DNA from: an uncultured Patescibacteria group bacterium
GTDB lineage: Bacteria > Patescibacteriota > Microgenomatia > UBA1400 > PJMF01
Assembly (NCBI GenBank): GCA_905478415.1
Contig: CAJQIG010000001.1
Location: 309,892 to 373,891, forward strand
Length of the DNA: 64,000 bases
Reading direction: 5' to 3'
The notes under the pieces: generated by a model
The model's input: only the letters and a program-made list of their open reading frames with translations
What the model was told of the DNA's origin: nothing
The model's database searches: none
Shown: in pieces, positions 1 through 64,000 of the stretch
Numbering within the stretch: the stretch's first letter is position 1
Layout of the letters: each line of letters begins with the position of its first letter
Made by a program: the position numbers and the translations under genes

Positions 1-503
1 TGAGCAACAAATCGCCCATTATAGACCGCAGTACCTTCGCATCGCTGAAAAATAATTTGACACAAACGTTCATTTGCATGAAGTACCAACGGATGAGGGC
101 TCAGGTTCGTAATCTCGAGTACTTGCCGATTACTGACCCCAGGCTGAATAAACCCAGCTGAAATATGAATTAATAATCCCAAGCGTGCAAACCGACTTCT
201 TCCTTCTAACCAACCACAAATATTGCTCGGTAAGGTTATCTTTTCTTTAGTGATTCCCAAAACTGTCTCATGTGGTTGCACCGTCAGTTTCTCTGTAATA
301 ATACTTTCAGTTATATCCATGTAGTCTGTAGCTTCTTGAAGATCGACTGCAGTAGTTTTCTCTGTACTAAAAACTCGAAACTCATTTGCCAAATGCAGAT
401 CGACTGAAGCCACACTAATTTGATCTTCAGATACAGGAGGATCCATTACAATAGTGCCCTGTTTCAACTCCTTTTGAATCTCGTCATGCGTGAGTACTGC
501 CAT
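1..503 (-). CDS. dcd: dCTP deaminase (dUTPase superfamily), 3'-partial (C-terminus beyond window start)
   Basis: Manual translation of rc(1..503) from ATG at 503: MAVLTHDEIQKELKQGTIVMDPP...VDLHLANEF...GWLEGRSRFARLGLLIHISAGFIQPG...; matches Dcd family motifs; not in ORF track because no stop in window. Confidence 0.75.
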   Translation of the reverse strand, partial: MAVLTHDEIQKELKQGTIVMDPPVSEDQISVASVDLHLANEFRVFSTEKTTAVDLQEATDYMDITESIITEKLTVQPHETVLGITKEKITLPSNICGWLEGRSRFARLGLLIHISAGFIQPGVSNRQVLEITNLSPHPLVLHANERLCQIIFQRCEGTAVYNGRFVA

Positions 504-584
504 GTTGCCTTTCTCTCTATTTGTTTGGTAAGTATAATCTGGCTATGATATAAAGAAAAGATACATACACGAAAAATCTTACTC

Positions 585-1352
585 ATGAAAAAAAGCCCCT
601 TCCTCCAAACTGGCCTGAAAGCCGTCAAAGTAGCTGAAAAAATAATCACTGAATACTTCAACACCTCTCTAGTAATCGACAGTAAACATGATGGTTCTCC
701 CGTCACCATTGCTGATAAGGAAGCTGAAGCTATAATTCGACAAATTATTACCAATGCCTTTCCCACCCATGGATTTATTGGCGAAGAGTATGGCAGTTCT
801 AACAGAACACACGAATATACCTGGGTTATAGATCCTATTGATGGCACAAAAAATTACTCTCGAGGTATCCCGCTCTTTGCAACAGAACTGGCTCTCTTTA
901 AGAGAGATGAACTTATACTTGGAATTTCAAACGCTCCCATGCAAAAAAAACTCCTGCATGCAGAAAAAGGAACAGGAGCGTATCTAAACGAAACTACAAA
1001 ACTTTCTGTCAGCACAATCTCTAAAGTCAGTGATGCCTATATCAGTGTGGGCAGTGTTAAGTACTTTAGCAAAACAGAAAAATACAATAAACTGGCTGAA
1101 ATAAATGAGGCTTGCTCTGCTATGAAAGGTTTTGGTGACACGTGGAGTTATCATTTTATAGCTGAAGGCAAACTTGATGCTATTCTCGAAGCAAAAACTA
1201 ACATCTGGGATGTGGCTGCCATGGCGGTTATTATTGAGGAGGCAGGGGGGACCGTCACTGATCTTGAGGGAAATCCGCTGAGTACCACTTCGGCATCTGC
1301 CCTTGCTACAAATGGATTACTTCACTCCCAACTATTAACTCTTTTACAGTAA
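585..1352 (+). CDS. inositol monophosphatase family protein (SuhB/HisN-like)
   Basis: Motifs GEEYG ... WVIDPIDGTKNY ... WDVAAM typical of IMPase fold. Confidence 0.75.
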   Translation: MKKSPFLQTGLKAVKVAEKIITEYFNTSLVIDSKHDGSPVTIADKEAEAIIRQIITNAFPTHGFIGEEYGSSNRTHEYTWVIDPIDGTKNYSRGIPLFATELALFKRDELILGISNAPMQKKLLHAEKGTGAYLNETTKLSVSTISKVSDAYISVGSVKYFSKTEKYNKLAEINEACSAMKGFGDTWSYHFIAEGKLDAILEAKTNIWDVAAMAVIIEEAGGTVTDLEGNPLSTTSASALATNGLLHSQLLTLLQ

Positions 1353-1382
1353 GCACGTTTTGCAATTTCTTATCCTATAATA

Positions 1383-1411
1383 TTGACACATGTTTCTTTT
1401 TTTGATATAAT
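1383..1411 (+). promoter_or_regulatory. sigma70-like promoter TTGACA-N17-TATAAT upstream of 1511..1915
   Basis: ttgaca at 1383-1388, 17-nt spacer, tataat at 1406-1411; GGAG RBS at ~1499. Confidence 0.6.
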
Positions 1412-1510
1412 ATATAGTATAGCGTATTGCTCACTGCGAGCATTTTGCTTTTTAAAACCTTATATAATAACAATATTTTTAAAGTTTCATAACTTTAAAG
1501 GAGCTAGAAC

Positions 1511-1915
1511 ATGAGTGTGTTAGCCTTTTCTTTTGGTGGAAATGAGTGGACAGTGCCATATGAAGAACTCATTGAAAAAATGAGGATCTTGTTACCAACA
1601 ACTCCTCCCACTTTACTGGCTGTAGCCAGAAGGGCAGGAACCTATTCTTTTGAGAATATGAATATTTCTGGTCTTGCTGCATTAGATGTTGAGATGCTTA
1701 TAAAATTGACACAGTCAATAGTGGCAACACCAAAACACCCCTTTATTGGAGAAGATGCCTTCTGCCCCTGTTGCGGACAGAAGTTGGACAATCTGACAAC
1801 AGGCATCTATGTAATAGAAAAGCATCGAAACCAGAAGTCAGTCTGCAACCTCTGCCTTCCTTTTATGGAAAAAAAAGGTTGGCGATTTGGCATGCAAGCC
1901 AAAAGTGTTTTATAA
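1511..1915 (+). CDS. hypothetical protein with C-terminal CxxC...CxxC zinc-ribbon
   Basis: ORF with RBS aaaggagc; CPCCGQK ... CNLC motifs. Confidence 0.55.
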   Translation: MSVLAFSFGGNEWTVPYEELIEKMRILLPTTPPTLLAVARRAGTYSFENMNISGLAALDVEMLIKLTQSIVATPKHPFIGEDAFCPCCGQKLDNLTTGIYVIEKHRNQKSVCNLCLPFMEKKGWRFGMQAKSVL

Positions 1916-1932
1916 GGATTATCTAGTAAAGC

Positions 1933-1958
1933 CTCGAATTATTTCGGGGCTTTTTTTG
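1933..1958 (+). terminator. rho-independent terminator-like hairpin plus T-run
   Basis: aagcctcgaa-ttat-ttcggggctt followed by ttttttt. Confidence 0.55.
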
Positions 1959-1975
1959 TAGTAAAAATAAAATAT

Positions 1976-2326
1976 CTATTTTTTCAACACTGCAATCTTC
2001 AAATCTGGAGTTAGCTCCAAAACACCTTCCCCAAAAAGTCGCCAAAGAATATCTTTACTTTCTGGATCACCATCGTTGACCCCCATATGTAAAAAAAGCT
2101 CGTGAATATTCCATTTTCTATCTGGTTGACTCTGGGTAACTGCTCTCATAGCAGCCTCTTTTTCTTCGGAACTTTCTGGCCTTACTAAAGGCTCTCCACT
2201 TAACAGAGAAAGAAATGTAAATGGATCTAAAATGGCAGTAGGATTTTCTTGCATTAGAGTTACTAGCACCTCCTGCAACTCAACCGGATCTCTTTTTTTC
2301 AGTGATTCAACTTGTTCAAGTAACAT
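1976..2326 (-). CDS. hypothetical acidic protein (116 aa), co-oriented with the upstream 808-aa gene
   Basis: ORF; 47-nt gap to upstream gene suggests operon. Confidence 0.5.
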   Translation of the reverse strand: MLLEQVESLKKRDPVELQEVLVTLMQENPTAILDPFTFLSLLSGEPLVRPESSEEKEAAMRAVTQSQPDRKWNIHELFLHMGVNDGDPESKDILWRLFGEGVLELTPDLKIAVLKK

Positions 2327-2373
2327 ACTTTTCCTCCTTCATCACTATTTATAGTACATAGAGTATACATTAT

Positions 2374-4800
2374 TCAGTTACTTGCCATCTCACCAGCTAC
2401 TTCCTTCAATAACCCTAGTGCCTGCTCTTTTGCGCTTGCTTTTACTTCTTCGGAATACTCAGGGTCAACAGTAATAAGTGCTAAAGAAGCAAGAATAGTT
2501 GAAAAACGAACATGCATCAGTTTTATCTTTGCTTTATGCAAGAACTGAGCTTCAACTTGAGTGTTTATTGCTTCGATAGATAACTCAGGAGAAGCCTCAC
2601 GTGCAGCAGCTACAGCTGCACGCACATGCTGCCATTCATGACGTTCTCGTATCGTGAGGCGTTTCGCCCCTCCTGGAGAAGAATCAAGCGCAACACCTCG
2701 AGAAGCTTGTGGTGAACATCCCGTAAAAAAACTAAGACCAATATGATCTTTAAAAATGGTATCAAAATGCCCAATGCTCGAAATTTGGTCTGTCCCCCCC
2801 TCTAAAACAGTAGCAACTTGTGAATAAAAAGTACGTAGTGAAGCAACAATTTCAGGAGCATTTAAACTATCAAGAACTTGTAGTAATCCTGCTGACTGCT
2901 GACACATTTTGGTGTCATCGTCAGAAAATGAGTATAGCGCTTGTAATTTTTTAAATATTTTATTTTGCTCCCCTACAACTGGACCTGATAGCAAGTCCTG
3001 AGTCTGAATATTAAGTACCTTCTGAATTACTTTTTTTAACCTTTCAACTCTCGTGAGAGCGAGTGGTTTTTTTTCTAAGAGTACATTGAGAAATTCGTCT
3101 AGGTTGGCACTGCTGGTCTTATCTGGAAGAGACATATTTGTAATAAAGTTTCGAATCAGCTTTCCTAAGTCTGTCCCTGTCGGGAACAATGAAATAGTTA
3201 AGTCGCCCACTTTGGGATCAACACAGTTAAACACAGTGGTTTCATTCAAACCCGCAATTGCAGTAGCAATTAAAGCTGACTGTGAGGGACTCAACGTTCC
3301 CTTCCTACCAACTTTAAACAGCTGTGCTAAGTCAGTAGAAAAAGCAACTCCAGTGGTACTCATCATTTGTGCTAAGTAACCTTCATCGTCATGTGCACGA
3401 TATATTGTTTTGGGTTGTTCCGGAGTAATCTCAGAAGCAACAAGGTCAATGCCAAGAGGGGCAAGTTGTTTGTGTAGTTTATACAAAATATACTGGCCTT
3501 GTTTCTCTGAGCAGTGAAAATGGTTGAAAACAACTTTTACTTGTTGTAGTTTTTTTTCTTCGTTTTCGATTAAAATGAGCTTGCAAATAGCTCCTTTAGC
3601 ACTAAACTCTTCGAGCTCGAGTTGTTCGGCACTATCTTGATTTGTGGTAACTTTAATCTCAAAGATCGGTTGTCGAGAATATTGATCTTCTCCGTCACGA
3701 TTCCGAATTGCGTTTTCAATCGATCTATTCAGTCTATCTCGCAATTGATTTCTTGCAATTTCTGAAGTGCTGTCAGCATTGAGTTCTGCTAATAACTCAA
3801 CAACTGGAACAGAAACGGGAGCCTTTCCCAGAAGCCTGGCTGGAGTTGCATCATCAGAGTACCCAAAGGCCATCCTGTCACCATCTCTGCGTGCACTAAT
3901 TTTCGGTGATTGAGAAGTTACTAATGCTCGAAATGCGCGAACTGGACCCCAGTCTTTTTGGCCAATTCTTGATGAATTAACTTCGTATACTGATTGTGAA
4001 TTTAAAATTTCTATAAACTGAGCTAACGTACCCGAGCGTACAGATTCGTCTGAGTATAGTTGCTCATAGGTGAAATCCTGCTGAATCCCTAATAAATCTC
4101 TCATCTCAGGAGTATCTCTGAGTTTATAAAACATCACCTGTGCAGCAACTTCCATATCAAAATATGCTTCGTACAATCCTTCTGTAACAGTACCTAGTAA
4201 ATCTCTTGGATTCCCAGAAAATGCTTTTTCAGATTCTTCTGGATTTATTTTGACATCTGACTCATAAAACCAGCTACCACTTACTCCGACCATTGTCTTA
4301 TCTCTGTCAAGATTGAACTCTAACTTTGCTTGTTTTTTTTCTTCATCAGTCGTAGCTTTAACAAGCTTTCTTTTATACTCCTGAATAGCCTCTTCTAAAC
4401 CAAACCGCATGTAGTTTGAGAAAAATGCGCCAGAAAAGCGTCTTCGAATCCGAGTGGCTATCTGCTCATCCCCTGGAGTATTTTCAGTTCTTGAAAAAAT
4501 GTGCTTAACCGAATCAGTAGCCGTGGCAAAAAAATCTTTGGAGGTAATAAGCAACCTTGATAAAGCTGGACCCGAACTGACAATTTTTGATAACCCAATC
4601 CTTTTCTGCCAAGCAACATCATCAAGCTTAACAGCAGCTGCAGCAACTTCCCCAACAGTAAGCGATGACGTTACTAACTCGGCTGTGCCCTCAATATCTG
4701 GAAGTTGGTCCGGCTGTGGAGCATACAAAAAAATGGTCTCATGATCTTTTAATCTAGAAGATCTCAAAGCAAATACTTGGGTAGTGTCGTGTTCGGGCAT
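2374..4800 (-). CDS. large hypothetical protein (808 aa); no Walker A, no recognised catalytic motif
   Basis: Long uninterrupted ORF; nested short ORFs on other frames are spurious. Confidence 0.6.
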   Translation of the reverse strand: MPEHDTTQVFALRSSRLKDHETIFLYAPQPDQLPDIEGTAELVTSSLTVGEVAAAAVKLDDVAWQKRIGLSKIVSSGPALSRLLITSKDFFATATDSVKHIFSRTENTPGDEQIATRIRRRFSGAFFSNYMRFGLEEAIQEYKRKLVKATTDEEKKQAKLEFNLDRDKTMVGVSGSWFYESDVKINPEESEKAFSGNPRDLLGTVTEGLYEAYFDMEVAAQVMFYKLRDTPEMRDLLGIQQDFTYEQLYSDESVRSGTLAQFIEILNSQSVYEVNSSRIGQKDWGPVRAFRALVTSQSPKISARRDGDRMAFGYSDDATPARLLGKAPVSVPVVELLAELNADSTSEIARNQLRDRLNRSIENAIRNRDGEDQYSRQPIFEIKVTTNQDSAEQLELEEFSAKGAICKLILIENEEKKLQQVKVVFNHFHCSEKQGQYILYKLHKQLAPLGIDLVASEITPEQPKTIYRAHDDEGYLAQMMSTTGVAFSTDLAQLFKVGRKGTLSPSQSALIATAIAGLNETTVFNCVDPKVGDLTISLFPTGTDLGKLIRNFITNMSLPDKTSSANLDEFLNVLLEKKPLALTRVERLKKVIQKVLNIQTQDLLSGPVVGEQNKIFKKLQALYSFSDDDTKMCQQSAGLLQVLDSLNAPEIVASLRTFYSQVATVLEGGTDQISSIGHFDTIFKDHIGLSFFTGCSPQASRGVALDSSPGGAKRLTIRERHEWQHVRAAVAAAREASPELSIEAINTQVEAQFLHKAKIKLMHVRFSTILASLALITVDPEYSEEVKASAKEQALGLLKEVAGEMASN

Positions 4801-4958
4801 CTCTCTAGTAATACTATCAAAATATAAAAGTAAAAAACACTACTACGTACAAAAAAAATTAGGCTTTATTCTGAAAGGTCTCTACCTCACTCGTCTAAAG
4901 CTTTCTCATCAAAAACATCCCCTAAAGCAACTTTGATCATGTATACTACTAAGCATTC

Positions 4959-7226
4959 ATGAAAAAGATTCACCTTATCCTCAACTACATACTTACCCCT
5001 CTTGTTCTAGCAGCAATTTTCTTTGTCAGCTACGTTGCCTTGTTTTCTAACGATTCAATCCAAAATGTTGCCCAAGTGCAACAACTCTATGGCCAAAATG
5101 GTATCTGGCTTCTAGACGCGCTCCTATTGATCTTAGTTGTGCCAGTCGCACTCAGACTCATGGAGATTATTACTGGTGAAGTTGGTCTCGAACGTTTTAA
5201 ACGAATTGCTGCCATTAGTATCGGCATGACTACACTTAGTTTCGCAGCTCTTCAATTTATTGGGGCAATTGCTACCTCTTCTGCAGAAGGAGCAACTGTT
5301 GTTGTAGAAATCATTCAGCAAATGGCTCACTTCGCTCAACACGGGCAGCTCGAGCAGTATGGTCTTGTGGGTATGTTAACTTCCGATGCCTCCGGTCCTT
5401 GGAACTCGAGCATCTTTCCACTGATTATTCTTATTGTTTGGTTTATCCGCCGAAAACATGTTGGTATAGAAACTAAGCAACTTCATATACCTATGACTGT
5501 CCAGTGGATTTTATACGGTCAGCAATTTCTCTTTGGACTCGACCTGCAGTACACACTTCTAGAAATTATTTTGATGGGAATCACTGGCTCAATTTTTGTA
5601 TGGGGCATGGTTAGCTTTATGGTTTCTATGTTCAAAGAAGCAGAAAAGGCTGAAGAACAAGCTGCTCAATCAGTCACTGCAATCGATACAAATAAGAAAT
5701 CAAATAGCTATTCAAAAGCTATCACTGGCATTGCCCAAAAAGCATTTACTATTTTAACATTCAACCCACTCAACAAAAAAGTTGATTCAGCTGACTATAA
5801 AATTAAACAAAAAATGGGTGGCTTTGGAAATATTGGGAAAAGTTATGTACTTATGAATGCGCTCCAACTCACCATAGCTATGACTGTGGCTATGTTCGCA
5901 TTGGTTACTGCTATCCAATTCATTGCTGTTCAATTAAAGATGAGTGATGCTGAGGCTGCGCTTTTTGGAACTGCAGGACTCACCAGTGCCCCTGAAGCAT
6001 TTGTGGCTCTAGCAGTTGGCCCTTATATAAATGCCCTCTTACTTGTAGGAAGTAACATCATTGACGGCTGGATGTCTGCTATCGGTCAGATAGTACTCCT
6101 CAGCTATGCTGAAATTGTCAGTGCTGGAGCCATCTCTTCGATTCCACTCCATCCTGCTATCCGCTTCTTAACGTTCCTCTCATGGACTCAGGGGATGATT
6201 GTTTGGGCCGGACTCGGATTGTATGCTCACCGCATTAATAAGAGTCAACACAAACGACTGATCACACTTACTACTATCGGCTTCCTCATCCTCTCTATTG
6301 TCTATTACTTTGGCGGAGCTTGGTACAGTGCTCAGGCCTTAGGTTATGGGGCCGATTATGCCAAAGAAAGCCTTGTTTTTAGAACTCTCAGTAGTATTGT
6401 CAACTTCTTTGCTGATAGCCCTGCACAACAAGTTGCCCTGACTGCAAATATTGTCGGCCTTGGAGCTCTTGTCTTTTGGTGGTCAGGCATCTCTAAAAAA
6501 CTGGGTGCAATTATGCAACCAAGCGAAGATCGAGAAATTGATAGTAGCGTTATTGAACTCAAAACTAAGATTAACTCCCGCCTCAAACGAGAAGACCAAC
6601 AAGTCATTATTGTTCTTGATACTAGTTTGGACATGGACACAGCTGGATCTTTCTTTAAAAATAAGTGGATTGACCTCGTGTTCAGACAAGCTGCAGCACT
6701 GGGATTTGTACTGGATGACGACGGACATATTCCTGTTTTCATAACTCACGATGGGACAGTTGAAAAAAGCACTCACTTATTAACTCAAAAAAACGCGGAT
6801 AATTTTATCAAAAAATATGTTGGTCGAAAAACACAAGGCACTGTCCAATATACGCCAGTGCTCAAAAAAATATATGCAGATTATCAAAATACCTTAACCA
6901 AAGATCATGATCCTGTACTAGTGCTCTTTATAACCGCTGGTGGCGGGACAGATAAACAAACCACCATGGAACTCTTTATTCAGATGGAGGAGCGCCCTCT
7001 TTTCGTTCAATTTTTAGAAATTTATGGAAATACTCCTCACAAAAACACAAGTATTCTTAAAGAAATTGCAGAGCACCCAGGTAAAAGCATTGATAACTCT
7101 GGACTCTCTTCTCTACCACTATTCCGTTTAACTGATGCAAACCAAATTGTCGAAGAAGTACTTAATGAGTACCCTGAATACTTACAAAAAGCTGTAAAAC
7201 TAAATATACTTAAAAAAGCTGCCTAA
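4959..7226 (+). CDS. polytopic membrane protein with C-terminal vWA/TerY-like domain
   Basis: About 10 predicted TM segments N-terminal; C-terminal VIIVLDTSLDMD ... FITAGGGTD resembles vWA/MIDAS-like fold. Confidence 0.5.
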   Translation: MKKIHLILNYILTPLVLAAIFFVSYVALFSNDSIQNVAQVQQLYGQNGIWLLDALLLILVVPVALRLMEIITGEVGLERFKRIAAISIGMTTLSFAALQFIGAIATSSAEGATVVVEIIQQMAHFAQHGQLEQYGLVGMLTSDASGPWNSSIFPLIILIVWFIRRKHVGIETKQLHIPMTVQWILYGQQFLFGLDLQYTLLEIILMGITGSIFVWGMVSFMVSMFKEAEKAEEQAAQSVTAIDTNKKSNSYSKAITGIAQKAFTILTFNPLNKKVDSADYKIKQKMGGFGNIGKSYVLMNALQLTIAMTVAMFALVTAIQFIAVQLKMSDAEAALFGTAGLTSAPEAFVALAVGPYINALLLVGSNIIDGWMSAIGQIVLLSYAEIVSAGAISSIPLHPAIRFLTFLSWTQGMIVWAGLGLYAHRINKSQHKRLITLTTIGFLILSIVYYFGGAWYSAQALGYGADYAKESLVFRTLSSIVNFFADSPAQQVALTANIVGLGALVFWWSGISKKLGAIMQPSEDREIDSSVIELKTKINSRLKREDQQVIIVLDTSLDMDTAGSFFKNKWIDLVFRQAAALGFVLDDDGHIPVFITHDGTVEKSTHLLTQKNADNFIKKYVGRKTQGTVQYTPVLKKIYADYQNTLTKDHDPVLVLFITAGGGTDKQTTMELFIQMEERPLFVQFLEIYGNTPHKNTSILKEIAEHPGKSIDNSGLSSLPLFRLTDANQIVEEVLNEYPEYLQKAVKLNILKKAA

Positions 7227-7292
7227 GATTAGTCCCTTTTTTCAAGTGAACGTACCTTGTAATCTAATCCTCATATCAGTTAGAATAGTATT

Positions 7293-8102
7293 GTGGACTT
7301 TTTTTTAACACTTTCCCCTATTACGCAAGCCTTTTTAGCAACACTCTTCACCTGGGGTGTCACCGCACTTGGAGCAGCTGGAGTGTTCTTATTCAAAACA
7401 ATTAACCCTAAAATTCTTAATGCCATGTTAGGCTTTGCGGCAGGAGTCATGATAGCAGCCAGCTTCTGGTCCCTCTTGGCTCCCTCAATTACTCTGAGTG
7501 AAGAACTCGGACAAACTCCTTGGGTTCCTCCGGCCGTGGGATTCTTGCTTGGTGGTATATTTCTATGGACGATGGATAAGCTCATCCCTCATCTCCACAT
7601 TGGACTCCCTATTAAACAAGCAGAGGGAGTCAAAACAAACTGGCGAAAAACCTTTCTGCTGTTCCTCGCAATTACCCTCCACAACATTCCTGAGGGACTC
7701 GCTATTGGAGTCGCCTTTGGCGCAGTTGCACATGGTATTCCCGGAGCCACTCTTGCTGGAGCTATGGCTCTAGCTTTTGGTATTGGAATTCAGAACTTCC
7801 CCGAAGGTTTTGCCGTTTCAATTCCCTTTAGACGCGAGGGTATGAGTAAATTTAAAAGTTTTATGTACGGACAATCGTCTGCAATTGTAGAGCCAATCGC
7901 AGCTGTTTTAGGGGCATTAGCTGTGATGACACTACGCCCCTTACTTCCCTATGCTCTTGCCTTCGCAGCTGGTGCTATGATCTACGTTACTATCGAAGAA
8001 ATTATTCCAGAAGCCCAAAACCATGGACATGCAGACATTGCAACCACTGGGGCTATGATTGGGTTTACTATCATGATGATCCTAGATGTAGCACTTGGAT
8101 AA
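7293..8102 (+). CDS. zupT: ZIP family zinc transporter
   Basis: HNIPEGLAIG and GIQNFPEGFAVS motifs. Confidence 0.75.
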   Translation: MDFFLTLSPITQAFLATLFTWGVTALGAAGVFLFKTINPKILNAMLGFAAGVMIAASFWSLLAPSITLSEELGQTPWVPPAVGFLLGGIFLWTMDKLIPHLHIGLPIKQAEGVKTNWRKTFLLFLAITLHNIPEGLAIGVAFGAVAHGIPGATLAGAMALAFGIGIQNFPEGFAVSIPFRREGMSKFKSFMYGQSSAIVEPIAAVLGALAVMTLRPLLPYALAFAAGAMIYVTIEEIIPEAQNHGHADIATTGAMIGFTIMMILDVALG

Positions 8103-8168
8103 AGTATCGCTACCTACACATCGGTGAAACCTTGAAAAAAATCACTGTTTCACTGACAATACAGCCCT

Positions 8169-8969
8169 ATGCACTTTGAAGCTATCACTCCCACCGAACC
8201 ATCTCAGTCCTTCCTTAAGTTTAGGTTTCTACTTGCTCAAGTAACCTGGTTTATTACCGAGAAGGCTACTAGGCTAGAATCACTCTCAAAAGAGAGCTTG
8301 GCTAACCTAGAGCAGGCAAACCAACTCTTAGAAACTCACTCGGGAGTCGTTTATCTCAATCACAGAGAAAAAAAAGATGCGGCACTCGCAATTGGGCTAG
8401 TTCTTAAATACCTCCCCAATGCTCATACCATGTTAGGACCTGCTGGACTGAAACACTTTGATAAAGACCGTGATCGCAGTAGTGCCATGTTATACAAATT
8501 GATTCGATACTTACATGTCTATGCACTACCAGTCTTTCAACATAATGACAAAATGCAAGATCGCTACTCTCCCGAAGAAATTGCCTTTATGAGCACCCAA
8601 CTCAGAGAACTTTCGAGTCTACTTATGGGAAATGCCCACACTATCTATGGTATTACACCAGAAGGTACTAGAAACGAAGATGGAATCTTAACCAAAGCTC
8701 GAACTGGACTAGGAAGACTTGAACAATACCACACCCCATCCGAAACATTTTACCTCCCCGTAGGACTTATCTACCCACCACATGCAGAAAAAAACACTAT
8801 CGAAGTTGGAAAACCCATTCTACTTCCAGATAGTATTGATTTTTCGACTCTGCCGCTACCAAACTCTACAGAAGATGCCCGACATCGAGCTGAGATGATC
8901 ACGGATGAATTGATGCGTTACCTAGCCCAACTACTACCTGAAGAAAGTAGAGGCTACTACGGGACCTAG
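8169..8969 (+). CDS. PlsC-family acyltransferase-like protein
   Basis: NHREKKD (HX4D) and PEGTR motifs. Confidence 0.5.
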   Translation: MHFEAITPTEPSQSFLKFRFLLAQVTWFITEKATRLESLSKESLANLEQANQLLETHSGVVYLNHREKKDAALAIGLVLKYLPNAHTMLGPAGLKHFDKDRDRSSAMLYKLIRYLHVYALPVFQHNDKMQDRYSPEEIAFMSTQLRELSSLLMGNAHTIYGITPEGTRNEDGILTKARTGLGRLEQYHTPSETFYLPVGLIYPPHAEKNTIEVGKPILLPDSIDFSTLPLPNSTEDARHRAEMITDELMRYLAQLLPEESRGYYGT

Positions 8970-8973
8970 GAAT

Positions 8974-9276
8974 TTATTTCTTTTTCTTGTCAATTTTATC
9001 GAGACCAAGACCTTTGACTCCATAATACACTACTAAAGCAATTACCAAAAAATCAATCAAAACTCCAATAAAACTTCCGAGCATAATGTCTACTGATCCA
9101 AGTGAAATAACCGCGGTACTCAGCCCACCGGTGGCACCCAAGATGACACCAAGAATTGGATTAATAATGTCAGTCACAAGCGAGGTTACAACCTTAGAAA
9201 CAGCGCCACCTAAAATAAAACCAGTTGCCAAACCCACGACACCTTGTTCTCTAATAAAATCCATAAAACCCTTCAT
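8974..9276 (-). CDS. mscL: large-conductance mechanosensitive channel
   Basis: MKGFMDFIREQGVVGLATGFILGGA... classic MscL N-terminus, 100 aa. Confidence 0.8.
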   Translation of the reverse strand: MKGFMDFIREQGVVGLATGFILGGAVSKVVTSLVTDIINPILGVILGATGGLSTAVISLGSVDIMLGSFIGVLIDFLVIALVVYYGVKGLGLDKIDKKKK

Positions 9277-9329
9277 AAAGGCCTTTCTCTCTAAGATACA
9301 CTATCTATAATTGTAGCATGCGCAAGTTA

Positions 9330-10013
9330 TCAGTCGACCCGCTGGCGCACTGTTTCAAGTATCGTATTCCTCGTCACCAGAGACCATCCATGAGACTCAG
9401 CCAGCTTTTTTAACTCATCTTGAGCTGGCTCATACAAAAAACCATGTGTGACTGCATCGAGCAAAGCTTCATCTCCAGAAGAATCGCCGAACCCGAATGA
9501 CACACTGTTTTGCTGTCTCTTGAGTAGATGAGCTATCTCTTTTGACTTTGCCGCCTCGTCAAGAATTTTTGTCACTCTCTGAGTATAAACACCATTCTTT
9601 ATTTCTATTGTTGAAGCAAAGCTCTTTACACCTAAATACTTAGCAATATGAGTCACAATTGGTTCAATCGAAGCCGAGACAATATAAACCTCAAACCCGC
9701 TCTTTTTAAGAAAAGAAAAAAGCTCAGAAACATAGGAAAATAGTTTCTGAGTTTGAAAAAATTCCTCTTGCCATTGCTTCACCTCAAGAACAGTGTGTCC
9801 GGCAACAACTTTTCCACTCAGTCGTACTGCTTCTGCAGTAGCTTGACCATAAGTAATCAGTCCTTGGCTATAATCAGCAAGGAGCGCCTCAGCCATAGCC
9901 TTATCTTCTTTTTGAATCAGCCCCCTTGGAATAGCGTATCCAAATAAGAAATCGACCATTGAGTAGCCATCATATAAAGTTTTATCTAAATCAAAAAAAG
10001 CAAGTGTGTTCAT
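9330..10013 (-). CDS. HAD-IB family hydrolase (phosphoserine phosphatase-like); start moved to internal Met
   Basis: MNTLAFFDLDKTL HAD motif I; ATG at 10013..10011 avoids a 5' overlap with the divergent gene. Confidence 0.65.
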   Translation of the reverse strand: MNTLAFFDLDKTLYDGYSMVDFLFGYAIPRGLIQKEDKAMAEALLADYSQGLITYGQATAEAVRLSGKVVAGHTVLEVKQWQEEFFQTQKLFSYVSELFSFLKKSGFEVYIVSASIEPIVTHIAKYLGVKSFASTIEIKNGVYTQRVTKILDEAAKSKEIAHLLKRQQNSVSFGFGDSSGDEALLDAVTHGFLYEPAQDELKKLAESHGWSLVTRNTILETVRQRVD

Positions 10014-10093
10014 ATGCGGAATTTTAGCATAGATAGTAATATGCCACCGTGAGACTTTTTGGTATACTGCAACCATTACCGAAAGGAGACCCT

Positions 10094-10702
10094 ATGCAAT
10101 TTTCGACTAAAGCCACACTTTTGACACTCACCACAAGTACACTCTTACTTGCAGCCTGTATCAAAAAACCAGCCGACAACACTGTAAAAAACGTGGCTGA
10201 ATCACAGGAAATGGCCATGGCCATTCAAAATGATACTCCTCTGAAGTGTATGATTACTGACTCATCTGGCACCACCATTGAGTATGCTGTTAAAGGCCAA
10301 AAAATGCGCATGACCATTCCTCAAGAAGATAGCCTCAGTTACATGATTAATGATGGTGAATATGTATATATGTGGGAAGAGGGTGCAACTGAAGGTATTA
10401 AAAACCGAATTCTTTCCGAAGATGAGCTCACAGAAACTGCTGAACAAATGGAAGACTACACCACCGACCTGCCAGACTTTTATAATGAAGAAGCTATCTC
10501 AGAGTATGAAGATACTGGCCACACGGTCGATTGCCAAAAAGACTCTTTCGGTGATGAACTCTTTATGACCCCTCAAGGAGTAACCTTTGTCAGTCTCGAA
10601 GAAAAAATGCAAGAGGCTTTTGATGGAATGCAAAAAAGTGTAGAAGGTGTACCAAACATAGAGCTTCCAACTGAAGCTAATGGGATGATGCCTCCTCGCT
10701 AA
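10094..10702 (+). CDS. putative lipoprotein
   Basis: RBS gaaaggag then ATG at 10094; signal peptide with lipobox LLLAAC. Confidence 0.55.
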   Translation: MQFSTKATLLTLTTSTLLLAACIKKPADNTVKNVAESQEMAMAIQNDTPLKCMITDSSGTTIEYAVKGQKMRMTIPQEDSLSYMINDGEYVYMWEEGATEGIKNRILSEDELTETAEQMEDYTTDLPDFYNEEAISEYEDTGHTVDCQKDSFGDELFMTPQGVTFVSLEEKMQEAFDGMQKSVEGVPNIELPTEANGMMPPR

Positions 10703-10705
10703 AAA

Positions 10706-11179
10706 TTAACGAGTGACAGAAAGCTCACTTTTTTCTGCTTTGCAAGCTGCAACGATTATCTCTCCTTTTTCCGATATAGTCACACTATATCCAGATGTGC
10801 TGGCCGTTTTCTCAAAACTTGGGTCTCGCGGCAAAACAGCAAGGTACGAAGCCAACTCACTTGCAAGGTCAATACAGACATCCTGTGCTTTAGGACAAGC
10901 ACTCATTCCACTATCAAAACACGTACCGAGTTGCTTCTCTTGCATACCGAGAGTTAAACCTGCTGGCAAGCTATTTCCCGTGTCAACAGTGCGTTGATGA
11001 ATAGCAGTAATTATTGTAGTGATATCTTCAGTACGCTGAGCATCACGAACATCAGCTAGAGGATCATAGGGACTAAAAACAATAAGTGAAATAAAAGCTG
11101 TCGTTGCTAACACAAAAATAATCAAAAAAAGCTCTAGTAAAGTAAGCGATTTTTTGCGGTCAACTGACAATTCAACCAT
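10706..11179 (-). CDS. prepilin-type N-terminal domain protein (pilin/pseudopilin-like)
   Basis: N-terminus KKSLTLLELFLIIFVLA resembles class III signal peptide (xFTLxE) with S at the cleavage position. Confidence 0.5.
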   Translation of the reverse strand: MVELSVDRKKSLTLLELFLIIFVLATTAFISLIVFSPYDPLADVRDAQRTEDITTIITAIHQRTVDTGNSLPAGLTLGMQEKQLGTCFDSGMSACPKAQDVCIDLASELASYLAVLPRDPSFEKTASTSGYSVTISEKGEIIVAACKAEKSELSVTR

Positions 11180-11261
11180 GGACAGATTTCTAAGCGTTGT
11201 GCTGTATACAGTAAACCATATTTACAGACGCTGGTAAATCACTTAGTTACACCAGAACCAG

Positions 11262-11798
11262 ATGCCATATGCTAAGATAGCAGCTATCATGATCACTGCC
11301 GAATCCTATCACTCCACCGTTAAACATATTCTCGATATACTCACCCAACACTCGTGTTGGTTTGAAACTTTCGAACACGAGGCAGTTCGAACAAGTGAAG
11401 AAGCAGCCAAAATAAGAACTGGTTATTCACTTTCCCAAGGAGCAAAAGCCCTTATCATTCAAGCTAAAAGAAGCAGTACAGATCGATTTTTTGCGATGAT
11501 CGTCATCCCTGGCAACAGGACTTTCGACTCTAAACTAGTTAAAAAAATCCTAGGAGTCAAATCGATTCGATTTGCAACTCCAGAAGAAGTAACTGAGGTA
11601 ACCAATGGTATTCAAGTGGGTGGTGTCCCCCCCTGGGGAAGTTTATTCAAACTGGAAACGTATGTAGATGCCACGCTCCTAAAACATGAAGCCATCATTT
11701 TTAATGCTGGGGATCGTAGGTTTTCTATTGCAATGAAAACTGCAGACTATATAAAACTCAATGCATCTAAAAAAGTGAACGTTACTTCTGTCAATTAA
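11262..11798 (+). CDS. YbaK/ProX-type aminoacyl-tRNA deacylase domain protein
   Basis: Family-typical GAKALIIQ ... GGVPP motifs. Confidence 0.55.
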   Translation: MPYAKIAAIMITAESYHSTVKHILDILTQHSCWFETFEHEAVRTSEEAAKIRTGYSLSQGAKALIIQAKRSSTDRFFAMIVIPGNRTFDSKLVKKILGVKSIRFATPEEVTEVTNGIQVGGVPPWGSLFKLETYVDATLLKHEAIIFNAGDRRFSIAMKTADYIKLNASKKVNVTSVN

Positions 11799-12280
11799 CG
11801 ATGTGATGAGCCAATCAAAGCCAGCTGTGTTTGGCTCCAAGGGTACTGCTTCACAAGCAGCACAAGTTCAGACTGGGTATCTGAATAAAGCTCAGCCTCT
11901 TGCCCAATTTCGATGCTGCGTATTTGCGTAACTGTGTACGTATAGCGACCATTATTGCTACCTGTTACAACCAAACTGTCTCCAATTTTTAATCCCTTAC
12001 CCGATAAAAACATGTTTCTATCTTGAGCTTCTAAAACTACCGAGTTAGTCGTTCCTAACCCCTGAGAACTCACTTCTCTAACTACTGTAGTTTTTGTTTT
12101 TGACACTAAGTACTCTTTTCCAAGTGTGGGTATAGCAATACTTTCAGTTGAAACAACATGTTCTCTGATCAAAAAATCTGGCACTGCCTGAACTTGTATC
12201 GAAGGTTGTAATACAGCTACCGAAACACCCAAACCCAGTCCCAATCCCATACTCGCTACTAAAAAAAGTCTGTTCTTCAT
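11795..12280 (-). CDS. secreted hypothetical protein (no Cys, so not a sortase)
   Basis: Signal peptide; beta-rich; 4-nt overlap with upstream gene. Confidence 0.45.
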   Translation of the reverse strand: MKNRLFLVASMGLGLGLGVSVAVLQPSIQVQAVPDFLIREHVVSTESIAIPTLGKEYLVSKTKTTVVREVSSQGLGTTNSVVLEAQDRNMFLSGKGLKIGDSLVVTGSNNGRYTYTVTQIRSIEIGQEAELYSDTQSELVLLVKQYPWSQTQLALIGSSHR

Positions 12281-12304
12281 ATATATGTTTATAGTATATC
12301 AAAA

Positions 12305-13396
12305 TTGGACGTAATAGACCAGAAACTTAAAAAAAGGTATACTCTGACCATGGTAAAAAATAGCTTCATTACTTTCTTTCTGATCCTCCTCGCTTTTGTT
12401 GGCGGTCTTGCTGCCTCAAAAGTCCCAGACTACTTTTTTGAAGAAAATGGGGAGCTCTTAATCCCAACCATCATTAACCCCATGGCGCAAAAGAAAGAAC
12501 CTCCTCTACAAAGGTATGCTATTCCCAGACTCAAAGAGCTACCTATTTCGACTGAGAAACTACTGGCCTACGAAGAACTAGATAAAACAAGTAGCTACAC
12601 CAGTTATCTTTTCACCTGGGAAACACTGGGTAAAGTTATGACTGGCCAAGTCAATATTCCAACTAAAATCGAAAAAGAAAATCCTAAAACCATAGTGCTA
12701 CTCAGGGGCTATGTGCCAGAAGAGATCTATGAAACTGGAGTAGGTACTGCAAATGCTGCAGCAGTGTTCGCAAAAAATGGCTACGTCACCGTCGCCCCCG
12801 ACTTCTTTGGATACGGTGGCAGTGATCCAGAGCCCATCGACACTTGGCAAGCTCGCTTCGAAAAACCACAAATTGTCATGGAGTTACTGCAATCGATTGC
12901 TCAGGCTGGTATTCAGGTTGGCGAAACGCAACTTATTTCTTCAATAAATGTAGGAATCTGGGCCCATAGTAACGGAGGTCAAATTGCACTCTCCACCCTA
13001 GAATCTTACGAGCTCCAAACACCAACGACTCTTTGGGCTCCTGTCTCAGCCCCCTTTCCTTACGCTATCCAGTTTTTTTCTGATGAACTTGCAGACGAAG
13101 GAAAAACACAACGCAAATGGATTTCAATCTTCGAAGACACCTATGATACCTTTGATTTTTCGGTCACTCAGCATATCACCCAACTCAAAGCCCCACTACA
13201 GTTTCACCATGGAGAACTTGATGATGCCGCTCCTATTGCATGGAGTAACGAATTTGTAGAAAAAATTGAAACTCAAAACGAAGACCTACCACTCACCTAC
13301 TACACATACAAAAATACTGATCATAATATGCAGCCATCCTGGAATACAGCTATCTCTCGAGATTTGAGCTTCTTTAAAGAGTATCTGGAACAGTGA
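12305..13396 (+). CDS. membrane-anchored alpha/beta hydrolase (GxSxG: HSNGG)
   Basis: N-terminal TM; nucleophile-elbow-like AHSNGG. Confidence 0.5.
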   Translation: MDVIDQKLKKRYTLTMVKNSFITFFLILLAFVGGLAASKVPDYFFEENGELLIPTIINPMAQKKEPPLQRYAIPRLKELPISTEKLLAYEELDKTSSYTSYLFTWETLGKVMTGQVNIPTKIEKENPKTIVLLRGYVPEEIYETGVGTANAAAVFAKNGYVTVAPDFFGYGGSDPEPIDTWQARFEKPQIVMELLQSIAQAGIQVGETQLISSINVGIWAHSNGGQIALSTLESYELQTPTTLWAPVSAPFPYAIQFFSDELADEGKTQRKWISIFEDTYDTFDFSVTQHITQLKAPLQFHHGELDDAAPIAWSNEFVEKIETQNEDLPLTYYTYKNTDHNMQPSWNTAISRDLSFFKEYLEQ

Positions 13397-13464
13397 CATT
13401 TCTAAAAGACGGGTACTTAAAACCTGTGTTAGAATAATTTTAGAACTAAATTTGAAGGACCAAT

Positions 13465-13938
13465 ATGCAAAATAGTGAAACCAAAGTCAGACCAGACACC
13501 CCAGAAATGATACGGGTAAAAACACTGGAAAGTGAAATTCTCTCACTGGCAGCTGTGAATGGTCAAGTGGATTCTGAGCAATATACTGAAGTACGAGAAA
13601 AAGTACGCGTATTTGCTCAAGAAGCAGCAATAAGTGGCAACGAAGATACACTTGGTTTAGCTAGACATTTAGTAGGTATGCTTCAAACTCAAGAAGAAAA
13701 TATTCGTTTCGATCTATTACGACATGAACTTACTACTTTAGAAGAACAAGTTGTTACAACCGATAACGATAACATTAGTGAATTATCAATGTTAAGTAGT
13801 AAAATATACGAACTCATTCAGAAAATGGAGCGGATGTCAGCAGAACGAAATATGACGGCCGTACTTGAAACCGCAAGAAATCTCAGAGCAGGTGTTGAAG
13901 AAAGACTGCAACAAAGCCTTTTTTCTCCAAGTTCTTAA
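13465..13938 (+). CDS. hypothetical protein
   Basis: ORF only. Confidence 0.4.
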   Translation: MQNSETKVRPDTPEMIRVKTLESEILSLAAVNGQVDSEQYTEVREKVRVFAQEAAISGNEDTLGLARHLVGMLQTQEENIRFDLLRHELTTLEEQVVTTDNDNISELSMLSSKIYELIQKMERMSAERNMTAVLETARNLRAGVEERLQQSLFSPSS

Positions 13939-13940
13939 AC

Positions 13941-15176
13941 TCAATTAAGAACTTCAGCTTCTGCCTCGACAACCGTGTCTAATAATCCTCCAGATGAATG
14001 TGCTCGCACCTTTTCAACCCGCTTCTGCATCTGGCGAACACGCGTCCCCGAAAGTTCTTCATAACTTGTCTGCAACGTTTTGATAGCTCGACCATACTTA
14101 TCCAAAGATGCCACAAACTTTTCCCACTCCATTGAAAATTGATCTACATGTTTGATAACTTCTTTGAGCTGATCACCAATCATAAAGTTGCGATAACTTT
14201 CCATGACAGTCCGGGCCACAATCAGGAACGTAAAGGGTGACACCAAAAGCACTCGTTGTTGCAAAGCTCTATCAACTAAATGTGGTAACTTTTGGTTAAT
14301 AAACGAAAATACCATCTCATTTGGCACAAACATAATAGCGTAATCGAGCGTGTTAAATTCTGGCACAATGTACTCGGCCACCTTATCAATTTTTTTCTTG
14401 AGATCAATCTCGAACTGCTTTAAGTGTGCTGTCCGAGCAACCTTTGTTTGAGCTTCAGCCAATTTCTGCATCTCGCTATACGGAAACTTCACATCAACCG
14501 CGACTAAACGATCATTTGGAAGCAAGAGGGTGATATCGGGAATTAATTTTGATGTCCCTAGTTTTGCTTGTCGTTTATAGTGCAAACCTTCTTGCATGCC
14601 ATGAGACGTCAATAAGTCTTCAATAATTCGTTCTCCCCAAGCTCCTCTAGACTGGTTATTTGAGAGCACTTTCGAAAGCTGTTCTGTCGAAATTTTAAGA
14701 TCATTCGTAATTTCGCGCTGCGTTTCGAGAGCAGAGACAATCTCAGTAAACTTCTCAACCCGGTCATTCTCAATTTTTCTAATTTCTGTTTGGCGAGTAT
14801 CCATGTCTTTTTGTAACTGTTTGACTAAGCGCTCCATCATCAGGTGCTTATTTTCTAAATCCACCTTAATGGCTTCTTTTTCTCCAGCTAATATGTGTCG
14901 ACTTTGTTCGGCAATTTTTTGAGCAGACATGCCGAATACTCTGTCGACAGTTTTTTCAATATCAGATTCCCGCTTGGTATCAAACAATTTTTTCTGAAAG
15001 AAAAGAATGGCTGCAAAACCAGTAATAAGTAGTAATGAAATAACAATCAGTTCAAATGACATATACAATCCCTTGGTTAGTCTAGCTTTCAAAAATGAAA
15101 GTAAGTACAGTATACTAAAGTTAGTACAAAATACTAATCTGATCGCGCACCTCCAAGTATGGATACACACCACCAC
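13941..15176 (-). CDS. rmuC: DNA recombination protein RmuC
   Basis: N-terminal TM plus coiled coil plus C-terminal RmuC-like region (VDVKFPYSEM...FVPNE). Confidence 0.7.
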   Translation of the reverse strand: MVVCIHTWRCAIRLVFCTNFSILYLLSFLKARLTKGLYMSFELIVISLLLITGFAAILFFQKKLFDTKRESDIEKTVDRVFGMSAQKIAEQSRHILAGEKEAIKVDLENKHLMMERLVKQLQKDMDTRQTEIRKIENDRVEKFTEIVSALETQREITNDLKISTEQLSKVLSNNQSRGAWGERIIEDLLTSHGMQEGLHYKRQAKLGTSKLIPDITLLLPNDRLVAVDVKFPYSEMQKLAEAQTKVARTAHLKQFEIDLKKKIDKVAEYIVPEFNTLDYAIMFVPNEMVFSFINQKLPHLVDRALQQRVLLVSPFTFLIVARTVMESYRNFMIGDQLKEVIKHVDQFSMEWEKFVASLDKYGRAIKTLQTSYEELSGTRVRQMQKRVEKVRAHSSGGLLDTVVEAEAEVLN

Positions 15177-15663
15177 ACTACTTCACCAGATCGAGCCCGA
15201 TCACGTTTGAAAAAAACTAGTCCTGTTAAGAATCGTTCACGAACATCTTCTGTTCCTTCTCCACTCTTACAAAAATATCTACGATTCAGTCCTTTGCTTC
15301 TCATTGCAGCTGTAAATGGCATAGTCATTTGGAATGTCATAACTCGTGTTGACCCTCAAAAGCTACAGCATATGATTATTCCTAATAGCTATGCACCGAT
15401 GTTGCTGTTGCTCATGAGCCTAAGTTTCTTTTTAGGAAGTTACTTATTTTTAAATACTGGTCGAGGAGCACGAATTGCTCTCATAACCGGTCTCTACTTT
15501 TTTCTTAAATTTCAACATGTATTTTTTTCATTGTCAGTGTATCTTTTCTTACTCGTGCTCTTCTTTGGACTCGAAAGTAGTAGTTTTATAAAAAAGTGGA
15601 AGTTCGGGTCGAAAAATCGCCCTAAATAGATTACAATACCAGAGGAAATAAAAATACGAGCCC

Positions 15664-17091
15664 ATGAAAAAAAACTACTATATTACTACCACCCTCCCCT
15701 ATGTTAACGCCGAACCACATATTGGTTTTGCACAAGAAATAATTGCTGCCGATGTCCTGGCCCGTTTTCACAAAGAACTGTTGAGAGAAACCATTATCTT
15801 CAACACTGGTACGGACGAACATGGTCAAAAAATTCATCAAAAGGCACTTGAAGCAGGTGTTCCTACACAAGCATATGTAGATACCTATGCCGCCAAATTT
15901 TCTGAACTCAAAGAACTCTTAGCCATTGAATATACTCATTTTATCCGAACAACAGATCCGGCACATAAAAAGGCAGCACAAGAATTTTGGCGTCGCTGCG
16001 AAACAAATGGAGATATCTATAAGAAAGAGTACACACTTTCGTACTGTGTTGGCTGTGAGCTTGAGAAACAGAGCTCTGATCTTGTTGATGGACGATGTCC
16101 CCTACATCCCAATAAGGAAATTGAAATTAGAGAAGAAGAAAATTACTTTTTCAAGTTCTCCCGTTATCAAGATGCCCTCCTCAAACTTTACTCTGATCAT
16201 CCAACTTTTGTGGAACCAGATAGTAAGATGAAAGAAATAACTGCCTTTGTCAAAGGTGGGCTCAAGGACTTTAGTATCTCCCGACTCAAAGAAAAAATGC
16301 CCTGGGGTGTACCAGTGCCAGGTGATGAAGATCACGTCATGTATGTGTGGTTCGACGCCCTCGTCAACTATGTTTCCACACTTGGGTGGCCAGAAGAATC
16401 ATCTGAATTTCAAGCATTTTGGCCAGGAACCCAAGTTGCTGGTAAAGATAATCTTCGTCAGCAATCAGCTATGTGGCAAGCCATGTTAGCCTCAGCTGGA
16501 CTCCCTTTTAGCAAACAAATTTTCATCAATGGTTTTATTAGTGTTGATGGACAAAAAATGAGTAAATCTTTAGGAAATGTCATTGCTCCCACTGAGATGG
16601 TGGCTCGGTATGGAACCGAAGCTACTCGTTTCTTGTTAATGGAACTCGGTCCATTCGGTACCGATATGGATGTTACCTGGGAAAAACTTGATACCACATT
16701 TACAGCACATCTTTCTAATGGGTTAGGTAACCTCTGTTCTCGGGTGGCTAAAATGTGTGAAAAAAATGGCAGTGACTTTAGTAAAGATGAACAAGCTCCG
16801 GTAACATCTGAAGAATATACTTCAGACTTACATGCTGGGAGAGTTAAAGAAGCACTTGAGTTAACCTTTAATCTTATTTCCACTGGTGATCAATTTCTCA
16901 GTGAAATGAAACCATGGAAAGAAGAAGGCGACACACAAACGAAAATCCTCCAAACAGCTGTTTCCAACATCTTACAGATAGCAACTCAGCTCACCCCATT
17001 CATGCCAGAGACTGCTGCAACTATTGCTACACATTTTTCTCAAACACACATCCTTGCTTTGAGTCCACTCTTTCCACGACTGGAGAAGTAA
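15664..17091 (+). CDS. metG: methionine--tRNA ligase (short form, no C-terminal tRNA-binding extension)
   Basis: HIGF (HIGH-like) motif, KMSKS motif, CxxC...CP zinc knuckle. Confidence 0.85.
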   Translation: MKKNYYITTTLPYVNAEPHIGFAQEIIAADVLARFHKELLRETIIFNTGTDEHGQKIHQKALEAGVPTQAYVDTYAAKFSELKELLAIEYTHFIRTTDPAHKKAAQEFWRRCETNGDIYKKEYTLSYCVGCELEKQSSDLVDGRCPLHPNKEIEIREEENYFFKFSRYQDALLKLYSDHPTFVEPDSKMKEITAFVKGGLKDFSISRLKEKMPWGVPVPGDEDHVMYVWFDALVNYVSTLGWPEESSEFQAFWPGTQVAGKDNLRQQSAMWQAMLASAGLPFSKQIFINGFISVDGQKMSKSLGNVIAPTEMVARYGTEATRFLLMELGPFGTDMDVTWEKLDTTFTAHLSNGLGNLCSRVAKMCEKNGSDFSKDEQAPVTSEEYTSDLHAGRVKEALELTFNLISTGDQFLSEMKPWKEEGDTQTKILQTAVSNILQIATQLTPFMPETAATIATHFSQTHILALSPLFPRLEK

Positions 17092-17111
17092 CATTCACCG
17101 AAATTCCAATT

Positions 17112-17960
17112 ATGCATATTTTCGATACTCACTGCCATTACAACCTCGACCCTCTTGCCACTAATTGGGAAGCACACTGGAGTAAAGCACAAACTGCAGG
17201 GGTTACACACTCCATAATTGTGGGAACTGATATAGAGTCAAGCCAAATGGCACTCACTCAAGCCAAAAGTCAAAAACAACTCTTTGCAAGTGTTGGGATA
17301 CATCCTGGTTCACTCGAAGATATATTTCACCCAGAAATGAAACCACGAGATATTGAAGTGATACTTGAAAAATTGACTCTAAAATTGACTACCCTCTTAC
17401 AATCTAATCCTGTTGCACTTGGAGAAGTCGGACTTGACTACTATCGTCTCCGTTCAAAAGGACTTAAACGCGAATTTCTAGAAAACATTCAAAAAACTAT
17501 GCTTATTATCCAACTCAACCTTGCTAAAACATATAACCTACCAGTCATTGCTCACGTTCGGGATCAGATAGACCGCACCGAAGAAAATGCCTACTTTGAT
17601 TTCCTCAAGATCATTGAAAAATACCCTCCCACCAAATTTGTGCTGCACTGTGCATCCGGACCTCTCGCATATATTGAGAAAGCAATCGAAATGGGAGCCT
17701 CTATTGGTGTTGATGGCAATGTAACCTACGACTCTGCCGAACACATCCGAAAAATTGTTGCACTCACGCCATCTGAGAAACTACTACTCGAGACAGATGC
17801 TCCGTATCTTGCCCCTAATCAACACAAAGGAGAAATCTGTGAGCCCTGGATGATCAGTGAGACAGCTCAGTATCTAGAATCAGAACTCACTCAAAATCTC
17901 GAACAAATCTATCAAAATAGCTTTTCCTTTTTTGATCTGGAGAGAAATCAAGTACAATAG
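17112..17960 (+). CDS. tatD: TatD family deoxyribonuclease
   Basis: MHIFDTHCHY N-terminus at internal ATG 17112; the track ORF start at 16914 overlaps metG. Confidence 0.75.
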   Translation: MHIFDTHCHYNLDPLATNWEAHWSKAQTAGVTHSIIVGTDIESSQMALTQAKSQKQLFASVGIHPGSLEDIFHPEMKPRDIEVILEKLTLKLTTLLQSNPVALGEVGLDYYRLRSKGLKREFLENIQKTMLIIQLNLAKTYNLPVIAHVRDQIDRTEENAYFDFLKIIEKYPPTKFVLHCASGPLAYIEKAIEMGASIGVDGNVTYDSAEHIRKIVALTPSEKLLLETDAPYLAPNQHKGEICEPWMISETAQYLESELTQNLEQIYQNSFSFFDLERNQVQ

Positions 17961-17969
17961 AGACTGTTT

Positions 17970-19475
17970 ATGGGAAACTTTTTACGTCGTTATATTAACC
18001 GCCATCCAATCCGATCACAACGATTTTTGGAAATTTTACCAGGATTCGTCTCGTGGTCATTGATTTTGTTTCCATTCTGGGGTTCATTGATTGTTCCTGA
18101 GTTTGTAGCTTATTTTGTGATTGTCTTTGCAGTTTACTGGCTCTATCGATCTATCTCAATGTCAATTCTGGCAGTCATGGGACACTTCAGAATTAAAGCT
18201 GCAACTTCATTTAACTGGATTGAGGACCTTAAAAGAACATTCCCAAAAAAATGGAATAGTATTCATCATGTGATTATTATTCCCACTTATAAAGAGCCAC
18301 TTGAAACGCTTGAAAGAACTCTCGATGGACTTTCAAAACAATCATACTTGCTCTCCAACATTCATATTATGCTTTCATTTGAAGAGCGTGAAGGTACGGA
18401 AGCTGATCAAAAAGCTACTGTGCTCTTAAAAAAATATGGAAAAACCTTTGGACATCTTTGGACTACTAAACACCCAGATATCAAAGGTGAAGTTAAGGGT
18501 AAATCGTCTAACACAGCTTGGGGAGGCCAAATCGCCAAGAAAAAATTGGTTGATGAACTCAAATTTGATCTTGATACTATTACCATTAGTAGTGAAGACG
18601 CCGATGCACTCTTTCATAAAGACTACTTTAGCAATATCACCTTCGAATTTTTAAGTACTGACTCTCCTTATAACAAAATCTGGCAAGGCGCAGTTGTTTT
18701 TTACAATAATATCTGGAAAGTACCACCACCCATTAGAGTTCTCGCCTCGATGTTTTCGGTTATTCAGATTCATATTTTGATGCGCAGTGATCGCCTGATT
18801 AACTTCTCAACCTATACCACCTCACTTAAACACATAGTTGAAATTGGTTTTTGGGATACAGATGTAATTCCCGAAGATTATCGACTCTTTTTTAAATCCT
18901 ATTTTGCAAAAAAAGGAAATTTTGAAGTCAAGCCAATATTTCTTCCCATTTATTCTGACGCCGCCGAGTCAAACACTTGGTGGTCAACCTTTGCTAACCA
19001 GTACGAACAGCTGAAACGCTGGGCTTGGGGAGTCAGTGATGATGCCTACATCATCAAACAATACATTTTAGCAACCGAAATTCCCTTTTGGGAGAAGACC
19101 GTACGTGTTTCAAAAACCATTGAAGACCACTTCTTGTGGCCAGTTAACTGGTTTATTGTGACTATCGCTGCCTTTCTCCCACCACTCTTAAATCCAGCCT
19201 TTAATAGAACCACAATTGGTAAGACACTGCCTCAGGTGACTTCTTCACTCTTAACTCTTTCTCTCGTTTCTATGGTTATTATCTTTATCATTGATGCTAT
19301 CAACCGTCCTCCCCGCCCAAACAAGCGAAATCCTTTTTCATATATTTTCCAACCTCTCGAGTTCTTGATGCTACCAATCATTGGCTTCTTTTTCTCAGCT
19401 CTACCGGGGATTGATGCTCATACCCGCCTAATGCTGGGCAAATACATTGAGTACAAAGTCACCGAAAAAATCTAA
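17970..19475 (+). CDS. membrane glycosyltransferase-like protein (GT2-like core)
   Basis: N-terminal TM helices; IIIPTYKEPLETL resembles GT2 N-terminal motif; C-terminal TM helices. Confidence 0.45.
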   Translation: MGNFLRRYINRHPIRSQRFLEILPGFVSWSLILFPFWGSLIVPEFVAYFVIVFAVYWLYRSISMSILAVMGHFRIKAATSFNWIEDLKRTFPKKWNSIHHVIIIPTYKEPLETLERTLDGLSKQSYLLSNIHIMLSFEEREGTEADQKATVLLKKYGKTFGHLWTTKHPDIKGEVKGKSSNTAWGGQIAKKKLVDELKFDLDTITISSEDADALFHKDYFSNITFEFLSTDSPYNKIWQGAVVFYNNIWKVPPPIRVLASMFSVIQIHILMRSDRLINFSTYTTSLKHIVEIGFWDTDVIPEDYRLFFKSYFAKKGNFEVKPIFLPIYSDAAESNTWWSTFANQYEQLKRWAWGVSDDAYIIKQYILATEIPFWEKTVRVSKTIEDHFLWPVNWFIVTIAAFLPPLLNPAFNRTTIGKTLPQVTSSLLTLSLVSMVIIFIIDAINRPPRPNKRNPFSYIFQPLEFLMLPIIGFFFSALPGIDAHTRLMLGKYIEYKVTEKI

Positions 19476-19542
19476 TTCTCTCTAGCGAAGAAGTAGCTCA
19501 TTGCTGTATAGTGAAGAGTACTAGTAGTACAGAACACCTGCC

Positions 19543-21168
19543 GTGAAACACTCACTTCTCTCAAAGATCATCAAAGTTGATAAACTCCTTGATCAGCAAT
19601 TCCCACTTTTTATTGCTTTAGTGTTACTCATGCTGTTACGTGTCCCTAATTTCGTTGAACCTTATTGGTACGGAGATGAAGCCATCTATCTGACCATCGG
19701 CCAATCAATGAATAAAGGTGCCATTCTCTATAAAGAAATTATTGATCATAAAACTCCACTTATCTACTTTTTAGCCCAGACGCATACACAAGAAAACTTT
19801 AGAGTGCTCCTTTGGGGTTGGATGTTAGTAACAACTATTGCTTTCTACTACTTTGCCCAAACACTCTTTTCGAATAAGAAATGGCCAACGTTTATTGCAA
19901 CCATCCTATTTGTACTGGCAACCTCGCTACCAACTTTCGAAGGCAATATTCCCAATGGCGAACTCTTTGTGATGGGCTTTGTTTTGGTTGGAATGCTTGT
20001 TTTATCCCAAACTTCATATGCAACCTCATTTCTTCATCCAAAAGCAAAAAAGGTAAAAGACTCTCCTGCCTGGATGTATATTATTTCTGGCTCCTTCCTT
20101 TCCCTTGGGGTCCTCACAAAAGTACCCGCTATTTTTGACGTAGCCGCTGCAGCGGGGTTTGGATTTTTTGAAAGTACTAATGCTCTTCTAGCTGCACAAA
20201 AAAATCGTCTACTTATTCTTAAAAAGAAGTTCGTCAAAATTGTACCGATATGGTTTTTCTTGGGTGTGGGAATTGTACTGCCAATACTTCTCTCGATCGC
20301 TTACTTTGTTAAACTTGACGCTGGTTCAGAGTATCTTCAGTTCGGCCTCATGTATAACTTTAGATATGCTGGCAGTTGGGGACTACCATTCGACAATCCT
20401 ATCTTAGTATTCTTTTTCTCACTACCAGGTAAACTGGTAGCCATGTCTTTCCTAACAATGCTACTAGTAGTAACTAAAAAATACATTTCACCCGCATTTC
20501 AATTTATTCTTTTTTGGTTTGGTCTTTCACTGTTTGCAAGTCTGCTCTCAAACCGCCCCTATCCTCACTACTACCTCCAGATTGCACCAGCACTCTCACT
20601 GCTTGTAGCAGGAACGGTGTATGAAGGCATCAAGATGCTCTTTAAACGCACAGCTCTTCAGAATAAGAATATTTTGGGCCCATTCCTTGCAACGGTGATT
20701 TTCACTGGCTTCGTTGCTATCTTATTTCTACTCAAAGTTCAAAAGTATCCAACAGTTGCCTACTATACATCTTTTATTCAATTGGCTAAAAGAGAAATTT
20801 CTGTTGCAGACTACAACCAACGATTTGACTCACTTATGAGTGATAACTACCGGGTAGTAGAAACAATGAAAGCTTGCCCTGATGACCATCTCTTTATTTG
20901 GGGAACAAATCCAACGCTCTATGCTCTGGCTGATAAAATGCCAACTGGGAGATTTACTGTTTCGTTCCACATAAAAGACTTTAATGCTTATGATGAGACG
21001 TTTAACGACTTCGTTGAAGATAACCCAAACTATGTAGTAGTTATGAATAAAGAAGATGGGGCCTTTCCACAATTCTATCAATATCTCAGAAAAAACTATC
21101 GACCGAGTCAGACTCAATTTGACAATTTTGCTCTCTGGCATAGAATAGAGTGCACAGTCACTAAGTAA
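19543..21168 (+). CDS. GT-C fold glycosyltransferase (ArnT/PMT-like, polyprenyl-phosphate-sugar dependent)
   Basis: Polytopic; early periplasmic loop YWYGDEAIY; about 12 TM. Confidence 0.55.
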   Translation: MKHSLLSKIIKVDKLLDQQFPLFIALVLLMLLRVPNFVEPYWYGDEAIYLTIGQSMNKGAILYKEIIDHKTPLIYFLAQTHTQENFRVLLWGWMLVTTIAFYYFAQTLFSNKKWPTFIATILFVLATSLPTFEGNIPNGELFVMGFVLVGMLVLSQTSYATSFLHPKAKKVKDSPAWMYIISGSFLSLGVLTKVPAIFDVAAAAGFGFFESTNALLAAQKNRLLILKKKFVKIVPIWFFLGVGIVLPILLSIAYFVKLDAGSEYLQFGLMYNFRYAGSWGLPFDNPILVFFFSLPGKLVAMSFLTMLLVVTKKYISPAFQFILFWFGLSLFASLLSNRPYPHYYLQIAPALSLLVAGTVYEGIKMLFKRTALQNKNILGPFLATVIFTGFVAILFLLKVQKYPTVAYYTSFIQLAKREISVADYNQRFDSLMSDNYRVVETMKACPDDHLFIWGTNPTLYALADKMPTGRFTVSFHIKDFNAYDETFNDFVEDNPNYVVVMNKEDGAFPQFYQYLRKNYRPSQTQFDNFALWHRIECTVTK

Positions 21169-21187
21169 TGAGTGAGAGGTTCTACGT

Positions 21188-21556
21188 TTGATGTCTAAAT
21201 CTACTACAAAAGCGCGAATCCAACTCACGTTACCAACAGAAACAAAAAGACCTACGGCTCTTTCAACTGGACTTATTTTGATCAATATCGCCGCAGCACT
21301 GCTTGGTTACTTCACTACCCAACCTGATATCCCATTATTTTATTCATTGGCACAAAATAATCAGCAACTTGTTGGTAAAGAATATATCTTTATCTTGCCG
21401 ATCTTAGCAATTGTTTTTGGTATTATGAATATGCTGATTATTACCATACTCAAAAAGTACGATAAATTACTGCTGACTCTTTTTTCTTGGGTAACAACAA
21501 TCTTTCAAGCCTTACTCACCTTTGCGCTTTTAAGAATACTTTTTATAGTTTCATAA
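21188..21556 (+). CDS. small membrane protein (3-4 TM)
   Basis: ORF; hydrophobic. Confidence 0.45.
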   Translation: MMSKSTTKARIQLTLPTETKRPTALSTGLILINIAAALLGYFTTQPDIPLFYSLAQNNQQLVGKEYIFILPILAIVFGIMNMLIITILKKYDKLLLTLFSWVTTIFQALLTFALLRILFIVS

Positions 21557-21558
21557 CT

Positions 21559-22614
21559 ATGTGGGCATTTTTCCTCTCTTTCATCATTGCATCAAGTACT
21601 GCTCCTCTAGTAATTTGGTTGTATAAAAAAAACAACTGGCTTGATAATCCTGAGACAGACACCCACATTAAAAAAACCCACACGAAACCAGTGCCAAGAG
21701 GAGGTGGGCTGGTTATCTTTTCTGCATTTCTCATAAGCTCACTACTTTTACTCCAGATTGATAAACACTTACTTGCTATTATCATCGCAGCTGCTCTACT
21801 AACAATTGTTGGTTTTCTCGATGACATTTGGGATATCAGCCCCAAAATTAGACTGGTAACTGGACTGCTCGCAGCTGGCATTGTGGTAGCCTCAGGGATT
21901 GGTATTGCCTACATAACAAACCCCTTTGGACCAGGAGTAATTCACCTCAACCAACCACAACTTGCGTTTGAACTCTTAGGAAAAGTCAGAACTATTTGGA
22001 TAGTAGCAGACATTTTCGCTCTCTTTTTCATTCTCTGGAATATGAATAGTGTTAACTGGTCAAAAGGAGTCGATGGCCAACTACCTAGTTTTGTAACGGT
22101 AGGCATGATTGTCATTGGTATTTTTTCCAGCAGGTTTGTCGATGACCCAACTCTTTTCCATACCACTACTTTTTCATTTATCGTCGCTGGAGCCTTTGCA
22201 GGCTTGCTCCTTTGGAATTGGTATCCTCAAAAAATGATGCCAGGCTATGGAGCAGGTTCACTAGCTGGCTTCTTTTTAGGTGTCACGGCTATTATAAGTG
22301 GCGCTAAGGTAGCTACTATTGTGTTAGTGCTTGGAATTCCGACCGCTGACGCCCTTTTTACAATCCTGAGAAGATTGGCTGAGAGAAAATCACCACTTTG
22401 GGGAGATAGGGGTCATCTCCATCACATTTTACTGGATAACTACAACTTTACACAAAGACATATTTCCCTTTTCTACCTTACCAGTAGTCTTGTCTTGGGG
22501 GGAGTTGCTCTGTATTTGAATACTACCCAAAAATTGATTACAATGGCAGTAATCTTCGTGTTTGTATTCGGGCTTCATAGTATTACTCGTGTACGCAAAC
22601 AGAAAAAAAGGTAG
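21559..22614 (+). CDS. glycosyltransferase family 4 (WecA/MraY-like polyprenyl-phosphate N-acetylhexosamine-1-phosphate transferase)
   Basis: Start at ATG 21559, 2 nt after preceding stop; polytopic; DDxxD-like LDDIWD and C-terminal HHIL motifs. Confidence 0.65.
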   Translation: MWAFFLSFIIASSTAPLVIWLYKKNNWLDNPETDTHIKKTHTKPVPRGGGLVIFSAFLISSLLLLQIDKHLLAIIIAAALLTIVGFLDDIWDISPKIRLVTGLLAAGIVVASGIGIAYITNPFGPGVIHLNQPQLAFELLGKVRTIWIVADIFALFFILWNMNSVNWSKGVDGQLPSFVTVGMIVIGIFSSRFVDDPTLFHTTTFSFIVAGAFAGLLLWNWYPQKMMPGYGAGSLAGFFLGVTAIISGAKVATIVLVLGIPTADALFTILRRLAERKSPLWGDRGHLHHILLDNYNFTQRHISLFYLTSSLVLGGVALYLNTTQKLITMAVIFVFVFGLHSITRVRKQKKR

Positions 22615-22619
22615 ACGAT

Positions 22620-23573
22620 ATGTCACTACTACTTGGAATCATTAAAACCGCCCGCCCACAACAATGGATTAAAAACCTTGCCCTGTATGCAGCCCTTATT
22701 TTTTCTGGTTTCTTCTTCTATGTACCAGTCGATGCGCCTGCCTATTTTTGGACTGTTTCATATGCCTTCGTGACCTTTTGTGTGCTCACTTCAAGCATCT
22801 ACTTCATCAATGACCTCTTTGATTATGAAGCTGATAAAAAGCATCCCTTTAAGAAAAAACGACCAATCCCTTCAGGGGTTGTCTCAAAAAAACTAGCCAT
22901 GTTGATAGCCGCTACAGGGCTAGTGATTACCTTTCTACTTTCACTTAAATTGACTCTCTTCTTTCAACTATTAGTCTTAGGATATGCGGTACTCCAATTC
23001 TGGTACTCAAAACAACTCAAGCACATTCCCATCCTTGATATCAGTACCATTGCTACCGGCTTCTTGATTAGAATTTACGCTGGATCAGTTGTGGTTAATC
23101 TCCATATGAGTGTCTGGTTTCTGCTCACTGTTATCTCAGCTTCACTCTTTTTAGCAGTTGGAAAACGTCAGAGCGAGCGCACACTGCTCCAAGCAAATGG
23201 GGGCAGTTCAGTTGGTGAAACTCGAAAAATTCTTACTCGATACTCACAGCGGTTACTTGACCAATACACAGCAATGTTTGCAATGGCAACCTGGCTTACC
23301 TATGCCCTTTTTGCCTTTCAAAACGAAATTAGCACACCAGAGTCATTTTTTGCTGATGTATACACGCTCTTACCAAAAGCGTTACATTCTCAAAAACTCC
23401 TGATGCTTTCGGTCCCTTTCGTTATTTTTGGAGTCATGAGATATCTACAACTCATTTATGAGAGCAATAAGGGTGAATCTCCAGAAAAAGTACTCCTACA
23501 AGATAAACCACTTAAAATTACAGTGCTTCTCTTCGGGGTTCTAGTAATGATCATTATTTACCTTCTCACCTAG
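22620..23573 (+). CDS. UbiA-family prenyltransferase, decaprenyl-phosphate phosphoribosyltransferase-like
   Basis: NDLFDYEADKKHPFKKKRPIPSG matches the NDxxDxxxD ... KxRP.xSG signature of the DPPR synthase branch. Confidence 0.6.
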   Translation: MSLLLGIIKTARPQQWIKNLALYAALIFSGFFFYVPVDAPAYFWTVSYAFVTFCVLTSSIYFINDLFDYEADKKHPFKKKRPIPSGVVSKKLAMLIAATGLVITFLLSLKLTLFFQLLVLGYAVLQFWYSKQLKHIPILDISTIATGFLIRIYAGSVVVNLHMSVWFLLTVISASLFLAVGKRQSERTLLQANGGSSVGETRKILTRYSQRLLDQYTAMFAMATWLTYALFAFQNEISTPESFFADVYTLLPKALHSQKLLMLSVPFVIFGVMRYLQLIYESNKGESPEKVLLQDKPLKITVLLFGVLVMIIIYLLT

Positions 23574-23583
23574 ATAACTCACT

Positions 23584-24990
23584 ATGACAACAGATTCTTG
23601 GATTAAAAAGTACTATGGCTCTCTCTTGCTTGGTATTCTTTTTTTCTCATTTGTAACTCGAATATATAACCTTCACATTCCAGAACGATATATCTTTGAC
23701 GAAGTGTATCATGCAGTAACTGCCAAACTTATTGCTCAAAATGACCCTAGAGCGTTTGAATGGTGGAACCCACCTCCAGAAAAAGATACAGCTGTCGACT
23801 GGCTGCACCCCCCACTTGCAAAATATACTCAAGCGCTAGCGATGAATTTTTTTGGAGAAAATTCGTTTGGCTGGAGAATAAGTTCCGCTTTTTTTGGTGT
23901 ACTAGTTATTTTTCTGATTGCAAAACTCTCCTTATCCCTTACCAAGGATTACACCATTAGTATTTTAGCCACACTCTTTGCCGCACTTGAAGGGTTGCTT
24001 CTTGTCATGTCCCGGATCGCCATGAATGATATCCATGTTACCTTTGCCATCTTACTGACTCTGCTCCTGTACCTTAAAACAAAGCCGTTCAGTGTTAAAA
24101 AAGATCTGAGTCACCCTATTGGGTGGTATGTGCTCACTGGACTGAGTGCTGGTGTAGCAATTGCTTCAAAATGGTCAGGTATCTTTGTACTCGGCATCAT
24201 CTTCTTCTACGAATTACTTCAAATTGCTGAACAACTCTACCATACAATTGAAACAAAAAAGAGAAAAATACAAAAAAAATATTTCGTTGAAGCTCTAGCT
24301 CAACTCGGACTTGTTATGGTCGCACTCATCGTTGTGCCCAGCATAGTATATATTGCCAGCTATACCCAAATGTTTTTACAAGGTAAGGATTTTACTCACT
24401 TTATCGAACTTCATAAACAAATCTGGTGGTATCAAAGCGGGTTGACCGCTACCCACACCTACCAATCAACACCACTCGAATGGGTTATCAATAAACGGCC
24501 TGTTTGGATGCACGTTACCTATACCGAAACTGGTGAACGAGGAGACATCTATGCGCACGGAAACTCAATAGTTTTACTTGCTGGTTTACTCGCAGTACTT
24601 TTTTATAGTTTTTCACTTCTCAAAAAACTTTTAAATAGCCCTGATTCAAAACAACCATTTGCCGCTGTTCTCGCCACATTCAGAACTCCCATTGCGTTCA
24701 CAGTACTCAGTTACTTTACTATGTGGATTATCTGGATCAGATCACCCCGGATTATGTTCTTCTACCATTACACACCAGCCATTCCATTTCTGGTTATTAT
24801 TTTAAGCATTTTTCTGAAAAAGGTGTTTGATTTGCCCGAAAAATACCAGCCACTAGCTCAAGCAACAGTGATAACAACCATCATTCTATCGCTTATCTAC
24901 TTTATCGTTTTCTTGCCACACTGGCTGGGAATTCCGCTTCCCATCAAGTTTGTAGATAGTGTCTTCTTCTTTTTTGAGAGCTGGAAATAA
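23584..24990 (+). CDS. PMT_2 / phospholipid-carrier-dependent glycosyltransferase (GT-C)
   Basis: YIFDEVYHA N-terminal motif typical of PMT family; polytopic. Confidence 0.6.
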   Translation: MTTDSWIKKYYGSLLLGILFFSFVTRIYNLHIPERYIFDEVYHAVTAKLIAQNDPRAFEWWNPPPEKDTAVDWLHPPLAKYTQALAMNFFGENSFGWRISSAFFGVLVIFLIAKLSLSLTKDYTISILATLFAALEGLLLVMSRIAMNDIHVTFAILLTLLLYLKTKPFSVKKDLSHPIGWYVLTGLSAGVAIASKWSGIFVLGIIFFYELLQIAEQLYHTIETKKRKIQKKYFVEALAQLGLVMVALIVVPSIVYIASYTQMFLQGKDFTHFIELHKQIWWYQSGLTATHTYQSTPLEWVINKRPVWMHVTYTETGERGDIYAHGNSIVLLAGLLAVLFYSFSLLKKLLNSPDSKQPFAAVLATFRTPIAFTVLSYFTMWIIWIRSPRIMFFYHYTPAIPFLVIILSIFLKKVFDLPEKYQPLAQATVITTIILSLIYFIVFLPHWLGIPLPIKFVDSVFFFFESWK

Positions 24991-25042
24991 TAGAGCTTTT
25001 AGTCTTGTGTGAGGTATAGGGAAGTACTGACTAGCTAGCTAC

Positions 25043-28000
25043 TCAATCATCTGAGGAATAAACAAGAGCATCAAGGAAGCTCAAGCTTTTAATCTCACGC
25101 ATGACTTCAATAATCAGTTTTTTGAGTTCAGCAACTTCTTCTCTTGAAATAGTAAAGCTACGAGAAACTATTTTGCCTGTTTTTGTTGGCTCAACAAATT
25201 CAAATACTGTTTCAGCCACAGAGTACGGAAAACTGGAGTCAAGTTCGGCGAGCAATACATAAAAAACGAGCTGACGTTTATAGGCACCTCGAATTGATTC
25301 AGGCAATCCCTGCTCTCGTTCTGAGAGAAAACTCAAGCTTGTCTGAGTAGTAGCTTCAATCACATTTGCACTTTTAGCTGTGCCTGTTTTGTAATCAATC
25401 AAACGGACCTTTTTGGTGACTGGGTCTATCAAGTCAATGCGATCTAATCGTCCACTTAAAGGAATTTGGTGTTCTCCATCAAATAAAAGAGTTTTGCTAA
25501 AGGTGCCACCAAAAAATCGTTCTGTAAACAATGGCTTTTTAATTGAAGGGGCATATGTTTCATAATACACAGCTAAAGCCTCTGTGCCTTTTTTAGACCA
25601 ATCTGCATAGTCCTTTTCCAAAAGTACTTCTTTTGCTAAAGCTGTAGTGAAACTAGTTTGCAGGGCACTGAGTGACATCCCTCCATCTGCAGCACTGCTA
25701 TAAAAATCTTCGAGGGCCTTATGCATCGCCGTTCCAAAACTTAAGTGAGCTAGCTTGGCTCTGGGAATTTTAAGTAGCGAGTTATAGATAAACTCTTTGG
25801 GATCTTTTAGGTAGGTGTTTAAAGCAGTTACTGATAAAGTAAAGTCTTCAACCAACGAAGCAAAGAACTCTTTCTCTTGAGCAGTCACATCAACGTTTGC
25901 TGTACTCGGAACTGAGGTGAGAAGGCGAGTTTCAACTGTTTGAGCTAACAACTGGAGTGTTGACTCACTCTCAGTTAGTAAGCTATCACCAATTTCTTCC
26001 AGGAACATACTTCCTACAAAATTTCTAACTACTTTTCCTTCAACCAAAGACTTTGGATAGCTGAGTAAAGTTCCCTTTTTTGCTCGAGTAATGGCTACAT
26101 AAAACAAGCGACGATCTTCTTCATTTTTTTCCAATTTTGAAACATCAACATGAGAAAGAATACCATTAGGAAGTGCTAGTAACTCACGGGAGACAGTATT
26201 GCCCCACTTTTTATCGACTAATCGCATCACAAATACATACTCCCACTCACGCCCTTTGGCTTTGTGAATACTTGAAAGAGTCACCTTGTTTTGAGTCGTC
26301 GCCGGCTGTTGCGTTTTGAAAACCAGCCCATGTTCGGTCATTGTTTGTAAAGCTAACAAAAAATCTGAAAGTCCAAATTGTTTTGAAACTTGCAACCATT
26401 TTTTTATTTCGTTAAAAAGAGTTTGCACGGCTAACAGATGTTCTTTGGCACCTGCTTTTTCAACCAACCAAGAAAATAGTCCCAAACCATTTTCATCGGC
26501 AATAAGTGTCTCAAACCAAGTAGTAAATAAGACGTTTTTTTCTAGAGCAGCTAATGACTCAAGCTTTATTTTAAAAGACTGTAACTGTGTAAAGCCATCA
26601 ACATCAAGTGAAAAATCAGGCGTCAAAGTATCGACATCTCTCTCAAGAACCGTTGCGAAAGTAACTCGTAGTTTACTTGCAATTCGAGCCGTTTGAAACA
26701 CAGCCAACCGTGGCAACTTCAGCCAATCCAGTAAAAAGACTTCAAACAGCAAACCGCTCTCTTCTGTCTCTCCCAGATTCTTAATCACCTGCATAACCTG
26801 TAGTAACTGTTGAATATAGACGTCATCCAAAACATTATTAGAATTATCTGTCTCAAAAGGAATAGCTGCTTCTAAAAGTAGGTCTTGTAGCTCGTAGGCG
26901 TCAGCATGGTTTTTATAGAGCACTGCAATTTCCTGTGGCTCAACCCCACTATCTAGTAAGCGTGAAATCTCTGTAGCTATGTAGTTATTTTCCAGTACCA
27001 CTGTAGCTGCTGGCACCAACTTAAGCTGATCTTGCTGCTTTGATTTTTGCGTTTGGGCTGACTGTAAGCACGTTGTCAGGGCAGTCCTCAGCACCTCGTC
27101 ATGTTCTGGCAAAAATGAGCCTGCTGACGTTTGCAAAGATACGGTATTTTTAACAATGGTCTGGTGAGCAGCGTCATAGAGTTTTTGTGGACACCTATAG
27201 CCTGTTTTGAGTGTGATTACCGTGGCTGTTGGGTATCTTTCAAGAAACCCAAGCATGTTTTCGACAGAAGCTCCTTGAAACCGAAAAATTGACTGATGTG
27301 GGTCACCAACTACAAACAGATTTGCTTGTTCTCCCCACCAACTAGCCAAGTGATCAACAATGGTATTTTGAGCGGTATTGGTATCTTGATACTCATCGAC
27401 CAAAATATATTGAAGTTTTTCTTGATACTCTAATAATAACTCCTCGTGTTCCGAAAAAGCAGTGGTCACAAACGTAATCATGTCGTCAAAGTCATATCGG
27501 TTACGCTGTTGCAGCTGAGCCTGATACTTTACATATAACGTTAACAACTCTTTCTGCTTAGCAAGATTTTTTTCTCGTTTTGTCAGCTGTGTTTTTTTGA
27601 GGTCATTCCGTTCTTGCTCTAAAACTTCCGACTCTACTCTAAGAATTTCCTCAAACTCAGTAGGAGAAACACCCTCACGCTTAAGGTTTGATATTTGAGA
27701 CTGCACTGTTCGCAAGTAGTACAACGGTCTACTTAATGGCTTGAGCACCGTAAGGTTTGAAGAACTCAGTAGCTCTTCAAACAACTCGTATTTTTCTAAA
27801 TCTGAAAGTGGTTGACTAGTGATATCGAGATCAAAGTATTCTGGATGCTCAGTAATAACTTCACTACAAAATGAGTGAAAGGTAGTAATGGCCACATGGT
27901 AGCCAGCTGTACCCATCATCTGTACCAATCGCTCACGCATATTTTTAGCAGCAGCATCAGTAAAGGTCAGTGCCAAAATATTTGAAGGCTCTATGTCCTG

Positions 28001-28159
28001 TTGCTCTAAGATGTGCGCAATGCGGCAAGCTAGTACATGCGTCTTGCCAGTACCAGGACCTGCAATCACCATGACAGGACCTTCGGTGGTAGTCACCGCT
28101 CGTCTCTGCTCTGGATTGAGCATCTGGAACGTCTCTTTAAAAGAGAGTTTGGGCTTCAT
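25043..28159 (-). CDS. UvrD/PcrA-like superfamily 1 helicase with C-terminal PD-(D/E)XK (RecB-like) nuclease domain
   Basis: N-terminal AGPGTGKTH Walker A plus later helicase motifs; C-terminal RLDRIDLID...IDYKTG nuclease motif. Confidence 0.75.
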   Translation of the reverse strand: MKPKLSFKETFQMLNPEQRRAVTTTEGPVMVIAGPGTGKTHVLACRIAHILEQQDIEPSNILALTFTDAAAKNMRERLVQMMGTAGYHVAITTFHSFCSEVITEHPEYFDLDITSQPLSDLEKYELFEELLSSSNLTVLKPLSRPLYYLRTVQSQISNLKREGVSPTEFEEILRVESEVLEQERNDLKKTQLTKREKNLAKQKELLTLYVKYQAQLQQRNRYDFDDMITFVTTAFSEHEELLLEYQEKLQYILVDEYQDTNTAQNTIVDHLASWWGEQANLFVVGDPHQSIFRFQGASVENMLGFLERYPTATVITLKTGYRCPQKLYDAAHQTIVKNTVSLQTSAGSFLPEHDEVLRTALTTCLQSAQTQKSKQQDQLKLVPAATVVLENNYIATEISRLLDSGVEPQEIAVLYKNHADAYELQDLLLEAAIPFETDNSNNVLDDVYIQQLLQVMQVIKNLGETEESGLLFEVFLLDWLKLPRLAVFQTARIASKLRVTFATVLERDVDTLTPDFSLDVDGFTQLQSFKIKLESLAALEKNVLFTTWFETLIADENGLGLFSWLVEKAGAKEHLLAVQTLFNEIKKWLQVSKQFGLSDFLLALQTMTEHGLVFKTQQPATTQNKVTLSSIHKAKGREWEYVFVMRLVDKKWGNTVSRELLALPNGILSHVDVSKLEKNEEDRRLFYVAITRAKKGTLLSYPKSLVEGKVVRNFVGSMFLEEIGDSLLTESESTLQLLAQTVETRLLTSVPSTANVDVTAQEKEFFASLVEDFTLSVTALNTYLKDPKEFIYNSLLKIPRAKLAHLSFGTAMHKALEDFYSSAADGGMSLSALQTSFTTALAKEVLLEKDYADWSKKGTEALAVYYETYAPSIKKPLFTERFFGGTFSKTLLFDGEHQIPLSGRLDRIDLIDPVTKKVRLIDYKTGTAKSANVIEATTQTSLSFLSEREQGLPESIRGAYKRQLVFYVLLAELDSSFPYSVAETVFEFVEPTKTGKIVSRSFTISREEVAELKKLIIEVMREIKSLSFLDALVYSSDD

Positions 28160-29369
28160 CTTTTGGTGTTTCTAAAGAAGCGGTTTCTTCTTCATTTAGT
28201 TTGGATTCGGGTAATTCTAAATGCTGGATTGTAGGGAGTGCACCACCAATAATACCTTGCAAATCTCCGTACAGTGCTGAGGTGCTCATAACCACTGTTT
28301 CAAGTTCTTTTTCGCGCTTATTCCAAATACGTTGGAATGAACGCTTCTCTGTTTCTAAGTCTTGCTTCATATTCATGAACGCCATAACAATGTTTTCAAT
28401 TCTATTTTTGAACTGCGAACCACTCAAGTAACCAAACAGAACTTCCATTTTTTCATCTCGACCAACGAGTGACTGTTTGACTTTTGAAAGCTCAATAATA
28501 TGCATTCTTAGTGCCGAAGCTAGTGGCACCACATGAGTATGACCAACAACCCACACACCATTTTTAAGACCAAAACCTTTGATATCATCAGGAAGTGCTT
28601 GTGAAACTAAAATGGCTACATCAGCTTTGACAATACCTTGATCCCCCTTCAGTTTAGAAATCCATTTTTCGCTAAAGGCTTTGGTGTTTTTTGATTCCCA
28701 CAATATTGTTCCTGCTTTGGCACCAATTTGAGCATTAACGTTTTGAATGAGATCTGCTCCTTTCACGCCTTGAGGAACATCAGTAACCTCATCTTTCATA
28801 AAAGTAGATGAAAGTAGTTCTTTGAGCTGATCTTCCTGGACTTCACCTTGAATCTGCATGGAACCCTGTTCTGCTTTTCGCTTCAGATCATCAATTTGCT
28901 TACGCATAATTTCAAGTTGTTTATCTTTTTCTTGAAGTTTGAGTCCCTGCTGTTCTGCTTCTGATTTTTTTGTTTGTTCGATAATTTTGGCGCGCTCTTC
29001 GTCGATTTTGCGAGTCATCTCTAACTCAATCTTTTTTTCTCTCTCTTCAAGATCTCTGGATTTTTTTCTTAACTCCAACTCTATTTTTTCTGATTCTTCA
29101 AGCTTTTTTGAATTTTCTTTAAGTTGTTCTTGTAGATCTTTTAGCTCTTTGTGTTGTTTTTCAGCAGCCTTCTCTTGGGCAACTTGCCAAAGGCGTTTCT
29201 TTTCTTTGACTGCCTTTTCTTCAAGTTCCGCGCGGAGTTTTTCTTCAAATATAATCTTTTGTTTTTCCAATTGGTGTTTGAGTTTGTGTCCTACTTGCTC
29301 TGAAAGTGCTTTCGTTAACGGAATTTGTGCTCCACAATCGGGGCAAGTAATAGTTTGATCTTCTGGCAT
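28137..29369 (-). CDS. DUF2130-family protein (N-terminal CxxC zinc ribbon, long coiled coil, conserved C-terminal domain)
   Basis: MPEDQTITCPDCGAQIPL ... KE-rich coiled coil; overlaps the helicase start by 23 nt. Confidence 0.6.
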   Translation of the reverse strand: MPEDQTITCPDCGAQIPLTKALSEQVGHKLKHQLEKQKIIFEEKLRAELEEKAVKEKKRLWQVAQEKAAEKQHKELKDLQEQLKENSKKLEESEKIELELRKKSRDLEEREKKIELEMTRKIDEERAKIIEQTKKSEAEQQGLKLQEKDKQLEIMRKQIDDLKRKAEQGSMQIQGEVQEDQLKELLSSTFMKDEVTDVPQGVKGADLIQNVNAQIGAKAGTILWESKNTKAFSEKWISKLKGDQGIVKADVAILVSQALPDDIKGFGLKNGVWVVGHTHVVPLASALRMHIIELSKVKQSLVGRDEKMEVLFGYLSGSQFKNRIENIVMAFMNMKQDLETEKRSFQRIWNKREKELETVVMSTSALYGDLQGIIGGALPTIQHLELPESKLNEEETASLETPKDEAQTLF

Positions 29370-29383
29370 TTGGTCGGACTTTC

Positions 29384-29641
29384 TTATGAATGTTCTTCTG
29401 TATCGCGTGTTTGGAGTCGAGAAATACTGCGATCAACTTGAGCTCTCTTTATACCAACCATATCCTTGACAGTACCTTCAGAAGCAAACTCCGCTCTGAC
29501 AAGTTTTTTTCGCTCTGTCTGAGCTTTCTGCAACCGGGAATTCATCTCTTCCGCTCGTCGCTGTCCAAATGACGAGGGAGCAGCACTTCGCTCAGCAGAA
29601 GAATCAGATTTTTTAACGGGGGTTGGACGTAAAAATTTCAT
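29384..29641 (-). CDS. small basic hypothetical protein (85 aa), first gene of the DUF2130 operon
   Basis: ORF; a TATACT -10 on the minus strand at 29651-29656 sits just upstream of the ATG. Confidence 0.45.
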   Translation of the reverse strand: MKFLRPTPVKKSDSSAERSAAPSSFGQRRAEEMNSRLQKAQTERKKLVRAEFASEGTVKDMVGIKRAQVDRSISRLQTRDTEEHS

Positions 29642-29675
29642 CGTGCACTTAGTATAGCAAAGAAGGTGAAATTTT

Positions 29676-29698
29676 GGCGGCGCGACTTGCGCGCCGCC
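29676..29698. repeat. perfect GC-only 9-bp-stem hairpin ggcggcgcg-acttg-cgcgccgcc
   Basis: Read directly; composition outlier in an AT-rich intergenic region. Confidence 0.8.
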
Positions 29699-30044
29699 AT
29701 TCTTATAATAATCTCAAAACGTTACTGAGAGCGCATCTGCTGAACCCGGGCATTCGGGTCAGATGCACTTCCGGTTGGCTCCAAAGGAAACCCTTCTGAC
29801 CAACCAAAACGAAAATTCACAACAGCCATGGGCAAAGAAACTACGTTTCTTATCAGTCTCCAGGCCCAAAAACCAGTTTTAACTTCTCTTGCTTCCCACC
29901 GTCGTATCACCGTTGGGTTTTTTGTAACCATTTAGTAAGATCCTCCTAGTTGATGAGATTTTTAAAGAAGTCGTTATTATACCCAATCAGTTTAAATAGA
30001 TACAGCAGGAAAAAAACAGCCAATGTGATATAGTATGTCATACT

Positions 30045-30446
30045 ATGAAAGAAAAACACCGCTCCTCTCCAGAAATTAGAATTCTTCTCGCCGAAGATAA
30101 TCATAATTGGCAACAGTTAGTTGATAGAATTGTCACTGAACTGGGAGGAACCCTGGTCCTTACCGTTGATACACTAGAAGAAGCCTTAGCAGCAATAGTT
30201 CTCATGGAAAAACTCCAAATTGACCTAGCCATCTTGGGTGGAAACCTTGGAGCCTTCGAGGAAGGTAACCCAGATGCAGTTGCTATGCTTGAAGCTATGG
30301 CCGTTCATGCTCCAACTGTTAAAACCGTTGGCCTTTCTGGAGACACTATTCCAGGTGCTGATGTTGATCTTGGTAAACAGAATGTTGATCAGTTAGAGAC
30401 AACAATTTTTGAACTGTTTACTGAGCCTGAAACTACCCAAGAATAG
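30045..30446 (+). CDS. stand-alone receiver (CheY-like) domain protein
   Basis: RILLAEDN start typical of REC domain; no output domain. Confidence 0.45.
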   Translation: MKEKHRSSPEIRILLAEDNHNWQQLVDRIVTELGGTLVLTVDTLEEALAAIVLMEKLQIDLAILGGNLGAFEEGNPDAVAMLEAMAVHAPTVKTVGLSGDTIPGADVDLGKQNVDQLETTIFELFTEPETTQE

Positions 30447-31800
30447 TTACTACCAAAAAATATAAAAAGAAACTAAATGCTGACAACATTGTCAACTTTC
30501 TTACTATGCCTGGATGGTACCGCTTTGGAAGCTCTCTTCTATTCAAAAAGTACACAAACCCAAAGGACATCATCATGGCCGCAGCATTAAGAATAGCTGA
30601 AAAAGTAATTAAAACTCTTGGTTCAGTGATACCCCACATATAAATACCGATACCAAGTAAAATCTGCAACCACAACACAATATAAAACCCTTTTGAAACA
30701 TTTACTTTTTGTCCTTTTTTATACGTAAGCAACAACACATTTTCAGAAATAATTCGGGCAGAAGATTCTAATACTCCTAACTGGGTTGAAAAAAGCATCA
30801 AAGCAGCGAGTAATAAGAAGAATATCTTTACCGTTGTCCCCAATGCATCACCAATAACGTTTGCTTCCATATACAAAAAACTGAGCCCTGACTCTACCAC
30901 CCGACCATACACTGTGGCTCTGGCTAGAGCTGAAAGCACAATAATACTCAAAAGTCCCAAGGTCCAAAAAACCATGAAGTGTTCAAGTGTTACCATCTTC
31001 CACCAAGCTTTCCATCGTTTTCTATTGGTGGGTGTATCAGAAAACAGATGCCCTTCAATTGAAATCGGCTGAGCATCCTTTGAAAAAAGTGAGCTAATTT
31101 TGGCTGCATACTTGCCCATTCCAAAACCCTTTTCCTTGACGTAATACGACTGAGCTAAATTTAAATTTCCCCCAGCACCTGCATAAGCAAACGCACCCAG
31201 AAAACTTGCTATCGAAACACCAGACGGGAAAAACCACCAATTTTCACCTCGCCCCATAAGTCCAAGGGCTACTTCTTGCCAATCCGTGCCCTTGGTTAAC
31301 AGTAGGGCAACTATAAATAAAAATGGTAATCCTAATAGGATAACCGTTTTTTGAAATCGTTCCATGGTCGCATAAATTGACTTTCCTGCTGTCAAGATGA
31401 GTCCTGTGATCAAAAGCAAACCAATAGCCACCATCTTTTCTGGCATCCAAGGAATAAATGAACTTAAAATCTCAGAGGCTGCAGATGAAAATCCCGGAAT
31501 TGACCAGGGAATAAAGGTAGAAATGATATACCACAGTGTCACAAGAACACCCATGCGCCGAAATCCCAGAAATACACTCTCACCCCGAGCCAAACTGTAT
31601 CGCATCACCTCGGTATTGAGAACGTATTGAAATGAGATACCAACTAATGCTCCCCACAATAATCCCAAACCATAGTTCGCGGCTAAGTAGGGCCACAAGA
31701 TAAGTTCACCACTGCCTAGTGCTAATCCTAGTAGAATAAATGAAGGGCCAAGTGTCTTGGAAAGAGAAGGTGGAGTACCTAAAGTAAATTTTTTGGGCAT
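30433..31800 (-). CDS. Nramp/MntH-like divalent metal transporter family membrane protein
   Basis: 11-12 TM; N-terminal GPSFILLGLALGSGELILWP resembles Nramp signature. Confidence 0.5.
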   Translation of the reverse strand: MPKKFTLGTPPSLSKTLGPSFILLGLALGSGELILWPYLAANYGLGLLWGALVGISFQYVLNTEVMRYSLARGESVFLGFRRMGVLVTLWYIISTFIPWSIPGFSSAASEILSSFIPWMPEKMVAIGLLLITGLILTAGKSIYATMERFQKTVILLGLPFLFIVALLLTKGTDWQEVALGLMGRGENWWFFPSGVSIASFLGAFAYAGAGGNLNLAQSYYVKEKGFGMGKYAAKISSLFSKDAQPISIEGHLFSDTPTNRKRWKAWWKMVTLEHFMVFWTLGLLSIIVLSALARATVYGRVVESGLSFLYMEANVIGDALGTTVKIFFLLLAALMLFSTQLGVLESSARIISENVLLLTYKKGQKVNVSKGFYIVLWLQILLGIGIYMWGITEPRVLITFSAILNAAAMMMSFGFVYFLNRRELPKRYHPGIVRKLTMLSAFSFFLYFLVVTILG

Positions 31801-31899
31801 GGCTGGATAAGATCCTGTATCTTATTCTAGATGAATTTTGAATAGCAGACAAGTGGAGTGAAAAAAATGCCGCCCAAATACTTTGAACGGCATACAATC

Positions 31900-32103
31900 T
31901 TAGGTTAGGACAAATAGTAACAGAAGTCCCCAACCAAAACCAATAATGAGCGCAGTAAAACCTGACCCATAGAGCATTAATATGGCGGCATACTTGCGCT
32001 TTGTTGGATCCTTTAGATACCAGTCATTTTGAAAAAGCAAACTGGCAAGAATCAACAACAGAATTCCAATGACTAAAAAAACAATTGGACCTGTGATACC
32101 CAC
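31900..32103 (-). CDS. small two-TM membrane protein, GTG start
   Basis: AGGAGG RBS 7 nt upstream of GTG at 32103. Confidence 0.45.
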   Translation of the reverse strand: MGITGPIVFLVIGILLLILASLLFQNDWYLKDPTKRKYAAILMLYGSGFTALIIGFGWGLLLLFVLT

Positions 32104-32204
32104 AAAAATTCCTCCTTTTTGTGTGAATTACCCAAATTATAACATATAATATAAGCTCTTGTGGAGATGAGAACCCTACTCGTTCCCAATGGTATACTAA
32201 CCTT

Positions 32205-32927
32205 ATGTCTTCTCTAGTATCTTTCAAAACATATGGTTCAGGTCAAACCACCCTAGTCTGCTTTCCTGGTTGGCTCCATCCACTCGAAAAAGAACCACTC
32301 TTTTTAAAACTTTTGAGCAAAGAATTCACTGTTATCTCGGTACTCTTACCTGGATACATGGGTACTGCCGATGCAGATTCCCTCTCTGACTTTCCTGCTT
32401 TAGCACAAGATATTCATTCGTTTCTAAAAAAAATTCACAGTAAAAAAATTGTTTTAGTGGGGTTTTCTTTAGGCTGCCGACTGATAATGGAACTAGAAAA
32501 ACAGTTCCCCAGTGCTCACCCAAAAATCTTTGTTGGTTGCCCTATTGGTAGCTACCAGATTCCCTTTTGGGCAAAGCCTTTACTTTCGAAATCAAAGATT
32601 GTAAATGTATTGAGAAAAAGCAGTGTAATCAAGAAAAAAATTGTTACAATGGCACTGAGAAAACTCAGCACAAGGAAAGCGATTTTTAGAGATACATCTG
32701 TTTCTCTTACTGGCGCCTTTGACTCTTTAGTTGCCTTACTACTCAGCAAGACTGATGATTCCTTGTTTACTCAGAATGCTCTCTTTATTTATGGGGAAAA
32801 TGATGCTTACACTCAGCTTGCAAAAGTGCTTTCGCCAAAAAATATCATCTTTATTAAAAATGCAGAACACAACTGCGTTAGATCTAATGAAAAAAGAGTT
32901 ATAAAACACATGAGAGAATTTATTTAG
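32205..32927 (+). CDS. alpha/beta hydrolase
   Basis: GFSLG nucleophile elbow. Confidence 0.55.
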   Translation: MSSLVSFKTYGSGQTTLVCFPGWLHPLEKEPLFLKLLSKEFTVISVLLPGYMGTADADSLSDFPALAQDIHSFLKKIHSKKIVLVGFSLGCRLIMELEKQFPSAHPKIFVGCPIGSYQIPFWAKPLLSKSKIVNVLRKSSVIKKKIVTMALRKLSTRKAIFRDTSVSLTGAFDSLVALLLSKTDDSLFTQNALFIYGENDAYTQLAKVLSPKNIIFIKNAEHNCVRSNEKRVIKHMREFI

Positions 32928-32948
32928 TAAAAAAGTTAGGAGTTACAA

Positions 32949-33326
32949 ATGATACAACAAGAACAAAAAAGAAGAATGCCAACACAAGCTGAAGCAAATC
33001 AGCGTCACGGGCATGTCTACATTACTCGTTTGATGAACACAGAGGACTTACAAACAATAGAAGCAGACTTTGGCCAAATTGCATTAGCTTTCAGAAGAAT
33101 TAAAGCTGAAGAAATTGGTTCAAGCTTTCATCCAGGATTAATTGAAACGAGGTACTTAGCTTTGGCTGGCAGTTTTGTTCCTAAGTATCTTGATAAACTG
33201 GTACAAGGAAATGCAACCGGTGACGATGCCACATCAATTAGATCAGCAATTGAATCTGTCGAACTTGGAGAAGTTGAGTATCCAGTTACGGTTACAACTT
33301 TGAAAAAGTTGTTCGTTGGTTTGTAA
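32949..33326 (+). CDS. hypothetical protein
   Basis: ORF with RBS aggag. Confidence 0.4.
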   Translation: MIQQEQKRRMPTQAEANQRHGHVYITRLMNTEDLQTIEADFGQIALAFRRIKAEEIGSSFHPGLIETRYLALAGSFVPKYLDKLVQGNATGDDATSIRSAIESVELGEVEYPVTVTTLKKLFVGL

Positions 33327-33343
33327 AGAAATACTGTAAAATT

Positions 33344-33368
33344 GAATGTGCTTGGAACTTATTTTGTA
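33344..33368. repeat. degenerate copy of array repeat (gaatgtgcttggaacttattttgta)
   Basis: Shares tgttggaact core; gene stop TAA (33359-33361) lies inside. Confidence 0.4.
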
Positions 33369-33841
33369 TAGTATTCTCTATTTCTCTTAGCCTCATTAGT
33401 ACTCCAAGCCATGGCTTTCTGTGCATCATCTTGACTTTGCAATGGAATACTTTCCACCCATTTTAAATCTTCTGGCAATAAATGATCAAAATCTTTACCT
33501 GGCAAAATGGTATAAAAATCTCCTGGTATTTCTTCTGGGGGAAAACCCGTATTAATTAAAATCTTTAACCCAGCAGCAGAATCAGTGACGCTCGTCATTG
33601 AAATATTAGTTATCGAAACTGCACTATGACCAGTAATTTGCACTAGCCTTATCTGGTATTTAGAAAGATCAACTTTTTCAATAAGCATTTTTGCTATTTT
33701 AACTGCTTTTCTATGGCAAATATCATTATGTAAATTTTCATTTCCCAGTGCTTCTAGAATTACTGCTTTCAACTCTGTTTCTAGTTGCACTAATTCCTGC
33801 TTTGAAAAAGGGGTTTTGTCAAAACCTGATATTTCTGTCAT
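33359..33841 (-). CDS. hypothetical cargo protein 6 of repeat-delimited array
   Basis: ORF; stop overlaps degenerate repeat copy. Confidence 0.5.
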   Translation of the reverse strand: MTEISGFDKTPFSKQELVQLETELKAVILEALGNENLHNDICHRKAVKIAKMLIEKVDLSKYQIRLVQITGHSAVSITNISMTSVTDSAAGLKILINTGFPPEEIPGDFYTILPGKDFDHLLPEDLKWVESIPLQSQDDAQKAMAWSTNEAKRNREYYTK

Positions 33842-33897
33842 AAAACAAATTCTACTATTTTTATAAAAAAATATCGAACACAGATGTACAGTATCGA

Positions 33898-33927
33898 GAA
33901 TTTAGGGTGTTATTGGAACTACTCTAA
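33898..33927. repeat. array repeat copy A (gaatttagggtgttattggaactactctaa)
   Basis: About 80% identical to copies B and C over the ggaactactctaa core. Confidence 0.65.
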
Positions 33928-34379
33928 ACTGATAATGACGATTTAGTGGTATGTTTATTCCTTCTAAATCCGGTTTCTTGATCTATAATTACTGATTCTC
34001 CGTCAAGATGAATAAGTTCTATTTTATTTTTTTTAGTTGTAAGGAAATGTAAAAAATAGTGATTCGACATTTCAATAAATAATTCTAAAGAATCTTTAAA
34101 TAGTTTGGTCGACTCAACACTCATTCCAATTAACTGGTTAAAAAACAAGATAATATCTTCTGAATCATAACTGTCATCAATTTTAGTTCTTCCCGAATCT
34201 AGAACTTCCCAATTCTTACCAATATATAAAATAAGATTACCAGTTTTTTGATTCTGTTTTGAACCAAAATAAAGTGCTAACTCATTGAAAAAGACCTCAA
34301 CATGTAATAGTTCTAAATTCTCTAAATTATAAAATTCTTCTTCGATATCTAAAAATGATTCTTGTGTCATGTTATTCAA
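33924..34379 (-). CDS. hypothetical cargo protein 5 (151 aa)
   Basis: ORF; stop TAG supplied by repeat copy A. Confidence 0.5.
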   Translation of the reverse strand: MNNMTQESFLDIEEEFYNLENLELLHVEVFFNELALYFGSKQNQKTGNLILYIGKNWEVLDSGRTKIDDSYDSEDIILFFNQLIGMSVESTKLFKDSLELFIEMSNHYFLHFLTTKKNKIELIHLDGESVIIDQETGFRRNKHTTKSSLSV

Positions 34380-34430
34380 CTATACATTAAAAAATAGATA
34401 CTCATAAATACTTTATTCAAGATTTTTTTC

Positions 34431-34449
34431 ATATTAATTACTCTAAAAA
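34431..34449. repeat. degenerate array repeat copy E (ttaattactctaaaaag)
   Basis: Matches tactctaa...aaaag of copy B. Confidence 0.35.
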
Positions 34450-35456
34450 GTATTTTCGTACCACTTAAGTGCTCTAATGAGACCTTGATTACAATATTCC
34501 TGTCTGACAACCTCTTCGACATCTTTTTCAGATTTCATCCACCCTTTTAGGGGATCTATCATAGATTTTAAAATATCTTTAGCTTCCTCAATAGAAAATT
34601 TATTTTTTTCACACTCATTTTTAGAAAGACTTATCAGTTCTTCTAGCGGAACTGTCTCAAGTCTAATTCTGTCTGTAGAAGATCTTCTTATACCCCAAGG
34701 AGAAAAGAGTAAAATGCTTTTATTCGATAGTTCGGTACTCAGCACCTCATATAAAACTTTTGCCTGAATAAACGATACAGGACTTTTTCTTTCCCTCGCT
34801 TGTTTTATGGCATGAGTTGTAAAATTTCTGTGCTCTGTACGAAAGTAATCAAGGTCAAAGATCGCAACTTTATAAGGACCATGTTCTTCACCGTTAGTAA
34901 TCTCTTCTAACCAAGAAGTGCCCTTTGTTACCAAATTATAGTTTTGATATGTTTTATTTTCATCTAAAATAAGTTGATAAAAAAACGTGTCTTCAGAAGT
35001 CAGATCTTCTTGTGCTTCTAAAATTGAACCATCATCAAAATATATTTTTAGTACTTTTGATTCTTCACTTACTTCTAAGTTCTTGATTATAAGGGTAGTA
35101 TCTACCAATGTTACTAGTTCATCAGCTACCGCAAGCATATGATACTGTTCATCAATAAACTCATTCTTGAAAACGGAAATTTCTCTACCTTTAGCGTTTT
35201 TCCAACTCCATGTATCTGTTCCAATTGATAAGTGATAGTTAGCTTCATGTTTTTTTGAATATATTGAGATAAATAGTTGCTTTGTGTCTGAAGAACTATT
35301 TTGAATAGTTACTATTCTCAAGCCACTCAAATGATTATTTAACCTGGTTTGTGCCTCTTTGTAAGACAGTTTGTTTGTTTGGTAAAAATTACTCATGTAT
35401 TTATTATACAGTAAGTGTGTGAGGAAGAAGATTTGCAGATTTTCTGTCTTACTCAC
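34443..35456 (-). CDS. hypothetical cargo protein 4 (337 aa)
   Basis: ORF; stop TAG inside degenerate repeat attactctaa. Confidence 0.5.
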   Translation of the reverse strand: MSKTENLQIFFLTHLLYNKYMSNFYQTNKLSYKEAQTRLNNHLSGLRIVTIQNSSSDTKQLFISIYSKKHEANYHLSIGTDTWSWKNAKGREISVFKNEFIDEQYHMLAVADELVTLVDTTLIIKNLEVSEESKVLKIYFDDGSILEAQEDLTSEDTFFYQLILDENKTYQNYNLVTKGTSWLEEITNGEEHGPYKVAIFDLDYFRTEHRNFTTHAIKQARERKSPVSFIQAKVLYEVLSTELSNKSILLFSPWGIRRSSTDRIRLETVPLEELISLSKNECEKNKFSIEEAKDILKSMIDPLKGWMKSEKDVEEVVRQEYCNQGLIRALKWYENTF

Positions 35457-35496
35457 ATAGAATTAAATTTTGTTTAACTTTTTGTAAGAAGCAGAC

Positions 35497-35817
35497 TTAG
35501 GATCGAAAGTGGCCTTGACCACGATAGATCTCAATATCTACTCGTACATATCCCAGATTTGTTGCAAATTCCTTACGATAAAATGCTCGGTTCTGCCCGG
35601 CACTTGCGCCACCTACAGCCCCATCAATGGCTCGTTTTGCGGCATCGATTGCATTACGAAAATCTTGACGATTTCGCAATGAACTATAATAACGGCACGA
35701 TTCCTCGTAAACCTCTTCCAACAATTGCTTGCCTTCTGAGCGTGAACAAGAACCACCGTTATAACTTCGGCTGGCAATATTCTCGCTGCGTACTTGAACT
35801 TGGAATGCTACACTCAT
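35497..35817 (-). CDS. hypothetical cargo protein 3 (106 aa; Gly/Ala/Arg-rich, two CxxC-like pairs)
   Basis: ORF; the antisense track ORF 35559..35819 is judged spurious. Confidence 0.45.
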   Translation of the reverse strand: MSVAFQVQVRSENIASRSYNGGSCSRSEGKQLLEEVYEESCRYYSSLRNRQDFRNAIDAAKRAIDGAVGGASAGQNRAFYRKEFATNLGYVRVDIEIYRGQGHFRS

Positions 35818-36000
35818 GATTTTTACCCCTTGTTTTGAGTGAGGGACAAAATCAACTGCAAATCTTCTTCACTTAAAGAACAGCTATTATCGAGAACTTC
35901 ATACGCAGATGAAGTCCACTAAAAATAACTACGAGGATTATAACATGATTAATATATAACTTAGTATCAAAAGATATCAAAAACTATTGTTTAAAAAACC

Positions 36001-36040
36001 TCGATGTCGGGGGTTTAGAACGATGTTGGAACTACTCTAA
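36001..36040. repeat. array repeat copy B (tcgatgtcgggggtttagaacgatgttggaactactctaa)
   Basis: Read directly; contains internal direct repeat gatgtYgg and terminal inverted repeat ttaga/tctaa. Confidence 0.7.
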
Positions 36041-36355
36041 GTAAAAAGCGGGGTTAACACATCTGACGCTTGAAAAAACGGTTGACTCTACTACTCCATC
36101 AGAAGTTCCTATTAAATTTGTGCCAACAGTACCAGTACGATTAGAGAATACTCGAACATTATCTGGCAATGATGTAACCATCTCATCAAATTTAGACTTC
36201 GGAATCTCACTCAATATCCTGATTCCTATTTTGTCTGGCTTGTCAATTCTCTCATAAAGGTAATTCCCAAAAGGAGAAGCATCTATAATTACTTTTAACT
36301 CATGATATCGAGCTTCTGTTTCATGCAAGTCTATCTCTTCCATACTGCCTTTCAA
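36032..36355 (-). CDS. hypothetical cargo protein 2 (107 aa)
   Basis: ORF; RBS gaaagg; last codons YLE* encoded by repeat copy B. Confidence 0.5.
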   Translation of the reverse strand: MKGSMEEIDLHETEARYHELKVIIDASPFGNYLYERIDKPDKIGIRILSEIPKSKFDEMVTSLPDNVRVFSNRTGTVGTNLIGTSDGVVESTVFSSVRCVNPAFYLE

Positions 36356-36432
36356 TTCTAAAAAGTTATTAATCTTTGAGACAACTCAAATATAACATAT
36401 CAGCATAAAAAAATATCGCCATTTTTTTCTAT

Positions 36433-36470
36433 GCGTCGGGTGTTTGGGACGATGTTGGAACTTTAGTTAA
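36433..36470. repeat. array repeat copy C (gcgtcgggtgtttgggacgatgttggaactttagttaa)
   Basis: 27/29 match to copy B over tcggg..ggacgatgttggaact. Confidence 0.7.
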
Positions 36471-36475
36471 AGAAA

Positions 36476-36904
36476 CTATTCAGTAATAACAGGTGGCCTC
36501 GATACATAGTTTGTATGCCTCCACCAATCAGGAATAAACTTTAAAAAGAGTGTTTTGTCACTTTCATATGATTTAGATTGGGGAAACTTCTTGTAGTGTA
36601 TTGCCGTAATCTTTTCAATCTCTGAGCTGGTTTCAACTAGATAGATTGTTCCACTCAACTGCAGTGTCTGCTTGAGTTCTTCAGTTGTTCCAATAACGAG
36701 CGAAGCATGACACTGTTTAGCATCTGTAAGTTTTTCAACTTTTTTTGTACTACTTTCTGTAAAGAAATATATTTCAAGTGGATCTGGATTACAAGAATAC
36801 AACATGGCAGCTGCATGAACCTTTTCCAAAGGTAATGATGTTGCCAAAACGCTTACGCGTTGTCGTAACAAAAAACTTAATACTTCTTTCGGCAGTGTTT
36901 TCAT
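36476..36904 (-). CDS. pyridoxamine 5'-phosphate oxidase-like (FMN-binding split barrel) family protein
   Basis: N-terminal EVLSFLLRQRVSVLAT...LYSCNPD... pattern typical of the PNPOx-like family. Confidence 0.45.
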   Translation of the reverse strand: MKTLPKEVLSFLLRQRVSVLATSLPLEKVHAAAMLYSCNPDPLEIYFFTESSTKKVEKLTDAKQCHASLVIGTTEELKQTLQLSGTIYLVETSSEIEKITAIHYKKFPQSKSYESDKTLFLKFIPDWWRHTNYVSRPPVITE

Positions 36905-36907
36905 ATC

Positions 36908-37297
36908 TCAAATCACTTTCACAGCTTTTGCATTACGCATCTTTGCATCTGCATACTCAAAAAGCACACCCTGTTTTGACGTAGAATTATTTCTAACAGC
37001 ATGTGAGAGGTTTGGTGGAATTTCAAAAAGTAGAACGGTATCCCCTGACTGCATAGTAACTTCATGTGTAACATCCTCTGCATCTACCCAAAATAAAGAT
37101 AAATCATCCATTGTCACAAACCACTCAGTCCGAGGGTGCGTATGATTACCTCCATAACTGCCAGGAGCTAAAAGAATAATCTGCTGATCTTTAATAAGGT
37201 TTTTCTCAATTGGAAGATCATCTGTGTTTAATACCCAGACCTTTGGATCTTGTTTTTGGTATGAATAATTAAGTTTGGTTATCTTGGGTTCTAACAT
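36908..37297 (-). CDS. cupin domain protein; start moved to internal Met to avoid tRNA overlap
   Basis: GGNHTHPRTEWFV cupin motif 1 and GDTVLLFEIPPNLSHAV motif 2; the track ORF extends over the tRNA gene. Confidence 0.55.
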   Translation of the reverse strand: MLEPKITKLNYSYQKQDPKVWVLNTDDLPIEKNLIKDQQIILLAPGSYGGNHTHPRTEWFVTMDDLSLFWVDAEDVTHEVTMQSGDTVLLFEIPPNLSHAVRNNSTSKQGVLFEYADAKMRNAKAVKVI

Positions 37298-37347
37298 AGA
37301 GCTATCATAGCAGATCACAGGTATTTGCAGAGAATAAAATCGAGGTG

Positions 37348-37421
37348 TCGGGTTGACTGGACTCGAACCAGCGACCTCACGCACCCCATGCGCGCACTCT
37401 AGCCATCTGAGCTACAACCCG
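37348..37421 (-). tRNA. tRNA-Pro (anticodon GGG)
   Basis: Manual cloverleaf: acceptor CGGGTTG/CAACCCG, D-arm GCTC..GAGT, anticodon stem CGCGC/GCGTG, loop AUGGGGU (T33, GGG, G37), T-arm GCTGG-TTCGAGT-CCAGT, discriminator A; 74 nt, CCA not encoded. Confidence 0.8.
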
Positions 37422-37517
37422 GCTTGTATTCTGATATTCTTCCTACTGAAGATGTCAGAATACACTCGTATTATACATATAGTTTTTAATCCAATACTAC
37501 GTAAATTCTCTATAGCA

Positions 37518-37538
37518 AAAGCATGTAAAGTATGCTTT
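37518..37538 (+). promoter_or_regulatory. perfect 7-7 palindrome AAAGCAT-N7-ATGCTTT about 50 nt upstream of recA (candidate operator)
   Basis: Read directly; overlaps the predicted -35 region for a TAATAT -10 at 37544-37549. Confidence 0.4.
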
Positions 37539-37585
37539 AGTAGTAATATAAAAGAATAAAAAACCCAAAACAGTAAGGAGTTTCT

Positions 37586-38644
37586 ATGGCTAGAACAAAG
37601 AAGACTGACACACCAACAAAAGATGGTAAATCAGTTGAACAAAACGCTAAATTACAAGCCGTTAACATTGCAATGCAACAAATTGAAAAAGAGTTTGGCA
37701 AAGGCTCAGTCATGAAAATGGGTGACTCACTCAAAAACATGACCATCATCCCAGCCGTCTCAACTGGCTCCCTCTCGCTCAATCTGGCGTTAGGTGTTGG
37801 TGGCTTTCCAAAAGGAAGAATCGTTGAAATTTACGGACCAGAGGCATCAGGTAAAACCACTATTTGTCTGCACGCTATCGCTGCAACTCAAAAACAAGGT
37901 GGAGTAGCTGCCTTTATTGACGTTGAACATGCTCTTGATCCAACCAGAGCTGAAAAAATCGGTGTTAACCTCGATGATATGATCATTTCTCAACCAGATT
38001 ACGGTGAACAGGCCCTCGAAATTGCCGAAACGCTTATCCGATCGGGTGGTGTGGACATTGTAGTTATCGATTCAGTTGCAGCCTTAGTCCCTAAGTCAGA
38101 AATTGAAGGCGAGATGGGCGATCACCAAATGGGTACTCAAGCACGACTCATGTCTCAAGCAATGAGAAAACTGACTGCAGCTATCAGTAAAACAAAAACC
38201 CTGGTTATCTTCACCAACCAGATTCGACACAAAATTGGAGTCATGTTTGGAAGTCCAGAAACAACTACTGGTGGTAATGCCCTCAAGTTTTATGCTTCGC
38301 AAAGACTCGATATTAGAAAAATTGGCAACATCCAAGAAGGTGATCAGATTGTTGGTAGCAGACACAGAGTCAAAGTTAAGAAAAATAAATTAGCTCCACC
38401 ATTTAGAGTAGCTGAGTTTGATATGGACGAGAATGGTGTTTCTATGACTGGAGACGTGGTCGACATTGGAGTCAGTGAAGGTGTCATAGAAAAGGCAGGT
38501 AGTTTCTATAAATACGATGGTAATGTGCTGGCACAAGGACGAGAGGCCACTAAGAAACATTTTGATGCAAATCCTGATTTCATGAAGAAAATTCAAAAGG
38601 AAATCTGGGCTAAAATCAAAGAAAAGAACCAAATTTCAGATTAA
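37586..38644 (+). CDS. recA: recombinase RecA
   Basis: GPEASGKTT Walker A, full-length conservation, AGGAG RBS. Confidence 0.95.
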
Positions 38645-38668
38645 GAAATCATTTTGTCAAAAACCCAG

Positions 38669-38695
38669 GTACGTTGCTAAAAAATTGCAACGTAC
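38669..38695 (+). terminator. 9-bp-stem hairpin downstream of recA (no clear U-tract)
   Basis: gtacgttgc-taaaaaatt-gcaacgtac. Confidence 0.35.
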
Positions 38696-38730
38696 GTCTG
38701 GTGAAAATAGATTTTAAAATGAGTTTATCA

Positions 38731-38759
38731 TTGACTCTACACTGCTCGTAGAGTACAAT
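38731..38759 (+). promoter_or_regulatory. sigma70-like promoter TTGACT-N17-TACAAT with inverted repeat CTCTAC..GTAGAG inside the spacer; drives rny via a ~265-nt leader
   Basis: Read directly. Confidence 0.5.
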
Positions 38760-39023
38760 GAGGGCATCATATAGTGAGAAACACTAAAAACTTAAATAGT
38801 TAAAGAAAATTGAATACCAGAGTAACCAAATAAACTATGAACATACTACGACTGACACATCCTACTTTTAAAGAGTAGTTAGCTACCTCAGCACTGTCTT
38901 TGTCGTACCCACATATTTTTTCTCTTCAAATTTTCTCAAGTTTTTATCTTTCTCAAAAATGCAATCAAATAGCTATTGTGATTGTGGGTACAAAACAGTA
39001 CTTACAAACACAAAGGAGAACTT

Positions 39024-40580
39024 ATGTCATTATTTAGTAATCTATCAACGCTCTTCAATGCGGAAGTAGATAAAAAGAAACCACAAAAACCAAACGCGTC
39101 GTCAAAAAAACGTCGACCTCGAAGAAAACCAAAAAGACGGCCACAAAAGAAACAAGCTGTCGCACTTTCTCAGCACGAACTCGTTCGAGAAGCCACAGCC
39201 AAAGCCCGAGAAATTATTGTCGAAGCAAAAGCTGAAGCACTCTCAATTCGTAGCAAATCTGAGCGTGAAGCAAGTGAGGAATTCAGAAAAATTGAAGGCC
39301 AACAACAAAGCTTAGACTCAAAATTAAGCCGAGTAGAAGACAAACTTTCAACACTCGAGCAAAAAGAATCAAACCTTTCAAAAGAAAAACAAAAACTGGT
39401 ACAAAAACAAGCAGAAATCGAGAAAGAACGAGGAAAGATCATTACTGAACTCGAAGAAGTCTCTGGTTTAACCACCGAAGAAGGTAAACAAATTCTCTTC
39501 TCTCGATTAGAAGAAAAACTAAACCGTCAGCTAGCAGCCTTCGTCCGCGAAAAAGAAGAGCAAGCCCAAGCAGAAGCCAACGAAAAAGTTCAGGAAATCT
39601 TAGTTGATGCCATGAAACACGGAGCAACTGATGACGTCCCTGAATACACTGTCTCTGTGGTTCAACTTCCAAATGAAGAAACTAAGGGAAAAATTATTGG
39701 TAAGGCTGGACGCAACATTAATGCGTTTGAACATCGTACTGGAGTTGATCTTGATTTAGATATGTCTCCAACCGAAGTTCGTCTTTCATGTTTTGACCCA
39801 GTTCGCCGCCAAGTTGCTCGAATTGCCTTGGAAAGACTTATTAAAGATGGTCGTATCCAACCAACCAGAATTGAAGAAGTTGTTGCCAAAGTTGAGAAAG
39901 AACTTGCCAAGGTTATGCTCGAAGCAGGTAAAAAGCTTTGTCATGATGTCGGCGTCTACAACCTCCCAATTGAGTTAATGAGAATGCTCGGAAAGTTTAA
40001 GTACCGTTTCTCATATGGACAGAATCTTATTGCTCACACTTTAGAAGAAACAAAAATTGGTATCAAAATTGCTCATGAACTTAAAGTTGATGTCAACATT
40101 GTTAAAATGGGGTGTTTGCTGCACGACATTGGAAAAGTTTCAGAAGAAGTTGAAGGTAGTCATGTAGAGCTGGGAGTTAAAATCGCAAAACGATTTAATT
40201 TACCACAGCCAGTTATTGACTGTATTGCTCAGCATCACGAAGATGAACCATTCAGTGGACCTGAACAGATGGTCGTCTATATTGCCGATGCAATTTCTGG
40301 AGCCAGACCTGGTGCTCGATATGAAAACTATGAAGAATATGTCAAACGCTTGACTCAGCTAGAAGAAATTGCCATGCAGTATGACATGGTTAAACAAGCC
40401 TATGCTATTCAAGCAGGACGTGAAGTCAGAGTGCTCTTGGAGCCAGAAAAAAGCCATGATGATGATGTAACTATCCTCAGTACCAAAATTCGAGATGAGA
40501 TCAAAGAAAAAATGACCTACCCTGGAACGGTAACCGTAACTGTTATTAGAGAACTTCGCGGCCAACAAGTCGCAAAGTAG
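39024..40580 (+). CDS. rny: ribonuclease Y
   Basis: N-terminal TM/basic region, coiled coil, KH domain (IIGKAGRNI), HD domain (HTLEE...LLHDIGK); start at ATG 39024 with AGGAGA RBS. Confidence 0.85.
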   Translation: MSLFSNLSTLFNAEVDKKKPQKPNASSKKRRPRRKPKRRPQKKQAVALSQHELVREATAKAREIIVEAKAEALSIRSKSEREASEEFRKIEGQQQSLDSKLSRVEDKLSTLEQKESNLSKEKQKLVQKQAEIEKERGKIITELEEVSGLTTEEGKQILFSRLEEKLNRQLAAFVREKEEQAQAEANEKVQEILVDAMKHGATDDVPEYTVSVVQLPNEETKGKIIGKAGRNINAFEHRTGVDLDLDMSPTEVRLSCFDPVRRQVARIALERLIKDGRIQPTRIEEVVAKVEKELAKVMLEAGKKLCHDVGVYNLPIELMRMLGKFKYRFSYGQNLIAHTLEETKIGIKIAHELKVDVNIVKMGCLLHDIGKVSEEVEGSHVELGVKIAKRFNLPQPVIDCIAQHHEDEPFSGPEQMVVYIADAISGARPGARYENYEEYVKRLTQLEEIAMQYDMVKQAYAIQAGREVRVLLEPEKSHDDDVTILSTKIRDEIKEKMTYPGTVTVTVIRELRGQQVAK

Positions 40581-40598
40581 TGCTAAAATAAGGAAACT

Positions 40599-40814
40599 AT
40601 GCAGACTGCATTACTCATCTTACAAATTGTCTTTTCAATTGGCATCATCATTGCTGTTCTTCTTCAGCCAGAAGGGACCGGACTCGGATCAACCTGGGGC
40701 GGTGGAGGTGGAACCTATCACACCAAACGTGGTGTTGAGAAAGTTCTCTTCTATGGAACAATTGTTATCATCGTGCTTTTTACCATTAATAGCTTAGTGC
40801 TACTTATTATTTAA
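40599..40814 (+). CDS. secG: preprotein translocase subunit SecG
   Basis: 71 aa, two TM helices, LLQPEGTGLGSTWGGGGG typical of SecG. Confidence 0.7.
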   Translation: MQTALLILQIVFSIGIIIAVLLQPEGTGLGSTWGGGGGTYHTKRGVEKVLFYGTIVIIVLFTINSLVLLII

Positions 40815-40835
40815 AGTTCGTAAAAAGTCTCTGTT

Positions 40836-42242
40836 ATGAGAAAACTCTATTGGTATCTAACGGCGTACATTAAGAAACATGGGCTCGTTGTCATCGGTTC
40901 TGTGTTGTTAGCAATGCTGGTTTTCTCTTTTACCATTCCTACTTTAGTGACACGACTTGAAAAAAGGTCCCAACAACACATTGGTATTGTGGGCGAATAC
41001 ACGCTCACAAACTTACCTCCGTTAATCTCATCACAACTGAGTGCTGGTTTAACAAAAATCACCGAGAACGGGACAACAGAACCAGCATTAGCCGAAAGAT
41101 GGACTATTGAAAACGAGGGTACAACCTATAGATTCGTCATTAAAGACAATATTTTTTGGCAAGATGGAAAAAAACTCACTCCGGATGATGTCAGCTACTC
41201 TCTGAGAGATGTAGAAACTATTGTCACCCCAAATGATATTGTTTTTAAATTACCAGGTCCGTTTTCGCCTTTTCCTACTGTCGTCACTGCCCCAATTTTT
41301 CGCTACAAAGAATCAAAACACAAACTCTTCTTAACTCGCCCAATGTTGATTGGCATAGGAAAGTACAAAGTTGTTGACTACACACTTGGGTCTTCAGATT
41401 TTCTTACCCAACTAGTTATAGATGGCTCTAACGAACGATTTATCTATCGTTTCTATCCAACTGAGACAGCTGCTGTGACTGCATTTAAGCATGGCAAAAT
41501 TGATGCTATCGATAACCTCAACACTACGTATGATATCTTTGATTGGAATACAGTATCTGTTTCCAAATCACTAAACGAAGATCACTATTTAGCCATATTT
41601 TTTAATATCCGTGAACCAATTTTTGATAAAAATGTTCGTCAGGCTCTCTCCTATGCACTTGAAAAGCCAGATACATCAATCCGTGCCACAGGACCAATTA
41701 GTCCTAAATCGTGGGCATATTTTTCTGGTGGAAAAGACTATGAGAAAAATACAGACCGAGCAGTTGAGCGTTTACTCGATGCAATTCCTCCCTTTCCATT
41801 AGAGCTAAACTTAACTACGACAGCACTCTACCAGGAAACTGCAGAAAGAGTAAAAGATGAATGGGAAGCATTTGGTGCTACCGCCTATGACGCCTGCCGA
41901 AGTTCTGATAAAGTTGAAGACAAAGCAGAGTGTGAAAAAGTAAAAATTACCGTTACTATCAACATTACTAACTTCCCCGATCTTTCTAACTTTCAACTCC
42001 TCTTAATTGGACAAGCAGTCCCAACAGATCCTGACCAATACCCCTTATGGCACTCAACAGAAGCTACAAACTTCACTGGGTATACCAACACTCGTATCGA
42101 TAGTTTACTTGAGAAAGGACGCCAAACATTTGATATCAAGGAAAGAACAGAAATTTATCAGGAGTTTCAACAATTTTTTCTCGAAGATGCCCCTGCAATA
42201 TTTTTACGGTATCTTGATAACTACTCGGTTCAAAGAAACTAA
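40836..42242 (+). CDS. ABC transporter substrate-binding protein, family 5 (peptide/nickel type), membrane-anchored
   Basis: N-terminal TM anchor; SBP_bac_5-like sequence features. Confidence 0.55.
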   Translation: MRKLYWYLTAYIKKHGLVVIGSVLLAMLVFSFTIPTLVTRLEKRSQQHIGIVGEYTLTNLPPLISSQLSAGLTKITENGTTEPALAERWTIENEGTTYRFVIKDNIFWQDGKKLTPDDVSYSLRDVETIVTPNDIVFKLPGPFSPFPTVVTAPIFRYKESKHKLFLTRPMLIGIGKYKVVDYTLGSSDFLTQLVIDGSNERFIYRFYPTETAAVTAFKHGKIDAIDNLNTTYDIFDWNTVSVSKSLNEDHYLAIFFNIREPIFDKNVRQALSYALEKPDTSIRATGPISPKSWAYFSGGKDYEKNTDRAVERLLDAIPPFPLELNLTTTALYQETAERVKDEWEAFGATAYDACRSSDKVEDKAECEKVKITVTINITNFPDLSNFQLLLIGQAVPTDPDQYPLWHSTEATNFTGYTNTRIDSLLEKGRQTFDIKERTEIYQEFQQFFLEDAPAIFLRYLDNYSVQRN

Positions 42243-42244
42243 GA

Positions 42245-43267
42245 TTACAAACGGCGAAGTTTTCTTCGCATATATTCAAACAGATACACTACCCAATACT
42301 GCCTCTTGAGTGGAATATCTTGAGCCTCCAGGTACGGCACTTCAAATCCACCAAATCCACGTTTAAAAAGAGAAACCCCTGCAAACCGATGTTCATGCTC
42401 TTCTTTTGGAGCAATTCCCCAAAAGTTATATCGAGTGCAACCTCTAGTTTTAGCTTCTGCAATCGCGCGCCACTGGCAAGCATAGCTTCCTGGAAGTCGA
42501 TGATTTAATTCAGTAGAAATACCATAATGGTACACAGCCTCTCCATTATAAAAGAGTACAAAAGCAGAAGCTAACAATTCCCTCTCTTGCGTATAGGCAT
42601 GTACCAAAGCTACTTGATTATCTTGTAAAAAAACTTCAAACTGTCGCTGTAAAAATTCGTATGAAAAAGGAATAAAACCTTGGCGCTCAGCCACAGCTTT
42701 TTGCTCCTCAAAAAACTGTTGTATTTGATTGATATCCTGAGTTACCTCTGTAGTGATACCTTCGCGCTCAGCTTTACGAATGGCAGATCGAGTATTTTTC
42801 CTCATATCTTTGAGGAGTTCATCATCACTCTTGTGGAGATCTAGTTGTAATGTCAGATCGGCCGTTACATGCATCGGAGCAATAACCGTCTTGATTGTAG
42901 TAAGTAGATCACCATTGATGTTACTTTCGATTTCTTGTGGACGGAAACGAATAAAGATACAGTCATGACTATGAGCAATTTCTTTGAGCTGATCTATAAC
43001 AGCTCGTACTACGGCTGTGTCACTCCAGTCAAGCAGAGGTCCTCCGGCGAGCGCTACATACCGACCACGTTTTGCATCTTCGATCACACAACTAGCTAAA
43101 GCGATCACTCTATCTTTACGAGTAGCCATCAGTCTCACGACCCTCTTGCCCAATGACTCTTGAAAGAGTCCCCAATTATATGACTGCAAAAAATTTGCCT
43201 CTGGAAATGCAGACATAGCTGATTCCCAAGTCTCTTTTTCGATATCGGTTGAGAAAGTGATATTCAT
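42245..43267 (-). CDS. FemAB-family peptidoglycan interpeptide-bridge aminoacyltransferase
   Basis: 340 aa; FemAB/GNAT-like pattern; 4-nt overlap with DegT gene. Confidence 0.55.
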   Translation of the reverse strand: MNITFSTDIEKETWESAMSAFPEANFLQSYNWGLFQESLGKRVVRLMATRKDRVIALASCVIEDAKRGRYVALAGGPLLDWSDTAVVRAVIDQLKEIAHSHDCIFIRFRPQEIESNINGDLLTTIKTVIAPMHVTADLTLQLDLHKSDDELLKDMRKNTRSAIRKAEREGITTEVTQDINQIQQFFEEQKAVAERQGFIPFSYEFLQRQFEVFLQDNQVALVHAYTQERELLASAFVLFYNGEAVYHYGISTELNHRLPGSYACQWRAIAEAKTRGCTRYNFWGIAPKEEHEHRFAGVSLFKRGFGGFEVPYLEAQDIPLKRQYWVVYLFEYMRRKLRRL

Positions 43268-44532
43268 GACTGAGCTGTTTCTATTAGTTCAATAATTCTA
43301 TAAGCATCTTGCTGCGAAATAGTTCGATGAGTCGGCAAAGTAAGCACATGCTCAGCAACGTGTTCTGCCTGAGGAGCAGTGGTTAATCGGTAAAGACTTT
43401 TACAGCCCAAAGTTCCACAATCAACGGCTTCTCTGTACCATCTATCCGTGAGGTAAACTTCATCATTTTGAAGCCTTTTTGCAACCTGACTCGGATTCTT
43501 GACTAATACTGGATATCGAAGGCCTGAACCTTGATCCAAGGTACTGGAACTAAACGTGGCTGCTGTAGTACCAAATCGCTCCTGATAGACAGAAACAATG
43601 GCTTTTCTATGTTGTAGTTCTGATTCAACAGAAGAATATTGAGTTCTCAACAGCGGCACATAACTCAAAGGTAATGGCACTGCTTTCTGAGTTGTAACCA
43701 GTAGCGGAGACTGTAAAAAGTGAGTCTTTTTTCCCAAAAAAAGTAGCACTTTTCCCACCGTGATCGGCCCAACTCCCCAATTCCAGGTCTTCCTCATGAT
43801 AAGCGTATACAATGGATAAACTAACTCTCGAATCTGAACTTTCATAGGAACTGCCTCAGAAAGACTATCCATCCAAGCTCCCAGTCGTGACCGCTGTGTT
43901 TTTGTGAGCTTTCGAAAACAACAAGCCCCACCACTAACTGCATCAATAATCTTATCTCTACCAAATGAAAAAATAACAGCATCTCCGTACTGGCCAACTG
44001 GTGCGCCAGATTCTGTTTGGCCTCCAAAGCCTTGGGCTAAATCTTCAATTAATAGTAATGAATGTGCATCACAAAAAGCACGAATTTTTTCGATCTCAGC
44101 CATTGTTCCCAATGAGTACTGCACAATAACTGCTTTTGGGTTTTGATTTGAATGATCCTGAAAACTTTTTTGTAGTGTTTGAGCCGTCAGGTTTACTCCA
44201 TCTGAGCCGATATCTACATAAAGCGGCTGTGCCCCAGTCCTAAGAATTGCTTCTTCTAAGGCGTAACAAGTAAAAGCTTGGGTTAGTACAACATCTCCAC
44301 TGCCAATTCCATACGCTCTGAGTGTTGCTTCAATAGCATCTCGACCTTTGTAAAAAAAGAATGTTTCACCAGAAAATCTTTTGTCAAAATCCTGTTTCAA
44401 ATCCTGTAACTGGGCTGCAAGAATCTGAGGAAAAAGAAATGATCCAACAAGCCCATGAATAGCCTGAACAGAATCAACAAGTGAGTAGTTTGAACCGAGG
44501 CTGCTAAAAAGAGGTTTCATTCTAAATCCCAT
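43264..44532 (-). CDS. DegT/DnrJ/EryC1/StrS family PLP-dependent aminotransferase
   Basis: Fold-typical sequence pattern; operon with the Mur ligase gene. Confidence 0.55.
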   Translation of the reverse strand: MGFRMKPLFSSLGSNYSLVDSVQAIHGLVGSFLFPQILAAQLQDLKQDFDKRFSGETFFFYKGRDAIEATLRAYGIGSGDVVLTQAFTCYALEEAILRTGAQPLYVDIGSDGVNLTAQTLQKSFQDHSNQNPKAVIVQYSLGTMAEIEKIRAFCDAHSLLLIEDLAQGFGGQTESGAPVGQYGDAVIFSFGRDKIIDAVSGGACCFRKLTKTQRSRLGAWMDSLSEAVPMKVQIRELVYPLYTLIMRKTWNWGVGPITVGKVLLFLGKKTHFLQSPLLVTTQKAVPLPLSYVPLLRTQYSSVESELQHRKAIVSVYQERFGTTAATFSSSTLDQGSGLRYPVLVKNPSQVAKRLQNDEVYLTDRWYREAVDCGTLGCKSLYRLTTAPQAEHVAEHVLTLPTHRTISQQDAYRIIELIETAQS

Positions 44533-44550
44533 ACGAATACTTCAATCCTA

Positions 44551-46038
44551 CTATATACCAAGTACTTCAAGAACCCAACCTGGCATCTTACCTTCAAGGA
44601 GGACGACTTCATCTTTAGTCAGGCCTGAGAGCACAGCTCTTGCTTCATCCATCGTAAAAATACCATCAGAACCCAACACTTCTTTGGCAATGACCAAGCT
44701 ACTATCACCAACATACACAACACTATCAGCAGCGACCTTTGCTTTTTCTAGTAATCTGGCATGAATAGCATCAGATTGCTCACCCAAGTCTACAATTCCA
44801 GGGGTCACCAGTACTTTTCTTTTTCCGGGGATAGCGGTGAGAAGAGTCAAAGCTTGCTCAAAACCGGCTGGATTACTACTGCCCCCATCATCTATGACTA
44901 ACGCTCCAGAATGTGTTCTTTTTTTTGTAATAAACTGCTCTGTTGGCACAAAGGATTCTAATCCCGCCTGTATTTCGGCGTCAGATAAAAATTCTTGAGC
45001 TACTTGCCACACCAAGACACAATTTTCAACATAATGTCCACCAATAAGCTGGGAATGAATAGTTCTTCCCTGATACGTAAACGAAACGGTTCCTTGATTT
45101 GAAACCGTACTTTTTTGACTAAGTGTACGCCATTGACTACACACCGGCACTGCCTTACTCTTTCGAACACCTCTGGAAACAATCTCAGCAACTTCGTGGT
45201 ATGAGTCTGTATAATACACAGGATCACCTTCGGCTAATGCCGCTACTAATTCAGATTTCGCCTCGATAATACGATCTGCCGATCCAAATAATCCCAGATG
45301 CTGCGGTGTAAAACCTGTGACCACTGCGCGACTTGGTTTGAAGTAACTTGCTAACTTCTCAATCTCTTTGGGACCATAGGCGGCATATTCTAAAATAGCA
45401 ATCTTTTGTTTTGAAAAACCTTTTAAAATACTTCGTGCTACAGACAAGAGCGTATTATAAGACTTCGGAGTAAAGAACACCTCATACTTCTGAGAAAGCA
45501 CGTGTGCCAATATCAGTTTGGTGCTCGACTTGCCAAAACTACCAGTAATACCAATCACCAGTGGTTTTTGTTGTCTAAAGAGAGCTTGTGCTCTTCGAGC
45601 TGTCCAACGTGTTATAAAAAGATGTACTGCAGCCGTAGGAGTAACCGCTACCAGAATGAAAAGTGGCGCAAAAACAATCAATATTAAGACTAAAAAGATA
45701 ATCATCAAGCTTTTAACCATGATTGAAAGTGGACTAAGTGACAAAAGAGTTCCTGTCACAAGAGCCGTAACTAACAGGCCTGTGAGAACCATAACGAAAA
45801 GCATTCGAATAGTTACTGCCGGTCGCTTACAACCAAGGCGAGTAAAGTCTGACTTACGGGGAATGATACGAATAAGTTCTTTCCGCCCTGCTTCCGAACG
45901 AATAAACAGCCATAATCTATCGGGACGATATTCTTTCTGTTGCGTGTAGGCAAACCAACGTAGATATCTAATTCCCATACTAGAAAAAACCGTGAATAAA
46001 AAAAGAAGTGTCTTCATGATAAAAATTGAGTAATACAC
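44551..46038 (-). CDS. Mur ligase family protein (MurF-like) with N-terminal TM segments
   Basis: IGITGSFGKSST P-loop of the Mur ligase family; central and C-terminal Mur domains. Confidence 0.65.
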   Translation of the reverse strand: MYYSIFIMKTLLFLFTVFSSMGIRYLRWFAYTQQKEYRPDRLWLFIRSEAGRKELIRIIPRKSDFTRLGCKRPAVTIRMLFVMVLTGLLVTALVTGTLLSLSPLSIMVKSLMIIFLVLILIVFAPLFILVAVTPTAAVHLFITRWTARRAQALFRQQKPLVIGITGSFGKSSTKLILAHVLSQKYEVFFTPKSYNTLLSVARSILKGFSKQKIAILEYAAYGPKEIEKLASYFKPSRAVVTGFTPQHLGLFGSADRIIEAKSELVAALAEGDPVYYTDSYHEVAEIVSRGVRKSKAVPVCSQWRTLSQKSTVSNQGTVSFTYQGRTIHSQLIGGHYVENCVLVWQVAQEFLSDAEIQAGLESFVPTEQFITKKRTHSGALVIDDGGSSNPAGFEQALTLLTAIPGKRKVLVTPGIVDLGEQSDAIHARLLEKAKVAADSVVYVGDSSLVIAKEVLGSDGIFTMDEARAVLSGLTKDEVVLLEGKMPGWVLEVLGI

Positions 46039-46715
46039 TCAGCTACTTCAGATGGATGAGTAAATTGAGGTGAATGACGAGCATGTTTGACCGTACAGAG
46101 TCGAGCATTAGGGATAGTATTCAAGAAAAACTGCGCGTTACGATAGGGTGCACTTGTGTCACCATCTCCCCAAACTAGCTGAACTGGACAAGCTAACTTT
46201 GGTAAATCAGTCTTAATTTCATCAGCTAAAATAGTGCTCATAGTTTTTTTCATGACTGGTGGAGCCACTTCGTAATCATGTTCTCCCACCAGTTTATAAA
46301 AAAATGATTTCACTTGAGGATGAGAAAAAAATATTTTACCAACTTTTGCAATATAAAAGAAGACAAAGCGTTTGCAACGAGCTCGCAGACTCATATCTCT
46401 GACACCAGCACTTGCAACCAAAATAAGTTTTTTAATTTGTTCAGGATGTGTGGCAGCATAGCGCACTGCTAACTGGCCCCCAAAAGAGTGTCCTAACAGA
46501 AGAATATTTTTTTGAGATCCTAGCTCTTCTTCTAACCAGGTTACATAGTCACCCAGTGACCAAGGTTTTTCGAGTGGAGACGAAAGTCCTGGTAGTTTGA
46601 GGAATGTTGAAGCTATTCCGTTTTCAGAAAGTGCTTTCCTAAAATGAGCCCACTTGACTTCATTCTGAGCGCTAATTGCCCAGCCATGGAGAATAATTAC
46701 GTGTGTATTTTTCAT
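46014..46715 (-). CDS. alpha/beta hydrolase (GHSFGG)
   Basis: Nucleophile elbow GHSFGG; catalytic His near C-terminus. Confidence 0.55.
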   Translation of the reverse strand: MKNTHVIILHGWAISAQNEVKWAHFRKALSENGIASTFLKLPGLSSPLEKPWSLGDYVTWLEEELGSQKNILLLGHSFGGQLAVRYAATHPEQIKKLILVASAGVRDMSLRARCKRFVFFYIAKVGKIFFSHPQVKSFFYKLVGEHDYEVAPPVMKKTMSTILADEIKTDLPKLACPVQLVWGDGDTSAPYRNAQFFLNTIPNARLCTVKHARHSPQFTHPSEVAECITQFLS

Positions 46716-46871
46716 AATTTATTGAGTATTTATTTATTGTAGCACGGAGAGCCTTGTAGCATTAGAAAAGAATTTGAGATTGCCAATTAAGATGAAATCC
46801 TTATACTATGGAGTAGTGTGACCTAACGGCCCCATGGAAAATATACAGCATTTATAGAACAAAGGCTCACC

Positions 46872-47591
46872 ATGAAATTCTTCAATAGTATCCTAGCAAT
46901 TACTTTGAGTGGAGTCATACTGGCTGCTTGCACTGGTCCACAACCAAAAGAAAAGCAAATGCTGCAGTTAGATTCAGACACATCAGCAGCTGGTGACACA
47001 GCTTTGCTCTCAGATATTGAAGTCAGCCTTACTGATACAACAACAGGAGAAGAAAGTACTGTACAAAATACAACAGGAGAAACAACTATGAACACAGATG
47101 GTGCCGAAAAAACACTTGCCGATTTTGAAACAATCAATGCTTCGGAAGTTACCTTAACAACAACAAAGGGTGCTATCACCTTTGAGATCTACACTGATAA
47201 AGTCCCCCTTACTGCTCAAAACTTTTTAAACTTGGCTCAGAGTGGTTTCTATGATGGTATTGTCTTCCATCGAGTTATTGCTGACTTCATGGCTCAGGCA
47301 GGAGATCCTCTAAGTAAAGATCCAAGCAAACAAGCTATGTGGGGAACTGGCGGACCTGGATATGTAATCGCAGATGAGTTTAGCACTGATCTAACTCATG
47401 CAACAGCTGGAACCGTTTCAATGGCCAATAAAGGGACACCTACTACCGGCGGAAGTCAGTTTTTCATTACCTTTGCTCCAACTCAGTGGCTCGATGGCAA
47501 ACACACCGTCTTTGGAAAAGTTACTGAGGGTCTAGATGTCCTTATGACTATCGAGCAAGGTGACGTTATTAACTCAGTTACGTTCAAATAA
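46872..47591 (+). CDS. peptidyl-prolyl cis-trans isomerase, cyclophilin type, lipoprotein
   Basis: Lipobox ILAACTG; FHRVIADFMAQAGDP ... GTGGPGY ... FFIT motifs. Confidence 0.8.
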   Translation: MKFFNSILAITLSGVILAACTGPQPKEKQMLQLDSDTSAAGDTALLSDIEVSLTDTTTGEESTVQNTTGETTMNTDGAEKTLADFETINASEVTLTTTKGAITFEIYTDKVPLTAQNFLNLAQSGFYDGIVFHRVIADFMAQAGDPLSKDPSKQAMWGTGGPGYVIADEFSTDLTHATAGTVSMANKGTPTTGGSQFFITFAPTQWLDGKHTVFGKVTEGLDVLMTIEQGDVINSVTFK

Positions 47592-47620
47592 AATCAAGTC
47601 TACCTTGTACGAATAAGAGA

Positions 47621-49321
47621 GTGAATGTAATGAAAACGAAAGTATTCGTACTGCGAAGTCTTTTTATAGGAATTGGAATCTTTTGTTTTTTGGGTCTCTT
47701 TGTTTTAATTTCGAGTATCGGACTTCTTAATGGAATCAAATCGAGAAAGGTGGCGGCTGTGGCGCGCCACAGCCGCCACCTCCACCTACTCTCTCAGCCA
47801 CTCTCCGTCCTAACTTTAAAAAGTAATGCTACGATCGAAACAGTTACTGCCAGCCTTGGGATACTCTCTCAAAGTGAGGCTGCCCAACAGGCAGTAACAG
47901 AAATCGTTCAAGCTACTGCAACCCAGGATATCGAATTACAACCACTCCTTCAGTTGGTAATCGACATACAACCAGAGCTCGAAACATTGCAAAAAAACCT
48001 ACCCAACTGCCACCTGTGTACTTCAAACATTCCGAGTGAGTACCAAACTTCTTTGTCTCAGGTACTTGCTACTGCACTAGATATAAGTGCTGCCAGCGAA
48101 ACTCTCATTGAGGGTGAGCACTCTTACCTAGTCCTCTTCCAAAATTCAGATGAACTCAGAGCAACGGGAGGCTTTATTGGCTCGTATGCACGCATTACCA
48201 TTATTGACGGTCATGTACTACCCATAACTGTCGAAGACATTTATGCTGCAGACGGACAGTTCACTGGCTCTATTCCCGCTCCTCCAGGAGTCAAAGAGTA
48301 TCTCAGCTCAGATAGAGGTCTTAGACTTCCAGACTCCAATTGGGAAGCCCACTTCCCGACGAGTGCTAAACAGGTCCTTCAATTTTTTGCACTCGGAAAT
48401 TCATCAAACTATGAAGGTGTCATTGTTATCACCGATAGCTACTTCCAATCACTGCTCGAGCTTACTGGCCCTATCTGGCTTCCTGATTATCAGCTCTCAG
48501 TCACTTCAGAAAACTTAGGTGAAGTACTCAGAACCGATCGAGATCAATTCTTTGCAGGCAGCATTCAAAAACAACACCTCCTTGAGCAGTTCAAAAACCA
48601 ACTCTTAATCAAACTGACAGCAGATGAGTTCGACTTTACTCAGTTGCTTGGAATCACTCTGCAACACGCCACTCAAAAAAATATTTTATGGTATTTTACC
48701 GATGAAAATCTACAGAACATTGCTCACCGCTTCGCTCTTGATGGAGCACTTTTGGGGAGCGACTCCCCAAATTTCTTAGGATTCATCGAGTCAAATGTAG
48801 GCATCAATAAAGCTAATAAAGGCATCTCGCGCGCACTCTCACTCTCAAAAAAAGGAACGACTATGACCGCTTACTACTATCTTGAAAATACTAATTCTCC
48901 ACCACAAAGAACTGAACTACAAGCACTCGTTACAGACCCTGATATAAAAAAGACTGCCACCGCTGCAGCTACGCACCTAGGTTACATTAACTACCAACGT
49001 GTTGTGTACCCTTCAGGCTGGCAACTGACAAAAATTGCGCTGCCTGACCAAACACAGCCTCAAATTACTACCAGAAACTTCTCGCTTTCAACTGGACAAA
49101 GCATCCAAGAAAGTGGTTTTCTCGTCACCGTTCCCGAACAATCAGCAACGCTTTTAGAACTCACCTTTACTCTACCTTCAGACACTAGTAGCAACTCACT
49201 CGAACTCTATAAACAACCAGGCACCTCCCCCGTGCCCATCTGGTTATTATCAACTGATGACCAGCCATTTGAAGGTGAACCAGATCTGATACTCGAGAAA
49301 AATCGTGTTACAATGCTGTAA
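47621..49321 (+). CDS. DUF4012 domain-containing membrane-anchored protein
   Basis: N-terminal TM; large conserved extracytoplasmic region typical of DUF4012. Confidence 0.5.
47749..47780. repeat. perfect 32-nt GC-rich palindrome GGTGGCGGCTGTGGCG|CGCCACAGCCGCCACC inside the DUF4012 CDS
   Basis: Read directly; the reverse complement is identical. Confidence 0.85.
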
Positions 49322-50415
49322 TGAAACAAGACGTTCGAGATCGTATTACCGACTTACTTTCAAAATGGCAGACGCTGAAAGATGATATTGATTTGCCCAC
49401 GCTTCAAGAAAACTACTCTCAGCTTGAAGCCACCACCTATGCCACTGATTTTTGGTCACAACCAACAGCTCAAAAAACAATGCGAGATCTATCCCTCCTC
49501 AAAGAGCGAATTACAACTATCGAACACCTTCACACTATAGCTGCAGATATCCAGACTTACCAAGCTCTTTCTCTCGAAGACCCAGAATCATACGACTCAT
49601 TTGCCACGGAACTTGCGAACCTACTTACAACTTTTAAAAAAGATATTAAAACCTTCGAACTTTCAAAATACCTTCAAGGAAAATATGACCCTTCCGGGGC
49701 GCTTGTCTCGATTCACTCAGGACAGGGTGGGACCGAAGCTATGGACTGGGCAGACATGCTCAAACGCATGTACCAACGCTACTTCGAAAAAAAAGGCTGG
49801 AAAGCTACACTCATTTCTGAATCTCGTGGAGAAGAAGCGGGCATTAAATCTGCCGAGTTCGAAGTCACTGCCAACTATGCCTATGGCTATCTTAAAAATG
49901 AACGAGGAGCCCACAGACTTGTTCGCCAGAGCCCCTTTAATGCGGATAATTTGCGCCAAACATCCTTTGCCCTTGTCGAAGTGCTTCCTATTGTTGACGA
50001 AGCTGACCTAGATTTAAAAATTCCTGAAAGCGAACTCGAATGGAACTTTACCCGAGCGGGCGGAGCTGGTGGACAAAATGTTAATAAAGTAAACACCGCT
50101 GTCGAACTAACCCACACGCCAACAGGCATAGTCGTAAAATGCCGAGAAGAACGCAGTCAAATTCAAAATAAAGAACGAGCCCTCCAAAAACTCAGATCAA
50201 AATTAGCTCAGATCGAAGAGGAGAAGCGTCTGGAAGCCCTTTCGAAAGAAAAAGGAGTGCACCAAAATGCTAGCTGGGGCAACCAAATTCGCAACTACGT
50301 CCTCCACCCCTACCATTTAGTCAAGGATACCCGTACTAAAATAGAAACCAGTGATACCACGGCTGTACTTGATGGCGAACTTGACGAGTTTATTCAAGCT
50401 GAAATTCAGTTGTAA
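49321..50415 (+). CDS. prfB: peptide chain release factor 2 (single uninterrupted ORF, no programmed frameshift)
   Basis: SPF and GGQ motifs (RQSPFNADN; [11 protein letters not shown]). Confidence 0.85.
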
Positions 50416-50419
50416 AAAG

Positions 50420-51220
50420 CTACTGATTCTTTTTTCCTAATACATTCTTTAGCTCTTCTACGTACCCTAAAACTGCTCCTTCAAGTTTCTCTGCGGCGTG
50501 TTTCTTTTCATCTCTATCAGCCGCTGCTTTAACTTCTCTAGATAACAGTTCTATCTGCTTTTGTTTTTGCTTCAACTCTGTAACATCACGCTCCAAATCA
50601 GATCCAAGCGCATTTGTAAACTGACCTGTGTAACTAACAATACTAGCTAACAAGTTATTTTTTACTCGATTTCTCTCGAAGAAGGCAGAAAACGGCCCTC
50701 TGTATTTGCCATCAACTAACACATCAAAAACATTGCTCATACTACTTCTCCACTCTCGTCGAACGGTATGATCATCTTGATGATCAATAATGATGGGTGA
50801 ATCTAACCAATACCTAATTGACTCTACTGTCTCATCAAAAAATTCAAGTAAGTCTTCTCTATCCAGATCATCAAGATCTGAATCTTGAGTACTCTCCTGG
50901 AGTAACCGTCTACTTTCAGTAACCGAATTATCACTCAGCGTTACTCCCCAATTTATATCTGACCGAGCCTTTCCCTGAACCAAATCTCTAAAAATTACTT
51001 GACTCAACTGAGTAAAACTCGTCATTTTTTCAAGTTTAGCTCGAGTCATTGGGCTTATTTTTTCGAAAAGATCTGGATCCGAATCAATACACGTCACTAT
51101 TCGATCTGGAGAAAAAAGAAATTCTTGCTCTGGATGCTTGCTGACATAGCTAGCAACTGATCTATCCAGTGCCTCCATAGCTGGTACTACCTGGTAACCC
51201 TCTTGAGATTCTAATGTCAT
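50420..51220 (-). CDS. hypothetical acidic protein with C-terminal coiled coil
   Basis: ORF. Confidence 0.4.
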   Translation of the reverse strand: MTLESQEGYQVVPAMEALDRSVASYVSKHPEQEFLFSPDRIVTCIDSDPDLFEKISPMTRAKLEKMTSFTQLSQVIFRDLVQGKARSDINWGVTLSDNSVTESRRLLQESTQDSDLDDLDREDLLEFFDETVESIRYWLDSPIIIDHQDDHTVRREWRSSMSNVFDVLVDGKYRGPFSAFFERNRVKNNLLASIVSYTGQFTNALGSDLERDVTELKQKQKQIELLSREVKAAADRDEKKHAAEKLEGAVLGYVEELKNVLGKKNQ

Positions 51221-51362
51221 AGTAAGAGTATCTTACACGATTTACATCACTTGTAAAACTTATTAATGCTGTACGCTCCATCTTAAAATGAACAGCTGAT
51301 CTAGTAAAAACAGACAAAACAGCCTGTACACAAGTTGTGTTCTATTCTGCTATACTGGACGC

Positions 51363-51953
51363 ATGCAAAAACTAAATCTCTCTAAACCCACGCAGAGTGA
51401 AGACGAAATATCGGTTGACTCAGGTGTGCTTGTGGCAGATAATGTGGACTCTGAAGGCGATGACAGTGAGTACGCAGTAGAAATTCCCACGCTTTCAGTA
51501 CAAGAACCCATGAAAAAATCTCAAAAAACTTTTTTCGTATTTGCCTTTGTAGCCGTCTTTTTAGGCGTCGTGACTGGATTTAGTGGCTATAAGCTGTATG
51601 CCAGCTCAAACACAACTGGCAAGCAAACAAGTGAGGATGTCCCAACCGTGGTCGAAGGAAAAATCAAAAAAGGCGATGTCTTTGGCAGTAATAGCGAAAC
51701 CTTCAAAGATACTGCAAAAGGTTACCTCGAAGGTGGCGGCTTTGATGCCGAAGGCTCACACAAACTTCTTCGTCCAGGTGGTGAAACACAAACGGTCTAC
51801 TTAACCTCTTCAGTCACTGACCTCAGTGAGTTCGAGGGCATGGAAATTGAAATTTGGGGAGAAACCTTCCAAGGACAGAATGTTGGCTGGCTGATGGATG
51901 TTGGTCGAGTTAAAGTCCTCGAGACTGAGGCTGAAGCTCCATCAGAAAACTAG
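51363..51953 (+). CDS. hypothetical membrane-anchored protein
   Basis: ORF with one TM. Confidence 0.4.
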   Translation: MQKLNLSKPTQSEDEISVDSGVLVADNVDSEGDDSEYAVEIPTLSVQEPMKKSQKTFFVFAFVAVFLGVVTGFSGYKLYASSNTTGKQTSEDVPTVVEGKIKKGDVFGSNSETFKDTAKGYLEGGGFDAEGSHKLLRPGGETQTVYLTSSVTDLSEFEGMEIEIWGETFQGQNVGWLMDVGRVKVLETEAEAPSEN

Positions 51954-52088
51954 TTTTCACTCACTATTCGTTTTTTATCTACCTTTTCTGTGTTATCTAA
52001 CACTACATGTTGTGGTTTGCTACCTCAAGAAACCAGAGTATTTTCCCATTGCCTTTGAATCTGGAAGAAGTTATAGTGAGAGTGTTAT

Positions 52089-53207
52089 ATGATAGTCTTC
52101 AAGTCCGTTTACAAGACTTTTGACCCAGATGAGTCAGGAGTTAAAGATATTTCTTTCCATGTTAAACCTGGAGAGCTGGTTATGGTGACCGGACATTCTG
52201 GTAGTGGAAAAACTACGCTGATGCGCCTGCTCACCAAAGAATATACTCCTAATAAAGGTGATATTGAGTTTGATGGTGAAAATCTCAGCAAAATCAAGCG
52301 AAGCCGGCTGCATGAGCATCGTCGCAAGATTGGAGTCGTATTTCAAGATTATCGTCTCGTTCCCGAAATGAATGTCTGGGAAAACATAGCCCTACCACTT
52401 TCAATTTTAGGTAAAACTCAAGATGAAATTGAAGAACGTGTCACTGATCTCCTCAACTTGGTCCAACTGACTCAAAAAGCCCACCTCTTCCCTAGTCAAT
52501 TATCTGGAGGTGAAGCACAACGAATCAGTATCGCCCGTGCGCTTGCCATTGCCCCCAGCGTTATTTTTGCTGACGAACCAACAGGCAATCTTGACCAAGA
52601 CACGTCACTTTCCATTGCCCAACTCCTCAAACAAATTAATGAACTTGGCACCACACTTATTTTTGCTACTCACGATCCTAAAGTACTCTCGGTCTTCGCC
52701 GACAAACGTCATCTCCACTTGAAAGAAGGTGCATTAGCATTTGATACTGCCGAGAAAGCATCAGAAAAATCCAAAAAGAAAGCTTCAAAAGAAGATACAG
52801 AAGAAAAAACTGATACCTCAGCTGAAGAGCTTGATGAGAAAGTAGAAACTAAAAAGCCAGATTCCTCTCAAGAAGATACAGACAAGGAATCAGAACGTGA
52901 CGAAGAATCAGTTGAAGCAGATTCAAAAGATCTTGAAGAAAAACAGAAAAAGACCCGTGCCACTGGTTTTTGGAGTCGTTTCTTCAAACCAAAGGAAGCT
53001 ACAAAGTCCATTGAAACAACACCTGAAAACGACGAAATGGATGAAGATACTGAAAAAGAGGGTGACACTGCCAGCGAAGAAGATTCCAAAGAAACCGCAG
53101 ATTCTTCTCAAGAAGAAACAAATTCCGAAGATACTAAAGAACCCAAAGAAGCTAAAAAAACTAAGAAAACCAGAAAGAAAAAAGTACCTAAAAAGAAAAA
53201 GGCATAG
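52089..53207 (+). CDS. ftsE: cell-division ABC transporter ATP-binding protein FtsE with ~150-aa K/E/D/S-rich C-terminal tail
   Basis: GHSGSGKTT Walker A, LSGGEAQR signature, Walker B IFADEPTGNLD; low-complexity extension from about 52764. Confidence 0.8.
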   Translation: MIVFKSVYKTFDPDESGVKDISFHVKPGELVMVTGHSGSGKTTLMRLLTKEYTPNKGDIEFDGENLSKIKRSRLHEHRRKIGVVFQDYRLVPEMNVWENIALPLSILGKTQDEIEERVTDLLNLVQLTQKAHLFPSQLSGGEAQRISIARALAIAPSVIFADEPTGNLDQDTSLSIAQLLKQINELGTTLIFATHDPKVLSVFADKRHLHLKEGALAFDTAEKASEKSKKKASKEDTEEKTDTSAEELDEKVETKKPDSSQEDTDKESERDEESVEADSKDLEEKQKKTRATGFWSRFFKPKEATKSIETTPENDEMDEDTEKEGDTASEEDSKETADSSQEETNSEDTKEPKEAKKTKKTRKKKVPKKKKA

Positions 53208-53219
53208 AAACGATCTCTC

Positions 53220-54089
53220 ATGAATGCTCTCACCTCTGCCCTCACCACCATCCGTCGCTCTCCCTACCAGGCTCTCGTCTCAATTCTGATGGTCTCGGTT
53301 ACCTTTTTTGTTGTCTACATGTTCAGTTTTTTTGTGGCTGGAACGCAAAAAGTCCTCACCTACTTCGAAACACAGCCACAAGTTATTGCTTTTTTTGAAC
53401 TGGAAACCCCAGAAACTAGCATCACCGCACTTGAGAAAAAAATGACTGAGCAGTGGTATGTTGACTCAGTCAAAGTTGTTACTCAAGATGAAGCCCTTAA
53501 AATCTATCAAGAAGATAATAAAAATGATCCTCTTCTCCTTGAGTTAGTCACGGCAGATATTCTCCCAGCCAGCATCGAAGTAGCTGCTAAGGATCTTGAT
53601 TCTCTCGTCCTGGTCAAAGAAGAACTTGAAAAAGCTTCTGATGTCGAAGACGTCGAGTACCAAGAAGGCATTGTTGAAACGCTCTCATCTTGGACTGCAT
53701 CAGTTCGCACTATTGGCATCGTTGCAATCTTTACCCTTTCGACTATTTCGTTCTTAATTATCATGGTCATCATCGCCATCAAAGCCACACATAAACGCAA
53801 TACCATTAAGATTATGCGCTTTATTGGAGCCACTTCTTGGTACATTAAAGCTCCGTTTGTGGTCGAAGGCATGCTGTATGGCATCATGGGCTCAGTACTT
53901 GGTTTTGGAGCAACTGTAGCCACCCTCATGTATAGTTCTCCCTGGATTTCAGAGTTTCTCGGCGATATTCAGATTTTTCCAATCCCAACAGAACTTTTTG
54001 CTATCCAAGTAGGTGTTGGAACTCTAGGAGGCATAGTTCTCGGTGGCTTTGCCGGACTGTTAGCAGTCCAACGACTCATTAAACAATAA
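53220..54089 (+). CDS. ftsX: cell-division permease FtsX
   Basis: N-terminal TM, periplasmic domain, three C-terminal TM; immediately downstream of ftsE. Confidence 0.75.
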   Translation: MNALTSALTTIRRSPYQALVSILMVSVTFFVVYMFSFFVAGTQKVLTYFETQPQVIAFFELETPETSITALEKKMTEQWYVDSVKVVTQDEALKIYQEDNKNDPLLLELVTADILPASIEVAAKDLDSLVLVKEELEKASDVEDVEYQEGIVETLSSWTASVRTIGIVAIFTLSTISFLIIMVIIAIKATHKRNTIKIMRFIGATSWYIKAPFVVEGMLYGIMGSVLGFGATVATLMYSSPWISEFLGDIQIFPIPTELFAIQVGVGTLGGIVLGGFAGLLAVQRLIKQ

Positions 54090-54094
54090 TTCTT

Positions 54095-55393
54095 ATGAAG
54101 AAACTCCACACTTCCACCCTCATCACTTTGAGTACTGTGGCTGACCAAGTTTGGCGCGGAATGTTGTTAGTGATGTTGCTTCTCTTCTTTGGCTTTTCTC
54201 TTTCTGTTAGCGCTCAGCCAGTAACTGCGGCGGCTTGTGACGAATACAGCTGTAATAAGGACGATGAGACTGATGTTTACTTAAAGTGTATTTCTGAAAA
54301 AAAGTCCTGTGTAGAGGACCAACTCGATGTCATTTCGGAAGAAAAGAACACCCTCACCAGCACCATCAGCCTTCTCAATGGACGAGTTCGCGTTCAAGAA
54401 CTCCAGATCTACCAAACGGTAGCTGAAATCGATGCACTCGAAAAACAAATCACTGAACTCGAGGAGCGAATCGGCGGCCTCAATATTTCGCTCGATCGAT
54501 TAACTACTCTACTTGTCAACAGAATTCGCACCCAGTACAAGCGTAACCGCATTTCTCCGATCGCCCTCTTCACCTCCGCTCAGGGCTTCAATCAGGTCTT
54601 AACGCAGTATAAATACATCGGCCAAGCAGGAGAGCAAACGGCTAAAGCCATGAGCTTAGCCGAGTCGCAACGTATTCTCTACGACGATCAAAAAGCTCTC
54701 AAAGAAGAAAAACAGTATGAGTTCCAGAGCAAAACTACGCAGCTTAAAAACGAAAAAGCAGAACTCGATCGTCAAAAATCCGAACAACAAACCCTCTTAG
54801 CCAGTACCGAAAATAATGAAAGTAAATACCAACAACTCCTAGCCGAAGCTCAAAAAGAGCTCCAACAAATTGCCAATGCTGCAAATATTGTTATCCGAGA
54901 CGGCAACGGTGTACCAGTTAAAAAAGGTGAAACTATTGGTACCATGGGAAACTCTGGCTTCTCTACTGGAGCACATCTTCACTTTGGCGTCTATAAATAC
55001 AGTGCCGAAGAATTCCAAGATACCTCCGAGTGGAGTTGGTACTACAGCAACTACATTAACCCTGTTGATAAACTCGAGTCTACCTCTGTAACCTGGGATA
55101 CTAGCTGTAGCTATAACCCAAGTGGCACCCAAAATTCTGGTGGAGGTAGCTGGCGCTGGCCAATGAACGATGTCCGCATTACCCAAGGCTATGGATCTAA
55201 CACCTGCTACAACTGGATGTACGGCAACAAGCCACATCCTGCTATCGATATTGTTGGCATGGGCTCAAAGTCTGTGATGTCTGTTGCAGACGGCGAAGCC
55301 TACTTCTGCCGTAACTGTCTTGGCGATGGTGGAAACGGTGTCTTTGTCTTCCATGATGATAACTACATGACGTTGTACTGGCACTTAAAGTAG
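54095..55393 (+). CDS. M23 family metallopeptidase with coiled-coil region (EnvC-like FtsEX partner)
   Basis: N-terminal TM, long coiled coil, C-terminal GNSGFSTGAHLHFGVY M23 motif. Confidence 0.7.
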   Translation: MKKLHTSTLITLSTVADQVWRGMLLVMLLLFFGFSLSVSAQPVTAAACDEYSCNKDDETDVYLKCISEKKSCVEDQLDVISEEKNTLTSTISLLNGRVRVQELQIYQTVAEIDALEKQITELEERIGGLNISLDRLTTLLVNRIRTQYKRNRISPIALFTSAQGFNQVLTQYKYIGQAGEQTAKAMSLAESQRILYDDQKALKEEKQYEFQSKTTQLKNEKAELDRQKSEQQTLLASTENNESKYQQLLAEAQKELQQIANAANIVIRDGNGVPVKKGETIGTMGNSGFSTGAHLHFGVYKYSAEEFQDTSEWSWYYSNYINPVDKLESTSVTWDTSCSYNPSGTQNSGGGSWRWPMNDVRITQGYGSNTCYNWMYGNKPHPAIDIVGMGSKSVMSVADGEAYFCRNCLGDGGNGVFVFHDDNYMTLYWHLK

Positions 55394-55440
55394 CTATCTC
55401 AAGCCAGTTTTTCCTTCATTTTGAATAAATCCTATAACTA

Positions 55441-55469
55441 TTGACAACGTGATGTACTGGTGATATACT
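55441..55469 (+). promoter_or_regulatory. sigma70-like promoter TTGACA-N17-TATACT
   Basis: Read directly; drives the small secreted protein gene. Confidence 0.6.
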
Positions 55470-55547
55470 TTGTATCAGTAATAACAGCAGATCCTTTGTT
55501 GGCCTTACAACCAACCGACTTCGCGATTCTGCATAAAGGAGTAACAC

Positions 55548-55883
55548 ATGAAAGCATTAAAAATCACCTTAGCAGGTGTGCTTGCTACAGCAGTTATGCT
55601 GAGCTTCTCAAGTGCTGTTTCTGCAGACACCGCTGAGCAATCTCAATCTGCTGATCAAACAGTTACAGTCAAATGTACTACTGGTTCTTATGGACAAGAT
55701 TCAACTTGTGAAGCATCCGGTGAACAGTCTCTTGAACAAAATCAAAAGATTGAGTACACAACTGTACTTGGCAAAACCCATGTTCCTGCTGACACCGCTC
55801 TCGATTTTGGTACTGCATCTGCAGCTGCCATGAGCATGATCACAGGCGCTGGCGCCTTTCTTCTTAAGAAGAAAATTGCCTAA
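55548..55883 (+). CDS. small secreted protein with C-terminal hydrophobic anchor and KKK tail (sorting-signal-like)
   Basis: AGGAG RBS; signal peptide; C-terminal ...ASAAAMSMITGAGAFLLKKKIA. Confidence 0.6.
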   Translation: MKALKITLAGVLATAVMLSFSSAVSADTAEQSQSADQTVTVKCTTGSYGQDSTCEASGEQSLEQNQKIEYTTVLGKTHVPADTALDFGTASAAAMSMITGAGAFLLKKKIA

Positions 55884-55907
55884 TTTATTTTAACTAATAA
55901 CTCAAAA

Positions 55908-55932
55908 AAGCCTCCTACTTGGAGGCTTTTTT
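55908..55932 (+). terminator. rho-independent terminator
   Basis: aagcctcc-tactt-ggaggctt followed by tttt. Confidence 0.8.
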
Positions 55933-56069
55933 AGTGGTCCTCTTGATTGACAACTCTCTCATAATATCCTATAATTAATATATGTGACATAGCTTATGAT
56001 GTATATCAAAAAGACGTGTCACTATTGCTATTTAACTTAATTGATTTTTTTGCCCTTTAGGAGGCTATC

Positions 56070-56873
56070 TTGACTAAAAAAAATGTCCACAAAACAAAAA
56101 GCCAAGGATGGATTAAACGATTCATGGCTTTTTCGGACAAACCAGCAATCCAAGTGATTGCTCCATTTTTATTCGTCTGGATGTTTACCCTCTCGTTTGG
56201 GCAACTCCAGTTTGGCATCGCCATGACCTTGAGCATGGTTCTCCATGAGCTTGGCCATGCCTATGTCTTGAAAGAGAATGGAATCCTCTGGAAAATTCTG
56301 TGGCTGTTCCCCCTCGGGGCAGTAGCCGCACCGCTGAATGAGGCGGAAAACAAAAGATCAGACTTGCTTGCCTGGTGGAAATTAACCTGGTTAATGCTGG
56401 CTGGACCAGCTGTAAATGTTGGTTTGATGTTTGTGGGTGTGCTTCTAACTAGTATTAATCCTGTCTGGAGCGCAGCCTTGATCACAACTAATGGATATCT
56501 GTTAGTGATTAACTTGATTCCAGTTGGGTCTTTAGACGCAGGTCAACATTTCAAACTCATCTTTACGTCTCTCAATGAGCGTGAAGAGAAAGTGCTGTTG
56601 ACTTTCTTCGCCGCTATTATGGTTGTGTTTTTCGGCCTTTTGTCCTGGAGTGGGTATGGATCTATCCTTTTGACTCTGGTCATGAACATTGGCTGGGTGG
56701 CACTAATCCCCATCATTGTGATTGCCGTTTTTTCGGCCTCAATGAAAGATGATGAGACTTTGTCTGAATCCCCTTTAGCCATGACCAACACTCAAGCCGC
56801 CATTGCGACTTTGTCGTATATGGGCTTAGTTCTAGCCATGTTGGTCATGTGGGTTGGACCGCTGGTGCTCTAA
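56070..56873 (+). CDS. M50 family (site-2 protease-like) intramembrane zinc metalloprotease
   Basis: HELGH in TM helix and NLIPVGSLDAG (LDG) motif; AGGAGG RBS. Confidence 0.7.
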   Translation: MTKKNVHKTKSQGWIKRFMAFSDKPAIQVIAPFLFVWMFTLSFGQLQFGIAMTLSMVLHELGHAYVLKENGILWKILWLFPLGAVAAPLNEAENKRSDLLAWWKLTWLMLAGPAVNVGLMFVGVLLTSINPVWSAALITTNGYLLVINLIPVGSLDAGQHFKLIFTSLNEREEKVLLTFFAAIMVVFFGLLSWSGYGSILLTLVMNIGWVALIPIIVIAVFSASMKDDETLSESPLAMTNTQAAIATLSYMGLVLAMLVMWVGPLVL

Positions 56874-56892
56874 CAAAATCAAATAAGTTAGA

Positions 56893-56925
56893 AAGACCCT
56901 TCAAATTGAAGGGTCTTTTTGCTTT
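56893..56925 (+). terminator. rho-independent terminator
   Basis: aagacccttcaa-att-gaagggtctt followed by tttgctttt. Confidence 0.7.
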
Positions 56926-56938
56926 TAAGTCCTATAGT

Positions 56939-56967
56939 ATTGACAATTCGCAATGATGGTGTTATAA
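56939..56967 (+). promoter_or_regulatory. consensus sigma70 promoter TTGACA-N17-TATAAT
   Basis: Read directly; the upstream 20 nt resemble the 55441 promoter. Confidence 0.65.
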
Positions 56968-57329
56968 TGTACGTATTAGTGATATACAACTATTACTAAG
57001 ATACAACCAACCTTACATACTTTTTTTCCTAAATGTTGGTTGCAAACCGAACTTTGATTATTGTTGATAGATGCTTGGCATTCACGAATGCTCTTCACCT
57101 GTCAACATACCGCCCGAAGGCATTGCTGCTTTCACTGGTGGGTGCGACAGAAGACGTTTCTAAGTTTACTTAGAAACTGAACCTTAACAGGTATACAGAA
57201 ATATAAAAATTGAATGAACACTATACGTGTATCGTTTCTTTTTCTCCGTGGTTTTATTTTTAACTCTCTCTTTTGTTGGTTTCCGTGTGGCCCACAGTGG
57301 GCGCGTACTGGTTGTAACGTGCTCGCTGT

Positions 57330-57435
57330 GGGCTGCAGGGCCCTTCAGAAATTTTTAGAACGGAAGGTCATCCGTCAAATGACCCTTGGCTTTCCGCCAA
57401 GTTCTTATTTTTCATCTGGCTCTGCAGCCCGCAGG
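57330..57435 (+). promoter_or_regulatory. GC-rich multi-hairpin structured 5' leader element upstream of lipoprotein gene
   Basis: Outer pairing GGGCUGCAG (57332-57340) with CUGCAGCCC (57422-57430); inner hairpins GGUCAU-ccgucaa-AUGACC and UUGGC-uuucc-GCCAA. Confidence 0.45.
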
Positions 57436-57508
57436 ACCAGGACTTATTGAAAATGTTGAAAAAATGCCCCATCCTTGGGCAATAATTTCCATTGGAGGAA
57501 ATAAAAAA

Positions 57509-58630
57509 ATGAAGCGTACTAGCATTTTGTTCCTATTTTTAATCTTATCAACTATCGCGTTAACAGCATGTGACTGGCGTTTACGGTCACCAATCGTCAA
57601 GGAAACGCCGGCCCCCTATGTTGTAACTCCCGAACCCACCCCAGTGGTGGTGAAAGAATACTGGAGTCCTACTGAAGGGGCCACGTGGAACCATTTAACT
57701 GAAGACGCAGATTACCAAGAATATGAAAATTTGGTAATTCCTGTCTGTGGCCCAGTCGGATACCCAGATGAAGCAGAAGTTAAAGTTATCCGTGGTGGTC
57801 AAGATGGTAAGGATGTAAGCGTGTTTTTCAACTGTAATCTGTTCCGCACACACGTGCTGGGACTGCCTACATTGGCTGAAATTTACGAAAGCACTCCTGA
57901 ACCAATTGACAACAGCATCGAAGCTGAAGCCAACTCCTGCCCCGAAGACGCCGATATGATCGAAACCGCACTGGCCGATGGCTATGTGCACTTCGTGTTT
58001 GATGGCGAATCTGTTTCGTGGGACCCCTGCAAGTGGCACGGGTACACGGAAGACGGGTTGACGCTGGAAAATGCTGATTGGCAAGCAACCGTTGTGTTGC
58101 ATGATGGCGACGAGCAATCTGACCCCATCGTGTGGCGCGGCCCAGCTGAAATTGACGGCAACGTCAGCTTCACCCTCCGCTATATCGGCGAGGGCAGCGG
58201 CTATGCTGCTGACCACTGGGTCAACAATGACTGCCAGCTCCTGATTCAAGAATACGCATTCGGATTGCGCCGAGAGAACTGGGATTATCCCACTTTCGAA
58301 GGCAACGTTACCTGTGATGCTCTTGATGACCTTTTGGCCAACGAAGTTGACGTCAACGACCTCCCCAACGCCTACACAATCGCAGCCGTTTTCGGTGGCG
58401 AGTCCCCCATGTGGACAGTGAAAGATTGGGAAGGCGGCGCGCATTTGTTTGCCGCCGGCGAACATGCTGATGGCAGCATGAACTTCATCAAGCTTGAGGT
58501 CCCCAGCTGGGCCGACAGCTGTGAGATTGATTATTGGAATGGCGAGACAGGCGCTGCTGACAAGCTGATGCCCGGCGACCCCGGCATCTCCTTGAACGAA
58601 GCGTCCCTGCACTGTCACGCGGACCAATAA
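57509..58630 (+). CDS. acidic lipoprotein of unknown function, GC-rich (compositionally foreign)
   Basis: GGAGGA RBS 9 nt upstream of ATG 57509; MKRTSILFLFLILSTIALTAC lipobox; the antisense 310-aa track ORF is treated as a high-GC artefact. Confidence 0.6.
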   Translation: MKRTSILFLFLILSTIALTACDWRLRSPIVKETPAPYVVTPEPTPVVVKEYWSPTEGATWNHLTEDADYQEYENLVIPVCGPVGYPDEAEVKVIRGGQDGKDVSVFFNCNLFRTHVLGLPTLAEIYESTPEPIDNSIEAEANSCPEDADMIETALADGYVHFVFDGESVSWDPCKWHGYTEDGLTLENADWQATVVLHDGDEQSDPIVWRGPAEIDGNVSFTLRYIGEGSGYAADHWVNNDCQLLIQEYAFGLRRENWDYPTFEGNVTCDALDDLLANEVDVNDLPNAYTIAAVFGGESPMWTVKDWEGGAHLFAAGEHADGSMNFIKLEVPSWADSCEIDYWNGETGAADKLMPGDPGISLNEASLHCHADQ

Positions 58631-58652
58631 ATAATTTTTTCTGTATAACCTG

Positions 58653-58683
58653 TTGCCCCGACGCTTTTAAAGTGTCGGGGCAA
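58653..58683 (+). terminator. 10-bp GC-rich stem hairpin downstream of lipoprotein gene
   Basis: ttgccccgac-gcttttaaagt-gtcggggcaa; weak U-tract. Confidence 0.5.
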
Positions 58684-58711
58684 TACCAGAGTTCATAATT
58701 ACTTTGTAATT

Positions 58712-60055
58712 GTGGCCTGTGGTATGCCAAAAAACATAAAAAACATACTGGCAAAATATGACACTACGGAAACGTTGTTAATCATATCTTTATATCCCCA
58801 CAAGGGTGAGACCTACTCATCTGGGACCACTGGGGTGGCTTCTTATACCAAGAATGTAGTTAAAAATATGAACCGCAACACGGTTGTTATTGCTGACTAC
58901 AAAAAACAAAGCAGTCACTATGTCGAAAAAGACACATTAGTACTCAGACACTTCAAACATGGCAAAATGTCTATGTGGACTGAGTTACTCCAAAGTGTAA
59001 CTCAATTTAAGAATGCAAAAAATGTACTTATTCAGTTTGATTTCTCTATGTATGGAAGTATGCTGGTATCAGCAACACTACTTCCATTCTTAGCTGTTCT
59101 TAAGTCACTAGGATATAAGACTCACGTTGTTTCTCATCATGTAGTCATGGATGTTGGAAAACTTTCTGGACACATGGGACTGACGAACTCATTCCGCGAC
59201 TCAATCAAGACTCGTGCATTTAACGTAGCCTTTCACTCGTTCTATAGAGCGCTTGGCTTAGTTAGTAACTCTGTTATTGTTCTTGAAGATATCCTCAAAG
59301 AGAGACTGTCTAAATATATTCCTGCTAAAAAAATAATTGCTATTCCTCATGCTGTCGACACTAATTTAGAAAAAATTTCTAAAGCAGAGGCGCGTAAAAA
59401 ACTTGGAATTGCTGCTTCTGAAAAAGTGGTGCTCTTCTTCGGTTTTGTAAACTGGTTTAAAGGTGCAGATATCTTTGCAAAAAACTTTGCAAAGACTCAG
59501 AAGCTTCTTGGAAAAAAAGCTCGCTTTATTATTGCTGGAGGTGAAAGTATTACCTTATCTTCAAAAGAATACTATAAAGAATTTTATAATGGCGTTGTAA
59601 ATACAACCCAAAATTCTTCTTCTGTAGATATCACTGGATATGTTCCTCAAGAAAAAATTGTTGAATACTTCTCTGCTGCGGATTTAATTGTCTTTCCGTA
59701 CAGAGAGTTTATGTGTGCTTCTGGAGTACTATCATTAGCTTTCTCATATAAAAAACCATTTATTGTTTCTGACAAATTAGAACCAATGTTAACTGCACCT
59801 GATTTCTCAGAAGCTATGAAAGACTTTGGCCTAACTACTAGCGATTTATCGTTCGAACTTTCAAAAGAATCAATGCTTAAACAAACAACAAAAGTCTTAA
59901 GAAATGGTCTAAAACGTAAAATGTCACTCATGGGAGCTCAAATTAGAAAACAACGTAGTTTTCAAAATACGGCTAAGACCTATGAACGAGCTATATTTGC
60001 ACCAAGTTCAAAGCTTCATAAATCGCCTAGAGTCAGGTATGCTTATGGTGCATGA
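58712..60055 (+). CDS. glycosyltransferase family 1 (GT-B; GT4-like)
   Basis: C-terminal pattern GGE...FPYREFMCASG resembling the EX7E region. Confidence 0.55.
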   Translation: MACGMPKNIKNILAKYDTTETLLIISLYPHKGETYSSGTTGVASYTKNVVKNMNRNTVVIADYKKQSSHYVEKDTLVLRHFKHGKMSMWTELLQSVTQFKNAKNVLIQFDFSMYGSMLVSATLLPFLAVLKSLGYKTHVVSHHVVMDVGKLSGHMGLTNSFRDSIKTRAFNVAFHSFYRALGLVSNSVIVLEDILKERLSKYIPAKKIIAIPHAVDTNLEKISKAEARKKLGIAASEKVVLFFGFVNWFKGADIFAKNFAKTQKLLGKKARFIIAGGESITLSSKEYYKEFYNGVVNTTQNSSSVDITGYVPQEKIVEYFSAADLIVFPYREFMCASGVLSLAFSYKKPFIVSDKLEPMLTAPDFSEAMKDFGLTTSDLSFELSKESMLKQTTKVLRNGLKRKMSLMGAQIRKQRSFQNTAKTYERAIFAPSSKLHKSPRVRYAYGA

Positions 60056-61773
60056 AAAAAATAGCACCCTGGTTACTTTTAGCTGCTCTTAGCATCTTTC
60101 TTTGTTACTATTTTTTATTTAGAGCTCAAGTACAGCTTGGAGGTGATATCGTAGAGTATTACGGTATTACTGAATCAGTAAAAAATCACTTTAGTTTTGA
60201 ACTTACAGTAGAAGATAGAACTAATCTGGAACAAGTACTGCATAAAGCTTACTTTGAAGATCCTGGCTATTACATATCAGGCACTGATCAAAAACGCTAT
60301 CCTGTTCACTTTATCTTTTACTCACTGCTTGCACTACCATTCCGGCTACTTCTTGAGGCACTTAATCTCAATCCACTCCGATCACTTTGGTTACTAAATA
60401 TTTTTTCATACCTTACTATGATTGGGATTATCTGGGCTAAATATATTCATAAGAGTGGCCATCGTATCGCCTTTTTACTTCTTACATTTATATCTCCGCT
60501 TATGTCCTTTTTTATATGGCCTGGACCAGATCTCTTTGTCATTACGTTACTCACTGTCTCCTTGTTTGCCTTTGCTAAAAAAGAATATCTTTTTGCAATA
60601 CTTTTGAGCACAGTTGCCTCATGGCACAGTCAACCAGTACTGATTGTGACATTCTTCTTTCTCCTCTCCTATGTTGTCATTGGCCATACTCAACAAAAAA
60701 AGTTTGCAATTACTACTAAGATCTTAGCTACTGCTTTTGGTGTTGGCTTACTATCACTAATTCCCTACCTTTATAACTACCTTGCATTTGGTGTTTTAAC
60801 ACCGTGGACACTTCTTCAAGATGGATGGACTACAGTACGTGGTTTCGGATTACACAACGCTTCGGTACAAAAATTTTACGAACAATTTTTTGACCTTAAT
60901 ATTGGTATTTTTTGGTATTCTCCAATACTTTTTATAGCTTCACTGTTTTATTTTATGAGGAATCATACAAAAAACACACTGCTCAATTACTTTTATCTAG
61001 CTATTTTTTGTCTCACACTACTCTTTTATCAAACAAATCCTGGCTGGCATTATGGAACATCTGGTTTCGGTCCTGGTCGGCATTCAATTATTGTTTTAGC
61101 GTTACTTTTTTTCATTACCACTCAACTTATAGCTTCACAAACTAAAAAATTTACGATTGGATTTATTGCGTTTCTGCTAGTGATTCAAGGAAGTATTTTG
61201 TCTAAAAATAATTTTCTCGAGCCAAAACTAGAGAATACTCTCCATAATAGTTTTTTTGCTTCTTTCATTCTCGATTCTCTGCCAGAACTCTATAACCCTA
61301 CCCCTGAGATTTTTGTTGATAGAACAAACCATACAGATAATACTCAACTAGAGTCAGCCTATTATATGAAAGATGGAATCTGCAAAAAAGCCTTTGTACT
61401 GTACTCAGACCTCCCCTTCTTAAAAGAACACTGTCCTAATAATGCAAAACTCTCTGCCACACTCATGTTCGAAGACCCATTTAAAAGAAGCGCTAGCTAT
61501 CCAAGAACTATCATTTTAGACGAAGCCACTTTCTGGCCTGAACCAAGAGCTTGTGACAATAACTTTAAGCATCAATATTTTGTTTGTCCAAAAACAACAG
61601 ATGATTTTATGTCCGAGACGGGAATATCAGACGAACTTAGAATCACCACACTTGCTGAGTTTCCATCTCCTGGCATATGGAAACTCAGCAAAGGAGCCCC
61701 AATTAAAGTTACTGTTCCTCCCGGATACATTTTAGACTACACTGCAACAGATGGTATCTATGTCAACTTTTAA
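60052..61773 (+). CDS. polytopic membrane protein, GT-C-like (possible arabinofuranosyl/mannosyl-transferase)
   Basis: More than 10 TM; 4-nt overlap with preceding gene. Confidence 0.4.
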   Translation: MKKIAPWLLLAALSIFLCYYFLFRAQVQLGGDIVEYYGITESVKNHFSFELTVEDRTNLEQVLHKAYFEDPGYYISGTDQKRYPVHFIFYSLLALPFRLLLEALNLNPLRSLWLLNIFSYLTMIGIIWAKYIHKSGHRIAFLLLTFISPLMSFFIWPGPDLFVITLLTVSLFAFAKKEYLFAILLSTVASWHSQPVLIVTFFFLLSYVVIGHTQQKKFAITTKILATAFGVGLLSLIPYLYNYLAFGVLTPWTLLQDGWTTVRGFGLHNASVQKFYEQFFDLNIGIFWYSPILFIASLFYFMRNHTKNTLLNYFYLAIFCLTLLFYQTNPGWHYGTSGFGPGRHSIIVLALLFFITTQLIASQTKKFTIGFIAFLLVIQGSILSKNNFLEPKLENTLHNSFFASFILDSLPELYNPTPEIFVDRTNHTDNTQLESAYYMKDGICKKAFVLYSDLPFLKEHCPNNAKLSATLMFEDPFKRSASYPRTIILDEATFWPEPRACDNNFKHQYFVCPKTTDDFMSETGISDELRITTLAEFPSPGIWKLSKGAPIKVTVPPGYILDYTATDGIYVNF

Positions 61774-64000
61774 AAAAATTGTTACCCATATTCACTTCGC
61801 TCCAGTCTCATTACTTGTCAGTATTTTAGTAATTTTCATTATTTCTCAATTTCCAAGTACTACAAACTTGATTGGATGGGATGCAGTAAGTCCAGAACTC
61901 AACTACTCTGCAAACTTTAGTCGGGCGCTTAATTCTAGCTGGCAAGAAAACTATGGATTAGGAGCTTTAATAGGGCACGGGGTAGGAACAACCTTTATAC
62001 ATACTGGGGTAGTATACCTAATTGACCTGTTTGCACCTAGCCATGCAGTAAGAGCAATTTTTCATTTTTTATCTTTCAGTGTTGGAGCAGTAGGAATGTA
62101 TTTTCTTTCCTACCACATTCTTTCTTCTTTAAAAAATGATGTATCTAAACAACTACTTACATTTATTTCATTACTAGCAGCACTCTTTTATACATTCAAC
62201 TTAGGAACAACACAGCTTTTTTATCTACCATTAGAAGCGTTTAGTGTCCATTTTGCTGGACTTCCATGGGCACTTTTATTATTACTGAGATACATACATA
62301 GTCCAAGTAAAAAGAACTTATTCATACTATTTATTGTAAATATTTTCTTTTCGATGCAAGGCTTCATCCCATCACTTTTTGTCGCATATCTCTTTTCAAT
62401 TGGAGTGTATACCACAACTTTTTTTCTGCTCAATAAAAACAAAAAAAAGAATGGCACACATATCTTATTTGCTTTATTTATCATCTTATTAGCGAATAGC
62501 TATTGGCTAACATCATTCACTTTTTATACTTTGTTTAGAAACCAAAATTTTCTCGAAGCATATAATAACTTGAGTTCAACTGAACAATTTATACAGCAAA
62601 GCATGAAGTATGGTGATGTACTAAACGTTGGATTGTTAAAAAGTTTTTATCTTGATACTTCAGTAGCTGACACTCAAGTTTTTCAAAGCTGGAACCAATT
62701 CTTTCAAAATTCTGCTATTCTCTTTTTTTACTTCCTTTTTTTCTTAGTTAGTGTATTAGGACTCATTGTTTCTACTTTTAAACGGTATAGAAAAATAATG
62801 CTTCCACTTTCAAGTGTCTATCTTTTTTTCTTTTTAGGACTGACTACAGCAACCCCCCCTTTTTCTTTTGCTTCTAAACTTTTACAACTACTCCCCCTCT
62901 ATAAACAAGCTTTTAGAACTACATTCACTAAGCTTGGTACTGGTATGGCCCTTAGTTACAGCATATTTTTAGGTCTTGGCTTACTGTTTCTTTTTTCTAA
63001 AAAGAGCAAATTCTCTCATGCCTTTTTATGGTTTCTTTTAGCTATAAGTACCACAGTACTCGTTCTTCCTCATTTTATTTTTCCTGCCTTCTACGAGAAT
63101 GAATCAATACGTATTCCACAGGCATACAGAGATGTCACTAACGAATTTAATCAAAAGGGATATGCTCACATCGCGATGCTCCCCGCAGATTGTTCAGAAG
63201 GTTGGTATAACTACAACTGGAACTATGTTGGTTCTGGATTTCTTTGGTATGGTGTTAAACAACCAATTATTGAACGTTTTTCTGATGTGTGGAGTGCTAA
63301 CAATGAACAATACTTTTGGGAACTCTCGTCTGCACTACACGCAAATAACACAGAGCAACTTTCAAATATTTTTATGAAGTATGACATAAAATGGTTACTC
63401 ATTGATGAAAACCTTGAACACTGCAGTAATTTTAATGGTTTTTCTCAACAAAAGCTTCTCATAGATCGCTTAACAAGCTCAAATCAATTCCAACTTATTT
63501 TTGAAACAGATAAAGGAGTAGAAAAACCGATAAGAATCCTTGAAAATACTCAGCATAGTAATTATAATTTTATTTCAAGTTCATCTGTTACAAAAGTTTC
63601 TACTACTCGCACCTGGATGTTAGAGGATACTCTCTTTGCATCAAAAAAATCTTATGTTTCTAACCCAACAGAAATACTTAGCGATGAATATTTTGTCTTC
63701 CCAAGTATTTTTTCTCAAAGAGGAAATGCAGTATCTTCTTCCCAAATAGAAAATACTAACGCTACTCTCACTTTTATTTCTCCAGAAAAAACAAATACAG
63801 ATAGACAAATTAACTTAGTGGTTTCATATGCTGAGGACCCTATTCCATTCTCAACTACTATTGAACAGTTGAATGATCTTTATTCATTACAAATGAATCT
63901 CGACTTTCCGCTAGTTGTTATTGGAAGTCAAGAATTTGACGTCGATACAACAATTAATCTGGGGGAACTTTCCATTGATGAAACAACAGATATTGCACTA
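61760..64000 (+). CDS. large polytopic membrane protein, 3'-partial (no stop before window end); overlaps preceding gene by 14 nt
   Basis: Manual reading from ATG 61760 (MSTFKKIVTHIHF...) found no in-frame stop to 64000; absent from the ORF track presumably because it has no stop. Confidence 0.55.
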   Translation, partial: MSTFKKIVTHIHFAPVSLLVSILVIFIISQFPSTTNLIGWDAVSPELNYSANFSRALNSSWQENYGLGALIGHGVGTTFIHTGVVYLIDLFAPSHAVRAIFHFLSFSVGAVGMYFLSYHILSSLKNDVSKQLLTFISLLAALFYTFNLGTTQLFYLPLEAFSVHFAGLPWALLLLLRYIHSPSKKNLFILFIVNIFFSMQGFIPSLFVAYLFSIGVYTTTFFLLNKNKKKNGTHILFALFIILLANSYWLTSFTFYTLFRNQNFLEAYNNLSSTEQFIQQSMKYGDVLNVGLLKSFYLDTSVADTQVFQSWNQFFQNSAILFFYFLFFLVSVLGLIVSTFKRYRKIMLPLSSVYLFFFLGLTTATPPFSFASKLLQLLPLYKQAFRTTFTKLGTGMALSYSIFLGLGLLFLFSKKSKFSHAFLWFLLAISTTVLVLPHFIFPAFYENESIRIPQAYRDVTNEFNQKGYAHIAMLPADCSEGWYNYNWNYVGSGFLWYGVKQPIIERFSDVWSANNEQYFWELSSALHANNTEQLSNIFMKYDIKWLLIDENLEHCSNFNGFSQQKLLIDRLTSSNQFQLIFETDKGVEKPIRILENTQHSNYNFISSSSVTKVSTTRTWMLEDTLFASKKSYVSNPTEILSDEYFVFPSIFSQRGNAVSSSQIENTNATLTFISPEKTNTDRQINLVVSYAEDPIPFSTTIEQLNDLYSLQMNLDFPLVVIGSQEFDVDTTINLGELSIDETTDIAL

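Follow-up and report, generated by a model that had tools for sequence, protein, structure and literature searches.

The stretch of DNA analysed here, a 64,000-nt window from an uncultured Patescibacteria bacterium (assembly GCA_905478415.1, contig CAJQIG010000001.1, positions 309,892-373,891 of the forward strand), contains a tRNA-Pro gene with anticodon GGG, terminating in ...GGTTCGAGTCCAGTCAACCCGACA, whose 3' side is occupied by a row of mostly small genes and short direct repeats, with recA and an Nramp-family transporter gene as the conserved flanks (Table 1). The stretch from tRNA-Pro to Nramp is low in GC, reaching the minimum of the region (0.32) in cassette 3. The repeat, a 28-nt element that we call T, tends to lie at gene ends: copy C begins 14 nt past the stop codon of the PNPOx-like gene, copy B overlaps the stop codon of o107, and the doubtful copy Z is positioned immediately past that of o160. 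Beyond copy Z the o125 and alpha/beta hydrolase genes are transcribed toward the array. Copy-to-copy spacings of 429, 2113 and 561 nt, with ORFs inside, exclude a CRISPR array, which would have 28-37-nt repeats and ~30-40-nt spacers.

Table 1. Features of the tRNA-Pro locus, with coordinates as positions in the window
Feature	Position	Strand	Basis
recA, conserved proximal flank, divergent from tRNA-Pro	37586..38644	+	Pfam
tRNA-Pro (anticodon GGG), proximal anchor of the array	37347..37421	-	ARAGORN; Rfam tRNA 55 bits (37348-37421)
ACCCGACA, terminal block of tRNA-Pro (acceptor stem end, A73 and CA)	37346..37353	-	sequence comparison
Cassette 1: cupin (36908-37300) and PNPOx-like gene (36476-36904)	36476..37300	-	Pfam Cupin_2, PNPOx_N
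Repeat copy C, type T1: GTTCCAACATCGTCCCAAACACCCGACG	36434..36461	-	
Cassette 2: single orphan ORF o107 (103-107 aa)	36032..36355	-	Pfam/PHROG: no match
Repeat copy B, type T1: GTTCCAACATCGTTCTAAACCCCCGACA	36005..36032	-	
Cassette 3: orphan ORFs o106 (35497-35817), o337 (34443-35456), o151 (33924-34379)	33924..35817	-	
Repeat copy A, diverged T1: GTTCCAATAACACCCTAAATTCTCGATA	33892..33919	-	nhmmer E=0.08
Cassette 4: orphan ORF o160	33359..33841	-	
Possible fourth copy Z, badly decayed: GTTCCAAGCACATTCAATTTTACAGTAT	33331..33358	-	nhmmer E=7
Distal part of the variable region: o125 (32949-33326) and alpha/beta hydrolase (32205-32927)	32205..33326	+	Pfam Abhydrolase_6 (hydrolase)
Nramp-family transporter, conserved distal flank	30433..31800	-	homologues named Nramp in sources

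Copies B and C form a true repeat (identity at 25/28 positions; 100 shuffles gave 0 matches), and copy A is a clear third copy (68% identical), with TTAGAGTA preceding both A and B; copy Z is doubtful because its nhmmer E-value is only 7. A preliminary description of this DNA had placed the array repeat at 36433-37372, an interval that includes copy C and leaves copy B outside. T is a locus-specific element: the 64-kb window has no further copies, a strict T pattern gave a single match on a 1.19-Mb contig, and no copies were found in the more distant relatives L010-L028. We count ~20 copies in 7 genomes, a small sample in which some genomes are represented by short contigs. They are of two types. 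The canonical T1 28-mer, GTTCCAACATCGTCCCAAACACCCGACA, recurs without change in four other species (L093, L105, L111 and L113), and copy C of the window matches it at 27/28 positions; T2, a 28-nt variant that terminates in GTCGACA and is found in a sister clade (L094 and L106), differs in base composition from the C-rich T1. Every copy is in the orientation of the tRNA and of cupin-PNPOx, even beside reversed neighbour genes (L091 and L113).

T shows neither dyad symmetry nor a stable fold, both of its strands staying unpaired when folded as RNA or DNA; in this it is unlike the cores known for tyrosine and serine recombinases and unlike attC, which counts against its being a recombination site. 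It includes internal direct sub-repeats with a 12-nt period, GTTCCAAC / GTCCCAAAC, one unit of which is missing from a short form of T in L113. Hairpins followed by runs of thymine are often found just 3' of T.

The preliminary description had further proposed that the array repeat resembles the 3' end plus trailer of the adjacent tRNA-Pro. The three strings that it quoted are all present in the window, and GTTC and a terminal (A)CCCGACA are indeed common to tRNA and repeat, but the similarity is weak and, on strict criteria, not significant: the alignment against shuffled sequence that the description had named as a check, here a strict local alignment with dinucleotide shuffles, gave p=0.11 for copy B and p=0.21 for copy C. 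With permissive scoring the likeness is marginal, the copies ranking at 0.4-1.6% (B) and 3-8% (C) among all 37-mers of the window, and a semi-global test using the 24-nt tRNA end placed B and C at 4-33%. The string AACCCGACA is exact in neither copy, B having CCCGACA and C having ACCCGAC, and ~1.7% of 28-nt windows have some 7-mer in common with the tRNA end. Canonical T1 and tRNA-Pro finish in the same terminal 8-mer, ACCCGACA, followed in both by unrelated sequence; only 0.4% of 28-mers have an 8-mer in common with the tRNA end. GTTC and CCCGACA can be aligned jointly only with a 5-nt indel, since the tRNA segment measures 23 nt against 28 nt for the element, and T is 5 nt longer than any tRNA T-loop-to-discriminator segment. 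The claimed trailer match, TCGA...TTTT, holds for copy B, but copy C and every copy in other species have an unrelated flank after ...GACA. An extended likeness of T flanks to tRNA trailers around CATAG, seen across species, loses significance when the number of comparisons is taken into account. An nhmmer profile built from 14 T copies finds no match to tRNA-Pro at E<=50, and apart from the gene itself the window has no match to the final 18 nt of tRNA-Pro (<=3 mismatches), nor any at >=16/24.

Comparison across species shows how much of the locus turns over. The frame recA / tRNA-Pro(GGG) ... Nramp-DUF2130-UvrD is common to five species, and the genes between are entirely different in each, so that the same tRNA-adjacent site carries differing cassette sets in relatives, as in additive islands; recA / tRNA-Pro synteny is seen in ~10 relatives, and the closest RecA relative has neither the tRNA nor the array. 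The tRNA-Pro gene is identical in L091/L093 and L111 and has one base different in L113. Orthologues of Nramp lie in the same place, with 71-74% amino acid identity in L093, L111 and L113, and the orthologous gene of L105 has 70% nucleotide identity. Cassette content is mosaic: hydrolase homologues (47-53% amino acid identity) occupy the same distal position in L105 and L111, the cupin and PNPOx pair recurs in L093, L094 and L106 (in L093 at 3.3 kb from the tRNA, after a T2-like copy), and a homologue of o107 in L105, 72% identical, has T1 on both sides and different neighbours. Cassette 3 has no homologues in the variable regions of the other species compared. Together these comparisons support the view that genes are gained and replaced at a hotspot downstream of tRNA-Pro. 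In this respect the suggestion of repeated integration or accretion at tRNA-Pro has held up, as gene turnover with repeats at the joints; the derivation of those repeats from tRNA scars has not. Within the species there is no population polymorphism: across several samples its contigs are collinear, at 99.9-100% identity, and give no sign of ongoing mobility, which weighs against T as a recombination site.

Against this turnover T1 is extremely conserved. Its mean pairwise identity is 0.99, whereas the 45 nt that flank it on either side reach 0.33-0.34, and recA and Nramp are saturated at third codon positions, with 0.39-0.52 identity between species. Such identity amid saturated neutral sites is not that of a decaying scar, which would do the opposite. 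Since T is letter-perfect across species that carry different cassettes, it probably marks the points at which genes are swapped.

Breakpoints of homology coincide with the tRNA end and the repeats, divergence between species beginning exactly after tRNA ...CCCGACA and at repeat edges. The segment common to the window and L105 is exactly T1-o107-T1 (36464..36007), with differing neighbours and with homology stopping at the right edge of copy B; homology between the window and L093 stops 7 nt ahead of copy C. In L093, 3.3 kb is inserted exactly past the tRNA end, and its distal bound is the T2-like copy, 15 nt ahead of the conserved cupin leader. L094 and L106 keep 88% identity as far as the final base of the first T2 copy, then have unrelated NUDIX genes, and realign ~10 nt ahead of the second. 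Homologous recombination between conserved T copies would likewise produce breakpoints at T edges, a point that counts against a recombination-site reading. An apparent T1/T2 chimera in L091 was considered as evidence for the crossover point and set aside as suggestive only (p about 0.1, not significant).

True copies of the tRNA-Pro 3' end do exist in the clade. Downstream of the gene in L014, L015 and L105 are 18-19-nt copies that begin at T-loop position 57/58 and have 90-100% identity with the tRNA, and therefore integrases target tRNA-Pro in this clade. In L105 such a copy and T1 coexist 145 nt apart and look different. Searches for enzymes returned no integrase within about 30 kb on either side of the array (Pfam), no integrase, transposase or other recombinase at ~5.6-64 kb of the window (Pfam) or beside the array in any relative, and no recombinase family among the Pfam and PHROG matches of the island ORFs; Pfam, PHROGs and PDB sequence searches with the cassette ORFs and with X302, the L091 gene adjoining the tRNA, likewise found no recombinase, X302 having no detectable homology to anything. 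That no recombinase was located in this part of the window or in the array surroundings of relatives counts against T as a recombination site. A phage origin was rejected, two scans of viral contigs having given only chance matches inside coding DNA.

We read the T copies as junction sites that mark the 3' boundaries of cassettes in an array anchored at tRNA-Pro(GGG) and that recombine there, and we would give this reading a probability of about one half. A cassette would consist of a gene body and its own T, and would enter, or be exchanged, by recombination at the common ...(A)CCCGACA end, either that of the tRNA or that of a T already in place, resulting in the order tRNA / body-T / body-T / ... 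with all T in tRNA orientation. The tRNA end would then take the role that attI has in integrons and T that of attC; the exchange may be site-specific or may use T as a short homology arm. We infer that T may be a recombination site with the crossover at or near CGACA, on which a recombinase encoded elsewhere in the genome would act. A more specific version, offered tentatively as one that might be true, is an undescribed integron-like system of Patescibacteria, in which an unstructured, lineage-specific 28-nt T1 or T2 recombines with the tRNA-Pro(GGG) 3' end and with other T, the recombinase lying elsewhere in these ~1-Mb genomes and possibly being of an unrecognised type.

A different account, to which we give a somewhat smaller chance still, makes T a conserved protein-binding or transcript-punctuation element unrelated to recombination (an insulator, a terminator-associated motif, a polar barrier, or an operator with 11-12-bp direct sub-repeats), with cassettes turning over by homologous recombination after DNA uptake and with T copies, tRNA and Nramp as mere homology anchors. 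That all 28 positions are perfectly conserved is less usual for most recombination sites than for a sequence that is read tightly, and the 12-nt periodicity, the loss of one unit in the L113 short form and the hairpins with thymine runs 3' of T also suit this account, as do the lack of a recombinase nearby and the presence of recA, DUF2130 and a UvrD/PD-(D/E)XK helicase-nuclease gene around the locus; the T-edge breakpoints fit homology-driven exchange equally well. However, the orientation of T is locked to the tRNA and chromosome and not to neighbour genes, as L091 and L113 illustrate, which argues against a promoter, 3'-UTR or terminator; confinement to one locus argues against a general regulatory or punctuation motif, and the composition of T2 means that a C-rich, rut-like role is not general. 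The 28-nt length is at the lower limit for RecA-dependent exchange, which also counts against it.

The origin favoured by the preliminary description, in which the repeats are degenerate tRNA-Pro 3'-end copies (attL/attR scars) from successive integrase insertions, we consider unlikely, and it is largely refuted by the conservation pattern. It has precedents in the tycheposon islands of Prochlorococcus, with tandem accretion anchored at tRNAs (10.1101/2020.12.28.424599), and in the additive flexible genomic islands of Alteromonas, which use tRNAs including tRNA-Pro (PMC4898812). GTTC and CCCGACA do occur in the same order and orientation in tRNA and repeat, the family member that resembles the tRNA end best (T2 of L094) falls among the top 0.03-1.4% when compared with background windows, a T2-like copy in L091 sits, relative to the cupin leader, where the window has the tRNA end, and real scars are present at tRNA-Pro in relatives. 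Yet T is a distinct 28-nt element, 99% conserved across species amid random flanks where a scar should decay, and its family profile misses tRNA-Pro, the window copies themselves not matching the tRNA significantly; no tRNA has 26 nt from G53 to A73; the true scars are nearly identical to the tRNA and stand beside T1 in L105; and the window has neither an 18-nt tRNA-end copy nor an integrase. The idea that the repeats are functionless local duplications of a 3' flank in one genome, with a chance likeness to the tRNA, might have been drawn from the window alone, which has only 2-3 good copies, and from the uniformity of same-species contigs; the identical 28-mer with unrelated flanks in four other species already refutes it, and we regard it as highly improbable.

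Among known systems, the Alteromonas and tycheposon islands share with this locus a hotspot directly 3' of a tRNA, cassettes that vary among close relatives, tandem stacking and direct-orientation separators. Their separators, however, are true partial tRNA copies and their elements or remnants carry integrases, whereas here a distinct 28-nt separator has only GTTC and the last 8 nt in common with the tRNA and is conserved rather than decaying, units can be as small as one 100-aa ORF (429 bp), and no integrase or fragment of one was found. As in a tRNA-integrated island, an intact tRNA stands at the border and content varies with breakpoints at the tRNA 3' end; a near-exact tRNA 3' copy of at least ~15 nt at the distal border(s) is absent from the window, as is an integrase. 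Classical tyrosine-integrase sites in the T-loop, such as that of mycobacteriophage Ms6 at tRNA-Ala (PMC1762012), are matched by the 18-19-nt identity blocks, T-loop to 3' end, at the same tRNA-Pro in L014, L015 and L105, but not in the window, which has no such block and whose T is not collinear with the tRNA.

Integrons, both sedentary chromosomal ones and the attC clusters without integrase (CALINs), offer further likenesses: one-directional arrays of mostly promoter-proximal small orphan ORFs, cassettes that end in a site-like repeat with all sites in the same orientation, mosaic content, a fixed primary site at the array head, and repeats that are homogeneous per lineage (T1 clade versus T2 clade, comparable to species-specific VCRs). 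attC sites are 57-141 nt long and structured; T, by contrast, has 28 nt, does not fold and lacks the R''/L''/L'/R' imperfect palindrome, there is neither intI nor attI, the array head is a tRNA 3' end, and some cassettes are multi-gene or include reversed genes. We therefore rejected integron/attC as an identity, the element having no palindrome, fold or Rfam match, the window no tyrosine recombinase, and the array head recA as its neighbour. Xer/dif sites (IMEX elements and pdif modules) are similar in their 28-nt length and in bounding small gene modules, but on inspection T lacks the 11-6-11 inverted-arm layout and any dif-arm similarity, its copies are direct and not alternating, and its arms, GTTCCAACATC and AACACCCGACA, do not form an inverted repeat.

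Patescibacteria have tiny genomes with few recognisable mobile elements, so that their acquisition of accessory genes is poorly understood; a locus where whole gene content is replaced between species and a 28-nt junction stays letter-perfect is therefore a concrete, testable candidate for gene capture. Should T be a recombination site, the absence of symmetry and secondary structure would imply recognition unlike that of attC, lox/dif or classical att cores, and if the integron-like reading is true, these streamlined epibionts would have a dedicated gene-capture locus. T1 or T2 beside tRNA-Pro provides a simple search key for mapping flexible gene pools in metagenomes.

Several simpler identities for T were rejected: an intrinsic terminator or REP-type repeat, as the element is unstructured and has no other copies in 64 kb; a terminator or rut site, as C-rich and unstructured describes T1 and not T2, and the orientation ignores gene direction; and a coding sequence on the opposite strand, where there are only micro-ORFs and the reading frame differs between copies. 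Nor does the locus mark a replication terminus, since the cumulative GC skew is still falling through it.

Downstream of tRNA-Pro(GGG), the window carries a genuine 28-nt repeat, T, which is of more interest than the preliminary description proposed. Copies B and C are identical at 25 of 28 positions, a match reached in none of 100 shuffles, and every copy in the window lies on the same strand as the tRNA gene. In tRNA sense, the tRNA is succeeded by cupin and PNPOx, copy C, o107, copy B, o106, o337, o151, copy A, o160, the doubtful copy Z, convergent o125 and alpha/beta hydrolase genes, and an Nramp transporter, followed by a small receiver-like ORF, o85, DUF2130, and a UvrD-type helicase-nuclease (o marks an ORF, with its length in aa). 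Each T starts at the stop codon of the upstream ORF or at most 14 nt past it; the cassette ORFs (a cassette being a gene body with its own T) beyond PNPOx are all orphans, and GC content is 0.32–0.36 at 32–36 kb versus ∼0.40 elsewhere in the window. An identical 14-mer, ATAAAAAAATATCG (plus strand), occurs at 36405–36418 and 33863–33876, just downstream (tRNA sense) of C and A, and at C it belongs to an A/T-rich hairpin.

Features of the T array in the window and in contigs of relatives (L handles); X302 is the gene adjoining the tRNA in L091
Contig	Feature	Position	Strand	Remarks
Window	tRNA-Pro(GGG)	37347–37421	minus	sole tRNA gene in window; Rfam 55 bits
Window	recA	37586–38644		divergent from tRNA-Pro(GGG)
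Window	T copy C	36434–36461	tRNA strand	
Window	T copy B	36005–36032	tRNA strand	
Window	T copy A	33892–33919	tRNA strand	68% identical; preceding TTAGAGTA common to A and B
Window	T copy Z	33331–33358	tRNA strand	doubtful
L091	extra T copy	2747–2774		T1 over left 20 nt (19/20), T2 over right 8 nt (7/8)
L111	degenerate or shortened T copy	∼7887–7915		
L113	short T form GTTCCAAACTCCCGACA	∼8693–8710		T1 minus one 11-nt internal sub-repeat
L091/L093	gene content			X302(rev), o72(rev), two membrane proteins, cupin, PNPOx, NUDIX, o261
L105	gene content			o112, o177(rev), o107 homologue, o371, hydrolase(rev), o272
L111	gene content			o416, o139, hydrolase(rev), o255
L113	gene content			o189(rev), HIT(rev), nucleotidyl-transferase(rev), o209, o95

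The window RecA is 77–83% identical to those of MAGs labelled Patescibacteria, Paceibacterota, or Pacebacteria; synteny of recA and tRNA-Pro(GGG) is common in the group, and downstream of the tRNA the content differs everywhere. At the locus of the closest RecA relative (83%; L010, 9540–10010), recA directly abuts o85-DUF2130-UvrD, without tRNA-Pro, cassette array, Nramp, or receiver-like ORF; since the tRNA is absent along with the array, it seems itself to belong to the variable block. A metagenome pattern scan with context look-ups retrieved four further species with the same frame of recA, tRNA-Pro (identical to that of the window or one base off), Nramp, DUF2130, and UvrD, inside which the genes are unrelated among species. 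The closest Nramp homologue (85% aa identity; L109 10001–11368, and L110) lies in an unrelated context (PNPase ... PIG-L), so this distal frame gene may itself have moved. Recombination and repair genes lie on both sides of the array (25043–29369, DUF2130 and UvrD/PD-(D/E)XK helicase-nuclease, versus 37586–38644, recA), which may be coincidence.

In a comparison of seven genomes, several on short contigs, the 28-mer GTTCCAACATCGTCCCAAACACCCGACA of type T1 is identical in L093, L105, L111, and L113, and matches window copy C at 27/28. Pairwise identity averages 0.99 within the element versus 0.33–0.34 in the 45 nt on each side, and 0.39–0.52 at recA and Nramp third codon positions; T1 is therefore conserved to the degree of the tRNA itself, across species with saturated neutral sites and in unrelated contexts. 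Two sub-repeats in direct orientation, GTTCCAAC and GTCCCAAAC, lie 12 nt apart within T1. The sister-clade type T2 (GTTCTAATTTGGTACAACGTTGTCGACA), of the same length, stands after the stop codons of PNPOx and NUDIX in L094 and L106. The L091 genome carries both types, including two decayed T2 copies; its extra copy, one of the degenerate or shortened additional copies at three loci (L091, L111, L113), may be a recombinant T1/T2 site, though not significantly so (p about 0.1). All ∼20 copies are oriented like the tRNA and the cupin-PNPOx pair, even beside reversed genes (L091, L113). Further copies were found neither elsewhere in the window nor in more distant relatives, and the strict pattern matches only once on a 1.19-Mb contig.

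Homology between loci begins and ends at or near T or at the tRNA end. Between L094 and L106, identity is 88% from cupin through the last base of their first T2 (positions 866/904); unrelated NUDIX genes (E=0.03) come next, and alignment resumes ∼10 nt before the second T2. The window and L105 have exactly T1-o107-T1 in common (36464..36007), with different neighbours, and the cupin-PNPOx homology of the window and L093 stops 7 nt before copy C. L093 also has a 3.3-kb insert exactly after the tRNA ...CCCGACA, with a T2-like copy as its distal boundary; this copy lies 15 nt ahead of the conserved cupin leader, the place relative to that leader that the tRNA end takes in the window. The tRNA trailers of the window, L091, and L111 diverge immediately after ACA. 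Canonical T1 and the tRNA close with one and the same 8-mer, ACCCGACA, at the terminal edge of each; only 0.4% of 28-mers have any 8-mer in common with the tRNA end. We give a probability of about 0.5 to a model in which T serves as junction site in an array of cassettes, with the tRNA-Pro 3' end as the primary site. A cassette would recombine at the common ...CGACA end of either the tRNA or a resident T, regenerating T at each joint and keeping all copies direct; perfect conservation of T, via recombinase specificity or concerted exchange, would follow, as would fixed orientation, edge-exact breakpoints, mosaic cassette content, and the terminal 8-mer in common. The data fit equally well a homology-driven exchange with T as a short arm, in which T would be conserved for some other reason; we hold this to be doubtful.

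Much less probable still, and not borne out by the data, is the literal form of the preliminary description, that the repeats are degenerate copies of the tRNA end. The strings it quoted for the tRNA end and copies C and B are present, although B lies outside the range it assigned to the repeat, and accretion at tRNA-Pro is supported. The tRNA 3' part reads (tRNA sense) GGTTCGAGTCCAGTCAACCCGACA, then CCTCGATTTTATT. In B and C, the only solid blocks in common with it are GTTC and the terminal heptamer (CCCGACA in B, ACCCGAC in C; ∼1.7% of 28-nt windows have some 7-mer in common with the tRNA end), and the proposed TCGA...TTTT trailer match holds in B alone. The alignment against shuffled sequence proposed as a check gave p=0.11 (B) and 0.21 (C) under strict local scoring with dinucleotide shuffles; permissive scoring ranks B in the top 0.4–1.6% and C in the top 3–8% of all window 37-mers, and with the 24-nt tRNA end required to align in full, the figure for both is 4–33%. 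GTTC to ACA spans 28 nt in the element versus 23 nt in the tRNA, so T cannot be collinear with any tRNA. A 14-member nhmmer profile of the family, run on ∼1.4 Mb, recovered every copy but, at E≤50, none of the tRNA-Pro 3' ends. The likeness thus barely exceeds chance and is confined to the end blocks.

Genuine tRNA-end copies do occur at this tRNA. L014 has an exact 19-nt copy of its own tRNA-Pro(GGG) 3' end (5556–5574 versus 5629–5647) 54 nt downstream of the gene, and L015 an exact 18-nt one (9513–9530 versus 9645–9662) 114 nt downstream, both beginning at T-loop position 57/58; these are classical att scars, with hardly any island remaining. L105 has two such copies, AAGTCCAGTCAACTCGACA and GAAGTCCAGTCAACCCGAG, one of them 145 nt from a perfect T1. 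Integrases with T-loop crossover, a known mode (e.g. phage Ms6, PMC1762012), therefore do target this tRNA. The window carries no such scar, and T differs from these copies in kind.

As RNA or DNA, T adopts no stable or shared fold on either strand, and it matches no Rfam family; for want of dyad symmetry, it is unlike attC, lox, or dif. Spacing excludes a CRISPR, and matches to viral contigs are by chance. No recombinase was found in the window at ∼5.6–64 kb or in any relative's array. We saw no sign of current mobility: contigs of the same species from other samples are collinear, at 99.9–100% identity. Functionally, the locus resembles the additive flexible islands beside tRNAs of Alteromonas (PMC4898812) and the tycheposon islands of Prochlorococcus (10.1101/2020.12.28.424599), but has neither partial-tRNA separators nor an integrase; its architecture resembles an integron or CALIN, but without attC structure or IntI. 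It thus fails the defining tests of both classes, and our literature search turned up no account of such an element in Patescibacteria.

Partial tRNA-Pro 3' copies are directly preceded, on their 5' side, by a conserved ∼35–50-nt motif, CGAAGCNCG(N)TGG...CTANTCCNCGAANNGGG, a hairpin with a GNRA-like loop (L105 1–55 and 1137–1187; L015 9459–9494), without an Rfam match and not present in the window; in L105 it belongs to a stretch of ∼125 nt inserted relative to the window. It may represent an integrative-element end or a small RNA. In L028, an exact 27-nt duplicate of the tRNA-Pro 5' part (9808–9834/9852–9878) precedes the gene by 17 nt; partial duplication of the gene or faulty assembly could explain it. 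The more distant relative L021 has an inverted pair of the 38-nt GACTTAAAGCGGGTTCGAATTTTTTTGTAAAGCTCGAC ∼7 kb apart (8579–8604, plus; 1420–1445, minus), which may be transposable-element ends. A second low-GC stretch (0.33–0.37) of the window, at 60001–64000, covers very large ORFs: one of 573 aa, followed in L096 by a 1111-aa product and an LTD-domain protein.

Follow-up and report, generated by a model that had tools for sequence, protein, structure and literature searches.

Why should the gene for a surface lipoprotein be preceded by hundreds of nucleotides of structured RNA? The question is raised by a leader in the window, by which we mean the whole 64-kb stretch of Patescibacteria DNA that was analysed. 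A sequence-only reading had proposed that the leader is a cis-regulatory RNA (a riboswitch, thermometer or attenuator) or an independent small RNA. We describe here the promoter of this leader, its structure, the family to which it belongs, and the boxA motif and architecture that the family shares. Our conclusion is that the leader is most likely an antitermination leader, and not a riboswitch.

The transcription unit and its operon

The M50-peptidase gene upstream of the leader ends at 56873, and its intrinsic terminator also precedes the promoter (Table 1); the leader is therefore a transcription unit of its own. An analogous hairpin precedes the promoter of the closest relative, the leader at locus L002. 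The perfect TTGACA-N17-TATAAT promoter reported previously is present, but the coordinates given for it (56939-56967) are one base low. Its spacer carries the TG of an extended -10. Perfect TTGACA-17-TATAAT sites occur 3 times in the window, as compared with none in 100 shuffles, and the promoter is also perfect in L002 and L010, with 1 mismatch in L008. From its position, the transcription start site is predicted near 56975, which gives a predicted leader length of ~534 nt up to the ATG at 57509. No other promoter was found on the + strand between 56968 and the lipoprotein gene.

Open reading frames of 30-78 aa exist within the leader. However, the alignment with L002 contains indels of 1, 4, 29, 45 nt and similar sizes, and because many of these are not multiples of three, they break the frames, so that none of the frames is conserved. 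The earlier statement that no plausible ORF precedes ATG 57509 thus holds. We take this ATG to be the true start of the lipoprotein: it has a ribosome-binding site (RBS), the signal peptide ends in the lipobox LTAC, and the 71%-identical counterpart in L002 starts at the same point. The extension of the gene to a TTG start at 57386 is spurious.

In most loci, the lipoprotein gene is followed by a GT1 glycosyltransferase gene and then by genes for a ~575-aa membrane protein and a ~1100-aa protein; the gene order of the window is repeated in L003, L004, L005, L008 and L016. Because the order of lipoprotein, GT1 and membrane protein is common to most loci and the window, we consider that the leader serves an envelope-glycan operon, made up of the lipoprotein, GT1 and two large membrane proteins. 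The lipoprotein itself has a poor predicted structure (pLDDT 55), and a Foldseek comparison with the PDB gave no meaningful match.

Table 1. Features of the leader and its surroundings, in window coordinates.
Feature	Position	Strand	Description
Intrinsic terminator of the upstream M50-peptidase gene	56889-56921	+	15-bp stem, then T-run
Sigma-70-type promoter	56940-56968	+	-35 TTGACA (56940-45), 17-nt spacer, -10 TATAAT (56963-68)
Hairpin H2	57004-57042	+	CAACCAAC/GTTGGTTG (also given as CAACCAAC/GUUGGUUG), 8 bp
Hairpin H3	57062-57107	+	UGUUGAUAG.../...CUGUCAACA; inner stem with compensatory changes relative to L002
Hairpin H4	57110-57141	+	4 compensatory pairs between window and L002
Unpaired linker	57142-57155	+	within GGGUGCGACAGAAGAC; 93% identity, the most conserved block between window and L002
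boxB-like hairpin	57156-57177	+	GUUUCUAAG-UUUA-CUUAGAAAC, 9 bp; 3 compensatory pairs relative to L002
Degenerate boxA-like element with tail	57179-57198	+	GAACCUUAACA and, directly following, GGUAUACAG; positional homology to the family boxA
Spacer	57225-57283	+	pyrimidine-rich, poorly conserved, largely unstructured
Long hairpin	57286-57337	+	20-21 uninterrupted bp, 5 G-U pairs
Alternative helix	57326-57342 / 57418-57434	+	17 bp; extends the outer stem of the sequence-only reading
Terminator-like hairpin	57385-57412	+	CUUGGC-UUUCC-GCCAAG, then U-rich tail; not conserved in L002
3' hairpin	57416-57440	+	CUGG-CU-CUGC-AGCCC-GCAG-GA-CCAG; holds the 3' arm (57418-57434) of the alternative helix
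RBS and start codon	57494-57499; 57509-57511	+	GGAGGA; ATG
Operon behind the leader	57509-63997	+	lipoprotein, GT1, membrane protein, large protein
Lipoprotein gene	57509-58630	+	373 aa
GT1 glycosyltransferase gene	58712-60055	+
Membrane protein gene	60052-61773	+	573 aa
Large protein gene	starts near 61754	+	runs off the window

Structure of the leader RNA

The leader is strongly folded. The region 56975-57520 has a folding energy of -178.8 kcal/mol, as compared with -129.9 +/- 5.6 for shuffled sequences (z = -8.70). In 57270-57450, the + strand (-82.2 kcal/mol, z = -6.77) folds better than the - strand (-66.7 kcal/mol, z = -4.76) because its helices hold G-U pairs that work on the + strand only.

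We used the L002 leader to assess conservation. Overall column identity between the two leaders is 47%, rising to 72-76% for H2, H3 and the long hairpin and to 81% for the block 57178-57204. A check of covariation in homologous leaders had been suggested, and an RNAalifold consensus of the window and L002 has 81 pairs, 16 of which are kept by changes on both sides. These compensatory pairs fall in H3 (alignment columns 113/124 and 114/123), H4, the boxB-like hairpin, the long hairpin and the 3' hairpin. They argue that the hairpins have been selected as RNA, and this evidence is real although it comes from two sequences. The general proposal of a structured cis-acting leader RNA starting at a consensus promoter is borne out, since promoter, leader and several hairpins are conserved in L002.

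Individual elements differ in how well they are conserved. The 5'-terminal hairpin, which begins ~2 nt after the predicted start site, shows little conservation even in L002 (52% identity). H2, which the sequence-only reading had recognized, is present in the fold, and its stems are invariant in L002 while its loop is variable. Further downstream, a CAGAAG-like motif such as that in the unpaired linker recurs in groups B and D.

The long hairpin is the most prominent element of the leader and was absent from the earlier list. Its 5' strand is G/U-rich, with the boxC-like GUGUGGCCC, and its apical part and loop UACUGGUUGUAA are conserved. Relative to L002 it shows 4 compensatory pairs and 4 one-sided changes. 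Its apical loop is also complementary to 57002-57009.

The element that had been listed here was one resembling a three-way junction. The arms of its outer stem, GGGCTGCAG (57330-57338) and CTGCAGCCC (57422-57430), pairing as GGGCUGCAG/CUGCAGCCC, are indeed present, and the helix that they form is really 17 bp long. However, this helix belongs to one of two competing folds: it and the long hairpin are mutually exclusive, because its 5' arm (57326-57342) shares nucleotides with the long hairpin's 3' arm. The minimum-energy fold prefers the long hairpin. The two folds are nearly isoenergetic in the window (-76.7 kcal/mol with the 17-bp helix versus -81.1 kcal/mol with the long hairpin), whereas in L002 the long hairpin beats the alternative by 15 kcal/mol. 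A 9-bp core of the alternative helix still pairs in L002 through one compensatory change, according to an alignment read by eye. The element is not kept as a junction, as the outer helix in L002 encloses only one hairpin.

Toward the 3' end, the CUGG...CCAG hairpin is present as proposed, but it sits ~55 nt upstream of the RBS and not just before it. The Shine-Dalgarno sequence is touched only by a weak 5-bp UUUCC/GGAAA pairing that is not conserved in L002. The L002 hairpin corresponding to the terminator-like hairpin lacks a U-tract. No clear rut-like C-rich tract was found; a C/G-ratio heuristic was not convincing, and the ratios in the pyrimidine-rich spacer are not strongly rut-like.

A boxA motif shared by a family of leaders

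Homologues of the lipoprotein are rare: only 8 were found among 5.8 billion proteins, scans of metagenomes and genomes gave only 4 and 5 loci, respectively, and a profile search for further homologues of the lipoprotein added none. The genome matches are a Patescibacteria-group MAG, Roizmanbacteria, Gottesmanbacteria and Giovannonibacteria, and on these matches we assign the family to the Patescibacteria. In ~13 lineages, the leaders before the lipoprotein genes are built alike: behind a strong promoter come a structured 5' part that varies, then a hairpin directly adjoining a single-stranded boxA, and finally a long helix rich in G and U. This element always lies directly upstream of the lipoprotein operon and is co-oriented with it. 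For the window, L002, L008 and L010, consensus or near-consensus promoters are located 180-280 nt upstream of boxA. A MAFFT alignment of all leaders was usable only around boxA. A covariance model (R1) of the region 56975-57160, made from the window and L002, found no homologue in other lineages, and the 5' domain is therefore lineage-specific.

The motif that the family shares is boxA, the NusB/S10-binding antitermination signal of rRNA operons. The published consensus GYTCTTTAANA (PMC5725501) is matched exactly in 7 lineages, by GTTCTTTAACAAACGAGATACTCAGAA in L003, L004 and L008, GTTCTTTAACAAACGG in L014, GCTCTTTAACA in L015 and L017, and GCTCTTTAAAA in L005. No exact match was found outside these 7 leaders on either strand of the 174 kb of fetched DNA. 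There are variants with one mismatch in L018 and L019 (GCACTTTAACA) and in L021 (GCTCTTTGACA), and variants with two mismatches in L002 and L010 (GCACTTTGAAA in the latter). We built a profile (A8, consensus aGCUCUUUAACAA) solely from ten sites in the family's leaders. As a positive control, its top match upstream of the E. coli 16S gene was the genuine rrn boxA (E = 0.001), from which the family consensus GCUCUUUAACAA (GCUCUUUAACA) does not differ. The profile also revealed a further member, at L019:935, with a leader of ~520 nt to the first ORF. Scans of viral contigs with patterns of boxA plus flanks gave only chance matches inside coding DNA.

In 12-13 of the 13 lineages, the end of a helix lies 0-4 nt before boxA, as compared with 34% of control positions drawn at random from the same loci; the thirteenth lineage also has this helix, but interrupted by an internal loop. 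NusB-NusE has a site for double-stranded RNA that is contiguous with its boxA site (PMC3177189), and the helix fits this surface as well as the position of boxB in rrn leaders. The longest uninterrupted helix within 220 nt after boxA has a median length of 14.5 bp, versus 9 bp for controls (Mann-Whitney p = 1.4e-7), and the 5' strands of these downstream helices are G/U-rich (GUGUGGCCC, GGAUGGGGUCC, GUUGUGGGCA). This richness recalls boxC, UCUGUGUGGG, which in rrn operons belongs to the 5' strand of a leader-trailer helix 25-40 bp long (PMC10250234). Here boxA and the long helix are 36-97 nt apart, versus 18-19 nt in Enterobacteria. By sequence and layout, the family can be described as an rrn-leader look-alike placed before protein-coding genes.

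The window's own copy of the motif is degenerate. The sequence GAACCTTAACA (57179-57189) has 8 of 11 matches to GYTCTTTAANA, and GGTATACAG follows directly. It starts one nt after the boxB-like hairpin and 211 nt after the promoter's -10. The consensus fold with L002 leaves it unpaired; in the minimum-energy fold of the window, four of its bases take part in a weak 4-bp pairing. CU is changed to AA at two of the eight bases contacted by NusB. As to the other difference, the Aquifex rrn boxA naturally carries a C at consensus base five (position 6 of the 12-mer GGCUCCUUGGCA), and the C6U difference has been judged harmless. The A at the third consensus base also occurs in L002, L010, L018 and L019, which suggests a lineage-specific variant.

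With a leave-out profile, the window site was missed at E <= 10 and the L002 site, GCACCTTAACA, was recovered only at E = 1.4; the 11-mer alone is not enriched in the window. The composite of boxA-like element and tail was seen in 6 of 300 simulated windows, and its probability for the window's leader is about 1e-4. The tail GGYATACAG (GGTATACAG) is common to the window, L017, L019 and L021. We consider the window site homologous to the family boxA because of its position and flanking hairpins, its GGYATACAG tail and the low frequency of the composite motif; identity to L002 in this block is moreover 81%. The window's boxA is recognizable only from where it lies and from comparison with its close relative L002. 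We take it as a diverged boxA that is probably still under constraint, whose activity in this genome is uncertain, and less certain than in the relatives.

Proposed antitermination and the alternatives

The boxB-like hairpin, boxA and long helix conserved throughout the family point to Nus-factor antitermination, which the sequence-only reading had not considered. We propose, with moderate confidence, an rrn-like (NusB/S10) antitermination leader that protects the long untranslated 5' region and the long envelope-glycan operon. The binding of Nus factors, the antitermination itself and the role of the hairpin are put forward by analogy with rrn and lambda antitermination. A leader built like that of an rRNA operon, with its consensus promoter, boxB-like hairpin, single-stranded boxA and long G/U-rich helix, would be bound at boxA by NusB-S10 as the RNA emerges from RNA polymerase. 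NusA, NusG and possibly a SuhB-like protein would join and make the polymerase resistant to termination. Of such factors, only an inositol-monophosphatase-family (SuhB-like) gene, at 585-1352, is visible in the window. The modified polymerase could then cross ~330 nt of further untranslated structured RNA and the long operon without Rho-dependent or premature termination. Without antitermination, Rho would act on hundreds of untranslated nucleotides, causing polarity in the long operon. The long perfect hairpin after boxA would stand in for the rRNA leader-trailer helix, and is perhaps an RNase III processing site or a stabilizing site.

The closest comparison is the E. coli rrn leader (boxB-boxA-boxC, on which rrnTAC assembles with NusA/B/E/G, SuhB and S4). 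Like it, the leaders of the family follow a strong promoter and are untranslated, have a hairpin directly 5' of a single-stranded boxA, and have a long helix with a G/U-rich 5' strand downstream. However, they precede protein-coding genes and not rRNA, and they begin with ~200 nt of lineage-specific structured RNA before the boxB position; in the window, moreover, boxA is degenerate. The long helix is a hairpin that closes on a short loop and does not enclose 16S rRNA, and it is shorter than the rrn leader-trailer helix of 25-40 bp, with 20-21 bp in the window and the family median of 14.5 bp.

The boxA in the mRNA 5' UTR of E. coli suhB represses and does not activate (PMC5725501). Nus factors might in the same way lower translation or raise Rho termination here, in which case expression would be negatively tied to free Nus factors. 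As at suhB-type sites (PMC5725501), the family's motif matches GYTCTTTAANA and is located before a protein-coding gene, in its 5' UTR, which takes Nus regulation beyond rRNA. In L018 it is only ~25 nt from the RBS, and repression is possible there. However, suhB-type sites are repressing sites less than 50 nt from the start codon, whereas boxA lies 170-530 nt upstream in the window and most relatives; this is too far for the RBS to be occluded sterically. The boxB-like hairpin and long helix also resemble rrn leaders and not suhB, and the rrn-like context is found in a different phylum, the Patescibacteria. We therefore regard repression as improbable where boxA is 330 nt from the start codon, as in the window. 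A plausible reading, though less likely than antitermination, is that the leader serves mainly to stabilize or process the mRNA of a highly expressed surface lipoprotein and that the boxA likeness is vestigial in this genome, where the motif is degenerate. High expression is implied by the perfect consensus promoter, the first hairpin starts ~2 nt into the predicted transcript, the 20-21 uninterrupted bp of the long hairpin suffice in length for RNase III, and RNase Y is encoded within the window. Such a role is compatible with antitermination. On its own, however, it does not account for the finding that the family's best-conserved element is an exact boxA adjoined by a hairpin, and the 5'-terminal hairpin on which it draws is only 52% identical in L002.

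The functions proposed by the sequence-only reading fit less well. No described RNA family matches the leader: at gathering scores, Rfam 15 gave no match in the leader, the window or 15 related loci, and at E <= 10 the region 56850-57560 gave only chance-level matches to terminator look-alikes, e.g., ohsC and Phe_leader, on the terminator of the upstream gene. This result and the lineage-specific 5' domain count against a riboswitch; a thermometer is disfavoured by a Shine-Dalgarno sequence that is barely sequestered, and then by a weak pairing that L002 lacks; for an attenuator, there is no conserved leader peptide, and the only terminator-like hairpin is not conserved in L002. More generally, a sensor RNA could switch among the long hairpin (1:2), the alternative helix (2:3) and the 3' hairpin (3:4) in response to a ligand, a protein or temperature. 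The near-equal energies of the first two in the window are consistent with such a switch, as are a C-to-U change in the shared strand that is compensated in both partners in L002, and the conserved apical loop with its complementarity to 57002-57009. An alternative-pairing switch between the long hairpin and the 17-bp helix is possible. However, the 17-bp fold is far worse in L002, no evident terminator is governed by either fold, nor is the Shine-Dalgarno sequence, conservation is lacking for the terminator-like site and (beyond the closest relative) for the 5' domain, and the covariation rests on two sequences; with no Rfam match besides, we judge a sensor RNA very unlikely. Least probable of all is an independent sRNA of ~435 nt ending at the terminator-like hairpin, with the lipoprotein gene expressed only by read-through. 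Its attraction is a hairpin with a U-rich tail in a strongly folded region. However, the terminator-like site is not conserved in L002, where the U-tract is missing, no + strand promoter was found between 56968 and the lipoprotein gene, and the element is always directly upstream of, and co-oriented with, the lipoprotein operon. ARAGORN detected no tRNA or tmRNA, a search for tandem repeats showed no array, and a repeat scan across the window gave no second copy of the leader. A BLAST search of phage and plasmid collections with the leader gave no match, and we therefore do not consider it a mobile element.

Nus/boxA antitermination is usually seen as a mechanism of rRNA operons, phages and CRISPR arrays, and was worked out in Proteobacteria. 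Processive antitermination of this type at the leader of an envelope operon in Patescibacteria would be a new use of boxA. The Nus regulon would then reach into an uncultivated phylum with reduced genomes, and there would be a concrete, testable handle on how transcription elongation is controlled in it. The leaders would also form an RNA family that Rfam does not contain, and the lipoprotein/GT operon would be flagged as expressed at rRNA-like priority. A long leader that looks like a riboswitch could then be explained by a short, known protein-binding motif.

A bolder version, which we consider distinctly doubtful, is that the whole logic of the rRNA leader (boxB-boxA-boxC, with a collapsed leader-trailer helix) has been copied to a surface lipoprotein/glycan operon, tying envelope synthesis to the Nus machinery and to growth-rate control. 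In the window's lineage, the competing helices 57286-57337 and 57326-57342/57418-57434, together with the conserved complementarity of loop and 5' arm, would add a conformational switch downstream of boxA. The result would be a previously undescribed composite RNA of ~400-550 nt.

Two groups of known systems bear on the proposed antitermination. A boxA upstream of CRISPR arrays is described as protecting a long untranslated transcript from Rho (Stringer et al. 2020, as cited in PMC12691694). The protection proposed here, of a long untranslated transcript by an rrn-type complex, is similar, although the RNA is a structured mRNA leader with a coding operon and not a repeat-spacer array. Polysaccharide and envelope operons, for their part, commonly use dedicated antitermination systems (RfaH, UpxY, LoaP, EAR). 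As with RfaH and ops-JUMPstart, UpxY, the leader hairpin of LoaP and EAR RNA, a long leader stands before a long operon for cell-surface glycans, in which premature termination likely needs to be suppressed. Unlike in those systems, there is no adjacent NusG paralogue, no ops DNA element and no EAR match in Rfam, and the recognizable signal is boxA, the target of NusB/S10.

Conserved sequences within the leader

The 3' flank of boxA, the NusB/S10-binding antitermination signal of rRNA operons, is alike in one leader of the family (L010) and in the E. coli rrn leader. Other family members carry AUAC(U)CAG(A/G) directly 3' of boxA. The likeness between L010 and E. coli may reflect a second conserved contact, or may have arisen by chance.

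The most highly conserved block between the window and its closest relative, L002, is an unpaired ...CAGAAG(A/C)C motif, located 5' of the boxB-like hairpin(s) (93%). This motif is also present in groups B and D of the leader family. Additionally, the long hairpin has a conserved apical loop that is perfectly complementary, over 8 nucleotides, to the 5' arm of hairpin H2. Seven of these 8 bases are invariant in L002, with no covariation. The two stretches may touch one another in a long-range or kissing interaction. Two 17-nucleotide direct repeats stand in tandem where transcription is predicted to begin; their conservation in L002 is weak, and a DNA-binding protein might use them as its operator.

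Features associated with the leader and with other parts of the window (window coordinates unless a locus is named)
Feature	Position	Sequence or detail
Tandem direct repeats	56974-57007	TATTAGTGATATACAAC / TATTACTAAGATACAAC
H2 5' arm	57002-57009	UACAACCA
Long-hairpin apical loop	57309-57316	UGGUUGUA
Unpaired motif	57142-57155	...CAGAAG(A/C)C
Same motif, groups B and D	L003 ~20; L008 ~3605; L005 ~3685
boxA 3' flank, L010	943-972	...AUAUCAGACUAAU
boxA 3' flank, E. coli rrn leader (L036)	404-432	...UUAUCAGACAAUC
Additional membrane-protein ORF	L018 2392-2630; L021 783-1406; L019 1469-1975
Lipoprotein gene, GC-rich region	57550-58650	GC 0.51-0.62
Antisense ORF	57695-58627	310 aa, spurious
Difference from ENA contig	57715-57719 / L001 3985-3989	ACCAAG to AAAAAA
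SuhB-like gene	585-1352	Pfam E = 2e-57
Consensus promoter	1383-1411	perfect
Consensus promoter	55947-55975	perfect, TTGACA-17-TATAAT
M50-peptidase gene	56070-56873
tRNA	37348-37421	- strand
Cupin ORF	36908-37384	mechanical ORF

The downstream genes

In some relatives, an additional ORF encoding a small membrane protein separates the boxA leader from the lipoprotein homologue. It follows that the leader is a feature of the operon, and not strictly of the lipoprotein gene.

The GC content of the lipoprotein gene markedly exceeds that of the flanking genes (0.30-0.45), which accounts for the spurious antisense ORF, and may itself stem from foreign origin or from a constraint on composition. The same organism is also represented in ENA (ERZ1764469) by a contig, L001, identical to the window over 5.3 kb except for three substitutions that result in a stop codon within the lipoprotein gene. 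Either strains differ at this site or the assembly is in error.

Other genes and promoters in the window

SuhB is a subunit of the E. coli rrn antitermination complex. The window encodes a SuhB-like protein of the inositol monophosphatase family, and a further consensus promoter lies directly 3' of its gene. Another such promoter is located ~95 nucleotides 5' of the M50-peptidase gene; the leader behind it is short and AT-rich, and contains no boxA-like element. The sole Rfam match in the window is a tRNA, which runs into the region where the cupin ORF is annotated to start; the actual start of that ORF probably lies downstream of the annotated one.
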